DNA from: Candidatus Latescibacterota bacterium
Lineage (GTDB): Bacteria > Latescibacterota > UBA2968 > GCA-2709665
DNA length: 64,000 nucleotides
Assembly (NCBI GenBank): GCA_965219995.1
Contig: CBDCOX010000002.1
Coordinates: 2,880,001 to 2,944,000 of the forward strand
Direction: 5' to 3'
Position 1 is the first letter of the stretch. Each line of letters opens with the position of its first letter. The notes beneath the pieces were generated by a model. It did no database searches, had not been told where the DNA came from, and saw only the letters and a program-made list of their open reading frames with translations. Positions 1-64,000 of the stretch are shown here, one piece after another. A program made the translations under genes and the position numbers.

Positions 1-51
1 TCCCGCATTAAAACAATAGCTTACAATCATAATCGCGCAAGCGACATCTAG

Positions 52-66
52 TGGCACACGTATTGC
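52..66 (+). promoter_or_regulatory. Putative sigma54 (-24/-12) promoter
   Basis: TGGCAC-ACGTA-TTGC, with exact GG-N10-GC spacing, ~350 nt upstream of the CDS at 415. Confidence 0.55.
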
Positions 67-414
67 CTTTATATAGACGATTCATTCGGCAGACCCGACT
101 GCAGTGCGGCGGCCGGAGTAACAGCGTCGAGTCTATGAACATGCCGTTGCGCGACACTTTCAATAATCGTCGGGCTGTACGACGAGAGTTATCGCGAGGG
201 TCAAGAGCTACCCCTAAAGATGTAGAAATGCCAATGTGCGAAGGTTTGTGACCGGCGCAAAACGGCCGGCCGGTGCCGGTCGCAAATGACCACATCACCC
301 CGCCGTACGTGCCCTGACGTCGCCGAATCCGGACAGCGAAGCACGCTGGACATGGCACCGAATGTCGCAAAATGCAACAGTTCGCAATTCACCATCACGA
401 GAGGAGAAAGTGCT

Positions 415-2976
415 ATGAAGTCGATCGTATTTCATCTGGTTTTGTGGGCGATGCTCCCGTCAACAGACACTGCAGCGTCGCCTGTGCCCGAGGGTACTCA
501 TTTCCACCTGCCTGCCGATCCCGACGGACGCGAGCGTATTCACCTGGAGGCGGCCGGCAAGCCGACGCTCTCGAATCAGGGCGAGCCGCGCACCGTACGG
601 ATGATCTACTACGTGGCGCAGGGCAGCGCATTCAGGCAGGAGACCGTGGATGCGATGAAAGATGCGATCAGGAAGGTGCAGACCCTTTATGCCGAGCAGA
701 TACGGGTACATGGGTTCGGCGAGAAAACCATGCGCTATGAGACGGATTCGCAGGGCAGCCCGTTGGTCCACGTTGTAAATGGCGACAGGCGTTATCGCGA
801 CCATTGGGACGCGCTACAACAGATTTTCGAAGAGGGTTTCGATTTCGATGCCAACGTCTACTTCATCGTGGTTGGTGATGATGAAGACCTTGCCACGGGA
901 AACGTCCTGGCGTTGGGCTTAAAGAACTCAAGAGTCGGCGGATGGGCCGTGTTGACACAAGTCATCGACGAGAATTTCGTCTCCAGAGTCGCCCACGAAC
1001 TGGGTCATGCTTTCGGATTGTGGCACAGTTTCAAAGATGGCGGGTACGTGATGTCATACGGTCCCGGACAAACCAGATTATCGGAGTTCAGTGCGGGGCA
1101 CCTGGCCGTACATCCCTATTTCAATGCCGACAGCCCGATCGAGGATGAGCTGTCGCCACCGGTAGCGTACGTCACTTCGCGCCGATCCTATTCCGCCGGT
1201 CAAAGCAGCGTGCCCGTACAGCTCGACATCAACAGTGAGTACGGCATTCAGCAGGTCTCTTACTTCGTCACCACACAGGAGCCCCACTTTTCCGCCGGTT
1301 CTCCTGAATTGAAGGGCGGTCGCATGTTGGAGGGTGTCCGGAATGCCGTCGTCGATTTCGCGTATGACGGCCTCATTCCATCTGATGTTGCGGGCGTTAT
1401 CGATTTGTCCAGCCTTCGCACACATCGGATCTTTATCGAGACCGTCGACCTGCGCGGGAACATTGGCCAATCGGGGCTTACCCTCCTGCATGACTCGACA
1501 CACAGGCTGATCATCCCTCTCGACAGGCGGCCGGAAACGAGGAACGGGGCCTGTTGGGTCGCGTTTTCGCCCGACGGCGGGACCCTTGCCGCAGCGACGG
1601 AGGGCTCGCGGTCGCAGAACAACTCGGTCAGGCTGTGGAACGCAGAGACCGGCGATCACCTTGCCACGCTTGGAGGCGACGAGAACCGGGGGTATTTCGA
1701 TCGCGTCCACTCCGTGGCCTATTCGCCTGACGGGACACACCTCGCTTCCGGAACATGGGACGGCATGGTCAGGCTATGGGACGTCGCGAAGAGAACCGAA
1801 ATCGCCGCATTCGAGCACGCAGGATTGGACGGCCGGATCTATAGCCTGGCCTTTTCGCCCGACGGGACCATGCTGGCGTCAGGCGCGCTCGACGACTGGT
1901 CAAACCCGACGGAATATACGATCAAGCTCTGGGACGTCGCAGCGAAAACCCACGCAGGCACCTTCAGAGGGCACCTAAACGGTATCTACACGATTGCATT
2001 TTCCCCCGATGGCAAGACCATTGCGTCGGGCGCTTTTGACAGCACAATCAGGCTGTGGGACGTGGCGACGAGATCCCAGATTGCCCTCGGCTACGCCTGG
2101 GAGGCGGTCACCTGGGTTTCCTTTTCGCCCGATGGAAAGACCCTCGTATCAGGCGCTTTTGACAACTTCGTCCGTATCTGGGACGTTTCGGTAAGCGGCC
2201 GCGTGACGAATCTCGCCGGGTTCAAGGTAACAGGCGATCATATTCTCCGTTGCGTGTCATTTTCTCCGGACGGCGAAAGGATTGTAACCATAACCCAGGG
2301 GGGAGATATTGAAATCTGGGATGTCCCGGATATCGACGCGATCGATCCCTCGAGGCCGCTAGAAGACATCGTGCTCCGGGAGAAAATCCCGGGCCACTCA
2401 TTTGGGACCTTTCAGGGGACGTTTTCTCCGGAAGGCACCACGTTCGCCACGGCGTCCGGAACATATGGAAAGGCGGACTACGCGATTGTCCTGTGGGACA
2501 TGTCGCAGCACGTCACGCCCGTGACTCATATCCCGGACGTCAACCTCAAGGCGGCTGTTCGAGGAGTACTCGGCAAGTCGGGATACGGGCCCGTCACCCA
2601 GGCCGAAATGGCACGTCTGACCACGCTTGACGTGAGCGACCGCAACGTCCGCGACCTGCAGGGCCTGGCATTCGCAACGGGGTTGACGCACCTGAACCTC
2701 AATGGCAATCCCTTGAACGCAGCCGCCCTCAACACGCACATACCCGCCCTGGAAGCCCGGGGCGTGGAGGTCCTGTTCGACAGGCCTGCGACGCCGACGC
2801 CGGACTTCAACGGTGACGGGACAGTGGACTTCGGCGATTTTCTGCTGTTTGCACGCGGGTTCGGAGCGCGACGGGGCGACCAGGGATACGACGCACGTTT
2901 CGACCTGGACGGAAACGGCGAGATCGGATTTACCGACTTTCTGAAATTTGCCACTGAATTCGGCAAGAGCGTGTAG
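415..2976 (+). CDS. Secreted multidomain protein: zinc metallopeptidase + WD40 propeller + LRR segment + dockerin/EF-hand-like tail
   Basis: ATG 415 after GAGGAG; signal-like N-terminus; HELGHAFGLWH and YVMSY Met-turn; repeated AFSPDG..LASG...IRLWD; IPDVNLKAAVR LRR cap; two DxNGDGxVxFxDF motifs. Confidence 0.85.
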   Translation: MKSIVFHLVLWAMLPSTDTAASPVPEGTHFHLPADPDGRERIHLEAAGKPTLSNQGEPRTVRMIYYVAQGSAFRQETVDAMKDAIRKVQTLYAEQIRVHGFGEKTMRYETDSQGSPLVHVVNGDRRYRDHWDALQQIFEEGFDFDANVYFIVVGDDEDLATGNVLALGLKNSRVGGWAVLTQVIDENFVSRVAHELGHAFGLWHSFKDGGYVMSYGPGQTRLSEFSAGHLAVHPYFNADSPIEDELSPPVAYVTSRRSYSAGQSSVPVQLDINSEYGIQQVSYFVTTQEPHFSAGSPELKGGRMLEGVRNAVVDFAYDGLIPSDVAGVIDLSSLRTHRIFIETVDLRGNIGQSGLTLLHDSTHRLIIPLDRRPETRNGACWVAFSPDGGTLAAATEGSRSQNNSVRLWNAETGDHLATLGGDENRGYFDRVHSVAYSPDGTHLASGTWDGMVRLWDVAKRTEIAAFEHAGLDGRIYSLAFSPDGTMLASGALDDWSNPTEYTIKLWDVAAKTHAGTFRGHLNGIYTIAFSPDGKTIASGAFDSTIRLWDVATRSQIALGYAWEAVTWVSFSPDGKTLVSGAFDNFVRIWDVSVSGRVTNLAGFKVTGDHILRCVSFSPDGERIVTITQGGDIEIWDVPDIDAIDPSRPLEDIVLREKIPGHSFGTFQGTFSPEGTTFATASGTYGKADYAIVLWDMSQHVTPVTHIPDVNLKAAVRGVLGKSGYGPVTQAEMARLTTLDVSDRNVRDLQGLAFATGLTHLNLNGNPLNAAALNTHIPALEARGVEVLFDRPATPTPDFNGDGTVDFGDFLLFARGFGARRGDQGYDARFDLDGNGEIGFTDFLKFATEFGKSV

Positions 2977-3030
2977 ACGCAAGACGATGAGGCGTCGATT
3001 GTGGCCGCCGGGCTGGCACTCAAAGGCCTG

Positions 3031-3487
3031 GAGTCACGCCAAAGTGGAGGCGATGAAAAAGCCGTTGTGAAGGTGGAGCAGACATTCCTGTCTGCCAACG
3101 TGCGAATAACCTGTCATCCTGAGGACGCCCGGCCTGCCAGTGTATCATCGGCAGGCAGGCCGACGAAGGATCTACTGCGGCATCGCGTGATGTCCGAGCG
3201 TCCTTTGTCATTCGCCGTGACCTGGCAGGCGGCACGTCTGCGCCTTCACGACCACTCCGAGGAAGCGCACGCAATGAGCGCGGTTCAACGCCGCAATCAC
3301 TCCCCCCTTGAGGGGGAGTCGCAGAAGCCGAGCCGGTCCCTGAGCCTGTCGAAGGGTCGAAGGGCCGGCGATGGCTGATGCGGTGGGGGGTGTCAGTTCC
3401 ACCCATATAGAATGACATGTCGATCTATCGTCATCCGGGAAGTGGATCCGTCGCGGGAGGCCGGGCGCCCACAAGGGACGCCCCTAC
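3031..3487. repeat. Intergenic mosaic of REP/MITE-like modules
   Basis: GCAGACATTCCTGTCTGC hairpin; a 3113-3245 segment also present at 6359-6490; CTCCCCCCTTGAGGGGGAG and CCCTGAGCCTGTCGAAGGG hairpins; GGGCGCCCACAAGGGACGCCCCTACA. Confidence 0.8.
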
Positions 3488-3947
3488 AGGCCACGTAGAT
3501 CGATACAGCGATGCCGACGCTTGATCAGGTGGAGCAAACTGTCAGTTTGCTCCACGGTCGACAGGCCGCTCGCTGTGACGTACTAAGCGTGCCTTAGCCT
3601 AGAACGCCGCGAGATCGACAACATTGGCTATTTGCAGGAAGTTGGTTTGACGGTGAGGCGGACATTCCTTTCTGCCCGCACGGATGGTTCTACTTTGGGA
3701 TAGGCGACAGAAAAATAGACAGACCCGACTCTGATCCGGCATCCGGTCGCCCTCGACACACTCAGGCGGTTTCTCCCTCACCCTGGATTTGCATGTTGCC
3801 GGGGGCGACCAGAAAAGATGTTTCCGGTACCAATCGTCGGCGCCGACGTGCGTGATGCCTGGGGTTGTTTTCCCGTAGCGCATCCAACAATCATCCTGAT
3901 ACGCCCGGGTTACGGGACATTCGTGACACACGGGAGGGAAAGTCAAA

Positions 3948-5613
3948 ATGCGGACATCAACCAGGTGGTTCCGGGTATTCATCCTGCCAATCATTTTCAT
4001 CCAGTTAATCCTGATCGGTTTTGTCACCGTCGCATCCGCCCAGCTCCCGCCAGACATCCTTGCGGACAAACACCTGATCCACGCGGAACAGCTTCATGCC
4101 GCCAAGGACTATGCGGGCGCCTTCGAAGTGATGCAGAAGATCATCGCACTGCAAAAGGAGCACGATCTGACAGTACCCGATGACTTTCATTTCAAGTATG
4201 CGCGCGTGGCTCTGTCAGCGGATTCAATGCAGATCGCGCTTGAATCCGTGAGCAATTATCTGTCGGCGACGGGGAAAGAAGGCGAGTTCTACCAGGAGGC
4301 CCTGAAGGTGATGCTCAAGGCCGAAGGCAACGAAGTCGTTTCTGCGGAGGATTTCTATAATGATGTCATTAAGACTCAGGGAACCTGCGAGGGATTTCCG
4401 GTAGGGGCCAAATGCTGGACCTCGCTGACGAACCACACTGAATGCTTCGTATGGAACGAATACCTTTCGGAAGGCGAGACTGCTATATGGACTGGCAAGT
4501 GTTCAGGCCACATACCCGATGGGGAGGGGACCCTTACTTGGTATGAACAGATAGAGAAAGACGGCAAAAGGAAAAAAGTAGAAAGCGAAGAAAGTACAGG
4601 GGTCTTCAGGAAAGGCAAAAGGGAGGGTAAATGGGTCGATCGGTGGCCTGGGGATAGGTATGCAAAAGAGAGTCTTTATGTGAATGGCAAACAGACCGGT
4701 CCATGGTTCGATTGGTACGAAGATTACAATAAAGTAGCAGGTTTGCGTATCTACGCCGGGTCTATCATGATCATGTCACTGAGAGACCCCGACGCTTGGT
4801 CCGTAGAACATGAAGGCCCTGATGAAAATGGTGACGGCCACATAGACATTCGTGCCCGGGACGGTAGCGTATTGGGCGGATCATATGCGGCCTACAATCC
4901 GCACGGGAAATGGGTCGAACGAGGTTATTTCGATAAGAGCCTGTATGTAGAGAGAGAAGGCGTGTACGTCGATGGCAAGAAGGAAGGCCAATGGGTCCAC
5001 CGCCATTCAAACGGCAGTGTAGGCGGGGGTAATTTTAAGGACGGCAAAGCACACGGCGAATGGGTGTTTTTCGGCGTACATTGGGACGGCGGCTGGTTTG
5101 AAAATAAGGGTGCCTTTGTTGATGGCAAGCCACACGGGGAATGGGTCTATCGACACTCAAGCGGGTTCGAAACTAAGGGTGCCTATGTTGATGGAATAAA
5201 ACACGGCGAATGGGTGGAATTCCGAATATGGAAGGGGGGGGGGCATCTGGGAAGAAGATAAGGGTCCCTATGTTAATGACAAACGACATGGAGATTGGGT
5301 CATTCGATCCTCAAGCGGGAGTGAAGAAAAGGGTCCCTATGTTAATGACAAACGACATGGAGATTGGGTCATTCGATCCTCAAGCGGGAGTGAAGAAAAG
5401 GGTCCGTATGTTGATGGAAAAAAACACGGTGACTGGGTCAATCGATACTCAGACGGGGCCAGAAGTAAAGGTTCCTATAAAGACGGAGAACGTGAAGGTA
5501 TCTGGCTGATTTACGAAAGAAATAAGGAATGCTATTTCAATACATATCGTGATGGCGACCGGGTAAACCAAAAAAAGGTCAAGAAGAAGATATGTCAACA
5601 GGAGGCGTGGTGA
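3948..5613 (+). CDS. Secreted MORN-like repeat protein, frameshifted at a G10 tract (ORF 3948-5261 plus continuation to TGA 5611-5613)
   Basis: Signal peptide; GxYVDGKKHGxW repeats; removing one G at 5234-5243 continues the repeats (WEEDKGPYVNDKRHGDW...) to give ~554 aa. Confidence 0.8.
5260..5405 (+). repeat. Perfect 69-bp tandem repeat (two copies plus start of a third), one MORN unit each
   Basis: AAGGGTCCCTATGTTAATGACAAACGAC...GAAGAA starts at 5260 and 5329. Confidence 0.95.
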
Positions 5614-5704
5614 GCGAAACCGATGAATGTGCAGGTCCATTCATAACGGTGTCTGGGTTGGCATATGAAATAGAACGGCAGGGCTGAATGCGCGCCGCCA
5701 ACAC

Positions 5705-5830
5705 GTGCGTGCCGCCATGTCCGCGGATTCAGTCAGGATCGCACTCGCGGCGTTGATCACGTACCTCGTAGTAGTGGGCAAAGACGGCGCGTTCTACAAG
5801 GAGGCACTGGCTCTATCGCTCGAGACGGAG
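5705..5830 (+). pseudogene. Relic fragment of a paralog of the MORN protein's N-terminal domain
   Basis: RAAMSADSVRIALAALITYLVVVGKDGAFYKEAL aligns with RVALSADSMQIALESVSNYLSATGKEGEFYQEAL encoded at ~4203-4305. Confidence 0.7.
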
Positions 5831-6052
5831 GAGGAGTTGGAGTTGCCTGAGATCCTCGTGTCACGGATCGCCCTAATGAGGCCACCTATGATCGGCATAA
5901 TGGAGCCACCTGGAAGTGGCGATTTTAGGGTTTCGGAAGGGGCATATAATTAGTGTTCTTGGGCCTCCTTTCCAAGGTGTTTTTTGGTGATCGTGGTAGG
6001 GGTTTGGGTGCACGGAAGCTTTCGCCGTCGAGGATGACGCGATAGGCGCGTA

Positions 6053-7027
6053 GACCTCTCCCCCCAACCCCCTCTCCCAAGGGGAGAGGGGGAGAAAATC
6101 GGCTGACGGCTTTCAATAGCCACTCTGAAGGTGGGGCAGACATTCCTGTCTGCCCGCGTCGCTCTGAATGACAGGCCGGCCGATCGCCTAACCTGTCGAC
6201 CTGAGGAGGCCCAATCGCCAACGATGTCTCCGCGCCAATGTGTTTAGCGCGTTGTTGCGTTAAGGGCAATCGAGACGGGAGATTCTTCGCTTCGCTCAGA
6301 ATGACATGTTTTGCAAGAACCATTGGCGAGATGTTTCGGTAACACCTTCGCCTGTACTGTCATCCTGAGGAAGCCCGCCTGCCAGCGAATTATTGGCAAG
6401 CGGGCTGACGAAGGATCTACTGCGGCATCGCTTGATGCTTGAGCGTCATTTGTCATTCGCCGTGACGTAGCACGCGGCACGTCTGCGCCTACACGGGACG
6501 ACCCTACAAGGGCCAGAGAGAGTCGCGCGAAGCTGGAGACGACGGCAATGCCGCTGTGAAGGTGGGGCAGACATTCCTGTCTGCCGGCCTCGCTGTTCAT
6601 CCTGAGGCGGCGCCAGGGAAACCAGGCCTCCGCGCATAGGGGTCGGTGAAGGCTTCCGCTGCACGTCAACCCGTGAAGACGGGAGATTCTTCGCTCCGCT
6701 CAGAATGACATGTCTTGCAATAGGCATAAGCGAAGAGTTTCGGACACACGTTTGCAAGTCCTGTCATCCTGAGGAGTCACGCCAAATTGGTGGCGATGAA
6801 AGAGCCGTTGCGAGGGTAGGGCAGACATTCCCGTCTGCCGGCCTCGCGTCGTACGGGATGCCTGAAAGCGGGCATTTCGACAAGCCACGTCGGCAAGCTC
6901 AGCGCAAGCAATGACCACGCGTTGGTAGGCGTTTTTCAGGTGAGTTCAGGATGACATGCCTTGCAATGGACATACGCGAAGTGTAACGGTCATACCTGCG
7001 CCAAACCGGTCATCCTGAGGAAGCCCG
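6053..7027. repeat. ~1 kb cluster of composite REP/MITE-like modules
   Basis: GAGATTCTTCGCTYCGCTCAGAATGACA at ~6279 and ~6683; several TCATCCTGAGG; GGCAGACATTCCYGTCTGCC at ~6135, 6566, 6820; CCCCTCTCCCAAGGGGAGAGGGG at ~6069. Confidence 0.85.
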
Positions 7028-7273
7028 CTACTTGCCCCGTCGCCCCCGCCCCTTGATTCTGCGCCGCTGGTTGCTGACCAGGGTGACGAGTTCCCGCGTA
7101 GAGATGTCCGCCTGGATTGAGGGGACGTCCAGCGGCGATCCGGAAGGCCGTTCCGGCACGAGCGCGTAGGTCCTGCCGTCTTTTCGACGTATGAGGACCC
7201 TTCCCGTCGCCTCGGCTTTGTCGAGTACGGTTGAGAAATTCTGTCTGGCTTCCGAGTAAGTATACACGTCCAT
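7028..7273 (-). CDS. Phd/YefM-family antitoxin
   Basis: MDVYTYSEARQNFSTVLDKA...VLIRRKDG Phd-like N-terminus; starts 1 nt after the PIN gene stop. Confidence 0.8.
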   Translation of the reverse strand: MDVYTYSEARQNFSTVLDKAEATGRVLIRRKDGRTYALVPERPSGSPLDVPSIQADISTRELVTLVSNQRRRIKGRGRRGK

Positions 7274-7274
7274 T

Positions 7275-7673
7275 CTAACCCTCCAAACCGACGAGCCTGA
7301 TACCCAATGAGGTTGCGGTCCGGCCAAGCGTTCGGTCCAGCGTCAACAGTGGCGCACCATGTCGCAAAGCGCAGTCCAGAAAATATGCGTCGAACGCGTA
7401 TGCGTTCACCTGGGCAGCGATGGACAGGACATTCGACATGTCGACGTTCACGTATTGAACCGGAATGCTTTCCAGAATCTCCAGGCCGCGCTGAGCATCC
7501 GCGACGCGAACGCGGCGCTGTCTGATCATTGCCGAGAACGCATTGCCGATTTCCCACGGGATGGACCCGGGTCCAATGAGCGTATGCCCCGACGTAGCTG
7601 CGATAATCGCATCTCTTTCCGGCTCAGCTACAATTACCGCAATGATTGCTGACGTGTCGATCACGACGTTCAC
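7275..7673 (-). CDS. vapC: VapC-family PIN-domain toxin
   Basis: VVIDTSAIIA, WEIGNA, YAFDAYFL and LLTLDR carry the acidic PIN residues; GTG after GGAGAG. Confidence 0.85.
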   Translation of the reverse strand: MNVVIDTSAIIAVIVAEPERDAIIAATSGHTLIGPGSIPWEIGNAFSAMIRQRRVRVADAQRGLEILESIPVQYVNVDMSNVLSIAAQVNAYAFDAYFLDCALRHGAPLLTLDRTLGRTATSLGIRLVGLEG

Positions 7674-7694
7674 GATGTTCTCTCCAGATACTAT

Positions 7695-7708
7695 CAATTG
7701 TACAATTG
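7695..7708. promoter_or_regulatory. Putative TA operator palindrome in the promoter region
   Basis: Perfect palindrome CAATTGTACAATTG overlapping a minus-strand TACAAT; TTGACA upstream (spacer only 15 nt). Confidence 0.5.
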
Positions 7709-7830
7709 TCAGAACAATGTCAAGGGCAAAACATCAATTCGCGGAAAAGCGGGGAGACGGGAGACGACAACCCGCGTCCACGGTACGAACATGCTGCCTG
7801 GCGAAATTTACCCGGCCATAGGCACGCAAA

Positions 7831-8122
7831 CCTCTCCCCCCGACCCCCTCTCCCAAGGGGAGAGGGGGAGAAAACCAGCTAACGGCTTTCGGCTATCAGC
7901 CAGAACCGATTAGCAATACGGATGTGCGATATCTATCATCGAAGTCAGCGCCGCGGCGTGGCATAGCCAGAGGGGACGCGTCGAGGGCAGGATGCCCTCG
8001 TTCCCAGGGGGAACTCTGCCCCCGGCCCCCTCTCCTAAAGGAAAGGGGGAGAAAACCAGGCGTCCATCAAGCGATGACAGTTCCCCCCTTACTTCAGGAA
8101 GGGGGAAAGGGGGTACGTCTCG
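7831..8122. repeat. C/G-rich hairpin repeat modules
   Basis: CCCCTCTCCCAAGGGGAGAGGGGG at ~7844; segment 8018-8122 matches 18899-19003. Confidence 0.8.
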
Positions 8123-8546
8123 AAAAGGCGAGGAGGGAAGAAGGGAAAGGACCTTACTGCACCCCACCGGGTTCACGCTCTATCAAAAGTGCCTAACTTT
8201 GAGCCGGTGCATTATTCAAAAACAAAACCGGTGTTGATACCTTTTTCTCTCAGCCGTTGTGAAATTTCGGTTTCGGGACACGCAGGCCGCCGGTCCCGAT
8301 GTCAAAACGAGACAGCACATCACTTTAGTGCGTTGTCCCGTTATTTGCGTACGAGACGACCCCGACGCAAGGGTTTCTTCATCGTGTCATTGCATCCTGG
8401 CAAAAACGTTACCGGACGAGAATTTTCGTTATATTTCGACACATAGCAAGAAAAACAGTTTTGCATTTCGTCTCGGGCCGGGTGCCTGCCCGAACAAATG
8501 ACGTAGGTGATTTCCTGGTATGCGACGTGCAGGTTAGCTCCGACTG

Positions 8547-8673
8547 CCATTCTGAGGAAACCGTCAGAGAAACCAGGCCTCCGCGCACAAATGGGACCGT
8601 GAAGGCTTCCGCTACACGTCAAGCCCGGAAGACGGGAGATTCTTCGCTTCGCTCAGAATGACATGTTTTGCAA
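8547..8673. repeat. ~125-bp module with CATYCTGAG...CTCAGAATGACA inverted ends
   Basis: Homologous to 6598-6720 and 10802-10926. Confidence 0.8.
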
Positions 8674-9005
8674 GAACCATTGGCAAAATGTCTCGATCAT
8701 GCCTGCGCCCGCACGTCCACGCCGAGAAAGCGTGAGTGTCGAGGGGATTCCAGACCTGATCAGCCACTGTGTCTTTCAGTTCGCGTGCGGGTATGCGGCT
8801 GCGAACGATTGCAATGCATTGCGCGCGTAAGATCAGGGCATCCATCCATGCTTGCCACACCCAAGATAATGATCTCGACACCCCTCGCCGCTGCCGGGAA
8901 ATGTAAAATTACTCATCAAGCCGTCACCAACACGTTGTTCTACTATTTTCTCATCTCCAAAATGCCCTCTACATCCAAAAACACCGTTTCGTTCACTTTC
9001 GGGAA

Positions 9006-9270
9006 TTAACCTTGATTCGTCATTTTTCGAAAACGTTTATTCGAATGAACGCAGGTTGATAAAGGCGATTAAACATCTGATTACCAGGAACCTTCAGGTC
9101 ACTGGACGTGAACGGAAAAAATGTCCTTCCGGACGACCTTTTCGGTCTGGCGAGGAAAGAACTGCAGTGTCACCGCGTTATGACACACGCCGCTTTGCAC
9201 GGATGCTTACTGTGCCTTTTGTGCTTTTTGTGGCCAATTTTTCGGTGTTCTTTTTTCACATTGAGGTTAA
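9006..9270 (+). mobile_element. ~260-bp MITE, copy 1
   Basis: TTAA-CCTTGATTCG...CATTGAGG-TTAA; closely similar to 21458-21721. Confidence 0.85.
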
Positions 9271-9404
9271 TCGGATGAAGAGTAGGGTTTGCTATTCTTT
9301 ACATAGGGACGATATATTGTCTTTGTTCTCATGTATGGTTGCGGATATATAAAACCCAGTACGGCGTAATGGATCCCACCAATCCCATTGCAAAGGAAAG
9401 AGAT

Positions 9405-10487
9405 ATGACCTGTTTCGATTCTATGCGGCGGATCTTCCTGGCCTCCCTCTGGCTGGGGATGGCCCTGCTTCTCTGCCAGTGTCAGGGCGGAATGCGGTCA
9501 TTGCGCCGTACGTCGCCCGATGTGGAGGTCATCGTCGCCGAGACCTTTCTCACCGAGCGCAGGAGAGCGGACAACGTTGACTCTCCGGCGGTCTGGCACG
9601 GCCCCGGAGGCCGCCACTGGATTGTCACCACCGCCAAATCGGCGCACCAATTGCTCGTTCACAACGCGGCCAATGGAAAGCTGATCCGCCGGGTCGGCGG
9701 CCAGGGTACCGAGGCGGGCCGCTTCGGTCGCCCCAACGGCATCGTCGTGATCAGCGACTTCGTCGTCGTTGTCGAACGCGACAACCATCGTCTGCAGGTC
9801 CTGTCGCTGCCCGATTTCGAGCCGGTGGCCCTTCTCGGGGCCGGAGTGCTGCGCGAGCCGTACGGTATCGCCGAGGTCCCCCGAGAAGGCGGCTGGGACG
9901 TCTGGGTCACCGACAACTACGAACCAGGCTCGTCCTCGGCGCCGGCCTCGGAGATGGGAGAGCGTCTGCGCCGATTCCGCATGCAACTGTCGGATAGCCA
10001 GTTGACCGGGGAGTACGTCGGCGCCTTTGGTGACACCACGGAGGCCAGCTACCTGAGGAAGGTTGAGTCGATCGCCATAGACCCCCTCCACGGCAGAATG
10101 CTGGTTGCTGATGAGTCGGAAGGGGTACTCAAGGTCTATGATCTCGAGGGACGGTTCACCGGCCAGCTCGTGGGGGCCGGGGTCTTCAACCACAAACCGG
10201 AAGGCATGGCACTGCTGGAATGTGCGGAAGGCCGCGGCTACTGGCTCGCCACGGACCAGGATTTTCAGAAAAACCGTTTCCTGATTTTCGACCGGGAGAA
10301 TCTCGCCATTCAGGGCACCTTCTCAGGAGCCGTTACCGTCAATACCGATGGCGTCGCCCTCACCAGCCTCAACTTCGGGCCGTTCAGCCGGGGCGCCTTC
10401 TACGCCGTGCACAACGACGGCAACGTCGCCGCCTTCGACCTGGCGAAGATCGTCGCGGATCTCGGACTCGTCTGCGGACCCCGGTAA
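9405..10487 (+). CDS. Beta-propeller phytase-like exported protein
   Basis: DSPAVW, TAK, VESIAID, EGMAL and TDGVAL/AVHND motifs of beta-propeller phytases; hydrophobic signal with Cys; ATG after AAGGAAAG. Confidence 0.75.
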   Translation: MTCFDSMRRIFLASLWLGMALLLCQCQGGMRSLRRTSPDVEVIVAETFLTERRRADNVDSPAVWHGPGGRHWIVTTAKSAHQLLVHNAANGKLIRRVGGQGTEAGRFGRPNGIVVISDFVVVVERDNHRLQVLSLPDFEPVALLGAGVLREPYGIAEVPREGGWDVWVTDNYEPGSSSAPASEMGERLRRFRMQLSDSQLTGEYVGAFGDTTEASYLRKVESIAIDPLHGRMLVADESEGVLKVYDLEGRFTGQLVGAGVFNHKPEGMALLECAEGRGYWLATDQDFQKNRFLIFDRENLAIQGTFSGAVTVNTDGVALTSLNFGPFSRGAFYAVHNDGNVAAFDLAKIVADLGLVCGPR

Positions 10488-10531
10488 CGGTTTCTGGTAG
10501 AATCCGATGTCCCGAAGCATTGGGATGAACG

Positions 10532-10623
10532 CGGTCCGGTAGATTCAGGACCGACCCGACGAGGCGTACGAGAACGTGAGATATACCAACTTCCAGTGGT
10601 ACGAAGACAGGAGAACGGACCGG
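10532..10623 (+). pseudogene. 92-bp relic of a sialidase-like gene 3' region
   Basis: Aligns without gaps to 18243-18334 (ENVRYTNFxWYEDRRT); in-frame TAG. Confidence 0.8.
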
Positions 10624-10980
10624 TGAAGGCATCCGCTGCACGTCAACCCGGGTAGACGGGAGATTCTTCGCTCCGCTCAGAATGACATGCCGGCCGACCG
10701 GTAGAACCGTTGTAAGTGAACTCCCCGTCGCTGATTTCAAAAGGCGGCGGGTTTTTTTTGAGGGTGGGGCGGACATTCCTGTCTGCCCACTCGCCAAACT
10801 TCCATCCTGAGGAAGCCCAATCGAAGATGACGCCTCCGCGCATATGGGCAGTCGAAGGCTTCTGCTGCACGTCAACCCGGGAAGACGGGAGATTCTTCGC
10901 TCCGCTCAGAATGACAAGCTTTGCAACAGACATAAGCGGGACGTTTCGGTCATGCCTGGGTCAGTACTGTCATCCTGAGG
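10624..10980. repeat. REP/MITE-like module cluster with a terminator-like hairpin at 10723-10759
   Basis: Two GAGATTCTTCGCTCCGCTCAGAATGACA copies, GGCGGACATTCCTGTCTGCCC, GC stem followed by T8. Confidence 0.8.
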
Positions 10981-11137
10981 ACGAATTACGATTTCGTTGA
11001 GAGCATTTTCCGACTGAACCCGAAAGCGGACTTGCGTTTTTCGTATATCAGGGTACAATAGGGGTACAGAACAGAGGAGAAGCCGTCCGGTATTGCTTCC
11101 GAGTCGTTCCCTTTACACCCTTCATCCGGAGAATGAG

Positions 11138-12874
11138 ATGAGCGCTGGTGTCCGCAAGTTCATTGTCTTTGCCATTGCCCTGGCCGTATCCTGGATCGTC
11201 GGGATCAACGTGGCCCCGACCTGGACCGTCGAGCAGATCGCCCTCGATGCTCACGTCGACAGAGACGGAAATCTCTACTACATATATCGGGGAGAGCCGG
11301 CCTATTTTCACCCCGTACCCATTGAGGAGGCGCTGCTCAACCCCGAGCGAATGGAAGGCTCGCGCGAGACCCCGGAAGTGAAGAAGGAGTTTGTCTCCGT
11401 GGTCAGGATGGAGGAGGGGGAGCCAAGGACCCTATACTATCAGCTGCTGGCCAAGCACCACTGGGGATTCTGGTCCCTGCTTCCCGCGGTGGTCGCCGTG
11501 CTCCTGTGCTGGCTCACCCGGGAGCCGGTTACCTCGCTCATTGGCGGCATCCTGTCGGGAGCCCTGGTGCTTACCCGCTACGACTTCACCGGCGACGTGC
11601 TGATCCCCTCGCTGGCCACGACCAGCTCCGCCGGCGTCCTGCTCCTCTACCTGTGGCTGCTGGGCGGGCTGATGGGGATCTGGTCCCGGACGGGCGCCGC
11701 GCAGGCGTTCGCCGAGTTAATGACCGAGCGCTTCGTGCGCGGTCCGCGAAGCGCGAAGCTCGTCTCCTGGATGCTCGGCGTCATCTTCTTCCAGGGGGGC
11801 ACGGTCAGCACCGTGCTGGTCGGCACCACGGTCAAGCCGATCGCCGACACCGAAAAGGTCAGCCACGAAGAGCTCGCCTATATCGTCGACTCGACCGCCT
11901 CGCCGATCGCTTCCCAGCTCGCTTTCAACGCCTGGCCCGGATATGTACAGGCTTTCATCTTCGTCTCCGGGGTGGGCTTCCTCGCCACCGAGACGGACCG
12001 CATCGCCTTCTTCTTCCAGAGCGTGCCGTTCTGCTTCTACGCGATCTTCGCCGTGCTCGGCACCTTTCTCCTCAGCATCGAGAGGCCTCTGTTCCTCGGC
12101 AAGCGGCTCAAGGCGGCGATGGATCGCTCCCGCGCGACCGGCCAGCTCGACGCCGAGGGAGCGAACCCCCTCAGCGCGAAGGAGCTGCAGGGAAGCAACG
12201 TTCCCGAGGGCTATACCCCCCACGTGATGGAATTCTTCCTGCCTTTGATTTCCCTCATCGGCATCGCCGTCGGCACCTTCATCGTCAGCGGCTCACCCAA
12301 CGTGCAGTGGGCCTTCGGCACGGCCCTGGTGCTCGCCGCGGGGATGGCTCTGGCCAAGGGGATGTCGCTGAAGGATCTCGTGGCGGGATTCCACGACGGC
12401 CTCAAGGGGGTGGTGCTCGGTTCCGTCATTCTCCTGCTCGCCATCACCATCGGAGGGATAAACAAGGAGACGGGGGGCGGCATCTTTCTGGTCGAGCAAC
12501 TCGGGGAGGCAATTCCCTACTTCCTGCTGCCGGTGCTGTTGCAGATCATGACCATGGTCATCGCCTTCTCCACGGGGACGAGCTGGGGCACGTACGCGGT
12601 GGCCTTCCCGCTGGCCATGCCGCTGGCCTGGGCGGTGGCAGGGGCTCACGGGCTTTCACATCCTGAGCTTTTCATGACGCTCTGCTTCGCCGCGGTCATG
12701 GACGGCAGCGTGTACGGCGACCAGTGCTCGCCGATCTCCGACACCACCGTGCTCAGCTCGATGTGCACCGGCTGCGACCTGATGGACCACGTCAAGACTC
12801 AGATACCCCAGGCGTCCATCGCGGCCTTCCTGGCGGCGGTCTGCTGGACCGTCGTCGCCTTCTTCACCGCCTGA
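11138..12874 (+). CDS. NhaC-family (Na+/H+ antiporter-like) transporter
   Basis: LAYIVDSTASP, FSTGTSWGT and GDQCSPISDTTVLSS signatures; many TM segments. Confidence 0.85.
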   Translation: MSAGVRKFIVFAIALAVSWIVGINVAPTWTVEQIALDAHVDRDGNLYYIYRGEPAYFHPVPIEEALLNPERMEGSRETPEVKKEFVSVVRMEEGEPRTLYYQLLAKHHWGFWSLLPAVVAVLLCWLTREPVTSLIGGILSGALVLTRYDFTGDVLIPSLATTSSAGVLLLYLWLLGGLMGIWSRTGAAQAFAELMTERFVRGPRSAKLVSWMLGVIFFQGGTVSTVLVGTTVKPIADTEKVSHEELAYIVDSTASPIASQLAFNAWPGYVQAFIFVSGVGFLATETDRIAFFFQSVPFCFYAIFAVLGTFLLSIERPLFLGKRLKAAMDRSRATGQLDAEGANPLSAKELQGSNVPEGYTPHVMEFFLPLISLIGIAVGTFIVSGSPNVQWAFGTALVLAAGMALAKGMSLKDLVAGFHDGLKGVVLGSVILLLAITIGGINKETGGGIFLVEQLGEAIPYFLLPVLLQIMTMVIAFSTGTSWGTYAVAFPLAMPLAWAVAGAHGLSHPELFMTLCFAAVMDGSVYGDQCSPISDTTVLSSMCTGCDLMDHVKTQIPQASIAAFLAAVCWTVVAFFTA

Positions 12875-12901
12875 GAAGAATTGGACTCGGCAGGCGGACA
12901 G

Positions 12902-15826
12902 TCAGGCGCTCTGTTCGCGTGTCCGTCCCTTTTTTTTGAATACTATCGAACGCCGTCGCCCCTTTTCCTGGACGTTCCGCGTAAATTTGCAGTCGGGCCA
13001 ATTCGAACAACCGATAAACCGCCCATATTTTCCACGCTTCTCCCGCAGCCATCCAAAGCACGCCGGACATCCCTCAACGGCCTGCCTGCAGTCCCGGCAG
13101 CGGTAGTTCTCATCGGCTTTCGCCAACAGTCCGGTCCTGCAATGCGGACACCCGGACTGTCGATACTCGCAATACGGCCAATGCGAACAACCGTAGAATG
13201 TGCCCCCGTCCTCAGCGTTACGTCTCCGCTGCAACCTTCCATGGATGCATTTGGGACACGGAACATCCCGTTCCGGTTGCTTCCCGTGGACCTCTACGTC
13301 ATAGCCGCCCTTCATCAACTCCTCGACGAAAGCCGAAGGCGTTCCGGAATCGACGACGAGATAGACTCCGCGCCTGGCGCGTGTGACCGCGACGTAGAAC
13401 AGGCGACGCTCCTCGGCGTTTGGATGTGCTTCCGGCTCAGCCAGAACGAGATCCAGTAGCGGGTCGTCGTCGATCTCGGAGGGGAAGCCGTACTTTCCTG
13501 AGTACATGCCCAGCACCACCACGTAGTCGGCCTCAAGGCCCTTGGAGCCGTGTACCGTCATGAAAGAGAGTTTGAGATTAAAATGCGCGCGCGCCAGCGC
13601 GTCCATATTCTGAGGCCTGGTGTGCCTGTACCGGCCCAGCAACAGGACGGTCGCGTGCTCGTCGTCCTCGGCGACATGAGCGGCAATTGCGTTCAACGCC
13701 TCCGCCAGGGGATCGGGAGACGTGTCCCGGGCGAACAATAAATGCACGCATGGCTCGGCTGCATTGAAGATGGACGTTACGCGCTTGCGGATCTGGGCAG
13801 GGTTGCTGAGCACGAATCGGGTTGCGACGTTGGCGATACGATCCGTGCACCTGAACGTCGTTTCCAGGTTGACGCGTTCGCCCTCGCCGAAGCGCGCCCT
13901 AAACTCTCGCATGATGCCGATGTCCGAACCCGCAAATCGGAAGATGGCCTGCCAGTCGTCGCCGACCGCGAACAACTGCGAGGTGTTCGATGTGTCCAGC
14001 AACGCCTTCAGCAGACGCGCTCTCCCGTCCGAAATATCCTGAAACTCATCCACGAGGATGTAACCGTACCGGTTGCGGTAACGCCCGCTCCGCACGTGTT
14101 CCGTCGCGTTGGTGATCATGTCGTGGAAATCGATCTGCCGCTTCCGAGCCAGCGACTCCTGGTAACGCTCATATACAGGAATGAAGACGGTCAGAAATGC
14201 CTCGGCCCGAAGACGGTTTCGAGCTCTGGCAGCGCGGCGGGCCACGTCGTCTGCCGTCAGTTGCGCACCCTTGTAGTGGTGGAGGAACGTCGCGACCAGA
14301 CGGATGAAGGGTTCGATTCGACCTTGCTGTTCGAGGACGGAGAAGGTATTCCGGGATGGGATCGGCGACAGCTTTATCCCGTGGACGGCCAGTTTTTCAG
14401 CCAGGTTCCCGGTCAGTCTGCCCGCATCCTTTTCGTGGCTGTAGGTCTCCACGAGAACCGTGCCGTGTTCCGCGTGCAGCCGTCTTTTCCAGTCCAACGA
14501 CCTGAGATATGCGTCGCGATCGATAAAGGGAGGCGTATCGTTCGATTCCGAGAGTGCGAAATGCTCAATGTAAATCCCCGTGCCGGTGAGGGTGAAATCG
14601 GGCTGGTATTGCCTCTTGTCCCTGGTGGCGGTGTCGTGTTCGTAGTCGCGTTCGTACTCATAGGGCACACCATTGAGGTAAAGGAAGTTGGCAATCTCGC
14701 ATTCTTCGAAGCTCTTTAGCTTCTCGCCTTGCAGAGACCGGACCTCGTTGTCCCGGAGATAGGCCCAATACTCTCCCTGAGTCCGGAATTCGAACTCGCT
14801 TCGGTACGGAGCAAAATGCCCTGCGAACCATCCGAGCATGTCGTCGGCGTGCCCGGGATCGGCGACGAGGTCGCCAACGATGCCCTTCAGCAGGTCGAAC
14901 AGGGCAAGGTCATCCAGCGCAGCCTTTGCCACGGCCGGGCGTCTGCGTTCCGCCTCCCCGATGATCGACATGCCCAGGCTGTGGAACGTTCGAACCGTGA
15001 GTTCATCGCCCAACCGCACGCCAAGGCGCTTCCGGATCCTCTCCTTCATTTCTTCCTGGGCGTCTTTGGCGAATGCAAGCAGAAGCAGTTCCGATGGACG
15101 CCGGTACCCCTTCTGAATGAGCCAGCCCGCCTTGGCAACGATGACTGACGTCTTGCCGCTTCCGGCGGCTGCGACGACCAGGTTGCGGTCGTCATCGACG
15201 ACAACCGCTCTGCGCTGCTCGTCCGTGAGCGGCCTGGACTCAATCCTTTCGAAGAAGTCCCTGGATCGGACCAGTTCTTTGGCCACAAACGTCTCGCAAG
15301 CTCTCGCCCGAAAACCTTCTAAATCGTCCGAGAAGTCCTGAATCGCCTTCAGCATTCGGATTTCTGCAAGGCCGGAGAGCTGTTCGGGCCACCGTGCGGG
15401 GAACCGGGCGACCACGTCTTCGGCATCTTGTTCGATCGGGGAAAAGACGGTACGCGCCACATACCGTGACGGGTCGGTAAACTGCGTGAGGCGTTCGTAC
15501 ACGGATTGAATCGTTCCGGCATGCGTATCCAGGGCGCCGCGCCACCAGTCGACTCTCGCGCCCATCAGTGCATCGCCGAATACCCGGGCGTCCGCCTTCG
15601 ACAGTCCGGATACCGTTGCACTGCCGGAGGCGAAACGTACTTGCAATCCTCCCCAGAACCACCCGAGCGCCACCTCCGCGGTCTCGATTTCGCGAAAGGG
15701 GAGAACCATCGACCGGGACGGGTATTCCAGGATCAATGTTTCGCTGTTCAACGTGACGGCTCCGGCATGTCCCCGGCGAAGAACCGGGAACACGTACGAG
15801 GCCAGGCCGGATCGTCCGACGCGCAT
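12902..15826 (-). CDS. UvrD/helicase IV-like SF1 helicase with C-terminal topoisomerase-type zinc ribbons
   Basis: AAAGSGKT, LVDEFQD, VGDDWQAIFRF, TVHGSKGLE, EERRLFYVAVTRAR; CxxC ribbons FYGCSHWPYC and FIGCSNWPDC; start uncertain (15826-15886). Confidence 0.85.
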   Translation of the reverse strand: MRVGRSGLASYVFPVLRRGHAGAVTLNSETLILEYPSRSMVLPFREIETAEVALGWFWGGLQVRFASGSATVSGLSKADARVFGDALMGARVDWWRGALDTHAGTIQSVYERLTQFTDPSRYVARTVFSPIEQDAEDVVARFPARWPEQLSGLAEIRMLKAIQDFSDDLEGFRARACETFVAKELVRSRDFFERIESRPLTDEQRRAVVVDDDRNLVVAAAGSGKTSVIVAKAGWLIQKGYRRPSELLLLAFAKDAQEEMKERIRKRLGVRLGDELTVRTFHSLGMSIIGEAERRRPAVAKAALDDLALFDLLKGIVGDLVADPGHADDMLGWFAGHFAPYRSEFEFRTQGEYWAYLRDNEVRSLQGEKLKSFEECEIANFLYLNGVPYEYERDYEHDTATRDKRQYQPDFTLTGTGIYIEHFALSESNDTPPFIDRDAYLRSLDWKRRLHAEHGTVLVETYSHEKDAGRLTGNLAEKLAVHGIKLSPIPSRNTFSVLEQQGRIEPFIRLVATFLHHYKGAQLTADDVARRAARARNRLRAEAFLTVFIPVYERYQESLARKRQIDFHDMITNATEHVRSGRYRNRYGYILVDEFQDISDGRARLLKALLDTSNTSQLFAVGDDWQAIFRFAGSDIGIMREFRARFGEGERVNLETTFRCTDRIANVATRFVLSNPAQIRKRVTSIFNAAEPCVHLLFARDTSPDPLAEALNAIAAHVAEDDEHATVLLLGRYRHTRPQNMDALARAHFNLKLSFMTVHGSKGLEADYVVVLGMYSGKYGFPSEIDDDPLLDLVLAEPEAHPNAEERRLFYVAVTRARRGVYLVVDSGTPSAFVEELMKGGYDVEVHGKQPERDVPCPKCIHGRLQRRRNAEDGGTFYGCSHWPYCEYRQSGCPHCRTGLLAKADENYRCRDCRQAVEGCPACFGWLREKRGKYGRFIGCSNWPDCKFTRNVQEKGRRRSIVFKKKGRTREQSA

Positions 15827-16280
15827 AGGTCCCCCGGTGCCCGTTAGCCTGTCTGATTCAAGATGACGAGTTCTAATGCAAATCATACGCCAGACCGGTC
15901 AGATACGACTGAAAAACCGGTCGTGCAGGGGATCGCTGCCCTGACCGCGGGCTACGCCTCATCGGCTGCCGCGCCCGCGTCAATTCCAGTCCCGATGGGG
16001 ATTGTACGGCAATCCGCCTTGAATTCCGCCGTTGTTTTCCGTTGACACGCTCCTGTAATGCCGCTTTCTTTCGCCTTCCTGCACGTGGCGTTTCGTTTTG
16101 AACAACATTTGCACGCGTCGTTCTCCAATGTCCCGGAACGGATGGCGTGTCTCTGCAGCAATTCTTGCGTTTTCTTTCAATGCAGTGAAAGCAATTGTAC
16201 ACGGAGTTCAACGCGGGACTAATAATCCATTCTCTTCCCATCCTGCGGGACGTTTTTTCTTGCAAGGAAAAGGATACGCC

Positions 16281-17081
16281 ATGGAAACCGTACGTGACAG
16301 GCTCTGGATCTTCACGTGTGTGGCCGGATCGGACAACGACTCTCTCACTTACGCCGGGTACACGCAGGGGTCTCGGATGACACCGGCCGAAGGCGCGTTG
16401 TTTCTGGACGTCCCCAACCTCCATATGATCCGGTGGCGCGGCCTGCCCGCGTATCCGTACGAACAGTACGCCGTTACCTTTTCCTCTCTGAAGCAGGTCA
16501 CCTGGTCCATCGTGGGCAGCGGCGGACAGGTGGAAGGTGACGAACTCCAGCGAGTGCTCGATCTGACCGAGCGGCATCCCAACATCACCGGCGTGTATCT
16601 GGACGACTTCATGCGAATGGACGGCAAAGGGGCCCTCGGTGTGGACGACCTCGCCAAAGTCCGTCCGCGACTGAACGTTGCAGGCAGACGGCTGGACCTC
16701 TGGGTGGTCCTGTACATCAGGCAACTCAACCTTCCCGTCGCGCCGTACCTGGAACACTGCGACGTGGTCAACCTCTGGACCTGGAACTCCGACGAACTGG
16801 CAGACCTCGAACGGAATATGGAACGCCTCGAAGCGGTCAATCCCGGCGGTCGGGTCTCCCTGGGGTGTTACCTCTGGGACTACCACAACCGGCGGCCCGT
16901 GTCGATTTCGCAAATGGAGCACCAGTGCAATCTGGGTCTCCGGTGGCTGAGGGAAGGCCGAATCGAGAGCATTGTCTTTCTCGGCAACACCTGCTGCGAC
17001 ATCGGCATCGAGTCCGCCTCGTGGGCACAGGCATGGATCAGGGAGGTGGGCGATATCCCGCTGAACGCGGTCGACGAGTGA
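16281..17081 (+). CDS. Hypothetical protein, possibly TIM-barrel/glycoside hydrolase-like
   Basis: ATG after AAGGAAAAGGA; GVYLDDF, VVNLWTW and LGCYLWDY motifs; no certain family. Confidence 0.6.
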   Translation: METVRDRLWIFTCVAGSDNDSLTYAGYTQGSRMTPAEGALFLDVPNLHMIRWRGLPAYPYEQYAVTFSSLKQVTWSIVGSGGQVEGDELQRVLDLTERHPNITGVYLDDFMRMDGKGALGVDDLAKVRPRLNVAGRRLDLWVVLYIRQLNLPVAPYLEHCDVVNLWTWNSDELADLERNMERLEAVNPGGRVSLGCYLWDYHNRRPVSISQMEHQCNLGLRWLREGRIESIVFLGNTCCDIGIESASWAQAWIREVGDIPLNAVDE

Positions 17082-17176
17082 ACCAAGCGCGGGAATCAAT
17101 AGCCACAAAAAGCACAAAAGGCACAAAACGGGTAAAGCAGTGCAGATATGCAAAGCTAAGTGAGGAGACGACCGAT

Positions 17177-18445
17177 ATGGAGAACCGGGAAGGGATCGGA
17201 GACAACCTCGACAAGAGCACTTACATTGGGAGCGACGGCCACCATGCGTTTTACGCGTCCGGACAGACGTATACGGGTGCGACCGGAGAACGCCTCGTTG
17301 AAACGGTGACCTCCGAATGCCTCCAGTGGGTGACTCACGACGACGGACGCACAACGCTGGACGCCTGTTACGACGGCACCTGGCTCAGGATTTCGGAAGA
17401 CAACGGTTCACACTGGACGGACTGGGGACCGAGGGTAAGGTTCGACATCGGGATCGAGGAAGAGCAGCTAATGCCGGCGGGATTCAGCCTGGATGCGAAA
17501 AACGACACCCTGGTGCGGTTTTACCGGGGGCAGAAGGCCGATAAGCGTTGCTACGGGTACATCAACCAGGGCGCCTACCGGGCGTATACCAGCGTTTCCG
17601 GAGACCAGGGAGCAACCTGGAGCGATCCGGAGCAGATCGTCGCCCGGGGTGAAGGTTTTGACGCGGAACGCTGGGGACCCGGCTTCGAATACGGCGTCCG
17701 AGGCGGGATCCTCAACGGAAACCACTGCATCTGGCTCGAGGACGGGTCGGTGCTGGCGCCATTCACGGAATACGAACGGCTGGACGGTACCAGACCCTGG
17801 TGCTTCAGGGTGGTCTGCGCACGCGGATACTGGAAGGACGATATGAGCGGGCTTGACTGGGAGTTCGGGGACTTTATCGAGGTGCCGGTTGAGAAGTCCC
17901 GGATCGGATGCTGCGAGCCCTCGATCACGCCGCTGGGATCGGGTGCGCTGTTCGTCACGATGAGGTGTCAGGGGAACGAGGCCGAGGGCTCTTATACCAT
18001 ACCGTATACCGCCGTTTCGGAGGATGGCGGAATGAGCTGGACGCAGCCGGAACCGCTGCGCTACGACGACGGTTCGAACGTATGGACGCCCGCCTCGTGC
18101 ACGGCCTTTTATGATTCATCCGTGACGGGCAAGACCTACTGGATTGCCAATATCCTGGACGGCCCCGTCTTCGGCCAGATTCCTCGATATCCATTGCAGA
18201 TCGCCGAATTCGACACGGTCAATGCGTGTATCGTAAAGGACTCGGTCCGGCTCATTCAGGACAGGCCCGACGACGCGCACGAAAACGTGAGATATACCAA
18301 CTTCGGGTGGTACGAAGACAGAAGAACGGGTCGGCTGATAATCACGCTTCCGGAGCAGTATCGCCGCATGGGTTGGGACGACATGGAGAAGCCGGAGGAC
18401 TTCGCCGCGGATTGCGTGAAATACACGGTGGATATAGGCGGGTAG
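17177..18445 (+). CDS. Sialidase/BNR Asp-box repeat protein
   Basis: Asp-boxes SEDNGSHW, SGDQGATW, SEDGGMSW; CEPSI; ATG after GAGGAG. Confidence 0.8.
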   Translation: MENREGIGDNLDKSTYIGSDGHHAFYASGQTYTGATGERLVETVTSECLQWVTHDDGRTTLDACYDGTWLRISEDNGSHWTDWGPRVRFDIGIEEEQLMPAGFSLDAKNDTLVRFYRGQKADKRCYGYINQGAYRAYTSVSGDQGATWSDPEQIVARGEGFDAERWGPGFEYGVRGGILNGNHCIWLEDGSVLAPFTEYERLDGTRPWCFRVVCARGYWKDDMSGLDWEFGDFIEVPVEKSRIGCCEPSITPLGSGALFVTMRCQGNEAEGSYTIPYTAVSEDGGMSWTQPEPLRYDDGSNVWTPASCTAFYDSSVTGKTYWIANILDGPVFGQIPRYPLQIAEFDTVNACIVKDSVRLIQDRPDDAHENVRYTNFGWYEDRRTGRLIITLPEQYRRMGWDDMEKPEDFAADCVKYTVDIGG

Positions 18446-18892
18446 ACGTGAGAGGGGAGATAATCAGAAAAACCGCTCACACAAAGACACGAAGACACAA
18501 AGAAAAACAACTGCAATCAGCCGAGATCAAAAGCGAAATTCAACTTCAAAATCCCCTTTTCCCCAAATTCCCTGCCTCCGGCGGGTTCCTTTTGAAGCGA
18601 CCAAAAGGAACCAAAAGTCGCCGCTGGGCGCGGGGCCTGCCATATGCATAGCGCGAACCATCTCACAGGTTGCACTCAATCCTCTGCCCTGACACCCTGA
18701 GTGGAACATCGAACCGTGTCGATGGACGGATCAGCGCGCTCTGCTCTGGAAGTCCTCCGTTCAGGAGATTCCCTTGAAGATCGATTGGCGTTTTTTTGAT
18801 GAGGACAGCGGTTAGCTATCAGCTTTCAGCTTGAAGCGACGTCAAACCCGATGACGCCAGCGCCGCCACGTGGCAGGATCATTCCGGCCGCA

Positions 18893-19003
18893 GACCTCTC
18901 CCCCCGGCCCCCTCTCCTAAAGGAAAGGGGGAGAAAGACAGGAGACCCTGAGCGGGTCACAGTTCCCCCTTCCTTCAGGAAGGGGGAAAGGGGGTAGGTC
19001 TCG
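18893..19003. repeat. ~110-bp element with inverted C/G-rich ends
   Basis: GACCTCTCCCCCGGCCCCC...GGGGGAAAGGGGGTAGGTC; homologous to 8018-8122. Confidence 0.8.
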
Positions 19004-19049
19004 TTCGGTGAGACGTCCGATTACGTAGCGCCATTACCGCAACGCGAAA

Positions 19050-20743
19050 TCAGGACTCCACATACCTGGAGATGAGGTCCACGGTGGCCGCATCTCCCTT
19101 TTTTTGCGCCCAGGCCAGGGGCGTGGCCATTCGGCGCCGGCCAGCGTGGGGTCGGCGCCGCGTTCCAGATAGAGCTGTGCGAGATCGTACTTGCCCCACC
19201 GGACCGCCCAGCCCAGCGGCGTGGACTGGAGGAGGTCGTCGATCACGTTCAGATCGGCGCCGTGGTCGAGGAGGATGGTGGCAAAGGCGACCCGCTCGGT
19301 CTCGGTCATAATCGGCTCTCCCCAGACGATGCCGCAGGCCGCCAGGTGATGCGCGAGCCGGTACCCGAATCGCCCCACCAGGTTGGGGCTGACGCCGTGG
19401 TCCAGAATCATGCGGAAGATCTCCGGATAGACCGTGCGGTCGAAGTCTCGGAATTTACGGTGGGGATTGGTCCGCCAGAGCCGGAGGGGCTGCTCGAGCA
19501 GGCTGAACCAGCGGCGGTCATCGGATTCCCAGTCGAGTTGCCGAAGGCACATCCCCACGATATTCGGGTCACCGCCGCATCCCGCCGCCCAGAGCAGCTT
19601 CTCCGCGATCGTCGGGTCGTTGTGGAGGGCGACCGCGCCGGCGGCGGTTTCAGCCTCGAGTCCAATGGTAATGTGATCCAGAACGCCTCCGTATCGGAAC
19701 AACAGTCCCTTCATCCGATCATCGCGGTTGTTGTACGCCGCACCCACGGGATTGGCGCTGGCATAGATGCTGGCATTGGGATCGGCGCCCCGCTCGAGCA
19801 GGAGTTCGGCGATTTCATATCGGGAGTTACCTGACGCATCGGACAGCGGCCCGCCCCACGAATACGGCTTGGATTCATAGTGGTGCAGCTGATGCCGGTC
19901 GTCCGGGTGCAGACCGAGGTCGAGCAGCATACGCACCATGTCGATATTGTCATTCTGGACCGCGATCGTCAGAAGGCCGTTGCGCTCACTGTCGTCAGCC
20001 TGAAAGCGTTCCGGATGCGCCCTGGCGAAAGCGCGGACGAATTCGAAATCCCCCAGGGCAACGGCGGATTCGATGGATTGCTCGCATCCCGCATGCAGCA
20101 GGATGCCCGTACAGATCAGACACCCCTCGTTGAGCGGCCTGTTGCGGCCGTGTATATTGTGTACGGCCCCATCCAGGGGCGACTGTCCCTCGGGTGTGAG
20201 ATGGGTGATATCGGCGCCGCGATCGAGCAGTTCGCGAACCAGCCGGTAACGGCCGTGCGACGCGGCCGCGTGGATCACACTGCCGCCGTTGCGATGACAC
20301 GCATCCAGCAGTTCGGGTTGCCGGTCCAGGATGTCGAGCGCGGCCTGCTCCCGCCCCTCCCCGACGGCCTCGAACAGCGCGTCGTTCTCGTCGGTTATCG
20401 TGATATTCTTGCACGCGGCCAGCTTGCGTTTTTCGTCTTCTTCCCTGATCACGTGGACGATGTCGTCCAGGCCGCGCTCCCGCGCCATCGTAAACGCGCC
20501 GGTGGCGTCGCGGTGGGGGTAGATGCCGGAGTTGTGGTCCGCGCCCGCTTCCATGAGAACGCGGACCGCATCGATGCGCCGGTTCATCACCGCGTAATGA
20601 ATCGCGCGGTGTTCGTTGTTTTCGGCCATGTGCACATTCACCAGATCGGGCTGCTCGCCAAGGATCTGTCTAATCCGCGACACATCGCCGCTGCCTGCCG
20701 CCTCACATAGATCTGCGACCCTGTAGGTTCCGTTGCCTGCCAT
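19050..20743 (-). CDS. Ankyrin-repeat protein with a probable 1-nt frameshift near the 3' end
   Basis: AIHYAV, VIHAAASHG, TPLGWAVRWG repeats; adding one G at 19127-19128 gives ATPLAWAQKKG...YVES* (stop 19050-19052). Confidence 0.8.
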
Positions 20744-20848
20744 CTCTGTTCCTTTCCGGGTTTGCCCGTCATCCACTGGCGAAGCCTTCGCCGGTTGCGC
20801 AATAGCTGAAGTCGATTATCCGAAACCGCCAGCCCTGCCGCAGACAGC

Positions 20849-21444
20849 TCAAAGGCCGTACTCGAAGGTGAGTTCCCTCTTCACATCCGTTTTCTCGACG
20901 CTCCCTTTGATATCCTCCATCATTTCCAGCCATCTGTGTTCCCTGAATTTCCCGAAGTCAAAGACGAATCCGGGAAGGGCCCTGCTCTCGACGAGGCCGG
21001 CCGGCTCCTGGCCGAGCACCTCGAATTTCCCGCCTCGAAGCTGGTACCACGTTGCCGGTTTTCCGTTCTCCACGAACAACGCCTCCTGTACGCCGGAAGC
21101 TTCGTAAATCTGGCGCTTCTTTCCCAGATCCGTAAATCCGTGCTTGGATTCGATTTCAAGCACGAAATTGGGCGGCCCTTCGTAGACCTGGTGATCGTGG
21201 TTCTTCCTGCAGATTTGCCGGGGTCCGCTTCTTCGCACGATCACGCCCACGCTCGGATAAACCATCACATCCGCCTTTCCGGCATAGTTGAGCCGTACCG
21301 GAGGGAAGAGGACCACGTCCATACCTGTAGCGATCATACGGTAGTAATTGACTACGGTAAGCACGTCCGTGTGATGTCGCGATACGTTCGCGTCGGGAAT
21401 CCACATGATGATCCTCCCTCCTCGTCAATTCCGTTCGTACTCAT
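20849..21444 (-). CDS. Uma2-family (restriction-endonuclease-like) protein, probable 5' frameshift
   Basis: GPPNFVLEI, DLGKKRQIYEASGVQE, SRALPGF; the SD-preceded ATG at 21444 is 1 nt out of frame with ORF 20849-21406. Confidence 0.65.
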
Positions 21445-21457
21445 CCCGGTTCCTTTC

Positions 21458-21721
21458 TTAACCTTGATTCGTCATTATTCGGGGACGTTAATTCGAAGTT
21501 GTGCAAGTTGATAAAGGCGATTTAACTGCTGATTTCAATGAACCTTCAGGTCACTGGACGTGAACGGAAAAAATGTCCTTCCGGACGACCTTTTCGGTCC
21601 GGTGAGGAAAGAACTGCAGGGTCACCGCCTTATGACACACGCCGCTTTGCACGGATGCTTTTTGAGTCTTTTGTGCTTTTTGTGGCCATTTTTCGGTGTT
21701 CTTTTTTCACATTGAGGTTAA
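21458..21721 (+). mobile_element. ~260-bp MITE, copy 2
   Basis: Same ends and TTAA flanks as 9006-9270. Confidence 0.85.
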
Positions 21722-21747
21722 TACGTACTTAATCCGGCTGGACGCAT

Positions 21748-24141
21748 TTATTCGTGGCGAAGAGCCTCAATGGGATTGGCGCTTGAGGCTCTAAAGCATT
21801 GGAATCCGACAACCAGCAACGTGCCGAGAACAGATCCCACTGCAGTGACAACAAAGGGGAACAGGCCCGTGTCCGCGCGATAGGCGAAATCCTGCAGCCA
21901 GTCCTGCATGAGGACATAAGCAAACGGCCATGCGATGAGATTGGCGATAAGCACCAGCCTGGTGAAGTCGGCGCCCAACAGGAGCGCGATTCTGCCGAAG
22001 GATGCGCCGAAGACTCTGCGAATGCCAATCTCCTTGCGCCGGCGTTCGCCCGTGTGCGCGGCGAGACCGAGCAGGCCTATGGATGCGATAAGGAACGAGA
22101 CTGCGAATCCAACGGCAAATATGCGTTGAAAGCGTAGGTATTTTCCATAATTGACCTCCAGCCGGTCATCGAGAAACGCATACCTGAATGGACGAACCGG
22201 GATAAAGCTCTTCCAGATTTCCTCAAGGCCCTGCATGGTTTCGCCGATGTTTCCGGGTGCGAGTCGCAAGTTGACCACGCGAAAGGAACGCGGGCGCAAA
22301 ACAAAGGCATTGGCGTGAAGTTTTTCAGTCAGCCGGCGCATGTGAAAGTCTTCTACGACGCCAATGATCCAGCCTTCATTATCATGAAGTTTGAACGGTT
22401 TTCCAACGGGATTTTCAAGTCCGAGTTTCTCCACCGCTGTCTCGTTGAGAATATAGGCACGTTCGAAATCATTCTCGATGCCAACGGAGAAATTGCGCCC
22501 CGCGAGGAGACCCACGCCGATCATGGGGAACAGATCTTCGTCAATGGCGTATTGCCGTATCTCGAACGCAGCGCCCGATGGATCCAGGACCATTTCCTTC
22601 CTGCTTGTCCAGCCTTCGCCCGGGAGGCTGGCAGATGCTGTTGCCGCCAGCACATCGGGGTGTTCGAGAAAGCGCTGTTTCACTTCGTTGTAGGTTTTCC
22701 TCAGCGATCCATCGACGTCAAAGATGCGGAGCGCGAGAATGTTCTCTTTCTTGAATCCCAGGTCCTTATTCAGGACATAGTCGAGTTGGACAAATGCGAC
22801 AAGGGCGACAAAAACGAGAAAGATGGAGACGGCGAACTGGATGATCACGAAAACCTTGCGGGGAAATGATCCGGTGGACCCTGAAGCGGTTTGGCTGTGC
22901 AATGCGGCAACAGGGGAAAATCGGCTGAGGAGAAACGCTGGATAAATGCCCGAGAACAGACCGACCAGAACCGTTGCAGCCAGGAGTGCAATCGCCATGT
23001 CCGGCGCCAGAAATGCAGAGAGTGGTTCCGTCTGTCCAACGATCTGTTGCCAGTAAGGCCGCGTAATGCCCGTAAGGATGAGACACAAGGGCAACGCGAG
23101 AAAGGTGAGCAGAACAGACTCGAGCAGGAATTGGAGGGCCAATTGTCGATGACCGGCGCCGACGACCTTTCGCAACCCCACTTCTTTGGCCCGAAGGGCC
23201 GCGCGCGCGGTAGAGAGATTGACAAAGTTGATACCGGCGACGAATACGACGAGCATGCCGACGGCGGTGATGGCGCGAACCACTTTGAGATCGCCCGCGG
23301 CAATGCCCGTTCCCGGACCGCTGATGCCTTCGGGGAAATCTTCAAGGCCATGAAGACGCATACGCAAGAGCGGTTGCAGGCGATGGCTGGTTGTGTTTTC
23401 CGCGTTTTCTTCGGGTATCGCCAGCGCACGCAATTGCTGTTCGGTTCGCGCCGGATCTGCATCCGTGCGCAGACGGATGAACGTCTGCACCCACCGAAAT
23501 GAGGTGCGGAATTCCCAGTTTGACCAGGCAGTGCGAACGCCTGCCGGCAGGGTTGCGGTTACAAAGTGAGGATTGAAATGCGTGTTGCGGGGTTGCTCGT
23601 CCAGAATTCCGGTGACAATGTAATCGCCCCACTGACATTCTAGCACTTTGCCCATGGGGTCTTCCCCGTTCGGGAAGAATTCGTCAACAGCTTCTTGCGA
23701 GATCACCACACCGCCGGGCTGTTCGAGCGCTTTGCGGCGATCGCCACGCTCAAGTCTGATCCCCCAGAACTCGAGATAGTTGGGATCGGCATACCAGAAC
23801 GCACGTCGTTGGGCAAACTGGCGGTATCGCACCCACCGGTGGCCGGGACGGATGCGGCTGGCCGATTCAATTCCGGCAATGGATTCGATCATTTCGGGGG
23901 TGAGCGCAGCGTGCGTGTCGATCTGAAAATCCATCTTGTACGGCGTGGTCAATTGCCGCAATACCCGGTACGTGCGATCGGCCCCCGGGCGAAACGTATC
24001 GAAGCTGGTTTCGTGAGCGACGTAGAGCCACGTCAGGAGCATGCACGTGAGACCGACGCTCAGCCCGAAGAGGTTGGCCAGCGTATACCACCGCTGGCGG
24101 ATGATGTGCCGGCAGGCGACTGTGAGGAAGTTGCGTAGAAT
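21748..24141 (-). CDS. MacB/FtsX-like duplicated ABC permease; probable ATT start
   Basis: INFVNLSTARAALRAKEVGLRKVVGA, RRKEIGIRRVFGAS, NPIEALRHE; N-terminus ILRNFLTVACR directly after the in-frame stop of the upstream gene. Confidence 0.85.
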   Translation of the reverse strand: MLRNFLTVACRHIIRQRWYTLANLFGLSVGLTCMLLTWLYVAHETSFDTFRPGADRTYRVLRQLTTPYKMDFQIDTHAALTPEMIESIAGIESASRIRPGHRWVRYRQFAQRRAFWYADPNYLEFWGIRLERGDRRKALEQPGGVVISQEAVDEFFPNGEDPMGKVLECQWGDYIVTGILDEQPRNTHFNPHFVTATLPAGVRTAWSNWEFRTSFRWVQTFIRLRTDADPARTEQQLRALAIPEENAENTTSHRLQPLLRMRLHGLEDFPEGISGPGTGIAAGDLKVVRAITAVGMLVVFVAGINFVNLSTARAALRAKEVGLRKVVGAGHRQLALQFLLESVLLTFLALPLCLILTGITRPYWQQIVGQTEPLSAFLAPDMAIALLAATVLVGLFSGIYPAFLLSRFSPVAALHSQTASGSTGSFPRKVFVIIQFAVSIFLVFVALVAFVQLDYVLNKDLGFKKENILALRIFDVDGSLRKTYNEVKQRFLEHPDVLAATASASLPGEGWTSRKEMVLDPSGAAFEIRQYAIDEDLFPMIGVGLLAGRNFSVGIENDFERAYILNETAVEKLGLENPVGKPFKLHDNEGWIIGVVEDFHMRRLTEKLHANAFVLRPRSFRVVNLRLAPGNIGETMQGLEEIWKSFIPVRPFRYAFLDDRLEVNYGKYLRFQRIFAVGFAVSFLIASIGLLGLAAHTGERRRKEIGIRRVFGASFGRIALLLGADFTRLVLIANLIAWPFAYVLMQDWLQDFAYRADTGLFPFVVTAVGSVLGTLLVVGFQCFRASSANPIEALRHE

Positions 24142-24144
24142 GTC

Positions 24145-26520
24145 TTATTCCTGGCTCAGGACGTCGACGGGGTTGGTACGGGCCGCGTTTCGGGCAAGAT
24201 GAGCCACCGTCCCCGCGGCGATAAGGAGGGTGATGGACAAACTCAGCAGGAACGGCCAGACCGTGAGATCGATCCGGTACGCAAAGGTGCGCAGCCAGTC
24301 CTGTGTCAACAAATAGGCTACGGGACAGGCAATAAATCCGGCAATGAGCGCCAGCATCGGGAATTCCCGGGCAACCCGAAGCATGAGATGCCCCTCGGAA
24401 GCGCCGACGACCTTGCGGATTGCGATCTCCCGTGTACGCCGCTGTGCCGCAAATGCCGCGAGTCCCGCCGTGCCCAGGCAGGCCAGGAGGATGGCGACGA
24501 TGGCAGACCGGAAGGCGAGCGCCCGTTGGCGGTGCTCATGACCGTACTTGGATTCCACGTAGTCTTCGATGAAGAAGCTCTCGAAAGGAATCGTGGGGAC
24601 CAGTTGAGACCAGATCTCCTCAATGTCTGAAAGCGCTTCCCGCTCACGATCGCGTTTGATTTTCAGATGCAGATATTTCAGGTTCGGACCCGCTGCCGAC
24701 AACACCAGCGGGACCATCGGCTCTCTCAGCGAGCGTACGTGAAAGTCCCGGAACACACCCACGACCCGCGCGGGTCGCCCATTGAGCAGGAACGCCTTTC
24801 CCACGGGCCGGGTCCAGCCGAATTTCTCCGCCGCCGTCTCGTTGATCATTACTTCGGTCACGTCGTCCCAACCGGTTGTCCGTTCGGCGTACGCCTGGGA
24901 GAAACTCCTTCCCGACAGAATCGGAATCTCATAACAATCGAGGAAATCTTCATTCGCTCGAAAAACCCGCGCTTCAAACTCTCGATCCGGCGAATCGACG
25001 GGCGACACAAACCTCCGTTTCGGCCAGCTGTGCCCCGGCAGGTCCAGGCTGGCAGCCGCCGAACTGATATCCGGGTGGTCCAGAAATCGCTGTTTGACCG
25101 TGTTATAGCGGCTGTTCAGGGGCAGTCGCTCGGCATCGGGTCCGAAGATCTTTACGACAACCACTCCTTCCCGGCGAAATCCCAGATCCCGCGTCCGCAC
25201 CAGGTCCATTTGCGAATAAACGACGAGCGTGGTCGCAATCAGGACGGTGGATGCCGCGAACTGCAGAATCACCAGGATCCTTCGCACCCAGAGATCTCTC
25301 GGAAGTCTTCCGCGCAGACCCCTGAATATTTCCACGGGCTGGTGGGCCGACATGTAAAGACCGGGATAGATTCCGGATACGAGGCCGGTGATCACGGCAA
25401 CGATGAGAATCCAGTGAATCTGTTCGACGACGTCGAAAACAAGCGGTTCGCCCATCAACGTCGAATACTGGGGCAGGAGCGCCCATGTCAATCCGATGGA
25501 TACCGGCAGCGCGGCATGGGTATACAGGAGGGATTCACACAGGAATTGGCCGATCACGTACCGGCGATGCGCGCCCACGACTTTGCGAAGGCCGGTCTCG
25601 CGGGCGCGAAGGGCCGATCTTGCGGTGGCCAGATTCATGAAATTGATGCACGCGATGATCAGGATGCTCAGACCCAGGACCGTTAACGGATAGAGGTCGC
25701 GAACGTCGCCGTACAACATCCCCGAGTCGCCCTTGAATCCCTCCAGGTCAACTTTGGAATAAAGGTGGATGCGCGGCATGGGCTGGAGCCGGTAGGTCGC
25801 GCCGCCGGAATCCGTGGGAAACCGGACGGCAAGCGCCCGCTCCACCGCCTCGATATCCGCGTCCGGTCGCAGGCGGATGAAGATCGGCGCCGCACGGATC
25901 GCCCAGTTGCCCGACGTGAAACGCGTAACACTGTCGAACTCGAAACGTGTATTGGTGGGAAGATTCTCCATGACGGCGATAACATTGAATGCCTGAACAT
26001 GGGTTTCCCGCTGTACCTCCACCGACCTGCCCACGGGATCCGCATCGCCGAACAACTTTCCTGCAAGGCTCCTCGTCAGCACGATGGACGCGTCACGGCG
26101 GGAAAGCGAGGCAGCATCGCCGTGAAGAACATCGAGCCCGAAAAATCCCAGGGCGTCGCCGTCGACGGGACAGAGCCGCTGGCGAAATATCCGGCCTTCC
26201 GCGCGAAACCAGGAGCTGATCTGGCGGTACTGGACCACGTCCTCCACCTGCGGATGGTCATTGCGCAGACTCACGGCGACCTTCGCCGGCAGCGCGCTCT
26301 GCCATCGGATCCGGCCGCGCTGGTCGATGTTCTTTCTCATCACGCGGTAGACGCGTTCTGCATGGGGACGAAAGGCGTCGTAGCTCATCTCATAGCGGAT
26401 ATACAGCATGATGAGCATGGCGCAGGTCAATCCGATCACCAGACTGGCAACGCTGATCGCGGTGTAGGTCTTGTTCCGGACCGCGTTGCGAATCGCGACT
26501 GTAAGGAAGTTGTATAGAAT
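24145..26520 (-). CDS. MacB/FtsX-like duplicated ABC permease; probable ATT start
   Basis: CINFMNLATARSALRARETGLRKVVGA, RTREIAIRKVVGAS, NPVDVLSQE; N-terminus ILYNFLTVAIRN. Confidence 0.85.
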   Translation of the reverse strand: MLYNFLTVAIRNAVRNKTYTAISVASLVIGLTCAMLIMLYIRYEMSYDAFRPHAERVYRVMRKNIDQRGRIRWQSALPAKVAVSLRNDHPQVEDVVQYRQISSWFRAEGRIFRQRLCPVDGDALGFFGLDVLHGDAASLSRRDASIVLTRSLAGKLFGDADPVGRSVEVQRETHVQAFNVIAVMENLPTNTRFEFDSVTRFTSGNWAIRAAPIFIRLRPDADIEAVERALAVRFPTDSGGATYRLQPMPRIHLYSKVDLEGFKGDSGMLYGDVRDLYPLTVLGLSILIIACINFMNLATARSALRARETGLRKVVGAHRRYVIGQFLCESLLYTHAALPVSIGLTWALLPQYSTLMGEPLVFDVVEQIHWILIVAVITGLVSGIYPGLYMSAHQPVEIFRGLRGRLPRDLWVRRILVILQFAASTVLIATTLVVYSQMDLVRTRDLGFRREGVVVVKIFGPDAERLPLNSRYNTVKQRFLDHPDISSAAASLDLPGHSWPKRRFVSPVDSPDREFEARVFRANEDFLDCYEIPILSGRSFSQAYAERTTGWDDVTEVMINETAAEKFGWTRPVGKAFLLNGRPARVVGVFRDFHVRSLREPMVPLVLSAAGPNLKYLHLKIKRDREREALSDIEEIWSQLVPTIPFESFFIEDYVESKYGHEHRQRALAFRSAIVAILLACLGTAGLAAFAAQRRTREIAIRKVVGASEGHLMLRVAREFPMLALIAGFIACPVAYLLTQDWLRTFAYRIDLTVWPFLLSLSITLLIAAGTVAHLARNAARTNPVDVLSQE

Positions 26521-26528
26521 CGTCCGGC

Positions 26529-26957
26529 TCAATGCTTGGCAATCAATGCCCGTTTGCGGAGTTCCTCCGCGGTAAGATTCTCCACGCGCGTGGCAATCCA
26601 CCAGGTGATGCCCTGGCTGTCCCTGACGCCGGCGTTCCGGTCCCCGTAGAACTGGTCCGCGGGCTCCATAAGGGACTCTGCGCCAGCCTGGAGCGCGGAC
26701 GCATAGGACGCGTCGGTATCTTCCACGTACAGATACAGCGCGGCCGGCAGGGGCGGATGCCCTTCCTGAGCGGCGCCCATCATCACCACCGAATCGCCGA
26801 TCCGGACCTCCGCGTGCCTCGTGACCCCGTCCGGTCCGGGAACGCGTTCGGATTCTTCAGCCCCGAATGCGTCCTTCAGGAACGTGATCAGCGCTTCGAT
26901 ATCTTCAACGACGAGATACGGGGTGACGGTTCTGTACCCCGCGGGAGGTGACGCCAT
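26529..26957 (-). CDS. VOC/glyoxalase (PhnB-like) protein
   Basis: TVTPYLVV, HAEVRIGDSVVM, DQFYGDRNAGVRD; ATG after AAGGAG. Confidence 0.85.
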   Translation of the reverse strand: MASPPAGYRTVTPYLVVEDIEALITFLKDAFGAEESERVPGPDGVTRHAEVRIGDSVVMMGAAQEGHPPLPAALYLYVEDTDASYASALQAGAESLMEPADQFYGDRNAGVRDSQGITWWIATRVENLTAEELRKRALIAKH

Positions 26958-26995
26958 GGTTTGTCTCCTTGTGTTACGTGACGGAACCCACGGTT

Positions 26996-27784
26996 TCAGG
27001 ATTCCCAGACGTACACTCTCTTGTGGTAGACGGTCTCGAATCCGTTGCGCTGGAGATTGCCGAGCGATGTCTTCAGCATCGCGAGGGTCTCGCTGCTCGC
27101 CAGCCGGCACCCCAGTTCCGCGGCGCGATTCAGGCGCGCCCTGATGAGGGCGTTCTGCCCGCCCTTCTTTCGGTGCGCCTCGGCGGTCCCCGCCCATCCG
27201 AGATAGGCAAAGTCGCCATCGCAGGCAAGGATGGCCGCGCTGACGGGCGCGCCGGCCTCGTACGCCATGAAATGCTCGAAACCGGACTGCTCGATACTCT
27301 CGAAGAAAAACGAACTCGGCCAGGGGTCGAAGATACGGACAACCGCATCCCTGTTCTCCTCGACCTCGCCGCGCGAAACGCGGCGCACGTCAAGAGGTGT
27401 CTGAAAGGGCGGCACGGGTTCAACGGTACGAATCAACGTGGGATACGTGGTTCCCTTGAATGGCGTGAGACGGTTGTCCTGCAGCCACCCGCTGATTTCT
27501 TCGTCCTGTGGATTCGGGCTCAGCCAGAAGAAAAACCGTTCGACCCCCGAATCCCTGAAAACGTCCAGTATTTCCAATAAATCGGACCGCGAAACCCTGC
27601 CCCCGCATCCGAAAAAATACACGCCGTTTCGGTTCGCCGATGGATATGGAGATGTTGCCGAAGGAGGATCCAGTGTGACAATGGCATGTTCATTCGGTAC
27701 CTGGATCCCTGATTCGTACGGAACGCAGTCCAATTCCCTCTGCCGGATCGCCATCAATCGTCGTGCAATCTCATCGGGTCTCAT
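26996..27784 (-). CDS. GNAT-family acetyltransferase
   Basis: AGTAEAHRKKGGQNALI motif A; SLGNLQRNGF; start uncertain. Confidence 0.75.
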   Translation of the reverse strand: MRPDEIARRLMAIRQRELDCVPYESGIQVPNEHAIVTLDPPSATSPYPSANRNGVYFFGCGGRVSRSDLLEILDVFRDSGVERFFFWLSPNPQDEEISGWLQDNRLTPFKGTTYPTLIRTVEPVPPFQTPLDVRRVSRGEVEENRDAVVRIFDPWPSSFFFESIEQSGFEHFMAYEAGAPVSAAILACDGDFAYLGWAGTAEAHRKKGGQNALIRARLNRAAELGCRLASSETLAMLKTSLGNLQRNGFETVYHKRVYVWES

Positions 27785-27844
27785 GTCGGTGGTCGGAGTG
27801 ATGACGTGCGGTCTATGGTGATTCGATTCACTGTCGTTACTCGT

Positions 27845-27903
27845 TTTCTCGTGCCTTTCTCGTGCTTTTTGATTCTCATCCTGTCTATCCTGTCTATCCA
27901 TGT
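27845..27903. repeat. Short tandem repeats (TTTCTCGTGCY x2; ATCCTGTCT x2-3)
   Basis: Seen directly; similar short direct-repeat patches at 17101-17128, 18477-18503 and 30826-30861. Confidence 0.7.
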
Positions 27904-27935
27904 AAGATGTAAGTTCGGGTTTTGAATGAGAGAGT

Positions 27936-30806
27936 CTAGTTTTTCTCCAGGAGCGGTTTCAGGAACTGTCCCGTGTACGACTGCCCTGCCGCGGCCACGG
28001 TCTCGGGCGGGCCCGCCGCAATCACATCCCCTCCGTTGTGCCCGCCCTCCGGGCCGAGGTCGATCACGTGGTCGGCGGTCTTGATCACGTCCAGATGGTG
28101 CTCGATGACCACAACCGTGTGACCGGCGTCGACCAGACCGTTGAGCGCGTCGAGCAGCTTCTGGATATCGGCCAGGTGCAATCCCGTGGTTGGCTCGTCC
28201 AGGATGTAGAGATTGTGTCTGCCGCGTTTGATCTTGCCGAGTTCGCTGGCGAGTTTGACGCGCTGCGCCTCACCGCCGGAGAGGATGGTCGCCGGATGGC
28301 CGATCTTCAGGTAACCCAGACCCAGGTTGTCGAGCACGGCAAGCTTGTGGGATATGAGCCTGTTCCCGTCGAAAAACGCGACGCCTTCTTCAATGGACAT
28401 GTCGAGGACGTCGGCAATGGTCTTGTCCCGGTAGGTAACCTCCAGCGTCTCGTCGTTGTATCGTGCGCCCTTGCAGGTGGGACAGGGGACGGCAACATCG
28501 GGCATAAAGGCGAAGCTGGTCTTGATCTCGCCTTCGCCGGAACATTCTTCGCAGCGGCCGCCCTTGACATTGAAACTGAACCGGGAGGCCGTGTAACCGC
28601 GTTCGACGGCCTCCCCGGTGGATGCGAAACATTTGCGGATATTGTCGTAAAAGCCGATGTACGTCGCGGGGTTGGATCGGGGAGACCGGCCGATGGCGGA
28701 CTGATCGATGCTGACCACGTCGGCCACGTGTTCGTGGCCCGATAGGTCGTCGTGATCGCCGGAGAAGACGCGACTGTCGTGAAACAGGTTGTAGAGTTTC
28801 TTGTACAGGATTTCGTGGATGAGGGTGCTCTTGCCCGAACCGGAAGCGCCGGTAATGCAGGTAAGAATGCCGAGGGGAATCTCCACGTCGATGTTGTTGA
28901 GATTGTTCGCGCGCGCGCCTCTGATACGAATGGCCCTGGCGTTTTTCTCGCGTCGCCGGGCGGGAACGGCGATCGCTCTGGACCCGCTCAGGTATTGCGC
29001 CGTTGGCGATTCCCGGCACTTGAGCACCTCACCCACCGGCCCCGTTGCAACGACGTGCCCGCCGTGCACTCCGGGGCCGGGGCCCATTTCGATGATGTGA
29101 TCGGCGGCGCGTATGGTCTCCTCGTCGTGCTCGACGACGATGACCGTGTTGCCGATGTCGCGAAGACGCCGCATGGTGCTGATCATCTTCTCGTTGTCTT
29201 TGGGGTGCAGACCGATACTGGGCTCATCCAGAACGTACAACATTCCCATGAGCCCGGATCCGATCTGCGTTGAGAGGCGGATGCGCTGGGACTCGCCGCC
29301 GGAGAGCGTCCCGGTCGGGCGGTTGAGGTTGAGATAGTCGAGGCCGATTCCGATCAGGAGTTCGAGGCGGGACGAGATTTCGTGAATGATCTGCGAGGCG
29401 ACTTCCTTCCGTTTCGCCGGCAGGTTCAATTCCGTAAGAAAGGCCGACAGTTCCGGCAGATGCATTTCGCCCAGGCTGTGGATGTTGCGACCGTCGATGG
29501 TGACCCGCAGACGCTGTTTCTTCAACCGCTCGCCGCCGCAGTCCGGACACAGATTCTCAACCATGACTTTGCGCAGATAGTCTTCCATGCCGCCGTGGGC
29601 CGTACCCTTCTGTCTGTATCGACGGTACTGGCGCTCGATCTGATTGATGACGCCGTCGTATCGAAACTCGCGCCCGATATATTTGGCGCCGACCTTTGCG
29701 TCGGGAGGCTGTTCGATGACGACCCTTTCGCCCCGCGTGCCGTACAGCAGCAGGTCCCGGGCCTCGTCGGAAAGGTCCTTATAGGGGGTGTCGAGATCGA
29801 AGTCGTATTTCCTCGCCAGACTGTAAAGAATCCGCCCACCCCACGTATTGACATCGTACTTCAGCGCTTCCTTGACAAATGCCCCTTCGCGCAGACTGCG
29901 GTCCTTGTCCGGGGCGACCAGGTCGGGATGGGCCTTGAGATAGGTGCCCAGACCGGAACAGGTGACGCATGCGCCGGCCGGATCGTTGAACGTGAACATC
30001 CCATGATGCATGCGACCTGCGACGACGTTCGCGGATGAAGCCCCGAGCTTTCGGTGGAAGGTCTCGGCCGCCGACTTGCCGACGTCGGAGAGAACGAGGA
30101 AACTCAGGAACCCTTCGCCAATGACTTCGAGGCCGTGCGTGAGGGATGTCACGATCTGTTTGTCGAGGCCCTCGCGGACGATAAAGCGATCCACGATCAC
30201 TTCGATCCGGTAGTCTTCGTCTTCATCGAGTTCGATTTCCTCGCCCAGGTCGTGGACCGTATCGTCGATCCGCACCCTGCGGTAGCCCTTGGTGCGGACG
30301 TCGTCGAACAGGTAGGCGTAATCCTCGCCATAGATCTTGAGTACCGGTGCGCGAACTTCAACCTCCGTGCCATCGGGCAAGGTCAGCAGGTGTTCCGTCA
30401 TCTGATGCGGCGTCCAGACGCTGACTTCCTCCCCGGTGACGGGGCAGCGCGGCTGTCCGATACTTGCGAACAGCATTCGCATATAGTCATAGAGGTCCGT
30501 CATCGTCCCCACCGTCGAGCGGGGATTCTTCATCACGGTCTTCTGTTCTATGGAAACGACCGGGGAAAGGCCGTTTACGAAGTCGACGTCGGGCTTCTTC
30601 AACTGGGAGACGAATCGCCGCGCGAAGGTGGATAGCGATTCCATGAACCGCCGCTGGCCTTCGGCATATACCGTGTCGAACGCCAGGGATGACTTCCCGG
30701 AACCGCTCACGCCGGTTACAACCACCAGCTTGTCGCGCGGGATTTCGAGGTGGATGTTCCGCAAGTTGTTTTCACGCGCCCCTTTTACTTCAATCGTCGA
30801 TCTCAT
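27936..30806 (-). CDS. uvrA: Excinuclease ABC subunit A (divergent UvrA)
   Basis: [14 protein letters not shown], two LSGGE signatures, [24 protein letters not shown]...CPTCKG. Confidence 0.9.
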
Positions 30807-30885
30807 CTATAATCCCGTCAGGAAAGCGAGGGAGCGAGGGAGCGAGGAAACGAGGGAACGAATATACACCACTCGCCTTCTCGCC

Positions 30886-31824
30886 CTAAATAAGCTCGAC
30901 GCTGTCTCCGTCATAATAGTACGCGGGTTCTTCAACTTCGATCCGGCTCTTCTCGGTCAGGTGGATGGGACTCGACAGCTTCTGAATGATCTCCTGCGTG
31001 ACGAGCCATTCACAGGCCGCTTCGAGGCCGCCGCCCTGGATTTTCTTTTCGAAATAATCGCTGATTTCAGAGAGTTTGCGTACTTCAGACGACTCCGAGA
31101 GATAGTCCAGAAGCGGGCGAAAGAGGTCCGGAGCCCATTGTTCGAGGCTGCGGTTCACCAGATCAAGAACGCGCTTGACGGATTCCTGAGTTTTGGGCTG
31201 ATTCACGAAATCCGTGTAGATGGCGTTGAATAACCGGGGGTTGTATTTGAGCGCCTGATGGACCACTTCCCGCCCGGGCGCTTCGTTGTGCAGGAGAACC
31301 TGGATCGAGGCAAGTTCCCGGACGACCTGCATGAGCCACCAGAAGCTGTATTCGAAGTCCTTTTTCAGGTGGAAGTACTTTTCCGCCTTGTAGAGCGACG
31401 GTATCAGAAAGGCTGAGTATCTCAGTAGCTGAAAGGCCCGGTCCCGCGTTCCGATGCGATCGATATACTCGTACCATTTCGCCACGGAATCGTCTTTGGT
31501 GAAAAGAAGCGTGCTTTTCGAAAACGTAAAGTCCAGCCATCCACCGGCGAGGTCGCCTTCGATCCGACGTTTGAAGACGCTGCGCGGAATGCGTTGCGCA
31601 TGGATGTTGACGTCGTCTTCACAGAGTGTTACATGTCCTTCTTTCACCCCATCCAGCATGACGATCCACAGGTCGATATCCGAGTTTTCCCAGACTTCGT
31701 CGTAGGACAGACTGCCGAAGAGAATCGCAGCGAGTACCGTCCGGTCGTTTTCGAGTTTTCCGACCAGAGATGACAGCGCGCCCCGGTACCGTTTTCGGAT
31801 TTCATCCGGCGTGGCAGGAGACAT
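30886..31824 (-). CDS. Pol-beta-fold nucleotidyltransferase domain protein
   Basis: LFGSLSYDEVWENSDIDL (GS-x10-DxD); ATG after AAGGTGGAG. Confidence 0.7.
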   Translation of the reverse strand: MSPATPDEIRKRYRGALSSLVGKLENDRTVLAAILFGSLSYDEVWENSDIDLWIVMLDGVKEGHVTLCEDDVNIHAQRIPRSVFKRRIEGDLAGGWLDFTFSKSTLLFTKDDSVAKWYEYIDRIGTRDRAFQLLRYSAFLIPSLYKAEKYFHLKKDFEYSFWWLMQVVRELASIQVLLHNEAPGREVVHQALKYNPRLFNAIYTDFVNQPKTQESVKRVLDLVNRSLEQWAPDLFRPLLDYLSESSEVRKLSEISDYFEKKIQGGGLEAACEWLVTQEIIQKLSSPIHLTEKSRIEVEEPAYYYDGDSVELI

Positions 31825-31979
31825 CGATAACTCCACCTTCATTATATTTAATGAACGCGAGGGAGCACATGATATACGCAGGTACGAATCAGGTGTCAAG
31901 GTCAATTCCGTGAAAAGGAACGCATCCGTCCCGGCAGGGAAAAATCAACTGAAGACGACGTTGAATACCGCAAACCGGA

Positions 31980-32039
31980 ATATCACACGTCTGTAACGCA
32001 AGGTTTGCATACCGGGGAATTCCGACACCCTGCTGTAAC
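31980..32039 (+). promoter_or_regulatory. Two candidate PHO-box-like 11-bp-period repeats
   Basis: ATATCAC-acgt-CTGTAAC and CCGACAC-cctg-CTGTAAC upstream of a phosphatase gene. Confidence 0.35.
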
Positions 32040-32129
32040 CTGAATGAGGTATCTTCTCCACCAGAGAGCTGCGTGCAGTGTTCTGTAGACGTATCAAGCC
32101 GCTTACCACCACATCCGACGGAGGAACCA

Positions 32130-35100
32130 ATGTGTCATCAAATCAGGTCGCTGGGTCCGACTGTCGTCCTGTATATCTGTTTGCTTACAGCATCGGACTC
32201 CGCATTCGCCCGGACCGACCTGCAGTTCAAGTTGCTGGGCGTCCATCATTCGGGGGTCTACGATGAAGGCGCTGCCGAGATTTCCGCATACGATCCGGCC
32301 ACCCATCGCCTGTTCGTTGTCAATGCCAACGCGGCAACGATCGACATCGTCGATATCAGCGAGCCATCCGATCCATCCCTTGTAAATTCAATCAGGGTCT
32401 CCGGTTATGGCGCCGCCGTGAACAGCGTCGCGGCCATGAACGGTATCGTGGCGGTTGCGGTGGAAGCCGAACGCGTTCAGGACCCCGGCAAGGTCGTTTT
32501 CTTCGACGCCGACGGCGCCGTTCTCAATAGCGTGCATGTGGGTGTCCTGCCGGACATGCTCACATTCTCTCCGGATGGCACGCGGGTTCTGGTGGCCAAC
32601 GAAGGGCAGCCCGGCCCGGACTATGCGATCGATCCGGAAGGGAGCGTGAGTATCATCGACCTGTCCGGCGGACCGGGAGCGGCCTCGGTCACCCACGTTA
32701 CATTTGCCTCCTTTAATGGACAGGAGGCCCGGCTTCGCAGTCAGGGCGTGCGTATCTTCGGTCCGGGCGCAAGCGCCGCCCAGGACCTGGAACCGGAATA
32801 CATCGCCCTGACTCCCGACGGTTCATCCGCGTTCGTTGCATTGCAGGAGAACAACGCCCTGGCTGTGGTGGACGTCGCCGCGGCGTCCGTATCAGCGATC
32901 ATACCGCTCGGCTTCAAGGACCACGGCACGCCGGACAACGCGCTCGATGCCAGCGATAGAGATGGCGGCATCCTGATTCGAGAGTGGCCGGTGCTCGGCA
33001 TGTACCAGCCGGACGCAATCGCCGCGTTTGAATCCGGAGGTCGGACATTTGTGATTTCGGCGAACGAGGGGGACTCGCGGGACTATGACGGCTTCAGCGA
33101 AGAAGCCCGCGTTGCCGACCTCATGCTGGATCCCACGGCGTTTCCCAACGCCGCAAGCCTGCAGGATGACGCGCACCTGGGCAGGCTGAAGACGACCACG
33201 AGCCTGGGTGACGGCGACGGCGACGGCGACCACGATCGGCTGTTCGCCTACGGCGGCCGGTCTTTTTCCATCTGGGATGCCAGAGGAAATCTCGTATTCG
33301 ACAGTGGTGACGACTTCGAACGCCGTCTGGCGGATCTGATTCCCGAAGACTTCAACGCCAACAACGATGAAAACGGGTCGTTCGACAGCCGCAGCGACGA
33401 CAAGGGCCCCGAACCCGAGGCCGTGGTTACGGGAACCATCGACAACCGCGTCTACGCCTTCATCGGCCTTGAGCGGGTCGGCGGCGTCATGGTTTACGAT
33501 ATCTCCCTGCCTTCCGCGCCCACGTTCGTCACGTACGTCAACAACAGGGATTTCTCGGCCCGTTTCGACCCGGATGACGCCACCCGCGGCGACCTTGTCC
33601 GCACGGGGGACCTGGGCCCCGAAGGTCTCATCTTCATACCCGCCGCGGACGGCCCGACAGGTGAGCACCTGCTGGCCGTCTCCAACGAGGTGAGCGGATC
33701 GGTCTCCATCTTTCAAATTGTGACGCCCGCGACGCCGGCCCGCGAGTTTACACTCACCATTCTGCACAACAACGACGGCGAATCCCAATTGATAAATGCC
33801 GGCGAAGGGCTGGAGGACTTTGGCGGCGTTGACCGATTCAAGGCGCTGGTAGATCGGCTCAAAGCCGAAGCGCGGATGGACGGCGGGGTGATCATGGTCT
33901 CGTCGGGGGATAACTTCCTCGCGGGCCCGGAGTTCAACGTCAGCCTACGGCGCCCCGAATCCGCCCCCTTCTACGACGCCCTGGCGATGGACCTGATCGG
34001 GTACGATGCCGTCTGCATCGGCAACCACGACTTCGACTTCGGACCGGACGTCCTGGCCAGGTTCATTGCCGGGTACAGCCGCACCCGCCCGCCATATCTC
34101 AGTGCCAACCTCGACTTCGGGGACGAACCGGAACTGGCGGATCTCGTCGCTTCCGGCCGGATTTCCGGGAGCGCGGTCGTCAGAGTCGCCGGCCAACATA
34201 TCGGCATCGTGGGCGCCACGACCCCCGACCTGGCGTTCATCTCCAGTCCACGCAACGTGAGGGTGGACGGCCGGCTGCGGGAAGCCATCCAGGCCGAAGT
34301 GAACGGGCTGGCGCTACGCGGCGTGAACATTGTCGTTCTGATCAGCCACCTCCAGTCCATCAACAACGATCTGGAACTCGCCCGGCAATTGCGGGGCGTG
34401 GACGTCGTGATTGCGGGTGGCGGCGACGACATCCTGGCGAATCCCGGCGCCCGTCTCATTCCCGGCGACGAAGCCGGGATATCCGGACCGTACCCGATAC
34501 TCGAACAGGGCGCTGACGGGAACGACGTCCGCGTTGTCACCACCGCGGGGAATTATCGATACGTGGGCCGGTTCGTGGCCGGTTTCAATGCTGCCGGCGT
34601 CATTGCGTCTGTCGACCGGAACGCCAGCGGACCGGTGCGGGTGGCCGGCGGCGATCAGCCGGATGCCGCGGACCCCGACGCGGAAGTCCGGAAACGGGTC
34701 GTCGCCCCGGTCATCGATGCCCTTGCTTCCCTTGCTTCCAATCCGGTGGGCACGTCGAGCGTTGTGCTCGACGGCGCGAGGCGTAGAATTCGGACCCGGG
34801 AGACCAACGAAGGCAACCTGGTGGCCGACGCCCTCCGATGGCAGAGCGCACAGCTTGCCTCGTCTTTCGGCGTTCCCGTTCCACAGGTCGGCATCGTGAA
34901 CGGAGGGGGAATACGCAACGCCGGCGAAATTCCCGCAGGCGTGATATCCGAACTCACGACCTTCGATATGCTGCCATTTCCCAACTTCGTCACCGTCGTG
35001 CCCGCCGTTCCCGCGGCACAGTTCAGGGAAATCATGGAGAACGCGGTCTCGAAGGTGGAAGAAACCTCGGGGCGATTCGCCCAGATTTCGGGCTTCGCAA

Positions 35101-36065
35101 TGGTCTGGAATCCCGATGGCGTCGCCCAGGAACTGGATGAGAGCGGAAACGTCACGCGACGCGGCGGCCGGATCGTCAACATTACCCTCGACACGGGCGC
35201 AGGCATCGTCGAAAACGGAAACGTCGTATCCGGCGCGCCGGACATTCACGTGGCAACCGTTGACTTCCTCGCCAGGGGCGGTGACCAGTACCCCTATCGG
35301 GGCGCCCGCTTCACTCGTCTGGGCGTGACCTACCAGCAGGCGCTTGTCAATTTCATCAGGGAGGCCCTCGACGGCCGCATCACGGCGGCGGCGTATCCGG
35401 CAGGGGGACGTCGCCGGATTACCACCGGGCAACCGGCGCCGGCGGACGGCCCGAACGTCCGGAGTCGTTCTGTCGTACACGTCATCCTCACGGGAGACGT
35501 CGGGCCGGTACCGGACGCCCGGGTCGAGTTTTCCCGTGCCATCTCCGGCCGCGCGAAGGACTACCGGTGGACGGGAACAACCGATGCCGAAGGCCGCGCA
35601 ACGATAGAAATCCGACCTGAAAGCCGCCGAAGCGTCTCGGGGTACTACGCGGTTCGTGCAGTGGATATCACGGGCAATACGATCTCCAAATGGGAGAGCG
35701 TCCCGATCAACAGCGGGCGGGAAATCACACTCGTCCTGCCGGTGGGTGGCGTCGCCCGCGTGGAGGAGGAACAACTGCCGGCTGCGGAACCCCTGGCGCT
35801 TTACGCGAACACCCCCAACCCGTTCAACCCTTCCACCCGGATTGCCTACCGGATCCCCGAGCCCGGGCAGGTCGCCCTCACGGTTTACAACCTGCTGGGC
35901 CAGCAGGTCCGGGTTCTGGTAAGGGATCACCAGAGCCCGGGCCGGTACGAGGTCCAGTGGGACGGAAGGGACGGGGTCGGGCGTTCCGTTTCCAGCGGCG
36001 TTTATTACTACAGATTGGCGCATCCGGGCGGCACCCTCACCAATCGCATGCTCCTGGTCAAATAA
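32130..36065 (+). CDS. Secreted fusion: choice-of-anchor I alkaline phosphatase-like propeller + 5'-nucleotidase + FlgD-Ig/sorting-like C-terminal domain
   Basis: GAAEISAY, ANEGQP, DLEPEYI, RSDDKGPEPE, FIGLERVGG; LHNNDGES, SGDNF, GNHDFD, GRFAQISG; NTPNPFNPSTRIAY...VYNLLGQ; ATG after GGAGG. Confidence 0.85.
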   Translation: MCHQIRSLGPTVVLYICLLTASDSAFARTDLQFKLLGVHHSGVYDEGAAEISAYDPATHRLFVVNANAATIDIVDISEPSDPSLVNSIRVSGYGAAVNSVAAMNGIVAVAVEAERVQDPGKVVFFDADGAVLNSVHVGVLPDMLTFSPDGTRVLVANEGQPGPDYAIDPEGSVSIIDLSGGPGAASVTHVTFASFNGQEARLRSQGVRIFGPGASAAQDLEPEYIALTPDGSSAFVALQENNALAVVDVAAASVSAIIPLGFKDHGTPDNALDASDRDGGILIREWPVLGMYQPDAIAAFESGGRTFVISANEGDSRDYDGFSEEARVADLMLDPTAFPNAASLQDDAHLGRLKTTTSLGDGDGDGDHDRLFAYGGRSFSIWDARGNLVFDSGDDFERRLADLIPEDFNANNDENGSFDSRSDDKGPEPEAVVTGTIDNRVYAFIGLERVGGVMVYDISLPSAPTFVTYVNNRDFSARFDPDDATRGDLVRTGDLGPEGLIFIPAADGPTGEHLLAVSNEVSGSVSIFQIVTPATPAREFTLTILHNNDGESQLINAGEGLEDFGGVDRFKALVDRLKAEARMDGGVIMVSSGDNFLAGPEFNVSLRRPESAPFYDALAMDLIGYDAVCIGNHDFDFGPDVLARFIAGYSRTRPPYLSANLDFGDEPELADLVASGRISGSAVVRVAGQHIGIVGATTPDLAFISSPRNVRVDGRLREAIQAEVNGLALRGVNIVVLISHLQSINNDLELARQLRGVDVVIAGGGDDILANPGARLIPGDEAGISGPYPILEQGADGNDVRVVTTAGNYRYVGRFVAGFNAAGVIASVDRNASGPVRVAGGDQPDAADPDAEVRKRVVAPVIDALASLASNPVGTSSVVLDGARRRIRTRETNEGNLVADALRWQSAQLASSFGVPVPQVGIVNGGGIRNAGEIPAGVISELTTFDMLPFPNFVTVVPAVPAAQFREIMENAVSKVEETSGRFAQISGFAMVWNPDGVAQELDESGNVTRRGGRIVNITLDTGAGIVENGNVVSGAPDIHVATVDFLARGGDQYPYRGARFTRLGVTYQQALVNFIREALDGRITAAAYPAGGRRRITTGQPAPADGPNVRSRSVVHVILTGDVGPVPDARVEFSRAISGRAKDYRWTGTTDAEGRATIEIRPESRRSVSGYYAVRAVDITGNTISKWESVPINSGREITLVLPVGGVARVEEEQLPAAEPLALYANTPNPFNPSTRIAYRIPEPGQVALTVYNLLGQQVRVLVRDHQSPGRYEVQWDGRDGVGRSVSSGVYYYRLAHPGGTLTNRMLLVK

Positions 36066-36097
36066 CGGTCGGCACAGACCTGGCGCACAGTCAAAAA

Positions 36098-36129
36098 AAC
36101 CGGGCGATCGACATACCGATCGCCCGGTT
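36098..36129. terminator. Terminator-like hairpin
   Basis: AACCGGGCGATCG-acatac-CGATCGCCCGGTT, preceded by an A tract. Confidence 0.7.
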
Positions 36130-36333
36130 CAACTTGCAGAGACCGCGCCGAACGTCTCGCTACGGGCATCTCCCGGTGTGTTGTCCGCGAAATCACCTGA
36201 TTCCACGGATGGCTGCCTGGAACCCCCATCGGATTCTTCTTACGCGCCGCAATTTCCTTGGTCGGATGTGAACATCTGGCGGTCCTTGTGCGCAAGATGC
36301 AGGCCCGTCGGCTGCTTTCCGGCTTCCGTTCAC

Positions 36334-36362
36334 TTGACGAAGGCGTCCGTTTCCGGTATATT
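36334..36362 (+). promoter_or_regulatory. Sigma70-type promoter of the leader peptide operon
   Basis: TTGACG-N17-TATATT. Confidence 0.65.
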
Positions 36363-36409
36363 TTCATGCGAATCCCGGTACGTTCTGTACTCTTCCGGAG
36401 ACGGCAGGG

Positions 36410-36688
36410 ATGTTTTTTTCCTACAAACGGATTCATCCGTTTGTTGTTTTCGCTCTGGCGATATTCGCGGCCTATCTCGCGGTATTTCTGCTTGCCGCGT
36501 ACCCCGGTCACGACCACGACCAGCAACAATGTACTGTCTGCGCCTGGTTCAATAGCCTGAGCTTCGCTTTGCCCGCATTACTGGCGGTGCAGCTCTGCTT
36601 CCTGCACTTCCGTCAATTGTTCTCCTCACGCCGCGCACTTCGCATCTCCTTCCTATTTCCCGAGGAACGCGCTCCACCCGTGTCCTGA
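36410..36688 (+). CDS. DUF2946/CruR/CutF-like leader peptide (signal, HDHD, CxxC, C-terminal RAPP)
   Basis: Hydrophobic N-terminus, HDHDQQQCTVC, ends ERAPPVS; lies between the promoter and the lipoprotein-TBDT genes. Confidence 0.75.
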   Translation: MFFSYKRIHPFVVFALAIFAAYLAVFLLAAYPGHDHDQQQCTVCAWFNSLSFALPALLAVQLCFLHFRQLFSSRRALRISFLFPEERAPPVS

Positions 36689-36995
36689 ACCATCCTCCCG
36701 TGTCGTCAAGACGCACCCTTCGACGTTTCAACATTGATTCCAACTTAAGTGACTCCGGCTCGGGGCTTGCCCGAATCCGTACATGCGGGGATGCGGGATT
36801 ATCGTGCGTTCGAGTGGCCTTTAGTCCTTAGGGATCGGCATTGTGCCATCCCGGCTTCTTTCCGGAGGTCATCAGCCGCCCAAGGCATTGGCATGTCGAC
36901 AGATTGTCGACCGATATGAAACACGCCTTCCACTCAGGCGGATGCCCACGCGAGTTTTGCGGCAAAATGAAAAAATGGTATACAGGAGAACATTG

Positions 36996-38246
36996 ATGTT
37001 CAGCGCGCTGAAAATCCAAAGATCCCCTCTGTTAATCGCAGCGGCGGCGGTAGCGGTCATCCTGGCCGGCTGCGGAAAAGAAGACCCCATTACGCCACAG
37101 GAAGAGCATTACGAAGCCGAAGGCCTCGTCCTCCTCGACTCCGGCCAGCGATTCTTCCGGTATTTCCAGGGCAGGATCGACTCGGGCGACGGCCGGGCGG
37201 AAGCCCTGGAAGTCCATCACGGCGAAGTCACCGCCAAGTGGAACATCCGCTTCCTGGACGGGGACGGAAACGAAATGGCGCCCCCCACCGGCGAGGGATT
37301 CACTTTCACCTGGGAGATTGAGGACAGGTCAATTGTCGAAGTCGTCCAGGACGAGGGGGAAGCGGGTAAATTCGTCTTTGCCCTGCGCGGCCTGGAAGAT
37401 GGCGAAACCACCATCAGGCTTCAGATCTCGCACGAAGGCCACGTGGACTTCACCACGCTGCCGCTCCCGGTACACGTGGTCGGAGAGTTCGAGGCGGAAG
37501 GGCTTGTCATCATCGAATCCGGCGTTCGATTCTTCCGCTATTTCCAGGGCGAGATCGACTCTGACGAAGGTCGGGTGTCGGAACTCACGGCGCCGATCGG
37601 CCTGACGCCTCACTGGCGCATCGCGTTTCTGGATGAACACGGCGAAGAAATAGACCCGCCGGACGATCCCGAATTCTCGTTCGCCTGGATCATTGCCGAC
37701 TCCGACATCCTCGCAGTCCACCAGGACGAGGGCGACGAGGGCTCGTTCGACTTCCACCTGCGCGGCTTGCACGAGGGCGAGACCACCATTGTATTTGGAG
37801 TCAGACACGAGGGTCACATCGACTTCCGCACACAACCCATCCCCGTGCACGTGGAGTCGCAGGAGGGTCAGCACGAAGAACCCGTGGGCGTGCGGCTCAA
37901 GGAGGAAGACAGCGGTGAGTTGCTCACGCAGGCGCCCTTAAAGGGAGAGGGCACAGCCACCGAAACTCTGACGGTTGCCGCAGGCGACACCACCGACCAC
38001 ATCGCGACCTTCTTCTTCGACGAGCACGACGTGGAATTCCAGCCGGAAGCGCCGGACGAGACGCTGGGCATTGCGGTGGCGGACACCTCGCTGCTCGGAA
38101 TCGATCCGCCCGTAGCGCCCGAATACTGGGCATTCAGACTCATCGGCAAGAAGGCCGGCACGACGACCATTACGCTTTCCATTCTCCACGACGGTGAGGC
38201 CGAGGACGAATTCGCGCCGATTTCCGTGACGATCACCGCACCGTAG
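36996..38246 (+). CDS. Acidic lipoprotein with three tandem ~125-aa repeats and HEGHxDF motifs
   Basis: AGGAG + ATG 36996; lipobox ILAGC; repeated EAEGLV...RFFRYFQG...LRGL..GETT...HEGHxDF. Confidence 0.8.
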   Translation: MFSALKIQRSPLLIAAAAVAVILAGCGKEDPITPQEEHYEAEGLVLLDSGQRFFRYFQGRIDSGDGRAEALEVHHGEVTAKWNIRFLDGDGNEMAPPTGEGFTFTWEIEDRSIVEVVQDEGEAGKFVFALRGLEDGETTIRLQISHEGHVDFTTLPLPVHVVGEFEAEGLVIIESGVRFFRYFQGEIDSDEGRVSELTAPIGLTPHWRIAFLDEHGEEIDPPDDPEFSFAWIIADSDILAVHQDEGDEGSFDFHLRGLHEGETTIVFGVRHEGHIDFRTQPIPVHVESQEGQHEEPVGVRLKEEDSGELLTQAPLKGEGTATETLTVAAGDTTDHIATFFFDEHDVEFQPEAPDETLGIAVADTSLLGIDPPVAPEYWAFRLIGKKAGTTTITLSILHDGEAEDEFAPISVTITAP

Positions 38247-38269
38247 AATGAAACTCGGCGGGAGGACGA

Positions 38270-40588
38270 GTGCCGTCCTCCCGCCGTCTGCAACGCGGGA
38301 GCACGTCCCAGATGGCTGATGTACACCGCATGATGCGACTGCTTCAGGGCGGCGCCGCCAACCCCTGTTCCGGCAGCCGGTTGTTCGTTGTCGGAGCGGT
38401 GCTGGCGCTGCTGTCCCCGGCCTTTCTTGCGGGCATTGGTTGGACGGATCAGCCTGTGTTGATCGAAGGGTACGTCTTCGACAGCGAGTCCGGACTGCCC
38501 ATCCGGAACGTGAACGTCCAGCCCGCGGGTCCCGCCGCAGGCACGTCTACCGACGAAAAGGGCCGGTTCGTGCTCCATCTCTCAGGGGGTATATACAGGC
38601 TGTCCTTTACCCACGTCGGCTATCAGGATGCGCACTACGACCTGACCGTCTCTGGGGCAAAGCATCCCGTTGTCTATCAGGAACTGGCGCGACTGGACCT
38701 TAAGCTGGATCCCATCGACGTCGTGGCCAGGCGCACCGAAACCCGGTTTGACGAACTCCAGCAGGCCACCCGCGTGCTTTCGGGCGACGAACTCCGGAAG
38801 AAATACAGCATGACGCTGGCCGAAACCATGAAGAACGAACTCGGAGTGGCCATCCGCAGCATGGGTCCGGCGCCCGCCCGTCCGGTCATCCGCGGCCTCA
38901 GCGGCGACCGCGTCCAGATCAACGTCGACGGCATCGAGTCGCAGGACCTCTCATCCACGTCCGCGGACCACGCCGTGACGGTGGAGACGTTCAACGCGGA
39001 ACGGCTGGAAATCATCCGCGGACCCCGAACGCTGCTGCACACGTCTTCGGCCGGCGGCGGCGTTATCAACGTCGTCAAGCACAAGATTCCGGAAATCCGT
39101 CCGGAGCGCTTCTTCGGGAGCGTGGGCGCCTACGGGGAAACGGCGAACCGGGGTTATTTCTCGTCCGCCGCCCTCACCGCGCCCATTGGGCCGCTCGCGC
39201 TATATGCCGAATCCACGTACCGGGATACCCGGGACATCCAGACCCCGGTCGGCAAACTCGCCAATACGCCCATCAACACCCATACCTATACACTCGGACT
39301 GTCCTATGCGCGCGACCGGGGTTATATCGGCGCTTCTTTCGATCAGTTCGAAACGCAATACGGCATTCCAGGCGGATTCATCGGCGCGCATCCCAACGGC
39401 GCGGACCTGGATATCGTACGGCGGGTCTTCGACGGGAAGGCGGTCTACCGGTTCGACGGCGGGACAGCAGACAGGTTCGAGGCGGGCTTCACGAAGGCCT
39501 ATTACTACCACGTCGAGTACGAGTCAAGCGGCAGCATCGGATCCGAGTTCCTCTTTCATGACTACAGTGGAGAACTCAAACTCTACCTGAACACGGGAAA
39601 CCAGGAGCAAAACACCGTTCTCTCTTCCGGTTTTCAACACCGGAACCTGAAACTGGGCGCTTTTGTCTTCACGCCGCCCACGCGAAAGCAGGACCTCAAC
39701 GTCGGGTTGTATCACGAGACGACCTACCGCAATATCGAACTTCAGGCCGCCGCCCGGTACAACTATGCCACCTTCGACCCGCGCCTCCAGACGATCACCA
39801 ACAAGAGCCTGGACATAGACCGCACCTTCCATACATGGTCCGCGGCCTTCAGTCCGCTCGTGCCGGTCACCGACCAGCTGACAGCAGGCGTGAGCCTCAG
39901 CCGTTCCCAGCGCGCCCCCACCATCGAGGAACTCTACAACGAGGGACCGCACCTGGCTGCTTACACCTTTGAGATTGGCAATGTCGAACTCAATGCCGAG
40001 CGCAGTTTCGGCCTGGAGGCCTTCCTCCACTTTCTGCAACCGGGCTTCGATCTGGTCTTCACCGGATTCTGGAACGAGTTCGGCAATTACATCGCGCCTC
40101 GAAACACCGGAGAAATCAACTATGCGCAACTCCTCCCCATCTACGCTGCCGAAGGTATCGACGCGAGAATGACGGGCGTGGAAAGCCACATGAAGTGGCG
40201 TCCGAACGCGCGCCTCGAACTGGAAATGAACCTGAGCCACGTGCGCGGCGAAAACCGGGACGAACGGATGCCCCTTCCCGAAATGCCGCCCCTGAAGTTC
40301 GTGGGCAGCGCGACCTACCGGCACCCAATGCTGACCGGGGGAGGAACCGTGGAATGGGCCGCGGGACAGAAACGCGTGGATACGTACGAAGACCCCACCT
40401 CCGGTTATTCCGTCTTCGGCGTTTACATACAGCGCGACTTCCTCGCGAATCAGGCGCGCCACAGCGTGATCCTCTCCCTTGAGAATCTCTTCGACACGGA
40501 ATACCGGAATCACCTGTCGCGCATCCGCTCGGTGATGCCCGAAACGGGCCGGAGCCTGAAGTTGAACTACAGGATGTATTTCTTCTAG
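38270..40588 (+). CDS. TonB-dependent receptor, ZnuD-like, with N-terminal carboxypeptidase-regulatory-like domain
   Basis: ARPVIRGLSGDRV, ADHAV, EIIRGP, RAPTIEELYNEGPH, ENLFDTEYRNHLSR, terminal Phe; start uncertain. Confidence 0.85.
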   Translation: MPSSRRLQRGSTSQMADVHRMMRLLQGGAANPCSGSRLFVVGAVLALLSPAFLAGIGWTDQPVLIEGYVFDSESGLPIRNVNVQPAGPAAGTSTDEKGRFVLHLSGGIYRLSFTHVGYQDAHYDLTVSGAKHPVVYQELARLDLKLDPIDVVARRTETRFDELQQATRVLSGDELRKKYSMTLAETMKNELGVAIRSMGPAPARPVIRGLSGDRVQINVDGIESQDLSSTSADHAVTVETFNAERLEIIRGPRTLLHTSSAGGGVINVVKHKIPEIRPERFFGSVGAYGETANRGYFSSAALTAPIGPLALYAESTYRDTRDIQTPVGKLANTPINTHTYTLGLSYARDRGYIGASFDQFETQYGIPGGFIGAHPNGADLDIVRRVFDGKAVYRFDGGTADRFEAGFTKAYYYHVEYESSGSIGSEFLFHDYSGELKLYLNTGNQEQNTVLSSGFQHRNLKLGAFVFTPPTRKQDLNVGLYHETTYRNIELQAAARYNYATFDPRLQTITNKSLDIDRTFHTWSAAFSPLVPVTDQLTAGVSLSRSQRAPTIEELYNEGPHLAAYTFEIGNVELNAERSFGLEAFLHFLQPGFDLVFTGFWNEFGNYIAPRNTGEINYAQLLPIYAAEGIDARMTGVESHMKWRPNARLELEMNLSHVRGENRDERMPLPEMPPLKFVGSATYRHPMLTGGGTVEWAAGQKRVDTYEDPTSGYSVFGVYIQRDFLANQARHSVILSLENLFDTEYRNHLSRIRSVMPETGRSLKLNYRMYFF

Positions 40589-40664
40589 TTTCGAGCAGGC
40601 AACTGCAGCGATTGCGCACGCCACTCCCTCCGATCATGGCAGAGTGATATTCCCCTGAAACGCA

Positions 40665-40705
40665 GAGCCCCGGACCCAAACGCCGATCCGGGGCTTGCAC
40701 TTTTT
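40665..40705 (+). terminator. Intrinsic terminator after the TBDT gene
   Basis: AGCCCCGGA...TCCGGGGCT followed by TGCACTTTTT. Confidence 0.55.
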
Positions 40706-40797
40706 GATGCCACGCTTTATCTTTTGGAGACCGGAAATCGTGACAATTACGATTCAGTATGCACTCACCATTCCATCGAAAACACTCGAGGTACTCT

Positions 40798-41040
40798 ATG
40801 GCTGAATCAATGATTGATAAGGATGGCCACCTCAGGTTGCCCAAGGAAGTCCGGGAGCACCTGCATTTGAATCCAGGAGATCGACTCAATCTTGTCATTC
40901 AGGACAATGGAGACGTGGTCATAAAACCAAATATGCGAGACGTTCGAGATCTGAAGGGAATTCTGACTCCGGCTTCGCAGTCAGTCACCATTGAGGATAT
41001 GAATCGGGCTATTCGGCAACGAGGCAGCCATACACAATGA
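40798..41040 (+). CDS. AbrB/MazE-family antitoxin
   Basis: KDGHLRLPKEVREHLHLNPGDRL; ATGA overlap with the PIN gene. Confidence 0.85.
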   Translation: MAESMIDKDGHLRLPKEVREHLHLNPGDRLNLVIQDNGDVVIKPNMRDVRDLKGILTPASQSVTIEDMNRAIRQRGSHTQ

Positions 41041-41423
41041 TTGGGCTGGATACAAACGTACTGGTTCGTTATCTAACACAAGATGACCCGGAACAGTCGA
41101 GAATTGCAACACGAGAAATCGAAACGAGTGACGAGTCTTTTTTCATCACAACGACTGGATTGTGCGAGCTCGTTTGGGTCTTGGAAACGGCCTATGGATT
41201 TAACCGATCGGCAATTTCGCACACACTGAGCGTAATACTTCAAACACGTCAATTCGTATTTGACGACAAATTACCTCTGGAAAACGCGCTGGACGAATAC
41301 CAACATGAAAAGGGTGATTTTTCGGATTACGTACTTGGCCACAAGAGCAAACTGGCTGGATGCGACAAGACACTCACGTTTGACCGTGCCTTGAAAAATC
41401 ACGCGCTTTTTGAATTATTGTGA
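41037..41423 (+). CDS. vapC: VapC-family PIN toxin
   Basis: MIGLDTNVLVRYL, ELVWVL, DFSD, TLTFD. Confidence 0.85.
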   Translation: MIGLDTNVLVRYLTQDDPEQSRIATREIETSDESFFITTTGLCELVWVLETAYGFNRSAISHTLSVILQTRQFVFDDKLPLENALDEYQHEKGDFSDYVLGHKSKLAGCDKTLTFDRALKNHALFELL

Positions 41424-41557
41424 AGTTGGCATCCTGCTGCCTTTCATTCAAGTCCACGTCAAACTCAGCTTCGCCATCTAAAATGACGCGACGGATCAAC
41501 CTGAACTATAGCGAAACCCTGATTCCTCGATAACGCGTGTCTGAGCTCAGCCAGCCT

Positions 41558-42316
41558 CTAATCCCACCTTTCGGTTCCGTCCAACATCGCACGCCGCATG
41601 ATCGCCTCCGCGGGTCGCGGACACCACTTCCCCAGAAAGGCTGCCGCGCGATTCTTGAAACCCGGAATGACGCGGCGTTTTTTCTTCGTGATCCCATCGA
41701 GAATCTTCTCCGCCAATTCTTCGGGCGGCATGCGTTTTTCTTCCCTTGAACTGTCCGGGCTGTACCTGCGGGCATGGTCGGTGCGCGTTGGGCCGGGAAA
41801 CACCGTCAGGACGTGTATGCCGCACGCCGCGAGCGCGACCGAGAGACTTCGCGCGTAAGACGCCAGCCCGCTCTTGCTCGCCGCGTACGCCGCGGCCCCC
41901 GGATAGCTTACGTAGTGAGAGAGCGAGGAGACGAATACAAGGGAACCGCCGTGCACAATGCGATCGGCAGTCAACAACATCGCCGTCAACACCATGGGCG
42001 CCTGAAAGTTGACCGCGACAACCTTCTCCTGATCCGCCAATCCGACGCTGGGAAATCTCCCGACGGCGCTGATGCCTGCGTTGTGGACCAACACGTCGAT
42101 CGGGTCCATCGCGCCCAGTAGATCGTGGACGCGCGCGATACCTTGATCGGTACTCAGATCGGCCACGATAAAACGAGCTCCCAGCTCCCTTTCCAGAATG
42201 GCCGCGCCTTTCGCATCCACGTCCACGCCGGTGACGGAATACCCCGCGCGAACAAGCCGTCGGGCAAGCGCCTCCCCGATGCCATTCGCCGCACCTGTAA
42301 TGACCGCGTGTTTCAT
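41558..42316 (-). CDS. Short-chain dehydrogenase/reductase
   Basis: TGAANGIG, HNAG, YAASK; ATGA-coupled to the upstream SDR. Confidence 0.85.
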   Translation of the reverse strand: MKHAVITGAANGIGEALARRLVRAGYSVTGVDVDAKGAAILERELGARFIVADLSTDQGIARVHDLLGAMDPIDVLVHNAGISAVGRFPSVGLADQEKVVAVNFQAPMVLTAMLLTADRIVHGGSLVFVSSLSHYVSYPGAAAYAASKSGLASYARSLSVALAACGIHVLTVFPGPTRTDHARRYSPDSSREEKRMPPEELAEKILDGITKKKRRVIPGFKNRAAAFLGKWCPRPAEAIMRRAMLDGTERWD

Positions 42317-43041
42317 CGCGCCTGCCATCGCATCATGGATTCGATCGCGCCGTCGCAATAACGCCCCAGGAACCGCAACGATCTGTTCCTCAAGCCAATA
42401 GTCACCACAGATCGACGTCCGTCTATCGCACGGGCGATCCGCGTGGCGACCCGCTTTGCCGGCGGAAACACTCTCGAATGCCCGTTCCGCCATCCTGACT
42501 TCCAATGGATGCCCGTCTGTGTCGCCCCCGGGTGTATGACCTGGACGTTCACGTCGCCCTCGACGCGCAGATTTCGCCCCAGTACGTCGAGCGCCTCTTT
42601 ACCGGCCGCATACACGGCAAATTCCGGACAGGGGAACGCGTGAGCGATGGAGCCAATGAGTACATGCTTGCCATTCGCGTTCTTCACATGCGGGTCCAAG
42701 GCGTGTGTCAGGCGTAACGGCGCCAGAAGATTGACGGAGACGATCTCTCGAATGCTGGCGCCGCTCTGATCCGCGATGCAACCGTAATATCCCGTTGCCG
42801 CGTTCTGAATGGCCAGATCCAATGTATCTATCTCCCGCTCACTCAGAAAGAGACCTACTCTGTCCGCGCAATCGGGCTCTGACAGATCCGCCTCGCAATA
42901 GGTCTCATCGCTGAAGAGTCCGCCTTCGAGCGAATCCAGCGCACGCCTCCCCACCAGCACCAGCCGATCACCACGCGCACGATAGATTCCCGCAAGCGCC
43001 CGGCCGATCCCGTCCGTCGCCCCGGTAATCAGAACCGTCAT
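42313..43041 (-). CDS. Short-chain dehydrogenase/reductase
   Basis: TGATDGIG, QNAA, YAAGK. Confidence 0.85.
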   Translation of the reverse strand: MTVLITGATDGIGRALAGIYRARGDRLVLVGRRALDSLEGGLFSDETYCEADLSEPDCADRVGLFLSEREIDTLDLAIQNAATGYYGCIADQSGASIREIVSVNLLAPLRLTHALDPHVKNANGKHVLIGSIAHAFPCPEFAVYAAGKEALDVLGRNLRVEGDVNVQVIHPGATQTGIHWKSGWRNGHSRVFPPAKRVATRIARAIDGRRSVVTIGLRNRSLRFLGRYCDGAIESMMRWQAR

Positions 43042-43366
43042 TCTCGTACTCAATTTAAAGTCGCCATCCTTCCGGGGCCGCAACCCTCGCGCCCCATCGG
43101 CTGTCGCATCCAGGGCTTGCTCTTCAATGGGTGAAGCCCTATCTTCTGTTGGGCTCCGCCAACAATGGGCGTAAAGCACGTCCGACGCGACAAACCGTTC
43201 AGCCAGTGGACGTCGCCGACGTCGCTCTGTTCCACGCTGGTGACAGGGCGTCCATCGTGTCTCACGTATACGTCAGGTGATGATCGCGTGATGCTGGATA
43301 TAGTGTGCCCGTGGGGATAGCGAGTAAAGGGAAGACGAACAGGACACGACAAGGAAGGTTTCTCAG

Positions 43367-44305
43367 ATGTTGTCACACGAAGTTTCTCGCGAGCGGGCAT
43401 GGCGGACGGACAGTATCGACGATTCCGCAGCCTGGTACTACACGCTGTCCGAGGATTGTCTTTCCAACCTCAGGCGCATTATCCGGCACGCGCGGAGGCA
43501 TACCGGACCGATCACGGAGATTTCCCTGCCGGACGAATCGTCCAATGGCTGCCGAGAATGCCTTCAGCCGGCGCTCGATGCTCTGAGTTCGGGACGGGGT
43601 TTTGCGATCGTCGAACGGGCGCCCTGTGAAGTTGAGGATGCGACCGCGATGTACTGGACGGTCGGAAACTTCCTTGGAAGCCCCATGGCGCAGAATATCG
43701 AAGGAACGCTGCTGTACGACGTGCGGGACACGGGCATGGATGTGGCGCAGGGAGCCAGATTTTCAGTGACCAACGCAGAGAGCACGTTCCATAATGACAA
43801 CGCCTTCGGCAGACCACTGCCCGACGTCGTGGGACTGCTCTGCCTGCGCACGGCTGTTTCCGGCGGACAGAGCCAACTGATAAGCGGCTACGCCCTCCAC
43901 AGCGAGCTGCTGGAAAATCACGCCGACGTCCTTGAAATCCTCTATCGACAGTTCCATTTCGATCGTCGAGGACAGTTCGAAGCCGGCGAATCACCAACGT
44001 CGGAGTTCCCCGTTTTCCAATGGCGCGGAGGGGAATTGACGCTCCGATATTTGTACTACTACATCCAGGTGGGTCACGAGCGCGCGGGCAAATCGCTGAC
44101 CGCGGATCAAAGGAGAGCGCTGGACGCTGTGGAAGCGTTGCTGCGCCGCGAGGACTTCAGGGTGGAGTTCAATCTGCAACCCGGTCAGATGCTGTTCACG
44201 AACAACCGCTGGATCCTGCACAATCGCACCGCATTCGAGGACGATCCCGATCCGGAACGCCGCCGGCATTATGTGCGGCTCTGGCTGCGCCGCCGCGGCC
44301 TGTAG
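43367..44305 (+). CDS. TauD/TfdA-family Fe(II)/2-oxoglutarate dioxygenase
   Basis: FHND facial-triad motif, NNRWILHNRTAF, RRHYVRLW. Confidence 0.85.
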   Translation: MLSHEVSRERAWRTDSIDDSAAWYYTLSEDCLSNLRRIIRHARRHTGPITEISLPDESSNGCRECLQPALDALSSGRGFAIVERAPCEVEDATAMYWTVGNFLGSPMAQNIEGTLLYDVRDTGMDVAQGARFSVTNAESTFHNDNAFGRPLPDVVGLLCLRTAVSGGQSQLISGYALHSELLENHADVLEILYRQFHFDRRGQFEAGESPTSEFPVFQWRGGELTLRYLYYYIQVGHERAGKSLTADQRRALDAVEALLRREDFRVEFNLQPGQMLFTNNRWILHNRTAFEDDPDPERRRHYVRLWLRRRGL

Positions 44306-44332
44306 TTGTTCCCATTTGCATGAACCCCGCGC

Positions 44333-44791
44333 CTACCCGTCCACAATCTCATAGACGCCCGAATTGTTCAAATTCTCCCGGGTCTCCACCCGGAATACCC
44401 AGCAACGTCCATCGGTCTTATCGCGGATCATCCGGTCGGCATAGTCAAACGCAAATTTCGAGGATGCCTCCATCCCCACGTTCGGCATCACGCGCAGATC
44501 CACAATCCCCCTCCGGTGCATTTCCTCGAACAGCTTCCGCTCCGGATCGTCTTCGTTGATCAGCATCGTGTGGTCGAACATGTGCTCCAGCCAGGCCTTC
44601 AGATCCTTGAGTTTGCCGAAATCCACCACAAATTGATTCTCGTCCAGCTCGTTGCACGTAAAGTGGAATGTGATGACGCGGTTGTAGCCGTGGATGAACC
44701 GACAGTGACCGTCGTGATGCGCCTGTCGGTGTGAACACGGCAGGTTGTGAAATGTCTTGGTGGACGAATACCGTCCTTCCGCTCCGGCCAT
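44333..44791 (-). CDS. queD: 6-carboxytetrahydropterin synthase / PTPS family
   Basis: CSHRQ, HCRFIHGY, VVDFG, FDHT, GME, ETREN. Confidence 0.75.
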   Translation of the reverse strand: MAGAEGRYSSTKTFHNLPCSHRQAHHDGHCRFIHGYNRVITFHFTCNELDENQFVVDFGKLKDLKAWLEHMFDHTMLINEDDPERKLFEEMHRRGIVDLRVMPNVGMEASSKFAFDYADRMIRDKTDGRCWVFRVETRENLNNSGVYEIVDG

Positions 44792-44886
44792 AACCCCCTT
44801 CTCTCTTTCCGGTCAATCACTTGGAAGATACGCAATCCACCCTCTCTGTCAAGACTTCAGCATCGAATGACACAAGGAGCGCGCCG

Positions 44887-45729
44887 ATGATCATCGACAC
44901 CCATACCCACTTCTACGATCCCGGCCGTCCGGAAGGGGTGCCCTGGCCGCCGCGGGCCGACGCCCTGCTCTACCGCCGTGTGCTTCCTGAAGACTACAAG
45001 GCCATTGCGGTTCCGGAGGGCGTGACCGGCACCGTGGTCGTGGAGGCCAGCGAGTGGTTCGAAGACAATCGCTGGATCCTCGATCTGGCCGAAAAAGATC
45101 CCTTCATCGTAGGCTTTGTCGGCAATCTCGACCCGGACGCCGACGCCTTTCAGGACCGGCTTGCGAGCCTGGCGGGCAACCCGCTATTCCGGGGCATCCG
45201 CCTTCACAGGAATGAAGTCCGAACCGTCAGCGACCCGCTTTCCGCCAGACTCGAGCTGCTGGCGCGGCTCGACCTCTCCCTGGACCTCCTCATCGACGTC
45301 GAGCAGCTTCAATCCGCCGTCCGCATCGCCGAGCGGCTGCCGGACCTGCGCATCGTGCTCAACCACGTCATCCACGTACCCATCGACGGCAGGACGCCGG
45401 ACCCCGAGTGGATCGACGGCCTTCACAATGTCGCGCAGTTCCCGAACATCTATTGCAAGGTGTCCGGCCTGGTCGAGACCGCACGGGAAAGACCCGCGCC
45501 TCCCGAGCTGATCTATTATTCGCCGACGCTGGACCACCTCTGGGAGATTCTCGGCGTGTCCCGACTCATCTACGCCAGCAACTGGCCCGTGTGCGAACAC
45601 GGCGCGGACTACGCCACGGTACAGCGCATTCCCATGGAGTACTTCAGAGCTATTGGTGAAGAAGCGGTCGAAGGGGTATTCTGGAAGAACGCAAAAGCGG
45701 CTTACAGGTGGCCCGATCGCAGGCAATAG
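44887..45729 (+). CDS. Amidohydrolase_2 family (sugar lactonase-like)
   Basis: IIDTHTH, VLNH, CKVSG, YASNWP. Confidence 0.85.
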   Translation: MIIDTHTHFYDPGRPEGVPWPPRADALLYRRVLPEDYKAIAVPEGVTGTVVVEASEWFEDNRWILDLAEKDPFIVGFVGNLDPDADAFQDRLASLAGNPLFRGIRLHRNEVRTVSDPLSARLELLARLDLSLDLLIDVEQLQSAVRIAERLPDLRIVLNHVIHVPIDGRTPDPEWIDGLHNVAQFPNIYCKVSGLVETARERPAPPELIYYSPTLDHLWEILGVSRLIYASNWPVCEHGADYATVQRIPMEYFRAIGEEAVEGVFWKNAKAAYRWPDRRQ

Positions 45730-45813
45730 AAAGTCCCGGCGTGATGGGAGTGCGCCGCCCCGACGGTCCCACCGGGTACCGGATATTTCGTCCTGGCAAT
45801 TCCCGTACAGACG

Positions 45814-46170
45814 TTATCGTTGCCGGGTGAGCATGGGACCGAGCGGACGTCCGCCGAGAAGATGCATATGCAGGTGGTAGACCTCCTGGCCGCCGTGGTT
45901 CCGGCAATTCACGATCAACCGGTACCCGTCATCGGAAAGCCCCTCCTCTTCCGAGAGCCGGGCCGCCACCGTAAACAACCGGCCCAGCGCAGCCTCATCC
46001 TCGGACGATACGTCGCTGACGGTGGGAATCACCTTGTTTGGTACAATCAGAATATGAGTCGGCGCTTGCGGATTGATATCTCGAAACGCCGTCACCAGTT
46101 CATCCTGGTACGTGATTTCAGAAGGTATCTCCTTCCGGATGATCTTGCTGAAGATCGTCTCTTCGGCCAT
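45814..46170 (-). CDS. hinT: HIT-family purine nucleoside phosphoramidase
   Basis: [32 protein letters not shown]. Confidence 0.9.
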
Positions 46171-46263
46171 GGATTCTCCTTTCGATATGAACCTCTAATT
46201 GCTATCTTCTGCGGCCAGCGCTGAACAAAAAAACATCCTGCAAATCACAAATCAAGGCAATCT

Positions 46264-46463
46264 TTAACCTTAATTCGACAAGAGCAGCATCGCTGCTCCC
46301 GCGACAAGACCTTCCGAATTGGGCCGAAAAGGTCGTCGAAATGGACACTTTTTCCGTTCAGGTCCGGTGACCTGAAGTTTCATAGAAATCAGCAGTTAAA
46401 TCGCCTTTATTCAGTTGCACATATTCGAATTAACGTCCCCGAATAATTACGAATCAAGGTTAA
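46264..46463 (-). mobile_element. MITE copy 3 (shorter, ~200 bp)
   Basis: Reverse-complement homolog of 9006-9270; TTAA at both ends. Confidence 0.75.
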
Positions 46464-46499
46464 CCCGAGAAGCCGTTAACCCCCAGAGAAAGCCGGAAT

Positions 46500-46763
46500 A
46501 TGCTTCCTGTCCTCGATCGACTTCTGGCCGCATCAACCATAATCCTTCTGCGGCTCTACCGGTTATTTGTCTCGCCTTTATTTCATGTCGTTTTCGGTCC
46601 CGGATGCGGGTGCCGGTTTCACCCCACGTGTTCCCGGTACGCCCGGGATTGCTTTCGGCAACATCCTGTTCCGGTCGCCCTGTTTCTGTCGGTCTCGCGA
46701 ATGCTGAGATGCCACCCCTATCACCCGGGGGGATTTGATCCCGTCCCGCCGAAAAGCCCCTGA
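46500..46763 (+). CDS. yidD: Membrane protein insertion efficiency factor YidD
   Basis: YRLFVSP, CRFHPTCSRY, RCHPYHPGGFDPVP. Confidence 0.9.
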   Translation: MLPVLDRLLAASTIILLRLYRLFVSPLFHVVFGPGCGCRFHPTCSRYARDCFRQHPVPVALFLSVSRMLRCHPYHPGGFDPVPPKSP

Positions 46764-46832
46764 ACCGGTCTTCCATGTTCGCAATCGCCCGGATCCATTG
46801 GAGTACCGGCCCCGGGGTTTCACGCATCGGTC
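46704..46832 (+). repeat. Left copy of the diverged yidD-3'/lgt-5' direct repeat
   Basis: Aligns with 54487-54614 with one 1-nt gap. Confidence 0.9.
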
Positions 46833-46879
46833 GTTCAGGTCTTTTCACGGAAAATGTCCATCCTCCCACGCCTACCTCT

Positions 46880-47248
46880 ATGCAACGAGACACCCGTCAA
46901 CGCCGGGCGATCCGCGTCGTATTCATAAACGCCGGGCGCCCTCTCACGTCTGAAGAGGTCCTCGAGTACGGCCAACAGATCGTTCCGTCACTCGGTGTGG
47001 CAACCGTATACCGGAACGTGAAGATTCTCGTTGGCGAGGGGTGGCTATCGGAAGTGCAATTCAGGGGCGGCGGGCTTCGATACGAGTTGGCCGACCGTCC
47101 GCATCACCACCACTTCCTCTGCCGCTCCTGTGATCAGGCGTTCGACATCCATCGTTGCCCTGACGAAGTCGAAGCTCTGGCGCCCGACGGCTTCGAAGTC
47201 GACGGCCACGAGCTGGTTCTTTTCGGTCGCTGCGCGGCGTGTGCGTGA
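46880..47248 (+). CDS. Fur-family regulator (likely Zur); in-frame upstream ATG at 46775
   Basis: TRQRRAI, LGVATVYRN, HHHHFLCRSC, C-terminal CAAC. Confidence 0.85.
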   Translation: MQRDTRQRRAIRVVFINAGRPLTSEEVLEYGQQIVPSLGVATVYRNVKILVGEGWLSEVQFRGGGLRYELADRPHHHHFLCRSCDQAFDIHRCPDEVEALAPDGFEVDGHELVLFGRCAACA

Positions 47249-47288
47249 CTGGCGTCCAGCACACACTACGCACCTCTCCGACACCCTC

Positions 47289-47320
47289 TTGACTTGATAG
47301 CGATAAATCATTATCATTAC
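47289..47320 (+). promoter_or_regulatory. Promoter with Fur/Zur-box-like site
   Basis: TTGACT followed by GATAGCGATAAATCATTATCATTAC, an AT-rich patch in GC-rich DNA upstream of COG0523. Confidence 0.6.
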
Positions 47321-47428
47321 TGTCGTGCCGCTTACGCCGTTGACGCCGCAGACCTGGTCCAGGTCTGCACGGCGTGGGGGTTCGACGTCCAGATTCCAAT
47401 GCTCGCACCTCTGCTCCAGGAGAACTAG

Positions 47429-48850
47429 ATGAACACGCCGCGAAAAGTACCTGTTTCCATCCTCACCGGCTTCCTCGGCTCTGGCAAGACGACGCTGCTC
47501 AACCGGATCTTGAGTGAGGAGCACGGCAAGCGCATTGCGGTGATCGAGAACGAGTACGGCGAGGTCGGCATCGATCAGGCGCTCGTCATCGACGCTGACG
47601 AAGAGATCTTCGAGATGTCGAACGGATGCATCTGCTGCACGGTGCGCGGAGACCTGATTCGCGTACTCGGCAATCTCATGAAGCGCCGCGACAAGTTCGA
47701 CTATGTGCTGGTGGAGACCACAGGGCTCGCCGATCCCGGCCCGGTCGCTCAGACCTTCTTCATGGACGATGAGATTCGTGCGGAGTTCTCGCTTGACGGG
47801 ATCGTCACGCTCGTCGATGCAGCCCACATCGAGCAGCAGCTCGGACGAAGCGACGAAAGCAAGGAGCAAATCGCATTTGCAGACGTCCTCGTGCTCAACA
47901 AGACGGACCTCGTCGATGGCGAGGCGCTCGACAGGCTCGAAGCTCGGCTTCGGGACATGAACCGAATGGCGCAGGTCGTACGCAGCGAGCGGGCGAACGT
48001 CTCCGTCGATACTGTACTCAATCTCGACGCCTTCGACCTGGACCAGGCGCTCGAGCGTCGCCCCACTTTTCTCGAGCCCGAGTATCCCTTCGAATGGACT
48101 GGAGTCTACTCGCTCGGTATCGGCCGCTACGAACTCAGCCTCGCCGATGGACCTGATCCGGCGATGTCGCTCGTCGTCGTGTCCGACCAGGGCACGGATG
48201 ACGCTGCCCTCCGTGAGGGTGCTGAGTGGTGTGTGCGGCGGTACGCCGAACCTGCGGCACTCATTCGCCCAGGGGAAGAACTCGCGGTCGGAAAGCATGT
48301 GAACCTCCGGCTGGATTCCCCGGGGCGCAAGTCCTTCTTCCTGGATGTCAATTCGAAGGTGCGGGTTGGCCTTTACGCCCAGCACCTCGCGGAGGAGTTC
48401 GATCTCCAACTCACGAACGCGGGTCGAGCGCCTATAGAGATAGAGGAGCGTCCGGGCTCCGAGCCTGCCTCCACAGCGGCCGGCACCCTGTCCAACAAGG
48501 GAGCAGCCGTTCCCGTCGAGGTCGAGCGAACCTGGGTCGCACAGCACGAACACGACGACGAGGTGAGTTCGATCGCGATTGAGCGGGACGGCGACGTCGA
48601 TCCAGGCAGGATCGACGCCTGGCTTGGCAAACTGCTCAGTGAGCGCGGGGTGGACATCTTCCGAATGAAGGGCTTCATCAGCCTCGCGGGCGAGTCGCGT
48701 CGCTTCGTCTTCCAGGGGGTTCACATGCTCTTTGACGGCCAGCCGGATCGTGAATGGGGCGACGCGCCACGCCGCAATCAGCTCGTCTTCATCGGCCGCA
48801 ACCTCGATGAGCAGAGCATGCGGCAGGCGTTCGAAGCATGTCTGATTTGA
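47429..48850 (+). CDS. COG0523/CobW-family zinc metallochaperone GTPase with internal insertion
   Basis: GFLGSGKTT, NEYGE, GCICC, ETTGLADP, NKTD; HEHDD then CobW_C (FRMKG, FQGVH, LVFIGRNLD). Confidence 0.9.
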   Translation: MNTPRKVPVSILTGFLGSGKTTLLNRILSEEHGKRIAVIENEYGEVGIDQALVIDADEEIFEMSNGCICCTVRGDLIRVLGNLMKRRDKFDYVLVETTGLADPGPVAQTFFMDDEIRAEFSLDGIVTLVDAAHIEQQLGRSDESKEQIAFADVLVLNKTDLVDGEALDRLEARLRDMNRMAQVVRSERANVSVDTVLNLDAFDLDQALERRPTFLEPEYPFEWTGVYSLGIGRYELSLADGPDPAMSLVVVSDQGTDDAALREGAEWCVRRYAEPAALIRPGEELAVGKHVNLRLDSPGRKSFFLDVNSKVRVGLYAQHLAEEFDLQLTNAGRAPIEIEERPGSEPASTAAGTLSNKGAAVPVEVERTWVAQHEHDDEVSSIAIERDGDVDPGRIDAWLGKLLSERGVDIFRMKGFISLAGESRRFVFQGVHMLFDGQPDREWGDAPRRNQLVFIGRNLDEQSMRQAFEACLI

Positions 48851-49878
48851 ATGTCGACAGACCCAGGGGCGTTCTTCGCCGGGGCTGGTCCGCGGAGGTC
48901 GGCGACTATGCCATCGCCGGGGGTTGGAGCCTGCGCGGTAAAGCGCTGATGGTCGGTGATGCCGCGGGCGGCGTCTACGCATTCGACGGCAGGTCCGGCG
49001 CGGCCGCCTGGAAGAGGCGCGGGGTTCATGAAGGTGGTGTGCTCGCTGTGGCGATCCACCCGAGCGGAAACTCGTTCGCGACGGCCGGTCAGGACAGCCG
49101 AGTCTTACTCTGGAGAGCCGCCGAAGGTCAGGTAAGCCGGGCCATCGACGTCGGAAGCGGTTGGGTAGAAAACGTGGCGTGGTCGCCGGACGGCCAATGG
49201 CTGGCGGCCTCCTGCTCCCGCCAGGTTCGTGCGTATGGAGCGGACGGCGCGGAGGTCTGGCGATCTGATGACCATCCCAGCACCGTCAGCGCGATCGCCT
49301 GGTCAAGCGCCGGGGAGCTGGCGACGGCCTGTTACGGTCGGGTGACGTTCTTCGACGCGCCCACCGGCGAGCTTCGGCAGAAGCTGGAGTGGCAGGGATC
49401 CCTGGTGTCGTTGGTACTGAGCCCGGACGGAGACGTCGTGGCCTGCGGCAGCCAGGACAACTCGGTGCACTTCTGGCATCGCTCCACGGAGCAGGACTCC
49501 ATGATGTCAGGATATCCTGCCAAGCCGTCGGCCCTGGCTTTCGATGACACCGGCACCCTCCTGGCCACCGGCGGCGGAGAGGCAGTGACGGTCTGGAGCT
49601 TCCAGGGAAGGGGTCCCGAAGGCACGCGGCCCGGCGTTCTGGAGCTTCATGTTCAACCCGTCACGACGCTTGCCTTCGCTCGCCGCGGGATGCGCCTGGC
49701 ATCGGGAGGCCGCGACGGCGCCGTGGTTGTGTGGTCGCTTCAGAGAAATGGAGAAGGCGGTTCGATAGGGGCCGCGGCTGTGGGGGGCGTAGTGGCTGAA
49801 TTGTACTGGCGGCCAGACGGCCGCGCGCTTGCCGCGCTCGACGCGCGGGGTGGCGTGACGGTTTGGCGAATAGGGTGA
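48838..49878 (+). CDS. WD40-repeat protein
   Basis: AWSPDG, ATAGQD, ACGSQDNSVHFW, ASGGRDG; overlaps the COG0523 stop. Confidence 0.85.
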   Translation: MSDLNVDRPRGVLRRGWSAEVGDYAIAGGWSLRGKALMVGDAAGGVYAFDGRSGAAAWKRRGVHEGGVLAVAIHPSGNSFATAGQDSRVLLWRAAEGQVSRAIDVGSGWVENVAWSPDGQWLAASCSRQVRAYGADGAEVWRSDDHPSTVSAIAWSSAGELATACYGRVTFFDAPTGELRQKLEWQGSLVSLVLSPDGDVVACGSQDNSVHFWHRSTEQDSMMSGYPAKPSALAFDDTGTLLATGGGEAVTVWSFQGRGPEGTRPGVLELHVQPVTTLAFARRGMRLASGGRDGAVVVWSLQRNGEGGSIGAAAVGGVVAELYWRPDGRALAALDARGGVTVWRIG

Positions 49879-49991
49879 GCAAGGGCCAGAATTGCCCTGC
49901 CCAAACATCTCCACCTCGATCCTGAAGCTCAAGACGCATTCTCTGCCGACGGAACGCCTCTCCTTTGTCAACCCAAAATAGTACTTGCCCA

Positions 49992-50006
49992 TGAGAATAA
50001 GTATCA
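49992..50006. promoter_or_regulatory. Zur/Fur-type 7-1-7 box candidate
   Basis: TGAGAAT-A-AGTATCA, next to TTGCCC, upstream of the ABC operon. Confidence 0.55.
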
Positions 50007-50190
50007 CATGATTTCAGGGGAAACAACCTCTAAGGATTTCTGAATCACTCACTCGCAGGGTTTGTCGGGGCATGCCTCTCGTCTGCATGTGTCCTGCTTT
50101 TGGTGGGGCATCTTCTGAATCGTCGCTTGTGCTCTTTGTGGCCAATTCAACGGTTATCCTCTTTCAAATGGAGGCTGATCGGAGACTGCG

Positions 50191-50853
50191 ATGTCACTAT
50201 TGACGGTCACGAATCTGGAAAAGGCTTACGCTTCACCTGAAGGTACACAGAGCCGCATCATTGATGTTCCCCATTTCGAGATAGACGCAGGAAGTCAAAT
50301 TGCGCTCCGAGGGAGCAGCGGTGTTGGAAAGACGACATTTCTGAATCTGATCGCCGGAATTCTACAAGCCGACAACGGAAGCATTGTGCTCGCTGACGAG
50401 GAGATGACTGCTCTTTCGGAATCGGAGCGGGACAGGTTGCGTGCCCACAACATCGGGTATATTTTCCAGACCTTCAATCTGCTTGCCGGCTACACAGCCT
50501 TAGAGAACGTTACGCTCGGAATGATGTTCGGAAAGGGAATTGACGCCGATTTTGCCCAACATCTGCTTGAACGGGTCGGACTTGGCGATCGAATGCAGTA
50601 TCGCCCTTCGCAGCTATCGGTCGGGCAGCAACAACGTGTTGCGGTTGCCCGCGCCGTTGCCAATCGACCCCGTCTCGTACTCGCCGATGAACCGACCGGC
50701 AATCTGGATTATCACCATGCCAACGAAGCGGTAACACTCATCCGTGAAGTATGCTGCGAAAACAGTGCAGCGCTGCTTATTGTCAGCCACGACTCAAGAG
50801 TTCTCGGCCAATTTGAGGAGGCAATGGATTTTGCGCAAGTAAATCGCGTATAA
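50191..50853 (+). CDS. LolD/MacB-type ABC ATPase (ZrgB-like)
   Basis: GSSGVGKTT, IFQTFNL, LSVGQQQR, ADEPTGNLD, VSHD. Confidence 0.9.
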   Translation: MSLLTVTNLEKAYASPEGTQSRIIDVPHFEIDAGSQIALRGSSGVGKTTFLNLIAGILQADNGSIVLADEEMTALSESERDRLRAHNIGYIFQTFNLLAGYTALENVTLGMMFGKGIDADFAQHLLERVGLGDRMQYRPSQLSVGQQQRVAVARAVANRPRLVLADEPTGNLDYHHANEAVTLIREVCCENSAALLIVSHDSRVLGQFEEAMDFAQVNRV

Positions 50854-50953
50854 ACTACCACAACCCGGTTTCTGTTTCACGGATTTTCAACGTGAATTCC
50901 GCTGTTTTAAACATCAATCCAGATGTTCCCCTGTGGAAGAATGAAGGAGAAAC

Positions 50954-52234
50954 GTGTTTGAGTCGAAAATGAACAAACGGATCGGGTTGTATTTCATCGT
51001 TCAACGCAGTCTTCGACAACACGCGCTCTCGACCCTCATCACAACATGTTCAATCGCGCTCGGTACGGGGCTTGTAATGGCGGTTATCGCCATCAGAGCG
51101 CAATCCGTCTCGGCATTCACGGGCGGTCCGACTGGCTTTGATGCGGTATTGGGAGCACGCGGCAGTCCGTTGCAATTGGTGCTGAACACCGTATTTCATC
51201 TCGAAACCTCGCCGGGGAATATCCCCTGGACGATGTATCAGGCGATGAAAGACGATCCGCGTGTCGAGCTCGCCATTCCTTACGCGCTTGGAGACAATTA
51301 TTACGGTTTCCGTATCGTCGGAACGGAAATTGAGTTGTTCACGGAGTTTGAATACCGCAAAGGGGTGCGGTTTCGGACGCATGGGGATGGACGTTTTTTC
51401 GATCCCGACCGGCAGGAGGCCGTCCTTGGCAGCTATGCCGCACAGAAGTTGAACCTGAAGGCGGGGGATACGTTTCAGCCGTATCACGGCCTGGTGTTCG
51501 ATGAATCCATGCGGCATGATGAACAATATGTTGTTGTTGGTGTGCTCGAAGCGACCAATTCACCCTCCGATCGTGTCATCTGGATTCCAATCGAGGGAGT
51601 TTATCGGCTGGAGGGGCATGTGTTGCGGGGCGGCGGTGATGAATATGTTGCCAAACCCGGTCGAGAGATCCCCGACGCACATAAAGAGGTTAGCGCAGTC
51701 ATGCTGAAGTTTCGGAATCCGCAGATCGGTTTCATGATGGATGCAATGATCAACAAACAGGGGAAGGTGGCAACGTTGGCATGGCCCATCGGCGCTGTGA
51801 TGGCCGGCCTGTTTGACAAAATCGGTTGGATGAATCAAATCCTGGCACTCGTTTCCTATCTGGTTGTCCTCGTTGCGGCGGGTTCAATTCTCGCAAGCAT
51901 CTACAACTCAATCAATGAACGGCGGCGCGAATTCGCCATTCTGCGATCACTTGGCGCACGTCGCAAAACGGTGTTTGCGGTAATTGTGCTGGAAGCTGCA
52001 TCGATCGCGGCGTTAGGGGTCATCGCAGGATTTCTGGTCTATGCTGCGATTTTCACCTCAGCATCAGAAATTGTCCGCGCTCAGACTGGTATCGTCCTGG
52101 ACCTGTTGAAATTTCATCTCGCGTTTGTAGTCGTGCCCGTTTGCGTCATACTTCTGGGTGTGATGGCTGGCATTGTGCCCGCATTCAAGGCGTATCGGAC
52201 GGATGTTGCCACGAATCTAACACCCATAAGCTAA
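50954..52234 (+). CDS. ABC permease (ZrgC-like)
   Basis: GARGSPLQLVLNTVFH, AIPYALGD, ERRREFAILRSLGA; GTG after AAGGAG. Confidence 0.85.
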   Translation: MFESKMNKRIGLYFIVQRSLRQHALSTLITTCSIALGTGLVMAVIAIRAQSVSAFTGGPTGFDAVLGARGSPLQLVLNTVFHLETSPGNIPWTMYQAMKDDPRVELAIPYALGDNYYGFRIVGTEIELFTEFEYRKGVRFRTHGDGRFFDPDRQEAVLGSYAAQKLNLKAGDTFQPYHGLVFDESMRHDEQYVVVGVLEATNSPSDRVIWIPIEGVYRLEGHVLRGGGDEYVAKPGREIPDAHKEVSAVMLKFRNPQIGFMMDAMINKQGKVATLAWPIGAVMAGLFDKIGWMNQILALVSYLVVLVAAGSILASIYNSINERRREFAILRSLGARRKTVFAVIVLEAASIAALGVIAGFLVYAAIFTSASEIVRAQTGIVLDLLKFHLAFVVVPVCVILLGVMAGIVPAFKAYRTDVATNLTPIS

Positions 52235-52379
52235 TGTCCTGTCGCGAAAACACTTCACCGGTCGGCCGACGATTCATCCCGTCTGCCGACGCTGCTTGCA
52301 CTGCCTGCACTGAGCTTGCCGAAGTGGCTTGTCGAACGGAAAAGCCCCATCAACTGCCACCAGGCGGGCAGAAGGTTCT

Positions 52380-52481
52380 CCAGGAAGGTCAATCTCACGG
52401 ATTCGTGATGGTTCCACCATGAGCCTTTTGCTGTTTGTCTTTGGTTCTGGCTGACTGCTGAGAGCTGATTGCTGATCGCTG
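52380..52481 (-). repeat. ~100-bp repeat with TCAGC heptamer array
   Basis: Reverse complement aligns with 60810-60909. Confidence 0.7.
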
Positions 52482-52584
52482 CATTTCTCCGGCCGGATTC
52501 GGGCAACTTTTTCCGGGCCAGAACACTGCAAGACGTACGATACAACAAAATCGTCAAGCCAATGGTGTAGAAGGGGACATTGTC

Positions 52585-53118
52585 ATGAGAGTCCAAAGAA
52601 AGCTCTTGATACGAGCGGCAATTCTAACGGTTATTATTGCTCACATCGGTTGCGAGAAAATGGAGGAGCATCGCCACGAACACGGGGAACCACACGAAAC
52701 CAATGCACATCATGAGCATATTGCACCTCACGGCGGGACATTGGTTGTATTTGGCGATGAGTTTGCGCACATTGAGTTTGTGCTGGACCGGACAACGGGA
52801 AAACTCACTGGCTACGTGCTTGACGGTGAAGCGGAAAAATCGGTGAGGCTCTCACAGAAGACAATCGAACTCAAGGTACATCGAGAAGATGCCGAGACCG
52901 ACTTTACTTTGCAACTTTCAGCGATTGCAAACGTCCTGACCGGAGAGACCCAAGGCGACACCTCCCAATTTGAGGCCCAATCGGACGCACTTAAGGGAGC
53001 ATCGGAATTTCATGCAGAGATTGTCTCGATTGAAGTAATGGGTCAGATGTTCACTCATATTGAATTTGAGTTTCCCGAAGGCAACGAGGCAACGGAAAAT
53101 AAGCATGGTGGACATTAG
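52585..53118 (+). CDS. His-rich putative lipoprotein (metal-binding)
   Basis: IGC lipobox-like site, HRHEHGEPHETNAHHEH, APHGG, HIEF motifs. Confidence 0.8.
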   Translation: MRVQRKLLIRAAILTVIIAHIGCEKMEEHRHEHGEPHETNAHHEHIAPHGGTLVVFGDEFAHIEFVLDRTTGKLTGYVLDGEAEKSVRLSQKTIELKVHREDAETDFTLQLSAIANVLTGETQGDTSQFEAQSDALKGASEFHAEIVSIEVMGQMFTHIEFEFPEGNEATENKHGGH

Positions 53119-53372
53119 TCTCAATTTGAAAAAAGAAAAATTGGCCACAAAAAGCACAAAAGACACAAAAAGAATCCGTGCAAAGCGTCGTGTGTGGTAA
53201 CGCGGTGACCCTGCAGTTATTTCCTCACCGAGCCGAAAAGGTCGTCGGGAAGCACGTTTTTTCCGTTCACGTCCAGTGACCAGAAGGATCATAGAAATCA
53301 GCAGTTAAATCGCCTTTATTCACTTGCACATACTCGAATTAACGTACCCGAATAATGACGAATCAAGGTTAG
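53115..53372 (-). mobile_element. MITE copy 4
   Basis: Reverse homolog of copy 1; TTAG duplicated at both ends. Confidence 0.85.
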
Positions 53373-53374
53373 TC

Positions 53375-54490
53375 ATGAGACTGAGAAATTTGGGTAGCGT
53401 ATTCTCTTTATGCGGATCACGTGTTGCTTTTTGTGCAACGGTTCTTGGGTTAATCCTCGGGATATCCCGCATTGCCTCCGCTCAAGACGATCCGGCTGCG
53501 AAGTCCAGGACATTCACGCTGGACAAAGAGAGAAGTGCGTTCATGTTTGGAGGCAGTCAGTTCAGGGCAACAACCGAGCGGATCAACGGAAGCATTGTAC
53601 TCGACCCCGATGCGTTGCATGAGTCGTTCAAGGCGATCTTCCAACTTGATATGAAACGTCTGAAAATGCAGACCGGCATCGATAAGGGGGCTCAGAAGGT
53701 CTGGTGGAACGCAGATGTTTACCCGCAAGCGATCCTTCGGATTGAGCGCCTGAGTGTTGCGGAAGATGCACGACTCGTCGATGCATTACCCATCATTGCT
53801 GATGCCGACGCGACCTTTGAGTTCCACGGTGTCAAGAAGCCGGTAAAATTGAAAGAGTTACGGTTCACCTTTTTTTCAAGAAGCAGTCGGTTTGCCCAGT
53901 GGTTACCCGGCGAGGTTCTGCGGCTCGTCGGCGATTTTGAAATCCAATCCGCGGACTACAGGATCGAAGCAGAGCCGGAATTGACCGCTCCAATGCCGAT
54001 CAACTTTGTTCTGTTTGCCATTGATAGCACTGCCGCCGATGCCGCCCCTGCTGAAATGATTGGTGAGTACCTGCGCGTCCCATTCAGTTTCTTAAGTGAT
54101 TACTGGCTGGATGAGCCGGATTGGAGGCAATTGGAAGATTCGGAATACGTCGGCTCGCTCTCCTACGACACCGAGATCCCCGACAAAGTGAAGCGACTCG
54201 ATGAGAAAAAGGTCGCAATCACAGGATTTATGCTTCCGATCGACGTTGACCGGGGAAATGTGAAGCGGCTCCTGTTGCTCAAGTCAACGATGTCGTGCTG
54301 TTACGGCGTTGCACCGCGTATCAATGAGGTTATCTACGTCGAACCTTCAAAAAAGCAGAAGATTCAAATGGTGATGGATGTGCCAATCACCGTTTTTGGC
54401 AAACTCTCGGTCGGTCAGCAGTTTCGGGAGGATTTGATGCTGATGGGCGTTTATCAATTGGAGTTGGATGAGGTCAAGCGTGCACGCTGA
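53375..54490 (+). CDS. YceI-like + DUF3299 fusion protein
   Basis: Signal peptide; GSIVLDP, YPQAIL and FHGVKKPV (YceI-like); ITGFMLP and CCYGVAPRINEVIYV (DUF3299-like). Confidence 0.65.
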   Translation: MRLRNLGSVFSLCGSRVAFCATVLGLILGISRIASAQDDPAAKSRTFTLDKERSAFMFGGSQFRATTERINGSIVLDPDALHESFKAIFQLDMKRLKMQTGIDKGAQKVWWNADVYPQAILRIERLSVAEDARLVDALPIIADADATFEFHGVKKPVKLKELRFTFFSRSSRFAQWLPGEVLRLVGDFEIQSADYRIEAEPELTAPMPINFVLFAIDSTAADAAPAEMIGEYLRVPFSFLSDYWLDEPDWRQLEDSEYVGSLSYDTEIPDKVKRLDEKKVAITGFMLPIDVDRGNVKRLLLLKSTMSCCYGVAPRINEVIYVEPSKKQKIQMVMDVPITVFGKLSVGQQFREDLMLMGVYQLELDEVKRAR

Positions 54491-54614
54491 AATGTCATCC
54501 CTCTCATTCGGGGGATTTGATCCCGTCCCGCCGAATAGCCCCTGAACCGGTCTTTCATGTTCGTTATCGCCCAGATCCACTGGAGTGCCGACCCCGAGAT
54601 CTTCCGCATCGGTC
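54487..54614 (+). repeat. Right copy of the yidD/lgt junction repeat (yidD relic + lgt start)
   Basis: Encodes LKCHPSHSG/FDPVPPNSP* (frameshifted), then MFVIAQIHWS. Confidence 0.9.
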
Positions 54615-55366
54615 CGGTCGTCCTGCGCTGGTACAGCCTGTGCTTTCTGGTCACCTTCGTCCTCGGCTACTTCATCATGCGCCGGATGTTCCGGTGCGAA
54701 GGAAAACCCGCGAAGGACTTGGACAGCCTGGTCAACCATATGGTTCTCGGCACCCTCATCGGAGCGCGCCTTGGACACTGTCTGTTCTACGACCCCGCAT
54801 TCTACCTGACAAACCCGATCGAGATCTTCAAGATCTGGCGGGGCGGCCTTGCCAGCCACGGCGCAGCCATCGGCATTTTTTCCGCACTCTATCTGTACGC
54901 CCGACACCGGCCGGATCAATCCTATCTCTGGATACTTGACCGGGTCGTCGTGACGGTTGCCCTTGGCGGGTTCTTCATCCGCATCGGCAACTTCTTCAAC
55001 TCCGAAATATACGGCACCCCGGCCGAGCTGCCCTGGGCGATCGTCTTTTCCCACATCGATTCCGTCCCGAGGCATCCGGTGCAACTCTATGAATCGCTCG
55101 CCTACGGACTGATTTTCCTCCTCCTCTTCGCGGTCTATTCGAAACTGCGCGCCCGGACGCCGACCGGAATGCTTCTCGGCCTCTTCCTCGTAACCGTGTT
55201 CTCATTCCGGGTGGTCGTTGAATTCGTCAAGGTCCGCCAGGCCGCTTACGGTCACGGCTTCCCCCTCAGCGTGGGGCAGTGGCTCAGCTTCCCGCTCATC
55301 ATCCTGGGCATCGTCCTTCTCGTAAACGCACGAAAGCGGCCCGGCTCGAAAGCTCCCGCGCCGTGA
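54557..55366 (+). CDS. lgt: Prolipoprotein diacylglyceryl transferase
   Basis: RWY, GARLGH, GGLASHG, RIGNFFNSEIYG, HPVQLYE. Confidence 0.92.
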   Translation: MFVIAQIHWSADPEIFRIGPVVLRWYSLCFLVTFVLGYFIMRRMFRCEGKPAKDLDSLVNHMVLGTLIGARLGHCLFYDPAFYLTNPIEIFKIWRGGLASHGAAIGIFSALYLYARHRPDQSYLWILDRVVVTVALGGFFIRIGNFFNSEIYGTPAELPWAIVFSHIDSVPRHPVQLYESLAYGLIFLLLFAVYSKLRARTPTGMLLGLFLVTVFSFRVVVEFVKVRQAAYGHGFPLSVGQWLSFPLIILGIVLLVNARKRPGSKAPAP

Positions 55367-55419
55367 GGACCACGATATAGACGCTGCATTTCCGAATTTC
55401 TAAAGAAAGGTGGTATCCC

Positions 55420-56175
55420 ATGAACTCGTATGCGGCCGTTGCCGGCATGCTGCAGAAATCCCTCAACCTTGCCCTTCCGCCGGTTGCCGTCTGTATTTCG
55501 GACGCGGTGCCTGAAGGCGTACCGGAATACGAGGGCCGGGCGCCTGCCGGCTGTCTGTTCTGGCAGGAAGCGGAAAAAGGCCCCTTCTCCACCCGGACCA
55601 CCCACCACGAACTGTGCGCCATCGGCGTACATACACACCGGATGGCCAACCCGCCGGCCTCGTACGAAGCGGAACTGGGCGACGTTCTGAAAACAATGGC
55701 CGGGATGGATTACGTTCGCGAGGAGGACGTTATGGAGATCCCGGTGCTGGAGAACGAAACCAGGCACGTCATCTACGCCCCTCTGGACAAAACACCGCTC
55801 GATCCGTCCGTGGTCCTTCTCTTCGCCCATTCACGTCAGAGCCTCATTATTACCGAAGCCGTCCAGCAGGTCGAACCGGCCGTCCCGCCTGCAATGGGCC
55901 GTCCCGCCTGCGCAGTGGTTCCCCATGCCGTCAAAACCGGGAGGGCCGCGCTCAGTCTGGGCTGCTGCGGCGCCAGGGCATACCTGGATGCCCTCACGGA
56001 CGACGTCGCCATATGGGCGCTGCCTGGCGACACGGTACATCTGTACGCAGCCCGCATCGACACTTTCGCCACGGCCAACAACGTCCTTGGTGAATTCCAT
56101 TCCATGCGTCGAAAAGACGTGGAAGCCGGCCTTGAACCCACGGTTGCCGAGTCACTTTCGAGGCTGGAGAACTGA
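55420..56175 (+). CDS. DUF169-family protein
   Basis: GCLFW, CAIG, GRPAC and SLGCCGAR conserved Cys pattern. Confidence 0.75.
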   Translation: MNSYAAVAGMLQKSLNLALPPVAVCISDAVPEGVPEYEGRAPAGCLFWQEAEKGPFSTRTTHHELCAIGVHTHRMANPPASYEAELGDVLKTMAGMDYVREEDVMEIPVLENETRHVIYAPLDKTPLDPSVVLLFAHSRQSLIITEAVQQVEPAVPPAMGRPACAVVPHAVKTGRAALSLGCCGARAYLDALTDDVAIWALPGDTVHLYAARIDTFATANNVLGEFHSMRRKDVEAGLEPTVAESLSRLEN

Positions 56176-56293
56176 CCCGAGACACGAACTTCATGGCGCG
56201 GGTTTCTTTCGCTTGAAACGGCACGGATGCATGGTATATTGAGAGAAAATCCCTGCATCCGCAGACTCCCCTTCTCGTCATACGGAATCCTCG

Positions 56294-57016
56294 ATGCGTT
56301 CCACGTCGAAAGAACAGACTCTGGACCTGCGCGAAAAAGGCAAACCCATCAACGGACAGGTGCAGGCCAGCAACCGGCGGCTCTATATGCAGCTGCACGT
56401 GTTCGGAAACTGCGGGTGCACGCACACACTTGCCGACGGGCTCCGCGAATCCGGCGTCGACGCCGTCCTGTACGCGGACCTGAACGACCCGACCGGTGTT
56501 GGCATTCTCACGGTATCCGAGTCTCCGGGAGCCTTTACGGGGGAAATCCGCGCATTGTTGAGTTCCGGTCCCTTCGCCGAGCTACAACGACATCCCGACC
56601 TTACCATGTTCGGAAGGACCTACGCACACGGGTACGAGCCCGATCTTGACGAGACGCTGTTGAGAAAGCCGCGCCGCAAGGTCCTGAACCCGGACTGGCC
56701 CTGGGCCGTATGGTATCCGCTGCGACGCAAGCCCGAATTCGGACTGCTGCCGGGTGAGGACCTGCGCGGGATTCTGGGTGAACACGCCAGAATCGGACGG
56801 ACCTACGCCGAGGCCGGTTTTGCCCAGGACATCCGCCTTGCCTGCTATGGCCTTGACCGCAACGACAATGACTTCGTCATCGGCCTCCTGGGTCCCGAAT
56901 TGCATCCGCTCTCGCACGTTGTCCAGGAAATGCGGAAGACCCGGCAGACTGCGCAATACGTGCAATCTCTGGGACCGTTTTTCGTTGGTAAAGCTGTCTG
57001 GCAAACTCCTTTATGA
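56294..57016 (+). CDS. Chlorite dismutase/HemQ-family heme protein
   Basis: WYPLRR, EHARIG, YGLD..DNDFVI, EMRKT, GPFFVG; TTGAAA-N16-TATATT upstream. Confidence 0.75.
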   Translation: MRSTSKEQTLDLREKGKPINGQVQASNRRLYMQLHVFGNCGCTHTLADGLRESGVDAVLYADLNDPTGVGILTVSESPGAFTGEIRALLSSGPFAELQRHPDLTMFGRTYAHGYEPDLDETLLRKPRRKVLNPDWPWAVWYPLRRKPEFGLLPGEDLRGILGEHARIGRTYAEAGFAQDIRLACYGLDRNDNDFVIGLLGPELHPLSHVVQEMRKTRQTAQYVQSLGPFFVGKAVWQTPL

Positions 57017-57064
57017 CACTGGTGAAGAGACACATAGAGGAATCCTGACCCACGGCAGGCCGAA

Positions 57065-58318
57065 ATGATTCGCAAGATCGAAGTCCTCCGTTACGGCTGC
57101 CTGCGTTTCATCAGCCGACCACTGGATGCATTCCACATTCTGGTTGGGCCCAATGCCAGCGGGAAAACCACCTTGCTGGACGCCATCGCTTTCCTCGGCG
57201 ATCTCGTTTCCGACGGGCTGGAGGAGGCCGTTGAAGGACGCGCGGCCGACCTGCGCGACCTGGTCTGGCGCCGTACCTTCGATCCGTTCGAACTGGCCAT
57301 CGACCTGAGCATACCGGAACAGAAAACCGACCTTTTCGACAACCGGCAATACGATCGTTGCCGGTACGAAATCACCATCGGGCCGTCAGCCGAAACGGGT
57401 GAGACCGCCATTCTGGCCGAACGCGTTCTGCTTCTCCCCGAGGATTCCCAGGAAGAGCCCGAGTGCGAACAGCAGACGCTTTTCCCGGTCGATCGTCCGA
57501 TGCCGGACACGCTGGCCCTGCCCCGCGTCAGAGGCGCCAGGACCATCGTGCACAAGGTTCACGGGAGCAATGACAACTTCTACTACGAAACCGGTACAGG
57601 ATGGGACCACTCTTTCAAGCTGGGTCCGCGGCGGTCCGCTCTGGCCAATCTGCCGGAAGACGAAACCCGATATCCCGTAGCGACGTGGTTGAAGGGCATC
57701 CTCAACAACGGAATCCAGCGTCTGGTGCTGAACAGCGCGAGTATGCGTCGTCCCAGCCCGCCCGGCCGCACCTCCGGGTTTCAGCCCGATGGCTCCAACC
57801 TGCCCTGGGTTATCGCTGCCCTGCATGCCAGCGCGCCCGACAGGTTCGCGGCGTGGATCGGTTGCCTGCAGTCCGTTCTTCCGGACCTGCGTTCCATCCG
57901 CACAATTGAACGTCCCGAGGACAGGCACTGTTATCTGGTCTTCCAGGACCGAAACGGACTGGAGGCGCCCTCCTGGGCAATTTCCGACGGCACACTTCGC
58001 CTTCTGGCCCTTACACTTCCGGCATTCCTGCCGGATTTCTGCGGCGTCCACCTGGTAGAAGAGCCCGAAAACGGGATCCATCCCCGGGCCGTCGAAACGG
58101 TTTTTCGAGCGCTCTCTTCCATAGAAAACGTCCAGATCCTCTTAACCACGCACTCGCCCGTCATTGTGGGTCTGGCGGAAGGCAGTCAGGTCATCTGTTT
58201 TTCCAGAACGGAATCCGGCGCCGCCGACCTGGTTCTCAGCACCGAAAATCCGGCGCTTCGGGAATGGCAGGGCGAAACCGATCTGGGTTCCCTGTTTGCA
58301 GACGGTGTGCTGGGATAG
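57065..58318 (+). CDS. AAA_21/ABC-type ATPase of the defence/TA-associated class
   Basis: GPNASGKTT, SDGTLR, EEPENGIHP, TTHSP. Confidence 0.8.
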   Translation: MIRKIEVLRYGCLRFISRPLDAFHILVGPNASGKTTLLDAIAFLGDLVSDGLEEAVEGRAADLRDLVWRRTFDPFELAIDLSIPEQKTDLFDNRQYDRCRYEITIGPSAETGETAILAERVLLLPEDSQEEPECEQQTLFPVDRPMPDTLALPRVRGARTIVHKVHGSNDNFYYETGTGWDHSFKLGPRRSALANLPEDETRYPVATWLKGILNNGIQRLVLNSASMRRPSPPGRTSGFQPDGSNLPWVIAALHASAPDRFAAWIGCLQSVLPDLRSIRTIERPEDRHCYLVFQDRNGLEAPSWAISDGTLRLLALTLPAFLPDFCGVHLVEEPENGIHPRAVETVFRALSSIENVQILLTTHSPVIVGLAEGSQVICFSRTESGAADLVLSTENPALREWQGETDLGSLFADGVLG

Positions 58319-58456
58319 AACCGTGTGCGCAGCAGGAACGACAGCGGGAGGACACACCGACGACGCGACCGCCCGGGCGGTTATTCTCCATCGCCCGGGC
58401 GGTTGTATTCCGGGCACGTCAGTGTGAAACAGCGAATGCATTCGAGGACACACCCC

Positions 58457-59626
58457 ATGGATGAACTCACACTGAAATACGGTTGCAACCCGCACCAGAA
58501 ACCCGCGAGAATTTTCAACGAACGCGGCCCGCTGCCCTTCCGTGTCCTGAACGGCACGGCAGGCTATATAAACCTGCTCGACGCGCTCAATTCCTGGCAG
58601 CTTGTAAAGGAACTCCGGGAGACCCTGGGCACGCCCGCCGCGGCATCCTTCAAACACCTCAGCCCCACCGGCGCCGCCGTGGCGGTGCCTCTGAGCGAAG
58701 ACGTGAGGAAAGCCCTGTTTGTGGAAGACCTGGACCTTTCGCCACCGGCCGTGGCGTACGCCCGCGCCCGGGGCGCCGACCGGCTTTCTTCGTATGGGGA
58801 TTGGGCGGCCCTTAGCGACACGGTTGACGTTGCCACCGCCCGGCTTCTTCGCCGGGAGGTTTCCGACGGCGTGATTGCGCCCGGATATCATCCGGAAGCC
58901 CTGGAGATATTGAAGCGGAAAAAAGGCGGCGCCTACCCGGTCCTTCAAATCGATCCGGATTACAAGCCCCGGGAGACCGAGCGACGAGAGGTATTCGGGC
59001 TCACATTCGAGCAGCAGTCCAACACCCGGTCTATCGGCCCTGAGATATTGAAGAACGTCGTTACCCGTAAGCAGGAAATCCCCCCGGAAAAAGCCCGCGA
59101 TATGCTTGTGGCCACGATAACGCTCAAATTCACCCAGTCCAACTCCATCTGCTTCGCGCTGCAAGGCCAGGCCATCGGCGTGGGCGCGGGCCAGCAGAAC
59201 CGCCTTGCGTGCACGGATATCGCCGCCAGGAAAGCCGAAGCATGGTTTCTGCGCCAGCACCCCGCGGTACTCGATCTGAGATTCAGACGCGGCGCCAGGC
59301 GGCCCGAGAAGATAAACGCCATCGAACTCTATCTGAAGGGGGACATGACTCCCGAAGAACAGTGCGTCTGGCGCGCTTCATTCCGAAAAGCGCCGCGGCC
59401 CCTCGGGGAATCGTCCAGGCGGGAATGGCTGCATCGCCTCAAGGGTGTCAGCCTGGGCTCCGACGCGTATATTCCCTTTCGCGACAACATCGACCGCGCC
59501 GCCAGAACGGGCGTGGAATACGTGATCCAGACGGGCGGTTCAGTACAGGACGATGCCGTGACCGCCGCCGCCGATGAATATGGCATGGTCATGGTCAACA
59601 GCGGAATCAGGCTCTTTCATCACTAG
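58457..59626 (+). CDS. purH: Monofunctional AICAR formyltransferase (no IMP cyclohydrolase domain)
   Basis: LKYGCNPHQ, YINLLD, FKHLSP, KFTQSNS, GAGQQNR, SDAYIPF, RLFHH; ATG after GAGG. Confidence 0.85.
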   Translation: MDELTLKYGCNPHQKPARIFNERGPLPFRVLNGTAGYINLLDALNSWQLVKELRETLGTPAAASFKHLSPTGAAVAVPLSEDVRKALFVEDLDLSPPAVAYARARGADRLSSYGDWAALSDTVDVATARLLRREVSDGVIAPGYHPEALEILKRKKGGAYPVLQIDPDYKPRETERREVFGLTFEQQSNTRSIGPEILKNVVTRKQEIPPEKARDMLVATITLKFTQSNSICFALQGQAIGVGAGQQNRLACTDIAARKAEAWFLRQHPAVLDLRFRRGARRPEKINAIELYLKGDMTPEEQCVWRASFRKAPRPLGESSRREWLHRLKGVSLGSDAYIPFRDNIDRAARTGVEYVIQTGGSVQDDAVTAAADEYGMVMVNSGIRLFHH

Positions 59627-60785
59627 TACTTAATTGGCTAAATTAGAGTATTTTTCTTCAAGGGCTTTGGGTCGGACTTTTGTGGCTTTCCACTCGAAGG
59701 GATGTGCGTTCTCGTTGTAGGCGTCAATGAAGTGATTGATGGCGGTGCGTAAGTCTCGAATCGAGGTGAAGGAGCCGCCTTTGAGCGCGCTTCTCCACAG
59801 GATGCTGAACCAGATTTCGATCTGGTTCAGCCAGGATGCGTGGGTAGGGGTGTAGTAGAAGTGGACATTTGGATGGCGTGGCAGCCAGCGGTCGTTCTTG
59901 GGCTTGTGGGTGTTCAGGTTGTCGAGGATGATGTGGAGTTCCTGATCGGGGTATTCGGCGACAAGTTCGTTCATAAAGCTCAAGAATTGGCGTCGTTTGC
60001 GCCTTTTGTAATGCCCGGCCTTGACGAGGCCGGTGGCGACGTTCAATGCGGCGAATAACGTGGTGGTGCCGTTTCTCTTGTATTCGTGGTTAAAGCCGGT
60101 CACGGCCTTGCCGTTGGGCAGCTTGAGCCATCCCTGTACCCTTTCCAACGCCTGGATCGCGGGCTTTTCGTCGACGCACAAGACAATCGCATTTTTGGGA
60201 GGTTCCAGATACAACCCCACAATGGCTGCGGCCTTGGCGGCAAATTCGGGATCGGTGCTGATACACCAGCTGCGCCTTCTGGCCAGTGAGATGCCGTGGT
60301 TGCGCAATACTTGCCAGACATAGTGGACAGAAATCCCCAGCTTGTCGGCCAACAACGGACCGGTCCAGTTTCCATAGCCCTTGGGCGGGGCGTCGTCCAA
60401 GGACTCCAAAATTCGCCTTTCGCTTGAAAGATCGTACTTGGCAGGCTTACCCGACCTCGCCTTGTCCTGCAACCCGGAAAGACCCGACTCGTGAAAGCGC
60501 CGGCGCCACTTGCACACCGTGGCCTCGCGCGTTCCCAGGTCCCTGGCGATGTCACGGTTCGCAATGCCCTGCGATGCTGAAAGAACAATCCGGGCGCGTA
60601 GCACATAACGGTGTTGCGTCTTGCCTGAACGGCTCCAACTCAACAGCGTCTCTTTTTCCTCGTCACTCAACGTGATCAACACGGCGGGGCGGCTCATAGG
60701 CGGTCTCCTCTCCACAATTGAATTGAGATCGATTCCCTATGAGCCCAAGATATATTATTTCGCTTTCTTTGTCAAGTAAGTACTA
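59624..60785 (-). mobile_element. IS630-family insertion sequence
   Basis: Ends TAGTACTTAATTG / TAGTACTTACTTG (rc), CTAG on both sides, inward TTGACA-N17-TATCTT. Confidence 0.92.
59630..60697 (-). CDS. IS630 transposase, intact
   Basis: HTH N-terminus; VDEK, EYKRNGT, ILDNL, SWLNQIEIWF (DDE). Confidence 0.92.
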   Translation of the reverse strand: MSRPAVLITLSDEEKETLLSWSRSGKTQHRYVLRARIVLSASQGIANRDIARDLGTREATVCKWRRRFHESGLSGLQDKARSGKPAKYDLSSERRILESLDDAPPKGYGNWTGPLLADKLGISVHYVWQVLRNHGISLARRRSWCISTDPEFAAKAAAIVGLYLEPPKNAIVLCVDEKPAIQALERVQGWLKLPNGKAVTGFNHEYKRNGTTTLFAALNVATGLVKAGHYKRRKRRQFLSFMNELVAEYPDQELHIILDNLNTHKPKNDRWLPRHPNVHFYYTPTHASWLNQIEIWFSILWRSALKGGSFTSIRDLRTAINHFIDAYNENAHPFEWKATKVRPKALEEKYSNLAN

Positions 60786-61050
60786 GGTCGGTGAAACGCA
60801 GCAAAGACAGCTATCAGCTTTCAGCCGTCAGCTTGAATCAAAAACGAAAGACAAACGGCGAAGAGCGGCCGGCGAAACCACCGCGAATCCGTCGAATTGA
60901 TCTCACTGAGATTCCATTCGCCCGCTCGGGTTGCAGGACGACGGCTTACGTGCTTGCGACGGAGGGGATTCGTGGAAGACTGTATCAATTTCCTGGCGCC
61001 GGACGGAAACCAGTCTATTCGAAGGCGACTTCATCGTACAACTTCAATGT

Positions 61051-61103
61051 GTCGCAAAATGCGACGATTTTTCATTGACCACAGCGCGAACCCGCGTTAT
61101 ATT
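61051..61103 (+). promoter_or_regulatory. Sigma70 promoter with upstream palindrome
   Basis: GTCGCA-AAA-TGCGAC (61051-61065); TTGACC-N17-TATATT (61075-61103). Confidence 0.6.
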
Positions 61104-61246
61104 AACCGCGCGACACGGTTGTTTCTTCGGTGGTAATAATGGAGACCGATTCGTGGTCTCCTGCCGTCTAAAACCATCGACAGGCTTCCTGGTGAAAGAA
61201 TGGGTGTACCTGAGGCATACACCATCGATAATGGAGATTGTCGGAC

Positions 61247-62083
61247 ATGAACGCCAGATCTTCGGACGGCAACGCGGACATCTATCTGCGCGACATCCGA
61301 AAATTCACGCCGTTGAGCAAAGAAGACGAAGCGGACGTGATTGCTGACGCCCAGAAGGGCAACCGCAGAGCCCTCGACCGTCTCATCACCGCCAATCTGC
61401 GATTTGTCGTCCGAATCGCCCGGGAATACAGCGGACGGGGACTTCCCCTGTCGGACCTGATCGCCGAGGGAAACCTGGGTCTGATCCGAGCCACACGGAC
61501 ATTCGATCTGGCGCGCGGGCATAAATTCATCACCTATGCGGTCTGGTGGATTCGTCAGGCTATCCTGTCGGCGCTCAACAAATATTCCCATCCGGTTGTG
61601 TTTCCGGTGAATCAGATCGACGACCTCGACGTTATCAACAGGACAAAGAACGCCCTCTCGCAATCGTTGGGCCGGATTCCCGATCTGGGCGAGCTTGTCG
61701 AGAAGACCGGAATGCCGCTCCGAAGGCTGCGCCGCGCCCTCGAGGCCAACCGCTCCACAGTATCGCTGGACAGCCCCACGCACGAAGGGTCTTCCGGCGT
61801 ATACGCGGACACGCTTCCAGCCCAGGACTCCCGCCCTGACGAACAGTTCGAGGATGCCCGGATCAAGAAGCTGCTGAAGGAATGCCTGAATCGGTTGCCG
61901 CGACGGGAAGCGCGGATACTGAGTCTTTACTTCGGTCTGGATTCCGATAAACCCGAGCCCCTCGAACGGATTGGCAAACGCCTGCAGATCAGCAGGGAAC
62001 GCGTCCGGCAACTGAAAGACAGGGCGCTCAACAGGCTCCGACTCAACTTTGTGCAGGAAAACATGATCTCGCAGACAGAATGA
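61247..62083 (+). CDS. RpoD/RpoS-type sigma70 factor lacking region 1.1
   Basis: YLRDI, ANLRFVV, DLIAEGNLGL, KFITYAVWWIRQAI, SRERVRQ. Confidence 0.9.
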   Translation: MNARSSDGNADIYLRDIRKFTPLSKEDEADVIADAQKGNRRALDRLITANLRFVVRIAREYSGRGLPLSDLIAEGNLGLIRATRTFDLARGHKFITYAVWWIRQAILSALNKYSHPVVFPVNQIDDLDVINRTKNALSQSLGRIPDLGELVEKTGMPLRRLRRALEANRSTVSLDSPTHEGSSGVYADTLPAQDSRPDEQFEDARIKKLLKECLNRLPRREARILSLYFGLDSDKPEPLERIGKRLQISRERVRQLKDRALNRLRLNFVQENMISQTE

Positions 62084-62086
62084 GAC

Positions 62087-62143
62087 AACAGATGAATAAA
62101 AAAAGGGCGGCCGCTCAGGCCGCCCTTTTTTTGTTCATCTGTT
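62087..62143. terminator. Bidirectional intrinsic terminator
   Basis: AACAGATGAATA7-GGGCGGCC-gctca-GGCCGCCC-T7GTTCATCTGTT between convergent genes. Confidence 0.9.
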
Positions 62144-62149
62144 ACCCGC

Positions 62150-63349
62150 TTACTGCCCCGAAAAACCAGCCGGTTTCTTGATCATCTGCTGTTTCAACAA
62201 CTGCATTTCCCGTTGTAGCCGAAGAAATTCGCGATACAACGCCTGGTTGCCCTGCTGAAACGACAATTGCGAAGTTCCCGAATACGGTTCAAAGCCAACC
62301 GGCGGAAAATCTGCTGACTCGGTCGAGAGTTCACCCACCTCGACACGGGGCGTGTCCGGTTGTTCCCCTCGTTTGATTTTCATCCGCACTTCGGTTCCCG
62401 GAGTGGTGGACAGAACCAGGCTTTGCAGATGCTCGGCGCTTTCCACCTGCTGCTCCTGGAACGACATAATCAGGTCCCCCCGAACGATCCCTCGTCTCGC
62501 CGCAGGGCCGTCCGGCGCAATGTTGACCACGCGCACGCCCTGAAATTCGGGGTCGTATTCCCCGGTTACGCCCAGCCATCCGTATACTGTCTGTGAACCA
62601 CTCAGAAGGCGCTGGGCGATACGAATCGCACGGTTGATCGGCACCACGAATACCGTAGTTGGAATCTCCTGTGCCATTCGGACATCTGTAGCCCCTTCGG
62701 GAAGAATACCGGACCACGGATCGGGCGGTAACGCCCAAACCAGGCCCAGAATCTCCCCTGAACTGCAGAAAACCGGCGCGCCGCCAAAACTGAGCCGCAC
62801 CGGCGCCGCAACATGAATCAGGTCCTGCGAGCGGTCGACATTGTGAACGTAACCGAACGATGGTGTCAGACTCCCGAAACTATTGCCCAGAATGAACGCG
62901 TAGTGGCCAATGCGAACCCAGTCGGAATTCCCGACGGCAATCGGCTGCAGTCCTTCCGCTTCAACCCGGATAACAGCAACCTCCGAAACCGGATCCGATG
63001 CCACGAAACGGGCCCGAAGACGACGCCCGGTACTCAGGGTTACCCAGATTTCCTCGGCGTCTTTCACAGCACGATGGACCGTTATGATGTTGCCCCTGGA
63101 ATCCAGAATGAATCCGGTGCCATGCATGAATCCCTTGCCGTACTGCAGCCCTTCCACCACCCCCATCTGGGTATAGCTGGTGTGTATGCGCACGACCCCC
63201 GCCCGGTTCTTATCCAGAATCTCGGCTCTCTCTTCTTCAATTCCCTTGAGCACGCTGCCGGCGCCGCTGGCCGTTGATCCCGGCCCGGCCAAAAGGAACC
63301 CCGCCATAATGGGTACCACCCACAGGGGTCTGCGCAGATTCGTTTTCAT
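62150..63349 (-). CDS. HtrA/S1C trypsin-like + PDZ protein with degenerate catalytic triad
   Basis: GTGFILD, GNSDWVRIG, GWLGV, DGPAARRG..RGDLI; triad positions substituted. Confidence 0.8.
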   Translation of the reverse strand: MKTNLRRPLWVVPIMAGFLLAGPGSTASGAGSVLKGIEEERAEILDKNRAGVVRIHTSYTQMGVVEGLQYGKGFMHGTGFILDSRGNIITVHRAVKDAEEIWVTLSTGRRLRARFVASDPVSEVAVIRVEAEGLQPIAVGNSDWVRIGHYAFILGNSFGSLTPSFGYVHNVDRSQDLIHVAAPVRLSFGGAPVFCSSGEILGLVWALPPDPWSGILPEGATDVRMAQEIPTTVFVVPINRAIRIAQRLLSGSQTVYGWLGVTGEYDPEFQGVRVVNIAPDGPAARRGIVRGDLIMSFQEQQVESAEHLQSLVLSTTPGTEVRMKIKRGEQPDTPRVEVGELSTESADFPPVGFEPYSGTSQLSFQQGNQALYREFLRLQREMQLLKQQMIKKPAGFSGQ

Positions 63350-63381
63350 TGTCCGTATCGACTTTCTCTCCCTGAGATTCA

Positions 63382-63984
63382 CTAAAAGGACACCCGGCGT
63401 ACATTTGCCAGGTGCCGACCCGGCCGCGGGCGCACCAATGACGCGGCCTTTACGGAATCGGACCGGCCGGCCCGGTAAACCTGCCCCGAAGCCGGAACGG
63501 ATGTTTTCTGAGGAAGCATTTTCAGGGCGCCACGCCTGTCTTCTACGGGAAACGGCGAAAAGGCGGGCGCGACGAGCGTCATCTGATGGACACGATCCGC
63601 GTTGGCGCCGCGTGTTTCCGGAGCCTCGTCGAGCGCCGTGGTCATTCCCAGCGCCATCAGCACAACGGCCGCGGCCGATGCAAGCGCCCTTGGTATGGTC
63701 GGAAAGAATACGTCGGGCAGTCTGTTCCAGAACGAAGGCTTTTGTGCCGCCTCCATCATCAGACGGCTCCGAAGCGCAAAATCGAAGCCTGCGGAAGGCC
63801 TTTCACGCGACATCCGGGCCAGCCGCCGGGTCAGGTTCCTGACACCTTCCAGCGAATTTGCGCAGGCAGCGCACGCTTGCGCATGGCTTTCCATCTGCGC
63901 CCGCTTTGTACCTGCGACCTCGTTTTCGAGATAATCCGATAATCGGGCCGCAAACTCGCCGCAAGTGATGTGACCCTCACCCAT
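63382..63984 (-). CDS. zf-HC2 transmembrane anti-sigma factor
   Basis: CGEF..LSDY, HAQACAAC (HxxxCxxC), central TM helix; ATG after GGAGG. Confidence 0.8.
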   Translation of the reverse strand: MGEGHITCGEFAARLSDYLENEVAGTKRAQMESHAQACAACANSLEGVRNLTRRLARMSRERPSAGFDFALRSRLMMEAAQKPSFWNRLPDVFFPTIPRALASAAAVVLMALGMTTALDEAPETRGANADRVHQMTLVAPAFSPFPVEDRRGALKMLPQKTSVPASGQVYRAGRSDSVKAASLVRPRPGRHLANVRRVSF

Positions 63985-64000
63985 GTTCTTCCTCCAATAT

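Follow-up and report, generated by a model that had tools for sequence, protein, structure and literature searches.

Within the 64,000-nt window analysed here, a promoter, a short open reading frame, a long spacer, a lipoprotein gene, a TonB-dependent receptor gene and a terminator-like hairpin follow one another, an arrangement already recognised in an earlier sequence-only reading of the window. The features are given below by coordinates, strand and description, with the basis of the call in brackets where there is one.

36334..36362, + strand: sigma-70-like promoter, -35 TTGACG, 17-nt spacer, -10 TATATT (consensus scan)
36397..36400, + strand: GGAG Shine-Dalgarno of the leader ORF, with the ATG 9 nt further on (sequence reading)
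36410..36688, + strand: 92-codon leader ORF for a candidate metal-sensing ribosome-arrest peptide (ORF list)
36440..36496, + strand: N-terminal hydrophobic anchor, codons 11-29, preceded by K6 and R7 (Kyte-Doolittle)
36509..36541, + strand: putative His2Cys2 metal site H-D-H-D-Q-Q-Q-C-T-V-C, codons 34-44 (conservation)
36640..36750, + strand: C-rich, G-poor rut-like tract, the leader 3' end and first ~60 nt of the spacer
36668..36679, + strand: R-A-P-P, candidate arrest motif, codons 87-90 (conservation)
36683..36693, + strand: last leader codon, stop and next bases (UCCUGAACCAU) that can pair with the lipoprotein ribosome-binding site (RBS) region 36975-36988
36689..36995, + strand: 307-nt spacer between leader and lipoprotein gene
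36700..36714, + strand: small conserved hairpin right behind the leader stop (RNAalifold columns 41-58)
36984..36988, + strand: AGGAG Shine-Dalgarno (SD) of the lipoprotein gene (sequence reading)
36996..38246, + strand: lipoprotein, 416 aa, three tandem Ig-like domains (ORF list, 22-ortholog alignment)
38256..38286, + strand: very stable hairpin between lipoprotein and receptor genes, no U-tail (fold)
38270..40588, + strand: ZnuD-like TonB-dependent receptor, ORF of 772 aa (domain matches)
40662..40705, + strand: terminator-like hairpin (40662-40698), then the U-run UUGCACUUUUU (fold)

The promoter fits the consensus at 10 of 12 positions, and neither its two hexamers, CTTGAC and TATATT, nor the distance between them varies in any of the 16 aligned relatives; the region upstream of the -35 is without conservation in the same alignment. 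The GGAG ahead of the leader falls inside a well-conserved GGAGAC block, and the start column holds ATG in some relatives and GTG in others. The signal-like segment, HDHD, CTVC and terminal RAPP reported earlier for the 92-aa ORF are all present: residues 11-29 form a hydrophobic 19-mer (Kyte-Doolittle score 2.79), H34-D-H-D, C41-T-V-C44 and R87-A-P-P90 precede a final V-S-stop, and the peptide has a second hydrophobic segment besides the anchor. A six-frame scan of the 5.4-Mb genome for CxxC followed by 38-50 aa, R[ASG]PP, at most 6 further aa and a stop covered 59,769 stop-to-stop frames of at least 50 aa and gave a single match, the leader ORF itself (1/59,769), more than chance would account for.

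Homologs of the leader form 29 protein clusters. Of 168 Gemmatimonadota genomes, 46 contain a relative, among them every genome of the leader's own genus; the leader lies outside Proteobacteria, as the earlier reading had proposed. In an alignment of 31 diverse sequences, with 19-30% overall identity between subfamilies, only C41, C44, R87, P89 and P90 are invariant; H36 is nearly so, and the Ala of the RAPP motif swaps with Ser. Among 19 close homologs, H34, H36, C41 and C44 are all invariant. The invariant residues are encoded by changing synonymous codons, four for the Arg and four for each Pro. Every one of 46 distinct peptides has 42 or 43 aa from CxxC to R[AS]PP, the stretch after R[AS]PP measures 2-3 aa in 45 of them, a hydrophobic segment comparable to the leader's stands ahead of CxxC in 45, and both hydrophobic segments are present in 42. 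Because of the homologs in 46/168 genomes, the five invariant residues, the synonymous codons and the ATG/GTG starts, the leader peptide is, on this comparative evidence, real, translated and subject to protein-level selection.

The lipoprotein has a lipobox, LAGC, ending at Cys26, and 22 orthologs with one or three repeats share the invariant residues E37, H38, H146, H149, D151 and F152. Its AlphaFold model is all beta (mean pLDDT 82); it matches only generic Ig-like, S-layer and invasin entries, and neither a Pfam family nor a PDB sequence fits it. The hairpin that follows comprises 13 bp (-29.4 kcal/mol, z -5.4), and the true start of the receptor is likely the ATG at 38313. The receptor contains CarboxypepD_reg, Plug and barrel domains. 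Its top NCBIfam match is ZnuD (E 5.5e-59, 200.5 bits, far under the cut-off of 950), whereas a copper-receptor model reaches only E 1.9e-15; ZnuD 4RDR is the only PDB sequence matching it at E<=1e-10 (E 6e-37). The terminator hairpin (-22 kcal/mol, z -3.7) was equalled in none of 200 shuffles. A ZnuD-like receptor and a lipoprotein make up a cargo that differs from described copper operons, in agreement with the earlier proposal.

RAPP/RGPP arrest peptides are reportedly the subject of a paper by Morici in 2024 (PMC10951233). CruR (Bp2923) of Bordetella pertussis is the prototype of the DUF2946/PF11162 family, whose members combine CXXC and RAPP at a fixed spacing with an export signal and head TonB-receptor operons with a long spacer (Roy 2022, PMC9426467). 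According to Fujiwara 2025 (PMC12992588), CruR arrests in vitro with its Pro-Pro codons occupying the P and A sites, RSPP permits arrest, and RAPP/RGPP upstream ORFs before TonB-dependent receptors are universal in Gram-negative bacteria; such receptors are already listed there among the downstream genes in Gram-negative phyla. In CutF of Rhodobacter capsulatus, a Cys metal site is joined to a C-terminal proline stall, which opens an mRNA stem that otherwise buries the ribosome-binding site of the following gene (Ozturk 2023, PMC9973294; bioRxiv 10.1101/2025.02.05.636593). The description of our locus as an undescribed system does not hold, the type having been published as CruR and CutF and as the upstream ORFs before receptors in PMC12992588.

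The leader shares with CruR its place as first gene of a TonB-receptor operon, an N-terminal export segment, an invariant CxxC, a RAPP 2-3 residues short of the stop, a rigid CxxC-RAPP distance and a long spacer behind. It differs in length (92 vs 145 aa), in spacing (42 here and 42-43 in the leader family vs 45 plus or minus 1-2 in CruR's), in its conserved histidines and second hydrophobic segment, and in the lipoprotein gene that stands between leader and receptor; where CruR has a BfrG/OprC-like receptor, the one here is ZnuD-like, the neighbourhood is zinc-type rather than copper-type, and the family belongs to Gemmatimonadota, alternates Ala with Ser in the motif and stays under the Pfam cut-off. 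Indeed, the proposed search against DUF2946 gave 16.5 bits for the leader against a cut-off of 23.7, and the model stayed under its cut-off in all 168 genomes of the phylum, yet 13 of 31 family members match it weakly but consistently (E<=1, best 1.1e-4), and the nearest Atlas cluster having a Pfam family is DUF2946. None of the 48 matches of a profile search carries a PF11162 annotation. Common descent with CruR is not established, because hhalign gives only 52% probability to the RGPP subfamily and, for a different RAPP leader from this phylum, 13%. By its architecture (anchor, CxxC, RAPP, fixed spacing and TonB-receptor operon), the leader is nevertheless a CruR/CutF-type (DUF2946-like) arrest leader, the likeness to which the sequence-only reading had pointed.

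The region behind the leader offers two candidate routes of control. The first is pairing of UCCUGAACCAU with the lipoprotein RBS, a duplex of -13.0 kcal/mol (z -2.1, equalled by 27 of 1000 shuffles) that appears in the MFE and centroid folds of 36659-37010 alike; most relatives keep CAGGAGA at this SD. Of 38 loci tested, 14 show the corresponding pairing between tail codons plus stop and the SD of the following gene; each of the 14 has a spacer of 120-147 nt, the range of the sister family (254-854 nt in long-spacer loci of the leader's own family). Those duplexes reach -14 to -24 kcal/mol (p<=0.01 vs shuffles), and RNAalifold predicts a 14-bp helix in these short-spacer relatives, with Ser/Phe tail changes turning G-C into G-U pairs and no double compensatory change. 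Pairing in our window is weaker than in these relatives, and in own-genus relatives it is no better than in shuffles (p 0.16-0.84). The whole spacer does not fold with unusual stability (z -0.47); the small hairpin at 36700..36714 has one pair with 3 compensatory changes in RNAalifold and is weak by itself (-6.6 kcal/mol, z -1.3). The second route is Rho: the tract at 36640..36750 has a C/G ratio of 1.8-2.4 in 78-nt windows, within the top 0.5-3% of both strands of the 64-kb window, with 2.0-2.4 across the leader's end. Among 27 related loci whose spacers exceed 250 nt, C outnumbers G in 25, and C and G are about equal in the other two. This compositional hint of a rut site suggests that Rho may act too.

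We favour, with modest confidence and on sequence grounds, the reading that the 92-codon ORF is a cis-acting CruR/CutF-type regulatory leader whose arrest is relieved by metal, most likely zinc. The N-terminal anchor would bring the nascent chain to the membrane, and the ribosome would stall at Arg87-Ala88-Pro89, with Pro89 and Pro90 in the P and A sites respectively, as predicted from the CruR toeprint in PMC12992588. The stalled ribosome would cover the leader's final codons and stop together with the beginning of the C-rich tract, blocking the pairing of the tail with the lipoprotein RBS and/or excluding Rho, so that lipoprotein and receptor are made. Plentiful metal would bind nascent His34, His36, Cys41 and Cys44, held 42-43 residues from the arrest motif, and free the stall; the ribosome would then terminate, and uptake would be switched off because the RBS is masked and/or Rho terminates transcription in the 307-nt spacer. 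Since this is also an uptake system, we infer that it shares the logic of CruR, in which metal relieves arrest and shuts uptake. The small exported leader with a predicted masking of the SD, strong in short-spacer relatives, resembles CutF; CutF differs in its CxxxC and proline-rich motif, in the involvement of EF-P and in a stall that copper induces so that a detoxifying oxidase is made. With uptake genes as cargo, the present locus is expected to work with the opposite polarity.

The two hydrophobic segments, which show a positive-inside charge pattern and are both kept in 42/46 peptides, could also belong to a stable two-helix inner-membrane protein that aids the importer, such as a metal relay on the periplasmic side, with a non-regulatory RAPP. 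The metal motif would face the periplasm once such a protein was finished, and in every case the gene runs in the same direction as transport genes. We consider this unlikely: variation beyond five residues and a spacing, at 19-30% identity, is atypical of a folded partner, one leader type stands before unrelated cargo (receptor, ABC importer, FolE2), and 14 loci show pairing of the leader's tail and stop with the next SD. RAPP-like tetrapeptides are moreover, according to PMC12992588, among the most avoided in bacterial proteomes, save near the C-terminus of small arrest peptides.

If the leader is an arrest leader of this kind, its metal could still be copper, as for CruR, with a copper-importing receptor. 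The DUF2946 family has CxxC as its hallmark Cu(I) site, the TonB-dependent receptor under CruR control occupies the equivalent gene position, and most CutF-like proteins adjoin copper genes. The genes behind the leader argue otherwise. Relatives at three loci (L045, L046 and L047) head operons of a porin-like OMP, ZnuA and ABC-3 (ZnuB), where NCBIfam cannot tell Zn from Mn for ZnuA-family proteins; another (L048) stands first in a series of FolE2 (above cut-off), WD40 and CDF-transporter genes, and further relatives head lipoprotein-receptor operons. No multicopper oxidase, PCuAC, CopC, YcnI, CusF or PepSY_TM gene stands behind the leader in any of the 20 related regions scanned. A Fur-family gene followed by COG0523 GTPase and WD40 genes lies at 46775-49878 of the window, the Fur-family and COG0523 proteins staying under every specific cut-off. 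The receptor, as given above, matches ZnuD far better than the copper model, and a conserved His pair stands beside the Cys pair; His2Cys2 is a classic zinc ligand set. Judged solely by gene neighbourhood, namely the ZnuA/ZnuB and FolE2 operons and the Fur-family/COG0523 pair, zinc is probably likelier than copper as the ligand, and a copper sensor is distinctly unlikely. Of the two metals suggested earlier, zinc gains from the ZnuD-like receptor, ZnuA/ZnuB, FolE2 and COG0523, while nothing points toward nickel.

ApdA, ApdP and ApcA likewise are small membrane or secreted proteins encoded upstream of a regulated gene, with the core arrest motif close to their C-terminus; they monitor Sec/YidC and have no metal site. 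RAPP leaders were first recognised as protein-localisation monitors, as PMC12992588 recounts, and anchor and second hydrophobic segment could produce a pulling force, so that membrane insertion by Sec/YidC might free an intrinsic arrest and report secretion capacity, as in ApdA, ApdP or SecM, with metal control elsewhere. This is very unlikely, since the invariant Cys pair, conserved His and fixed distance to RAPP would be left unexplained and no sec or yidC gene is found downstream.

Zur-controlled zinc uptake (ZnuD, ZnuABC, FolE2 and COG0523 regulons) involves the same cargo gene classes under a DNA-binding repressor; here a translated leader stands instead, behind a promoter without an operator-like element. 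That a Fur-family repressor governs this operon through transcription, the leader not being metal-specific, is just as improbable: of the two Fur-family genes in the genome, one adjoins znuA and the other lies within the window, 6 kb downstream, but a ~55-nt element found at four other sites of the 64-kb window, one of them preceding the Fur-family/COG0523 genes, is absent from the leader promoter, and no palindrome lies between or around its conserved hexamers, so that, as far as testable, the earlier remark that no Fur/Zur-like box is evident there stands.

Zinc has 0 occurrences in the main text of the RAPP upstream-ORF survey (PMC12992588). An engineered ADR1a zinc finger, whose His2Cys2 site stands ahead of the SecM arrest motif much as the putative His2Cys2 site stands ahead of RAPP in our leader, makes arrest release zinc-dependent, half-maximal near 1 uM Zn (Nilsson 2015, PMC4571824). 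That construct is artificial, a 29-residue folded domain 24-26 residues from the peptidyl-transferase centre, whereas the leader's Cys site lies 46 residues away and any folded domain there is hypothetical; the construct shows that the proposed principle of a zinc-sensitive stall is physically possible. Within a leader type already published, the peptide described here looks like a zinc-linked cousin of the copper-sensing CruR and CutF.

The order of elements proposed in the sequence-only reading (promoter, upstream ORF, spacer, lipoprotein gene, TonB-dependent receptor gene and terminator) was correct in coordinates and features when the window was read again. The upstream ORF, hereafter the leader, is a candidate metal-sensing arrest peptide.

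Features of the leader-controlled operon (window positions)
36334-36362, +: sigma-70-like promoter TTGACG-17-TATATT
36410-36688, +: leader ORF of 92 residues, from the ORF list
between leader stop and lipoprotein gene: spacer of 307 nt
36996-38246, +: lipoprotein gene, 416 aa, lipobox LAGC
38256-38286: hairpin of 13 bp, -29.4 kcal/mol, without a U-tail, between lipoprotein stop and receptor start
38270-40588, +: TonB-dependent receptor gene
40662-40705, +: hairpin followed by a U-run

The leader begins with K6/R7 and a strongly hydrophobic 19-mer (residues 11-29, KD 2.79, by hydropathy calculation only), followed by H34-D-H-D, three Gln, C41-T-V-C44 and a second, moderately hydrophobic segment (47-67). 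It ends with an Arg-rich stretch and R87-A-P-P90, after which only Val-Ser precede the stop. This arrangement is exceptional in its own genome: among 59,769 frames of at least 50 aa in the six frames of the 5.4-Mb assembly, the leader is the single match to CxxC, 38-50 residues, R[ASG]PP and a stop within six residues.

Directly 5' of the locus lies a gene for a 1330-aa protein (32073-36065) with choice-of-anchor I, 5'-nucleotidase C-terminal and FlgD-Ig-like C-terminal domains, and a bidirectional-looking hairpin (36097-36130) stands between this gene and the leader's promoter. Right after the operon's terminator, at 40759-41423, the gene of a MazE/AbrB-type antitoxin shares 4 nt with a 128-aa gene without a Pfam match; the two look like a toxin-antitoxin pair. 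Sponge-metagenome-labelled sequencing runs (X5 and X6) contain 79-82% of the sampled words of 36300-40600; no RNA run was among the listed holders of that interval.

A check proposed in the sequence-only reading, conservation of the upstream ORF before homologous operons, came out positive, with leader relatives heading transport operons in the Gemmatimonadota. A word-indexed search returned 19 homologs (57-80% identical), of which those with a named source come from Gemmatimonadota metagenome-assembled genomes, and a profile search returned 29 clusters, while an exhaustive phmmer search of 1.84 billion representatives found just 3 relatives. Within the phylum, 46 of 168 genomes contain a match, including every genome of the window's own genus; family by family, with the genome of the window left out, matches occur in 18/21, 21/31 and 6/76, and many genomes carry two or three copies. 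We extracted 46 distinct leader peptides from the fetched loci and aligned 31 diverse ones. Identity falls to 19-30% between subfamilies, and the only invariant columns are C41, C44, R87, P89 and P90, with H36 and W46 conserved in more than 90%; the second position of the R-x-P-P motif is Ala or Ser. The N-terminal hydrophobic 19-mer recurs in 45 of the 46 peptides (again by hydropathy calculation only). Synonymous codons vary at the invariant residues (four for Arg, four for each Pro, both for Cys), ATG and GTG alternate at the start, and the promoter hexamers are invariant in 16/16 relatives, with unconserved DNA 5' of the -35. These patterns mark the leader as a real coding sequence under selection. 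The most telling feature of the family is its fixed geometry: the gap from CxxC to R[AS]PP, 42 residues here, is 42 or 43 in all 46 peptides, and 45 of them have two or three residues after PP.

Tandem duplication of the leader is frequent, as leader-leader or leader-lipoprotein(-receptor) repeats, and occurs in nine related loci (L034, L035, L036, L038, L040, L042, L043, L044 and L046), and L036 encodes one lipoprotein with six domains (792 aa). Other copies look degraded: the receptor of L033 is split into three frames, the lipoprotein of L039 is frameshifted, and the leader copy of genome G053 behind L051 was recorded with an in-frame TAG.

Leaders of this kind have been described as CruR (Bordetella pertussis) and CutF (Rhodobacter capsulatus), both linked to copper. 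Members of DUF2946 (PF11162), the Pfam family of CruR, combine CXXC with a RAPP motif three residues from the end; over 95% of them are exported by signal, and they stand first in operons that often include TonB-dependent receptors and have long intergenic regions. For CruR itself, the arrest is lifted by copper, after which Rho terminates transcription in the spacer (PMC9426467). In CutF, the stall that copper induces melts a stem in which the ribosome-binding site of the next gene is hidden (Ozturk 2023, PMC9973294; Ozturk 2025), and CutF-like members, whose metal motifs consist of Cys, His or both and whose neighbours include TonB-type genes, need not all be copper-specific (PMC9973294; Ozturk 2025). 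Arrest by CruR has been shown in vitro, with one Pro codon in the P site and the other in the A site; the same work describes RSPP as arrest-permissive and strongly avoided in proteomes, and RAPP/RGPP upstream ORFs before TonB-dependent receptors as universal in Gram-negative bacteria (Fujiwara 2025, PMC12992588). The type of element to which the leader belongs is therefore already known.

With the DUF2946 family the leader shares CxxC, a RAPP motif (here two residues before the stop), an N-terminal anchor, the first place in the operon and a long spacer; the CxxC-RAPP spacing of its family is as rigid as in DUF2946, but shifted by 2-3 residues. The HMM search against DUF2946 proposed in the sequence-only reading gave 16.5 bits (E 0.015, residues 32-90 on profile positions 55-117), under the gathering cut-off of 23.7 bits. 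Sub-threshold matches occur in 13 of 31 leader relatives at E<=1 (best 1.1e-4), and none of the 168 phylum genomes has a match above the cut-off (best 23.0 bits). No PF11162-annotated protein was present among the 48 matches of the leader profile search; in the ESM Atlas, the nearest cluster with any Pfam family carries DUF2946 on 54% of its members (score 0.90). The sub-threshold Pfam search also brought out another leader group of the phylum, with CPAC, 46 residues and NRGPPRC, which is followed by a homolog of the same lipoprotein with a single domain and by a receptor. Behind a further leader, with CATC, 44 residues and IRAPPIR, come a porin-like protein and a putative ZnuA-like gene, the latter recognised from a partial translation. 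Comparison by hhalign of the leader family with near-threshold RGPP leaders of the phylum gave a weak match (52% probability, E 1.4e-4), and that with the IRAPPIR leader a weaker one (13%). By Pfam's own criterion the leader is not classed as a DUF2946 member; it probably works like one and is probably distantly related. Because of the sub-threshold Pfam scores, the weak hhalign results and the lack of an annotated bridge, we file it as DUF2946-like rather than as a proven member.

The genes behind the leaders bear on which metal might be sensed. In 20 related regions fetched with long flanks, the leader is followed by a receptor, with or without an intervening lipoprotein gene and at times as tandem leader-lipoprotein modules, in 13; by a lipoprotein only in one; by a degraded copy in one; by a porin-like outer-membrane protein, ZnuA and an ABC-3 permease in four; and by FolE2, a WD40 protein and a cation-diffusion transporter in one. 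Spacers across related loci range from 120 to 854 nt. The porin-ZnuA-ABC-3 layout is confirmed by Pfam in three regions and assigned by similarity in L050, where Pfam finds ABC-3 only, and the FolE2 protein scores over NCBIfam's cut-off. FolE2, COG0523 proteins and ZnuABC are classic zinc-starvation genes. Nickel, which the sequence-only reading had offered beside zinc, can be rejected, since no HupE/UreJ, urease or hydrogenase gene stands behind the leaders of the 20 regions. Copper, nickel or iron-siderophore genes were found behind none of them. The Pfam family of ZnuA also includes manganese and iron binders, and NCBIfam could not tell Zn from Mn here.

The receptor of the window points the same way as the FolE2 and ZnuA cargo. 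Its best NCBIfam model of 27 is ZnuD (NF038289; 200.5 bits, E 5.5e-59, far under the cut-off of 950 bits); a copper receptor model matches it at E 1.9e-15. ZnuD 4RDR is its sole PDB sequence match at E<=1e-10, aligned over residues 164-368 only. In its Plug and TonB_dep_Rec_b-barrel domains the receptor agrees with ZnuD-type receptors, which are built of a plug and a 22-strand barrel; it has in addition an N-terminal CarboxypepD_reg domain, which ZnuD is not known to have. In the leader family a conserved His pair joins the Cys pair, giving a His2Cys2 set typical of zinc. Provided that the leader is a metal sensor, these features make zinc its probable ligand, so that the zinc half of the earlier proposal stands at that strength and the nickel half falls.

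Between leader and ZnuA, four loci encode a protein of 354-410 aa without a Pfam family (L045:6829-7893, minus strand; L046:1318-2550; L047:1314-2486; and a 402-aa ORF in L061), which is probably an outer-membrane porin dedicated to metal; the L045 and L061 copies, the two examined, end in FTIGSHPAH.Y. Genes for chlorite-dismutase-like, cation-diffusion-facilitator, AAA_21 ATPase and PurH-like (AICARFT/IMPCHase) proteins recur just downstream of leader-controlled operons in L041-L044 and L046.

Elsewhere in the window, a cluster at 46775-49878 encodes a Fur-family regulator (157 aa, 46775-47248), a GTPase of the COG0523/CobW type (473 aa) and a WD40 protein (346 aa); a homolog of the WD40 protein adjoins FolE2 behind the leader homolog of L048. 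The cluster looks like a zinc-starvation cluster; its proteins stay below the specific NCBIfam cut-offs, which name neither the Fur-family proteins as Zur nor the COG0523 protein as ZigA. At 50954-54490, genes for a permease of the FtsX/MacB type and a DUF3299/YceI-domain protein lie together with that of a 177-aa lipoprotein whose N-terminal region is His-rich (EEHRHEHGEPHETNAHHEH); they presumably resemble zrg-type zinc systems and may form a second metal-uptake system. The window has four copies of a conserved element of about 55 nt, TTGCAC..TTCGAATTAACGT.CCCGAATAAT[GT]ACGAATCAAGGTTA, with cores at 9016-9031, 21468-21483, 46438-46453 and 53347-53362; 0.28 occurrences of the 16-nt core would be expected by chance. 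One copy stands before the yidD-like, Fur-family and COG0523 genes, another before a DUF3299/YceI gene. The element may combine operator and promoter of the Fur-family regulator, and is absent from the leader's promoter.

The lipoprotein is modelled (mean pLDDT 82) as three Ig-like beta-sandwich domains in tandem; a fold search gave generic Ig-like matches only, and a PDB sequence match was absent. Across 22 orthologs with one or three domains, its residues E37, H38, H146, H149, D151 and F152 are invariant, and some one-domain forms have C-terminal tails rich in His, Asp and Glu. We propose that it may be a metal-capture partner of the receptor; with its E-H ... H-x-x-H-x-D-F signature it is a candidate for a new partner that captures zinc for ZnuD-like receptors. 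The hairpin between the two genes could govern the proportion of lipoprotein to receptor, or make the mRNA upstream of it more stable.

How a stalled leader would be read out may differ between loci. In a sister family (lower in G+C) and one other genus the spacer measures only 120-147 nt, and the stretch that runs from the codons following PP through the stop into the adjacent bases (GUAGUCUCCUGAAU) is complementary to AUUCAGGAGAC of the lipoprotein gene. For these short-spacer loci RNAalifold predicts a 14-bp helix in which each pair is kept in 11-13 of 13 sequences; Ser/Phe variation in the tail (UCC/UUC) changes G-C to G-U, and no double compensatory change occurs in the 13 sequences. A tail/Shine-Dalgarno duplex of -14 to -24 kcal/mol (p<=0.01 against shuffles) was found in 14 of 38 loci tested, all 14 with short spacers. 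Most of the anti-Shine-Dalgarno segment would be hidden under a ribosome that stalls with Pro in its P site, in keeping with the logic of CutF and SecM.

In the window's own genus the spacer is about 300 nt, and among the relatives there the duplex is no better than in shuffles. In the window itself, UCCUGAACCAU pairs with AUGGU...CAGGA at -13.0 kcal/mol, a value reached by 27 of 1000 shuffles, and the pairing is present in both MFE and centroid folds; the stability of the whole-spacer fold is not unusual (z -0.47). A small hairpin 3' of the leader stop shows three compensatory changes. No intrinsic terminator lies in the window's spacer. The last 50 nt of the leader and the first 60 nt of the spacer form a C-rich, G-poor tract (C/G 2.0-2.4, in the top 0.5-3% of 78-nt segments), and 25 of 27 related long-spacer loci have the same C>G skew. 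A Rho loading site has this look, and CruR is read out through Rho. The read-out in the window may be masking of the Shine-Dalgarno sequence, Rho, or both.

Metal would end the stall, as in CruR, a polarity that we infer because the leader's cargo serves uptake. With Pro89 in the P site and Pro90 in the A site, 46 residues separate Cys44 from the peptidyl-transferase centre, and Cys44 would be placed at or just past the tunnel exit, depending on the helicity of segment 47-67 inside the tunnel. The rigid spacing of 42-43 residues argues that the geometry between Cys site and arrest motif matters. In an experimental construct, SecM preceded by a His2Cys2 zinc finger loses its arrest in the presence of zinc, half-maximally near 1 uM (Nilsson 2015, PMC4571824). 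Release of arrest by zinc is therefore feasible in principle; that finger (ADR1a) lies 24-26 residues away, as against 46 for Cys44 of the leader.

Our literature search found no paper tying RAPP/arrest peptides, CruR, leader peptides or ZnuD to zinc uptake, with the proviso that the CruR and CutF supplementary tables, covered in part, may list such members. The names of the phylum are absent from the supplementary text of PMC9426467, outside which its taxon table may lie. The sequence-only reading was right in kind and probably right about zinc, and its description of an undescribed system was mistaken, the CruR/CutF type being published. Judged by sequence comparison, the leader is a new, zinc-linked Gemmatimonadota variant of that type. 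The value of the locus is in the comparative argument for zinc and in the two read-out designs, within a general class whose principle is already published.

Control of bacterial zinc uptake is taught as transcriptional, by Zur. We suggest tentatively, giving it somewhat less than an even chance, that the Gemmatimonadota sense zinc by a nascent peptide, instead of or beside Zur. Zinc bound by the His2Cys2 set would free the RAPP/RSPP arrest, with masking of the Shine-Dalgarno sequence as the read-out where the spacer is short and Rho acting on the C-rich tract where it is long, and the leader would have moved before lipoprotein-receptor, porin-ZnuA-ZnuB and FolE2 genes. If this is true, a zinc-responsive arrest peptide carries the principle of CruR and CutF beyond copper, to a second metal. 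It then also shows the way in which a design of five residues and one set distance can be adapted, here through the addition of His to CxxC and a spacing shift of 2-3 residues. The leader would then be a compact, portable translational zinc switch and sensor, the natural counterpart of the ADR1a-SecM experiment.
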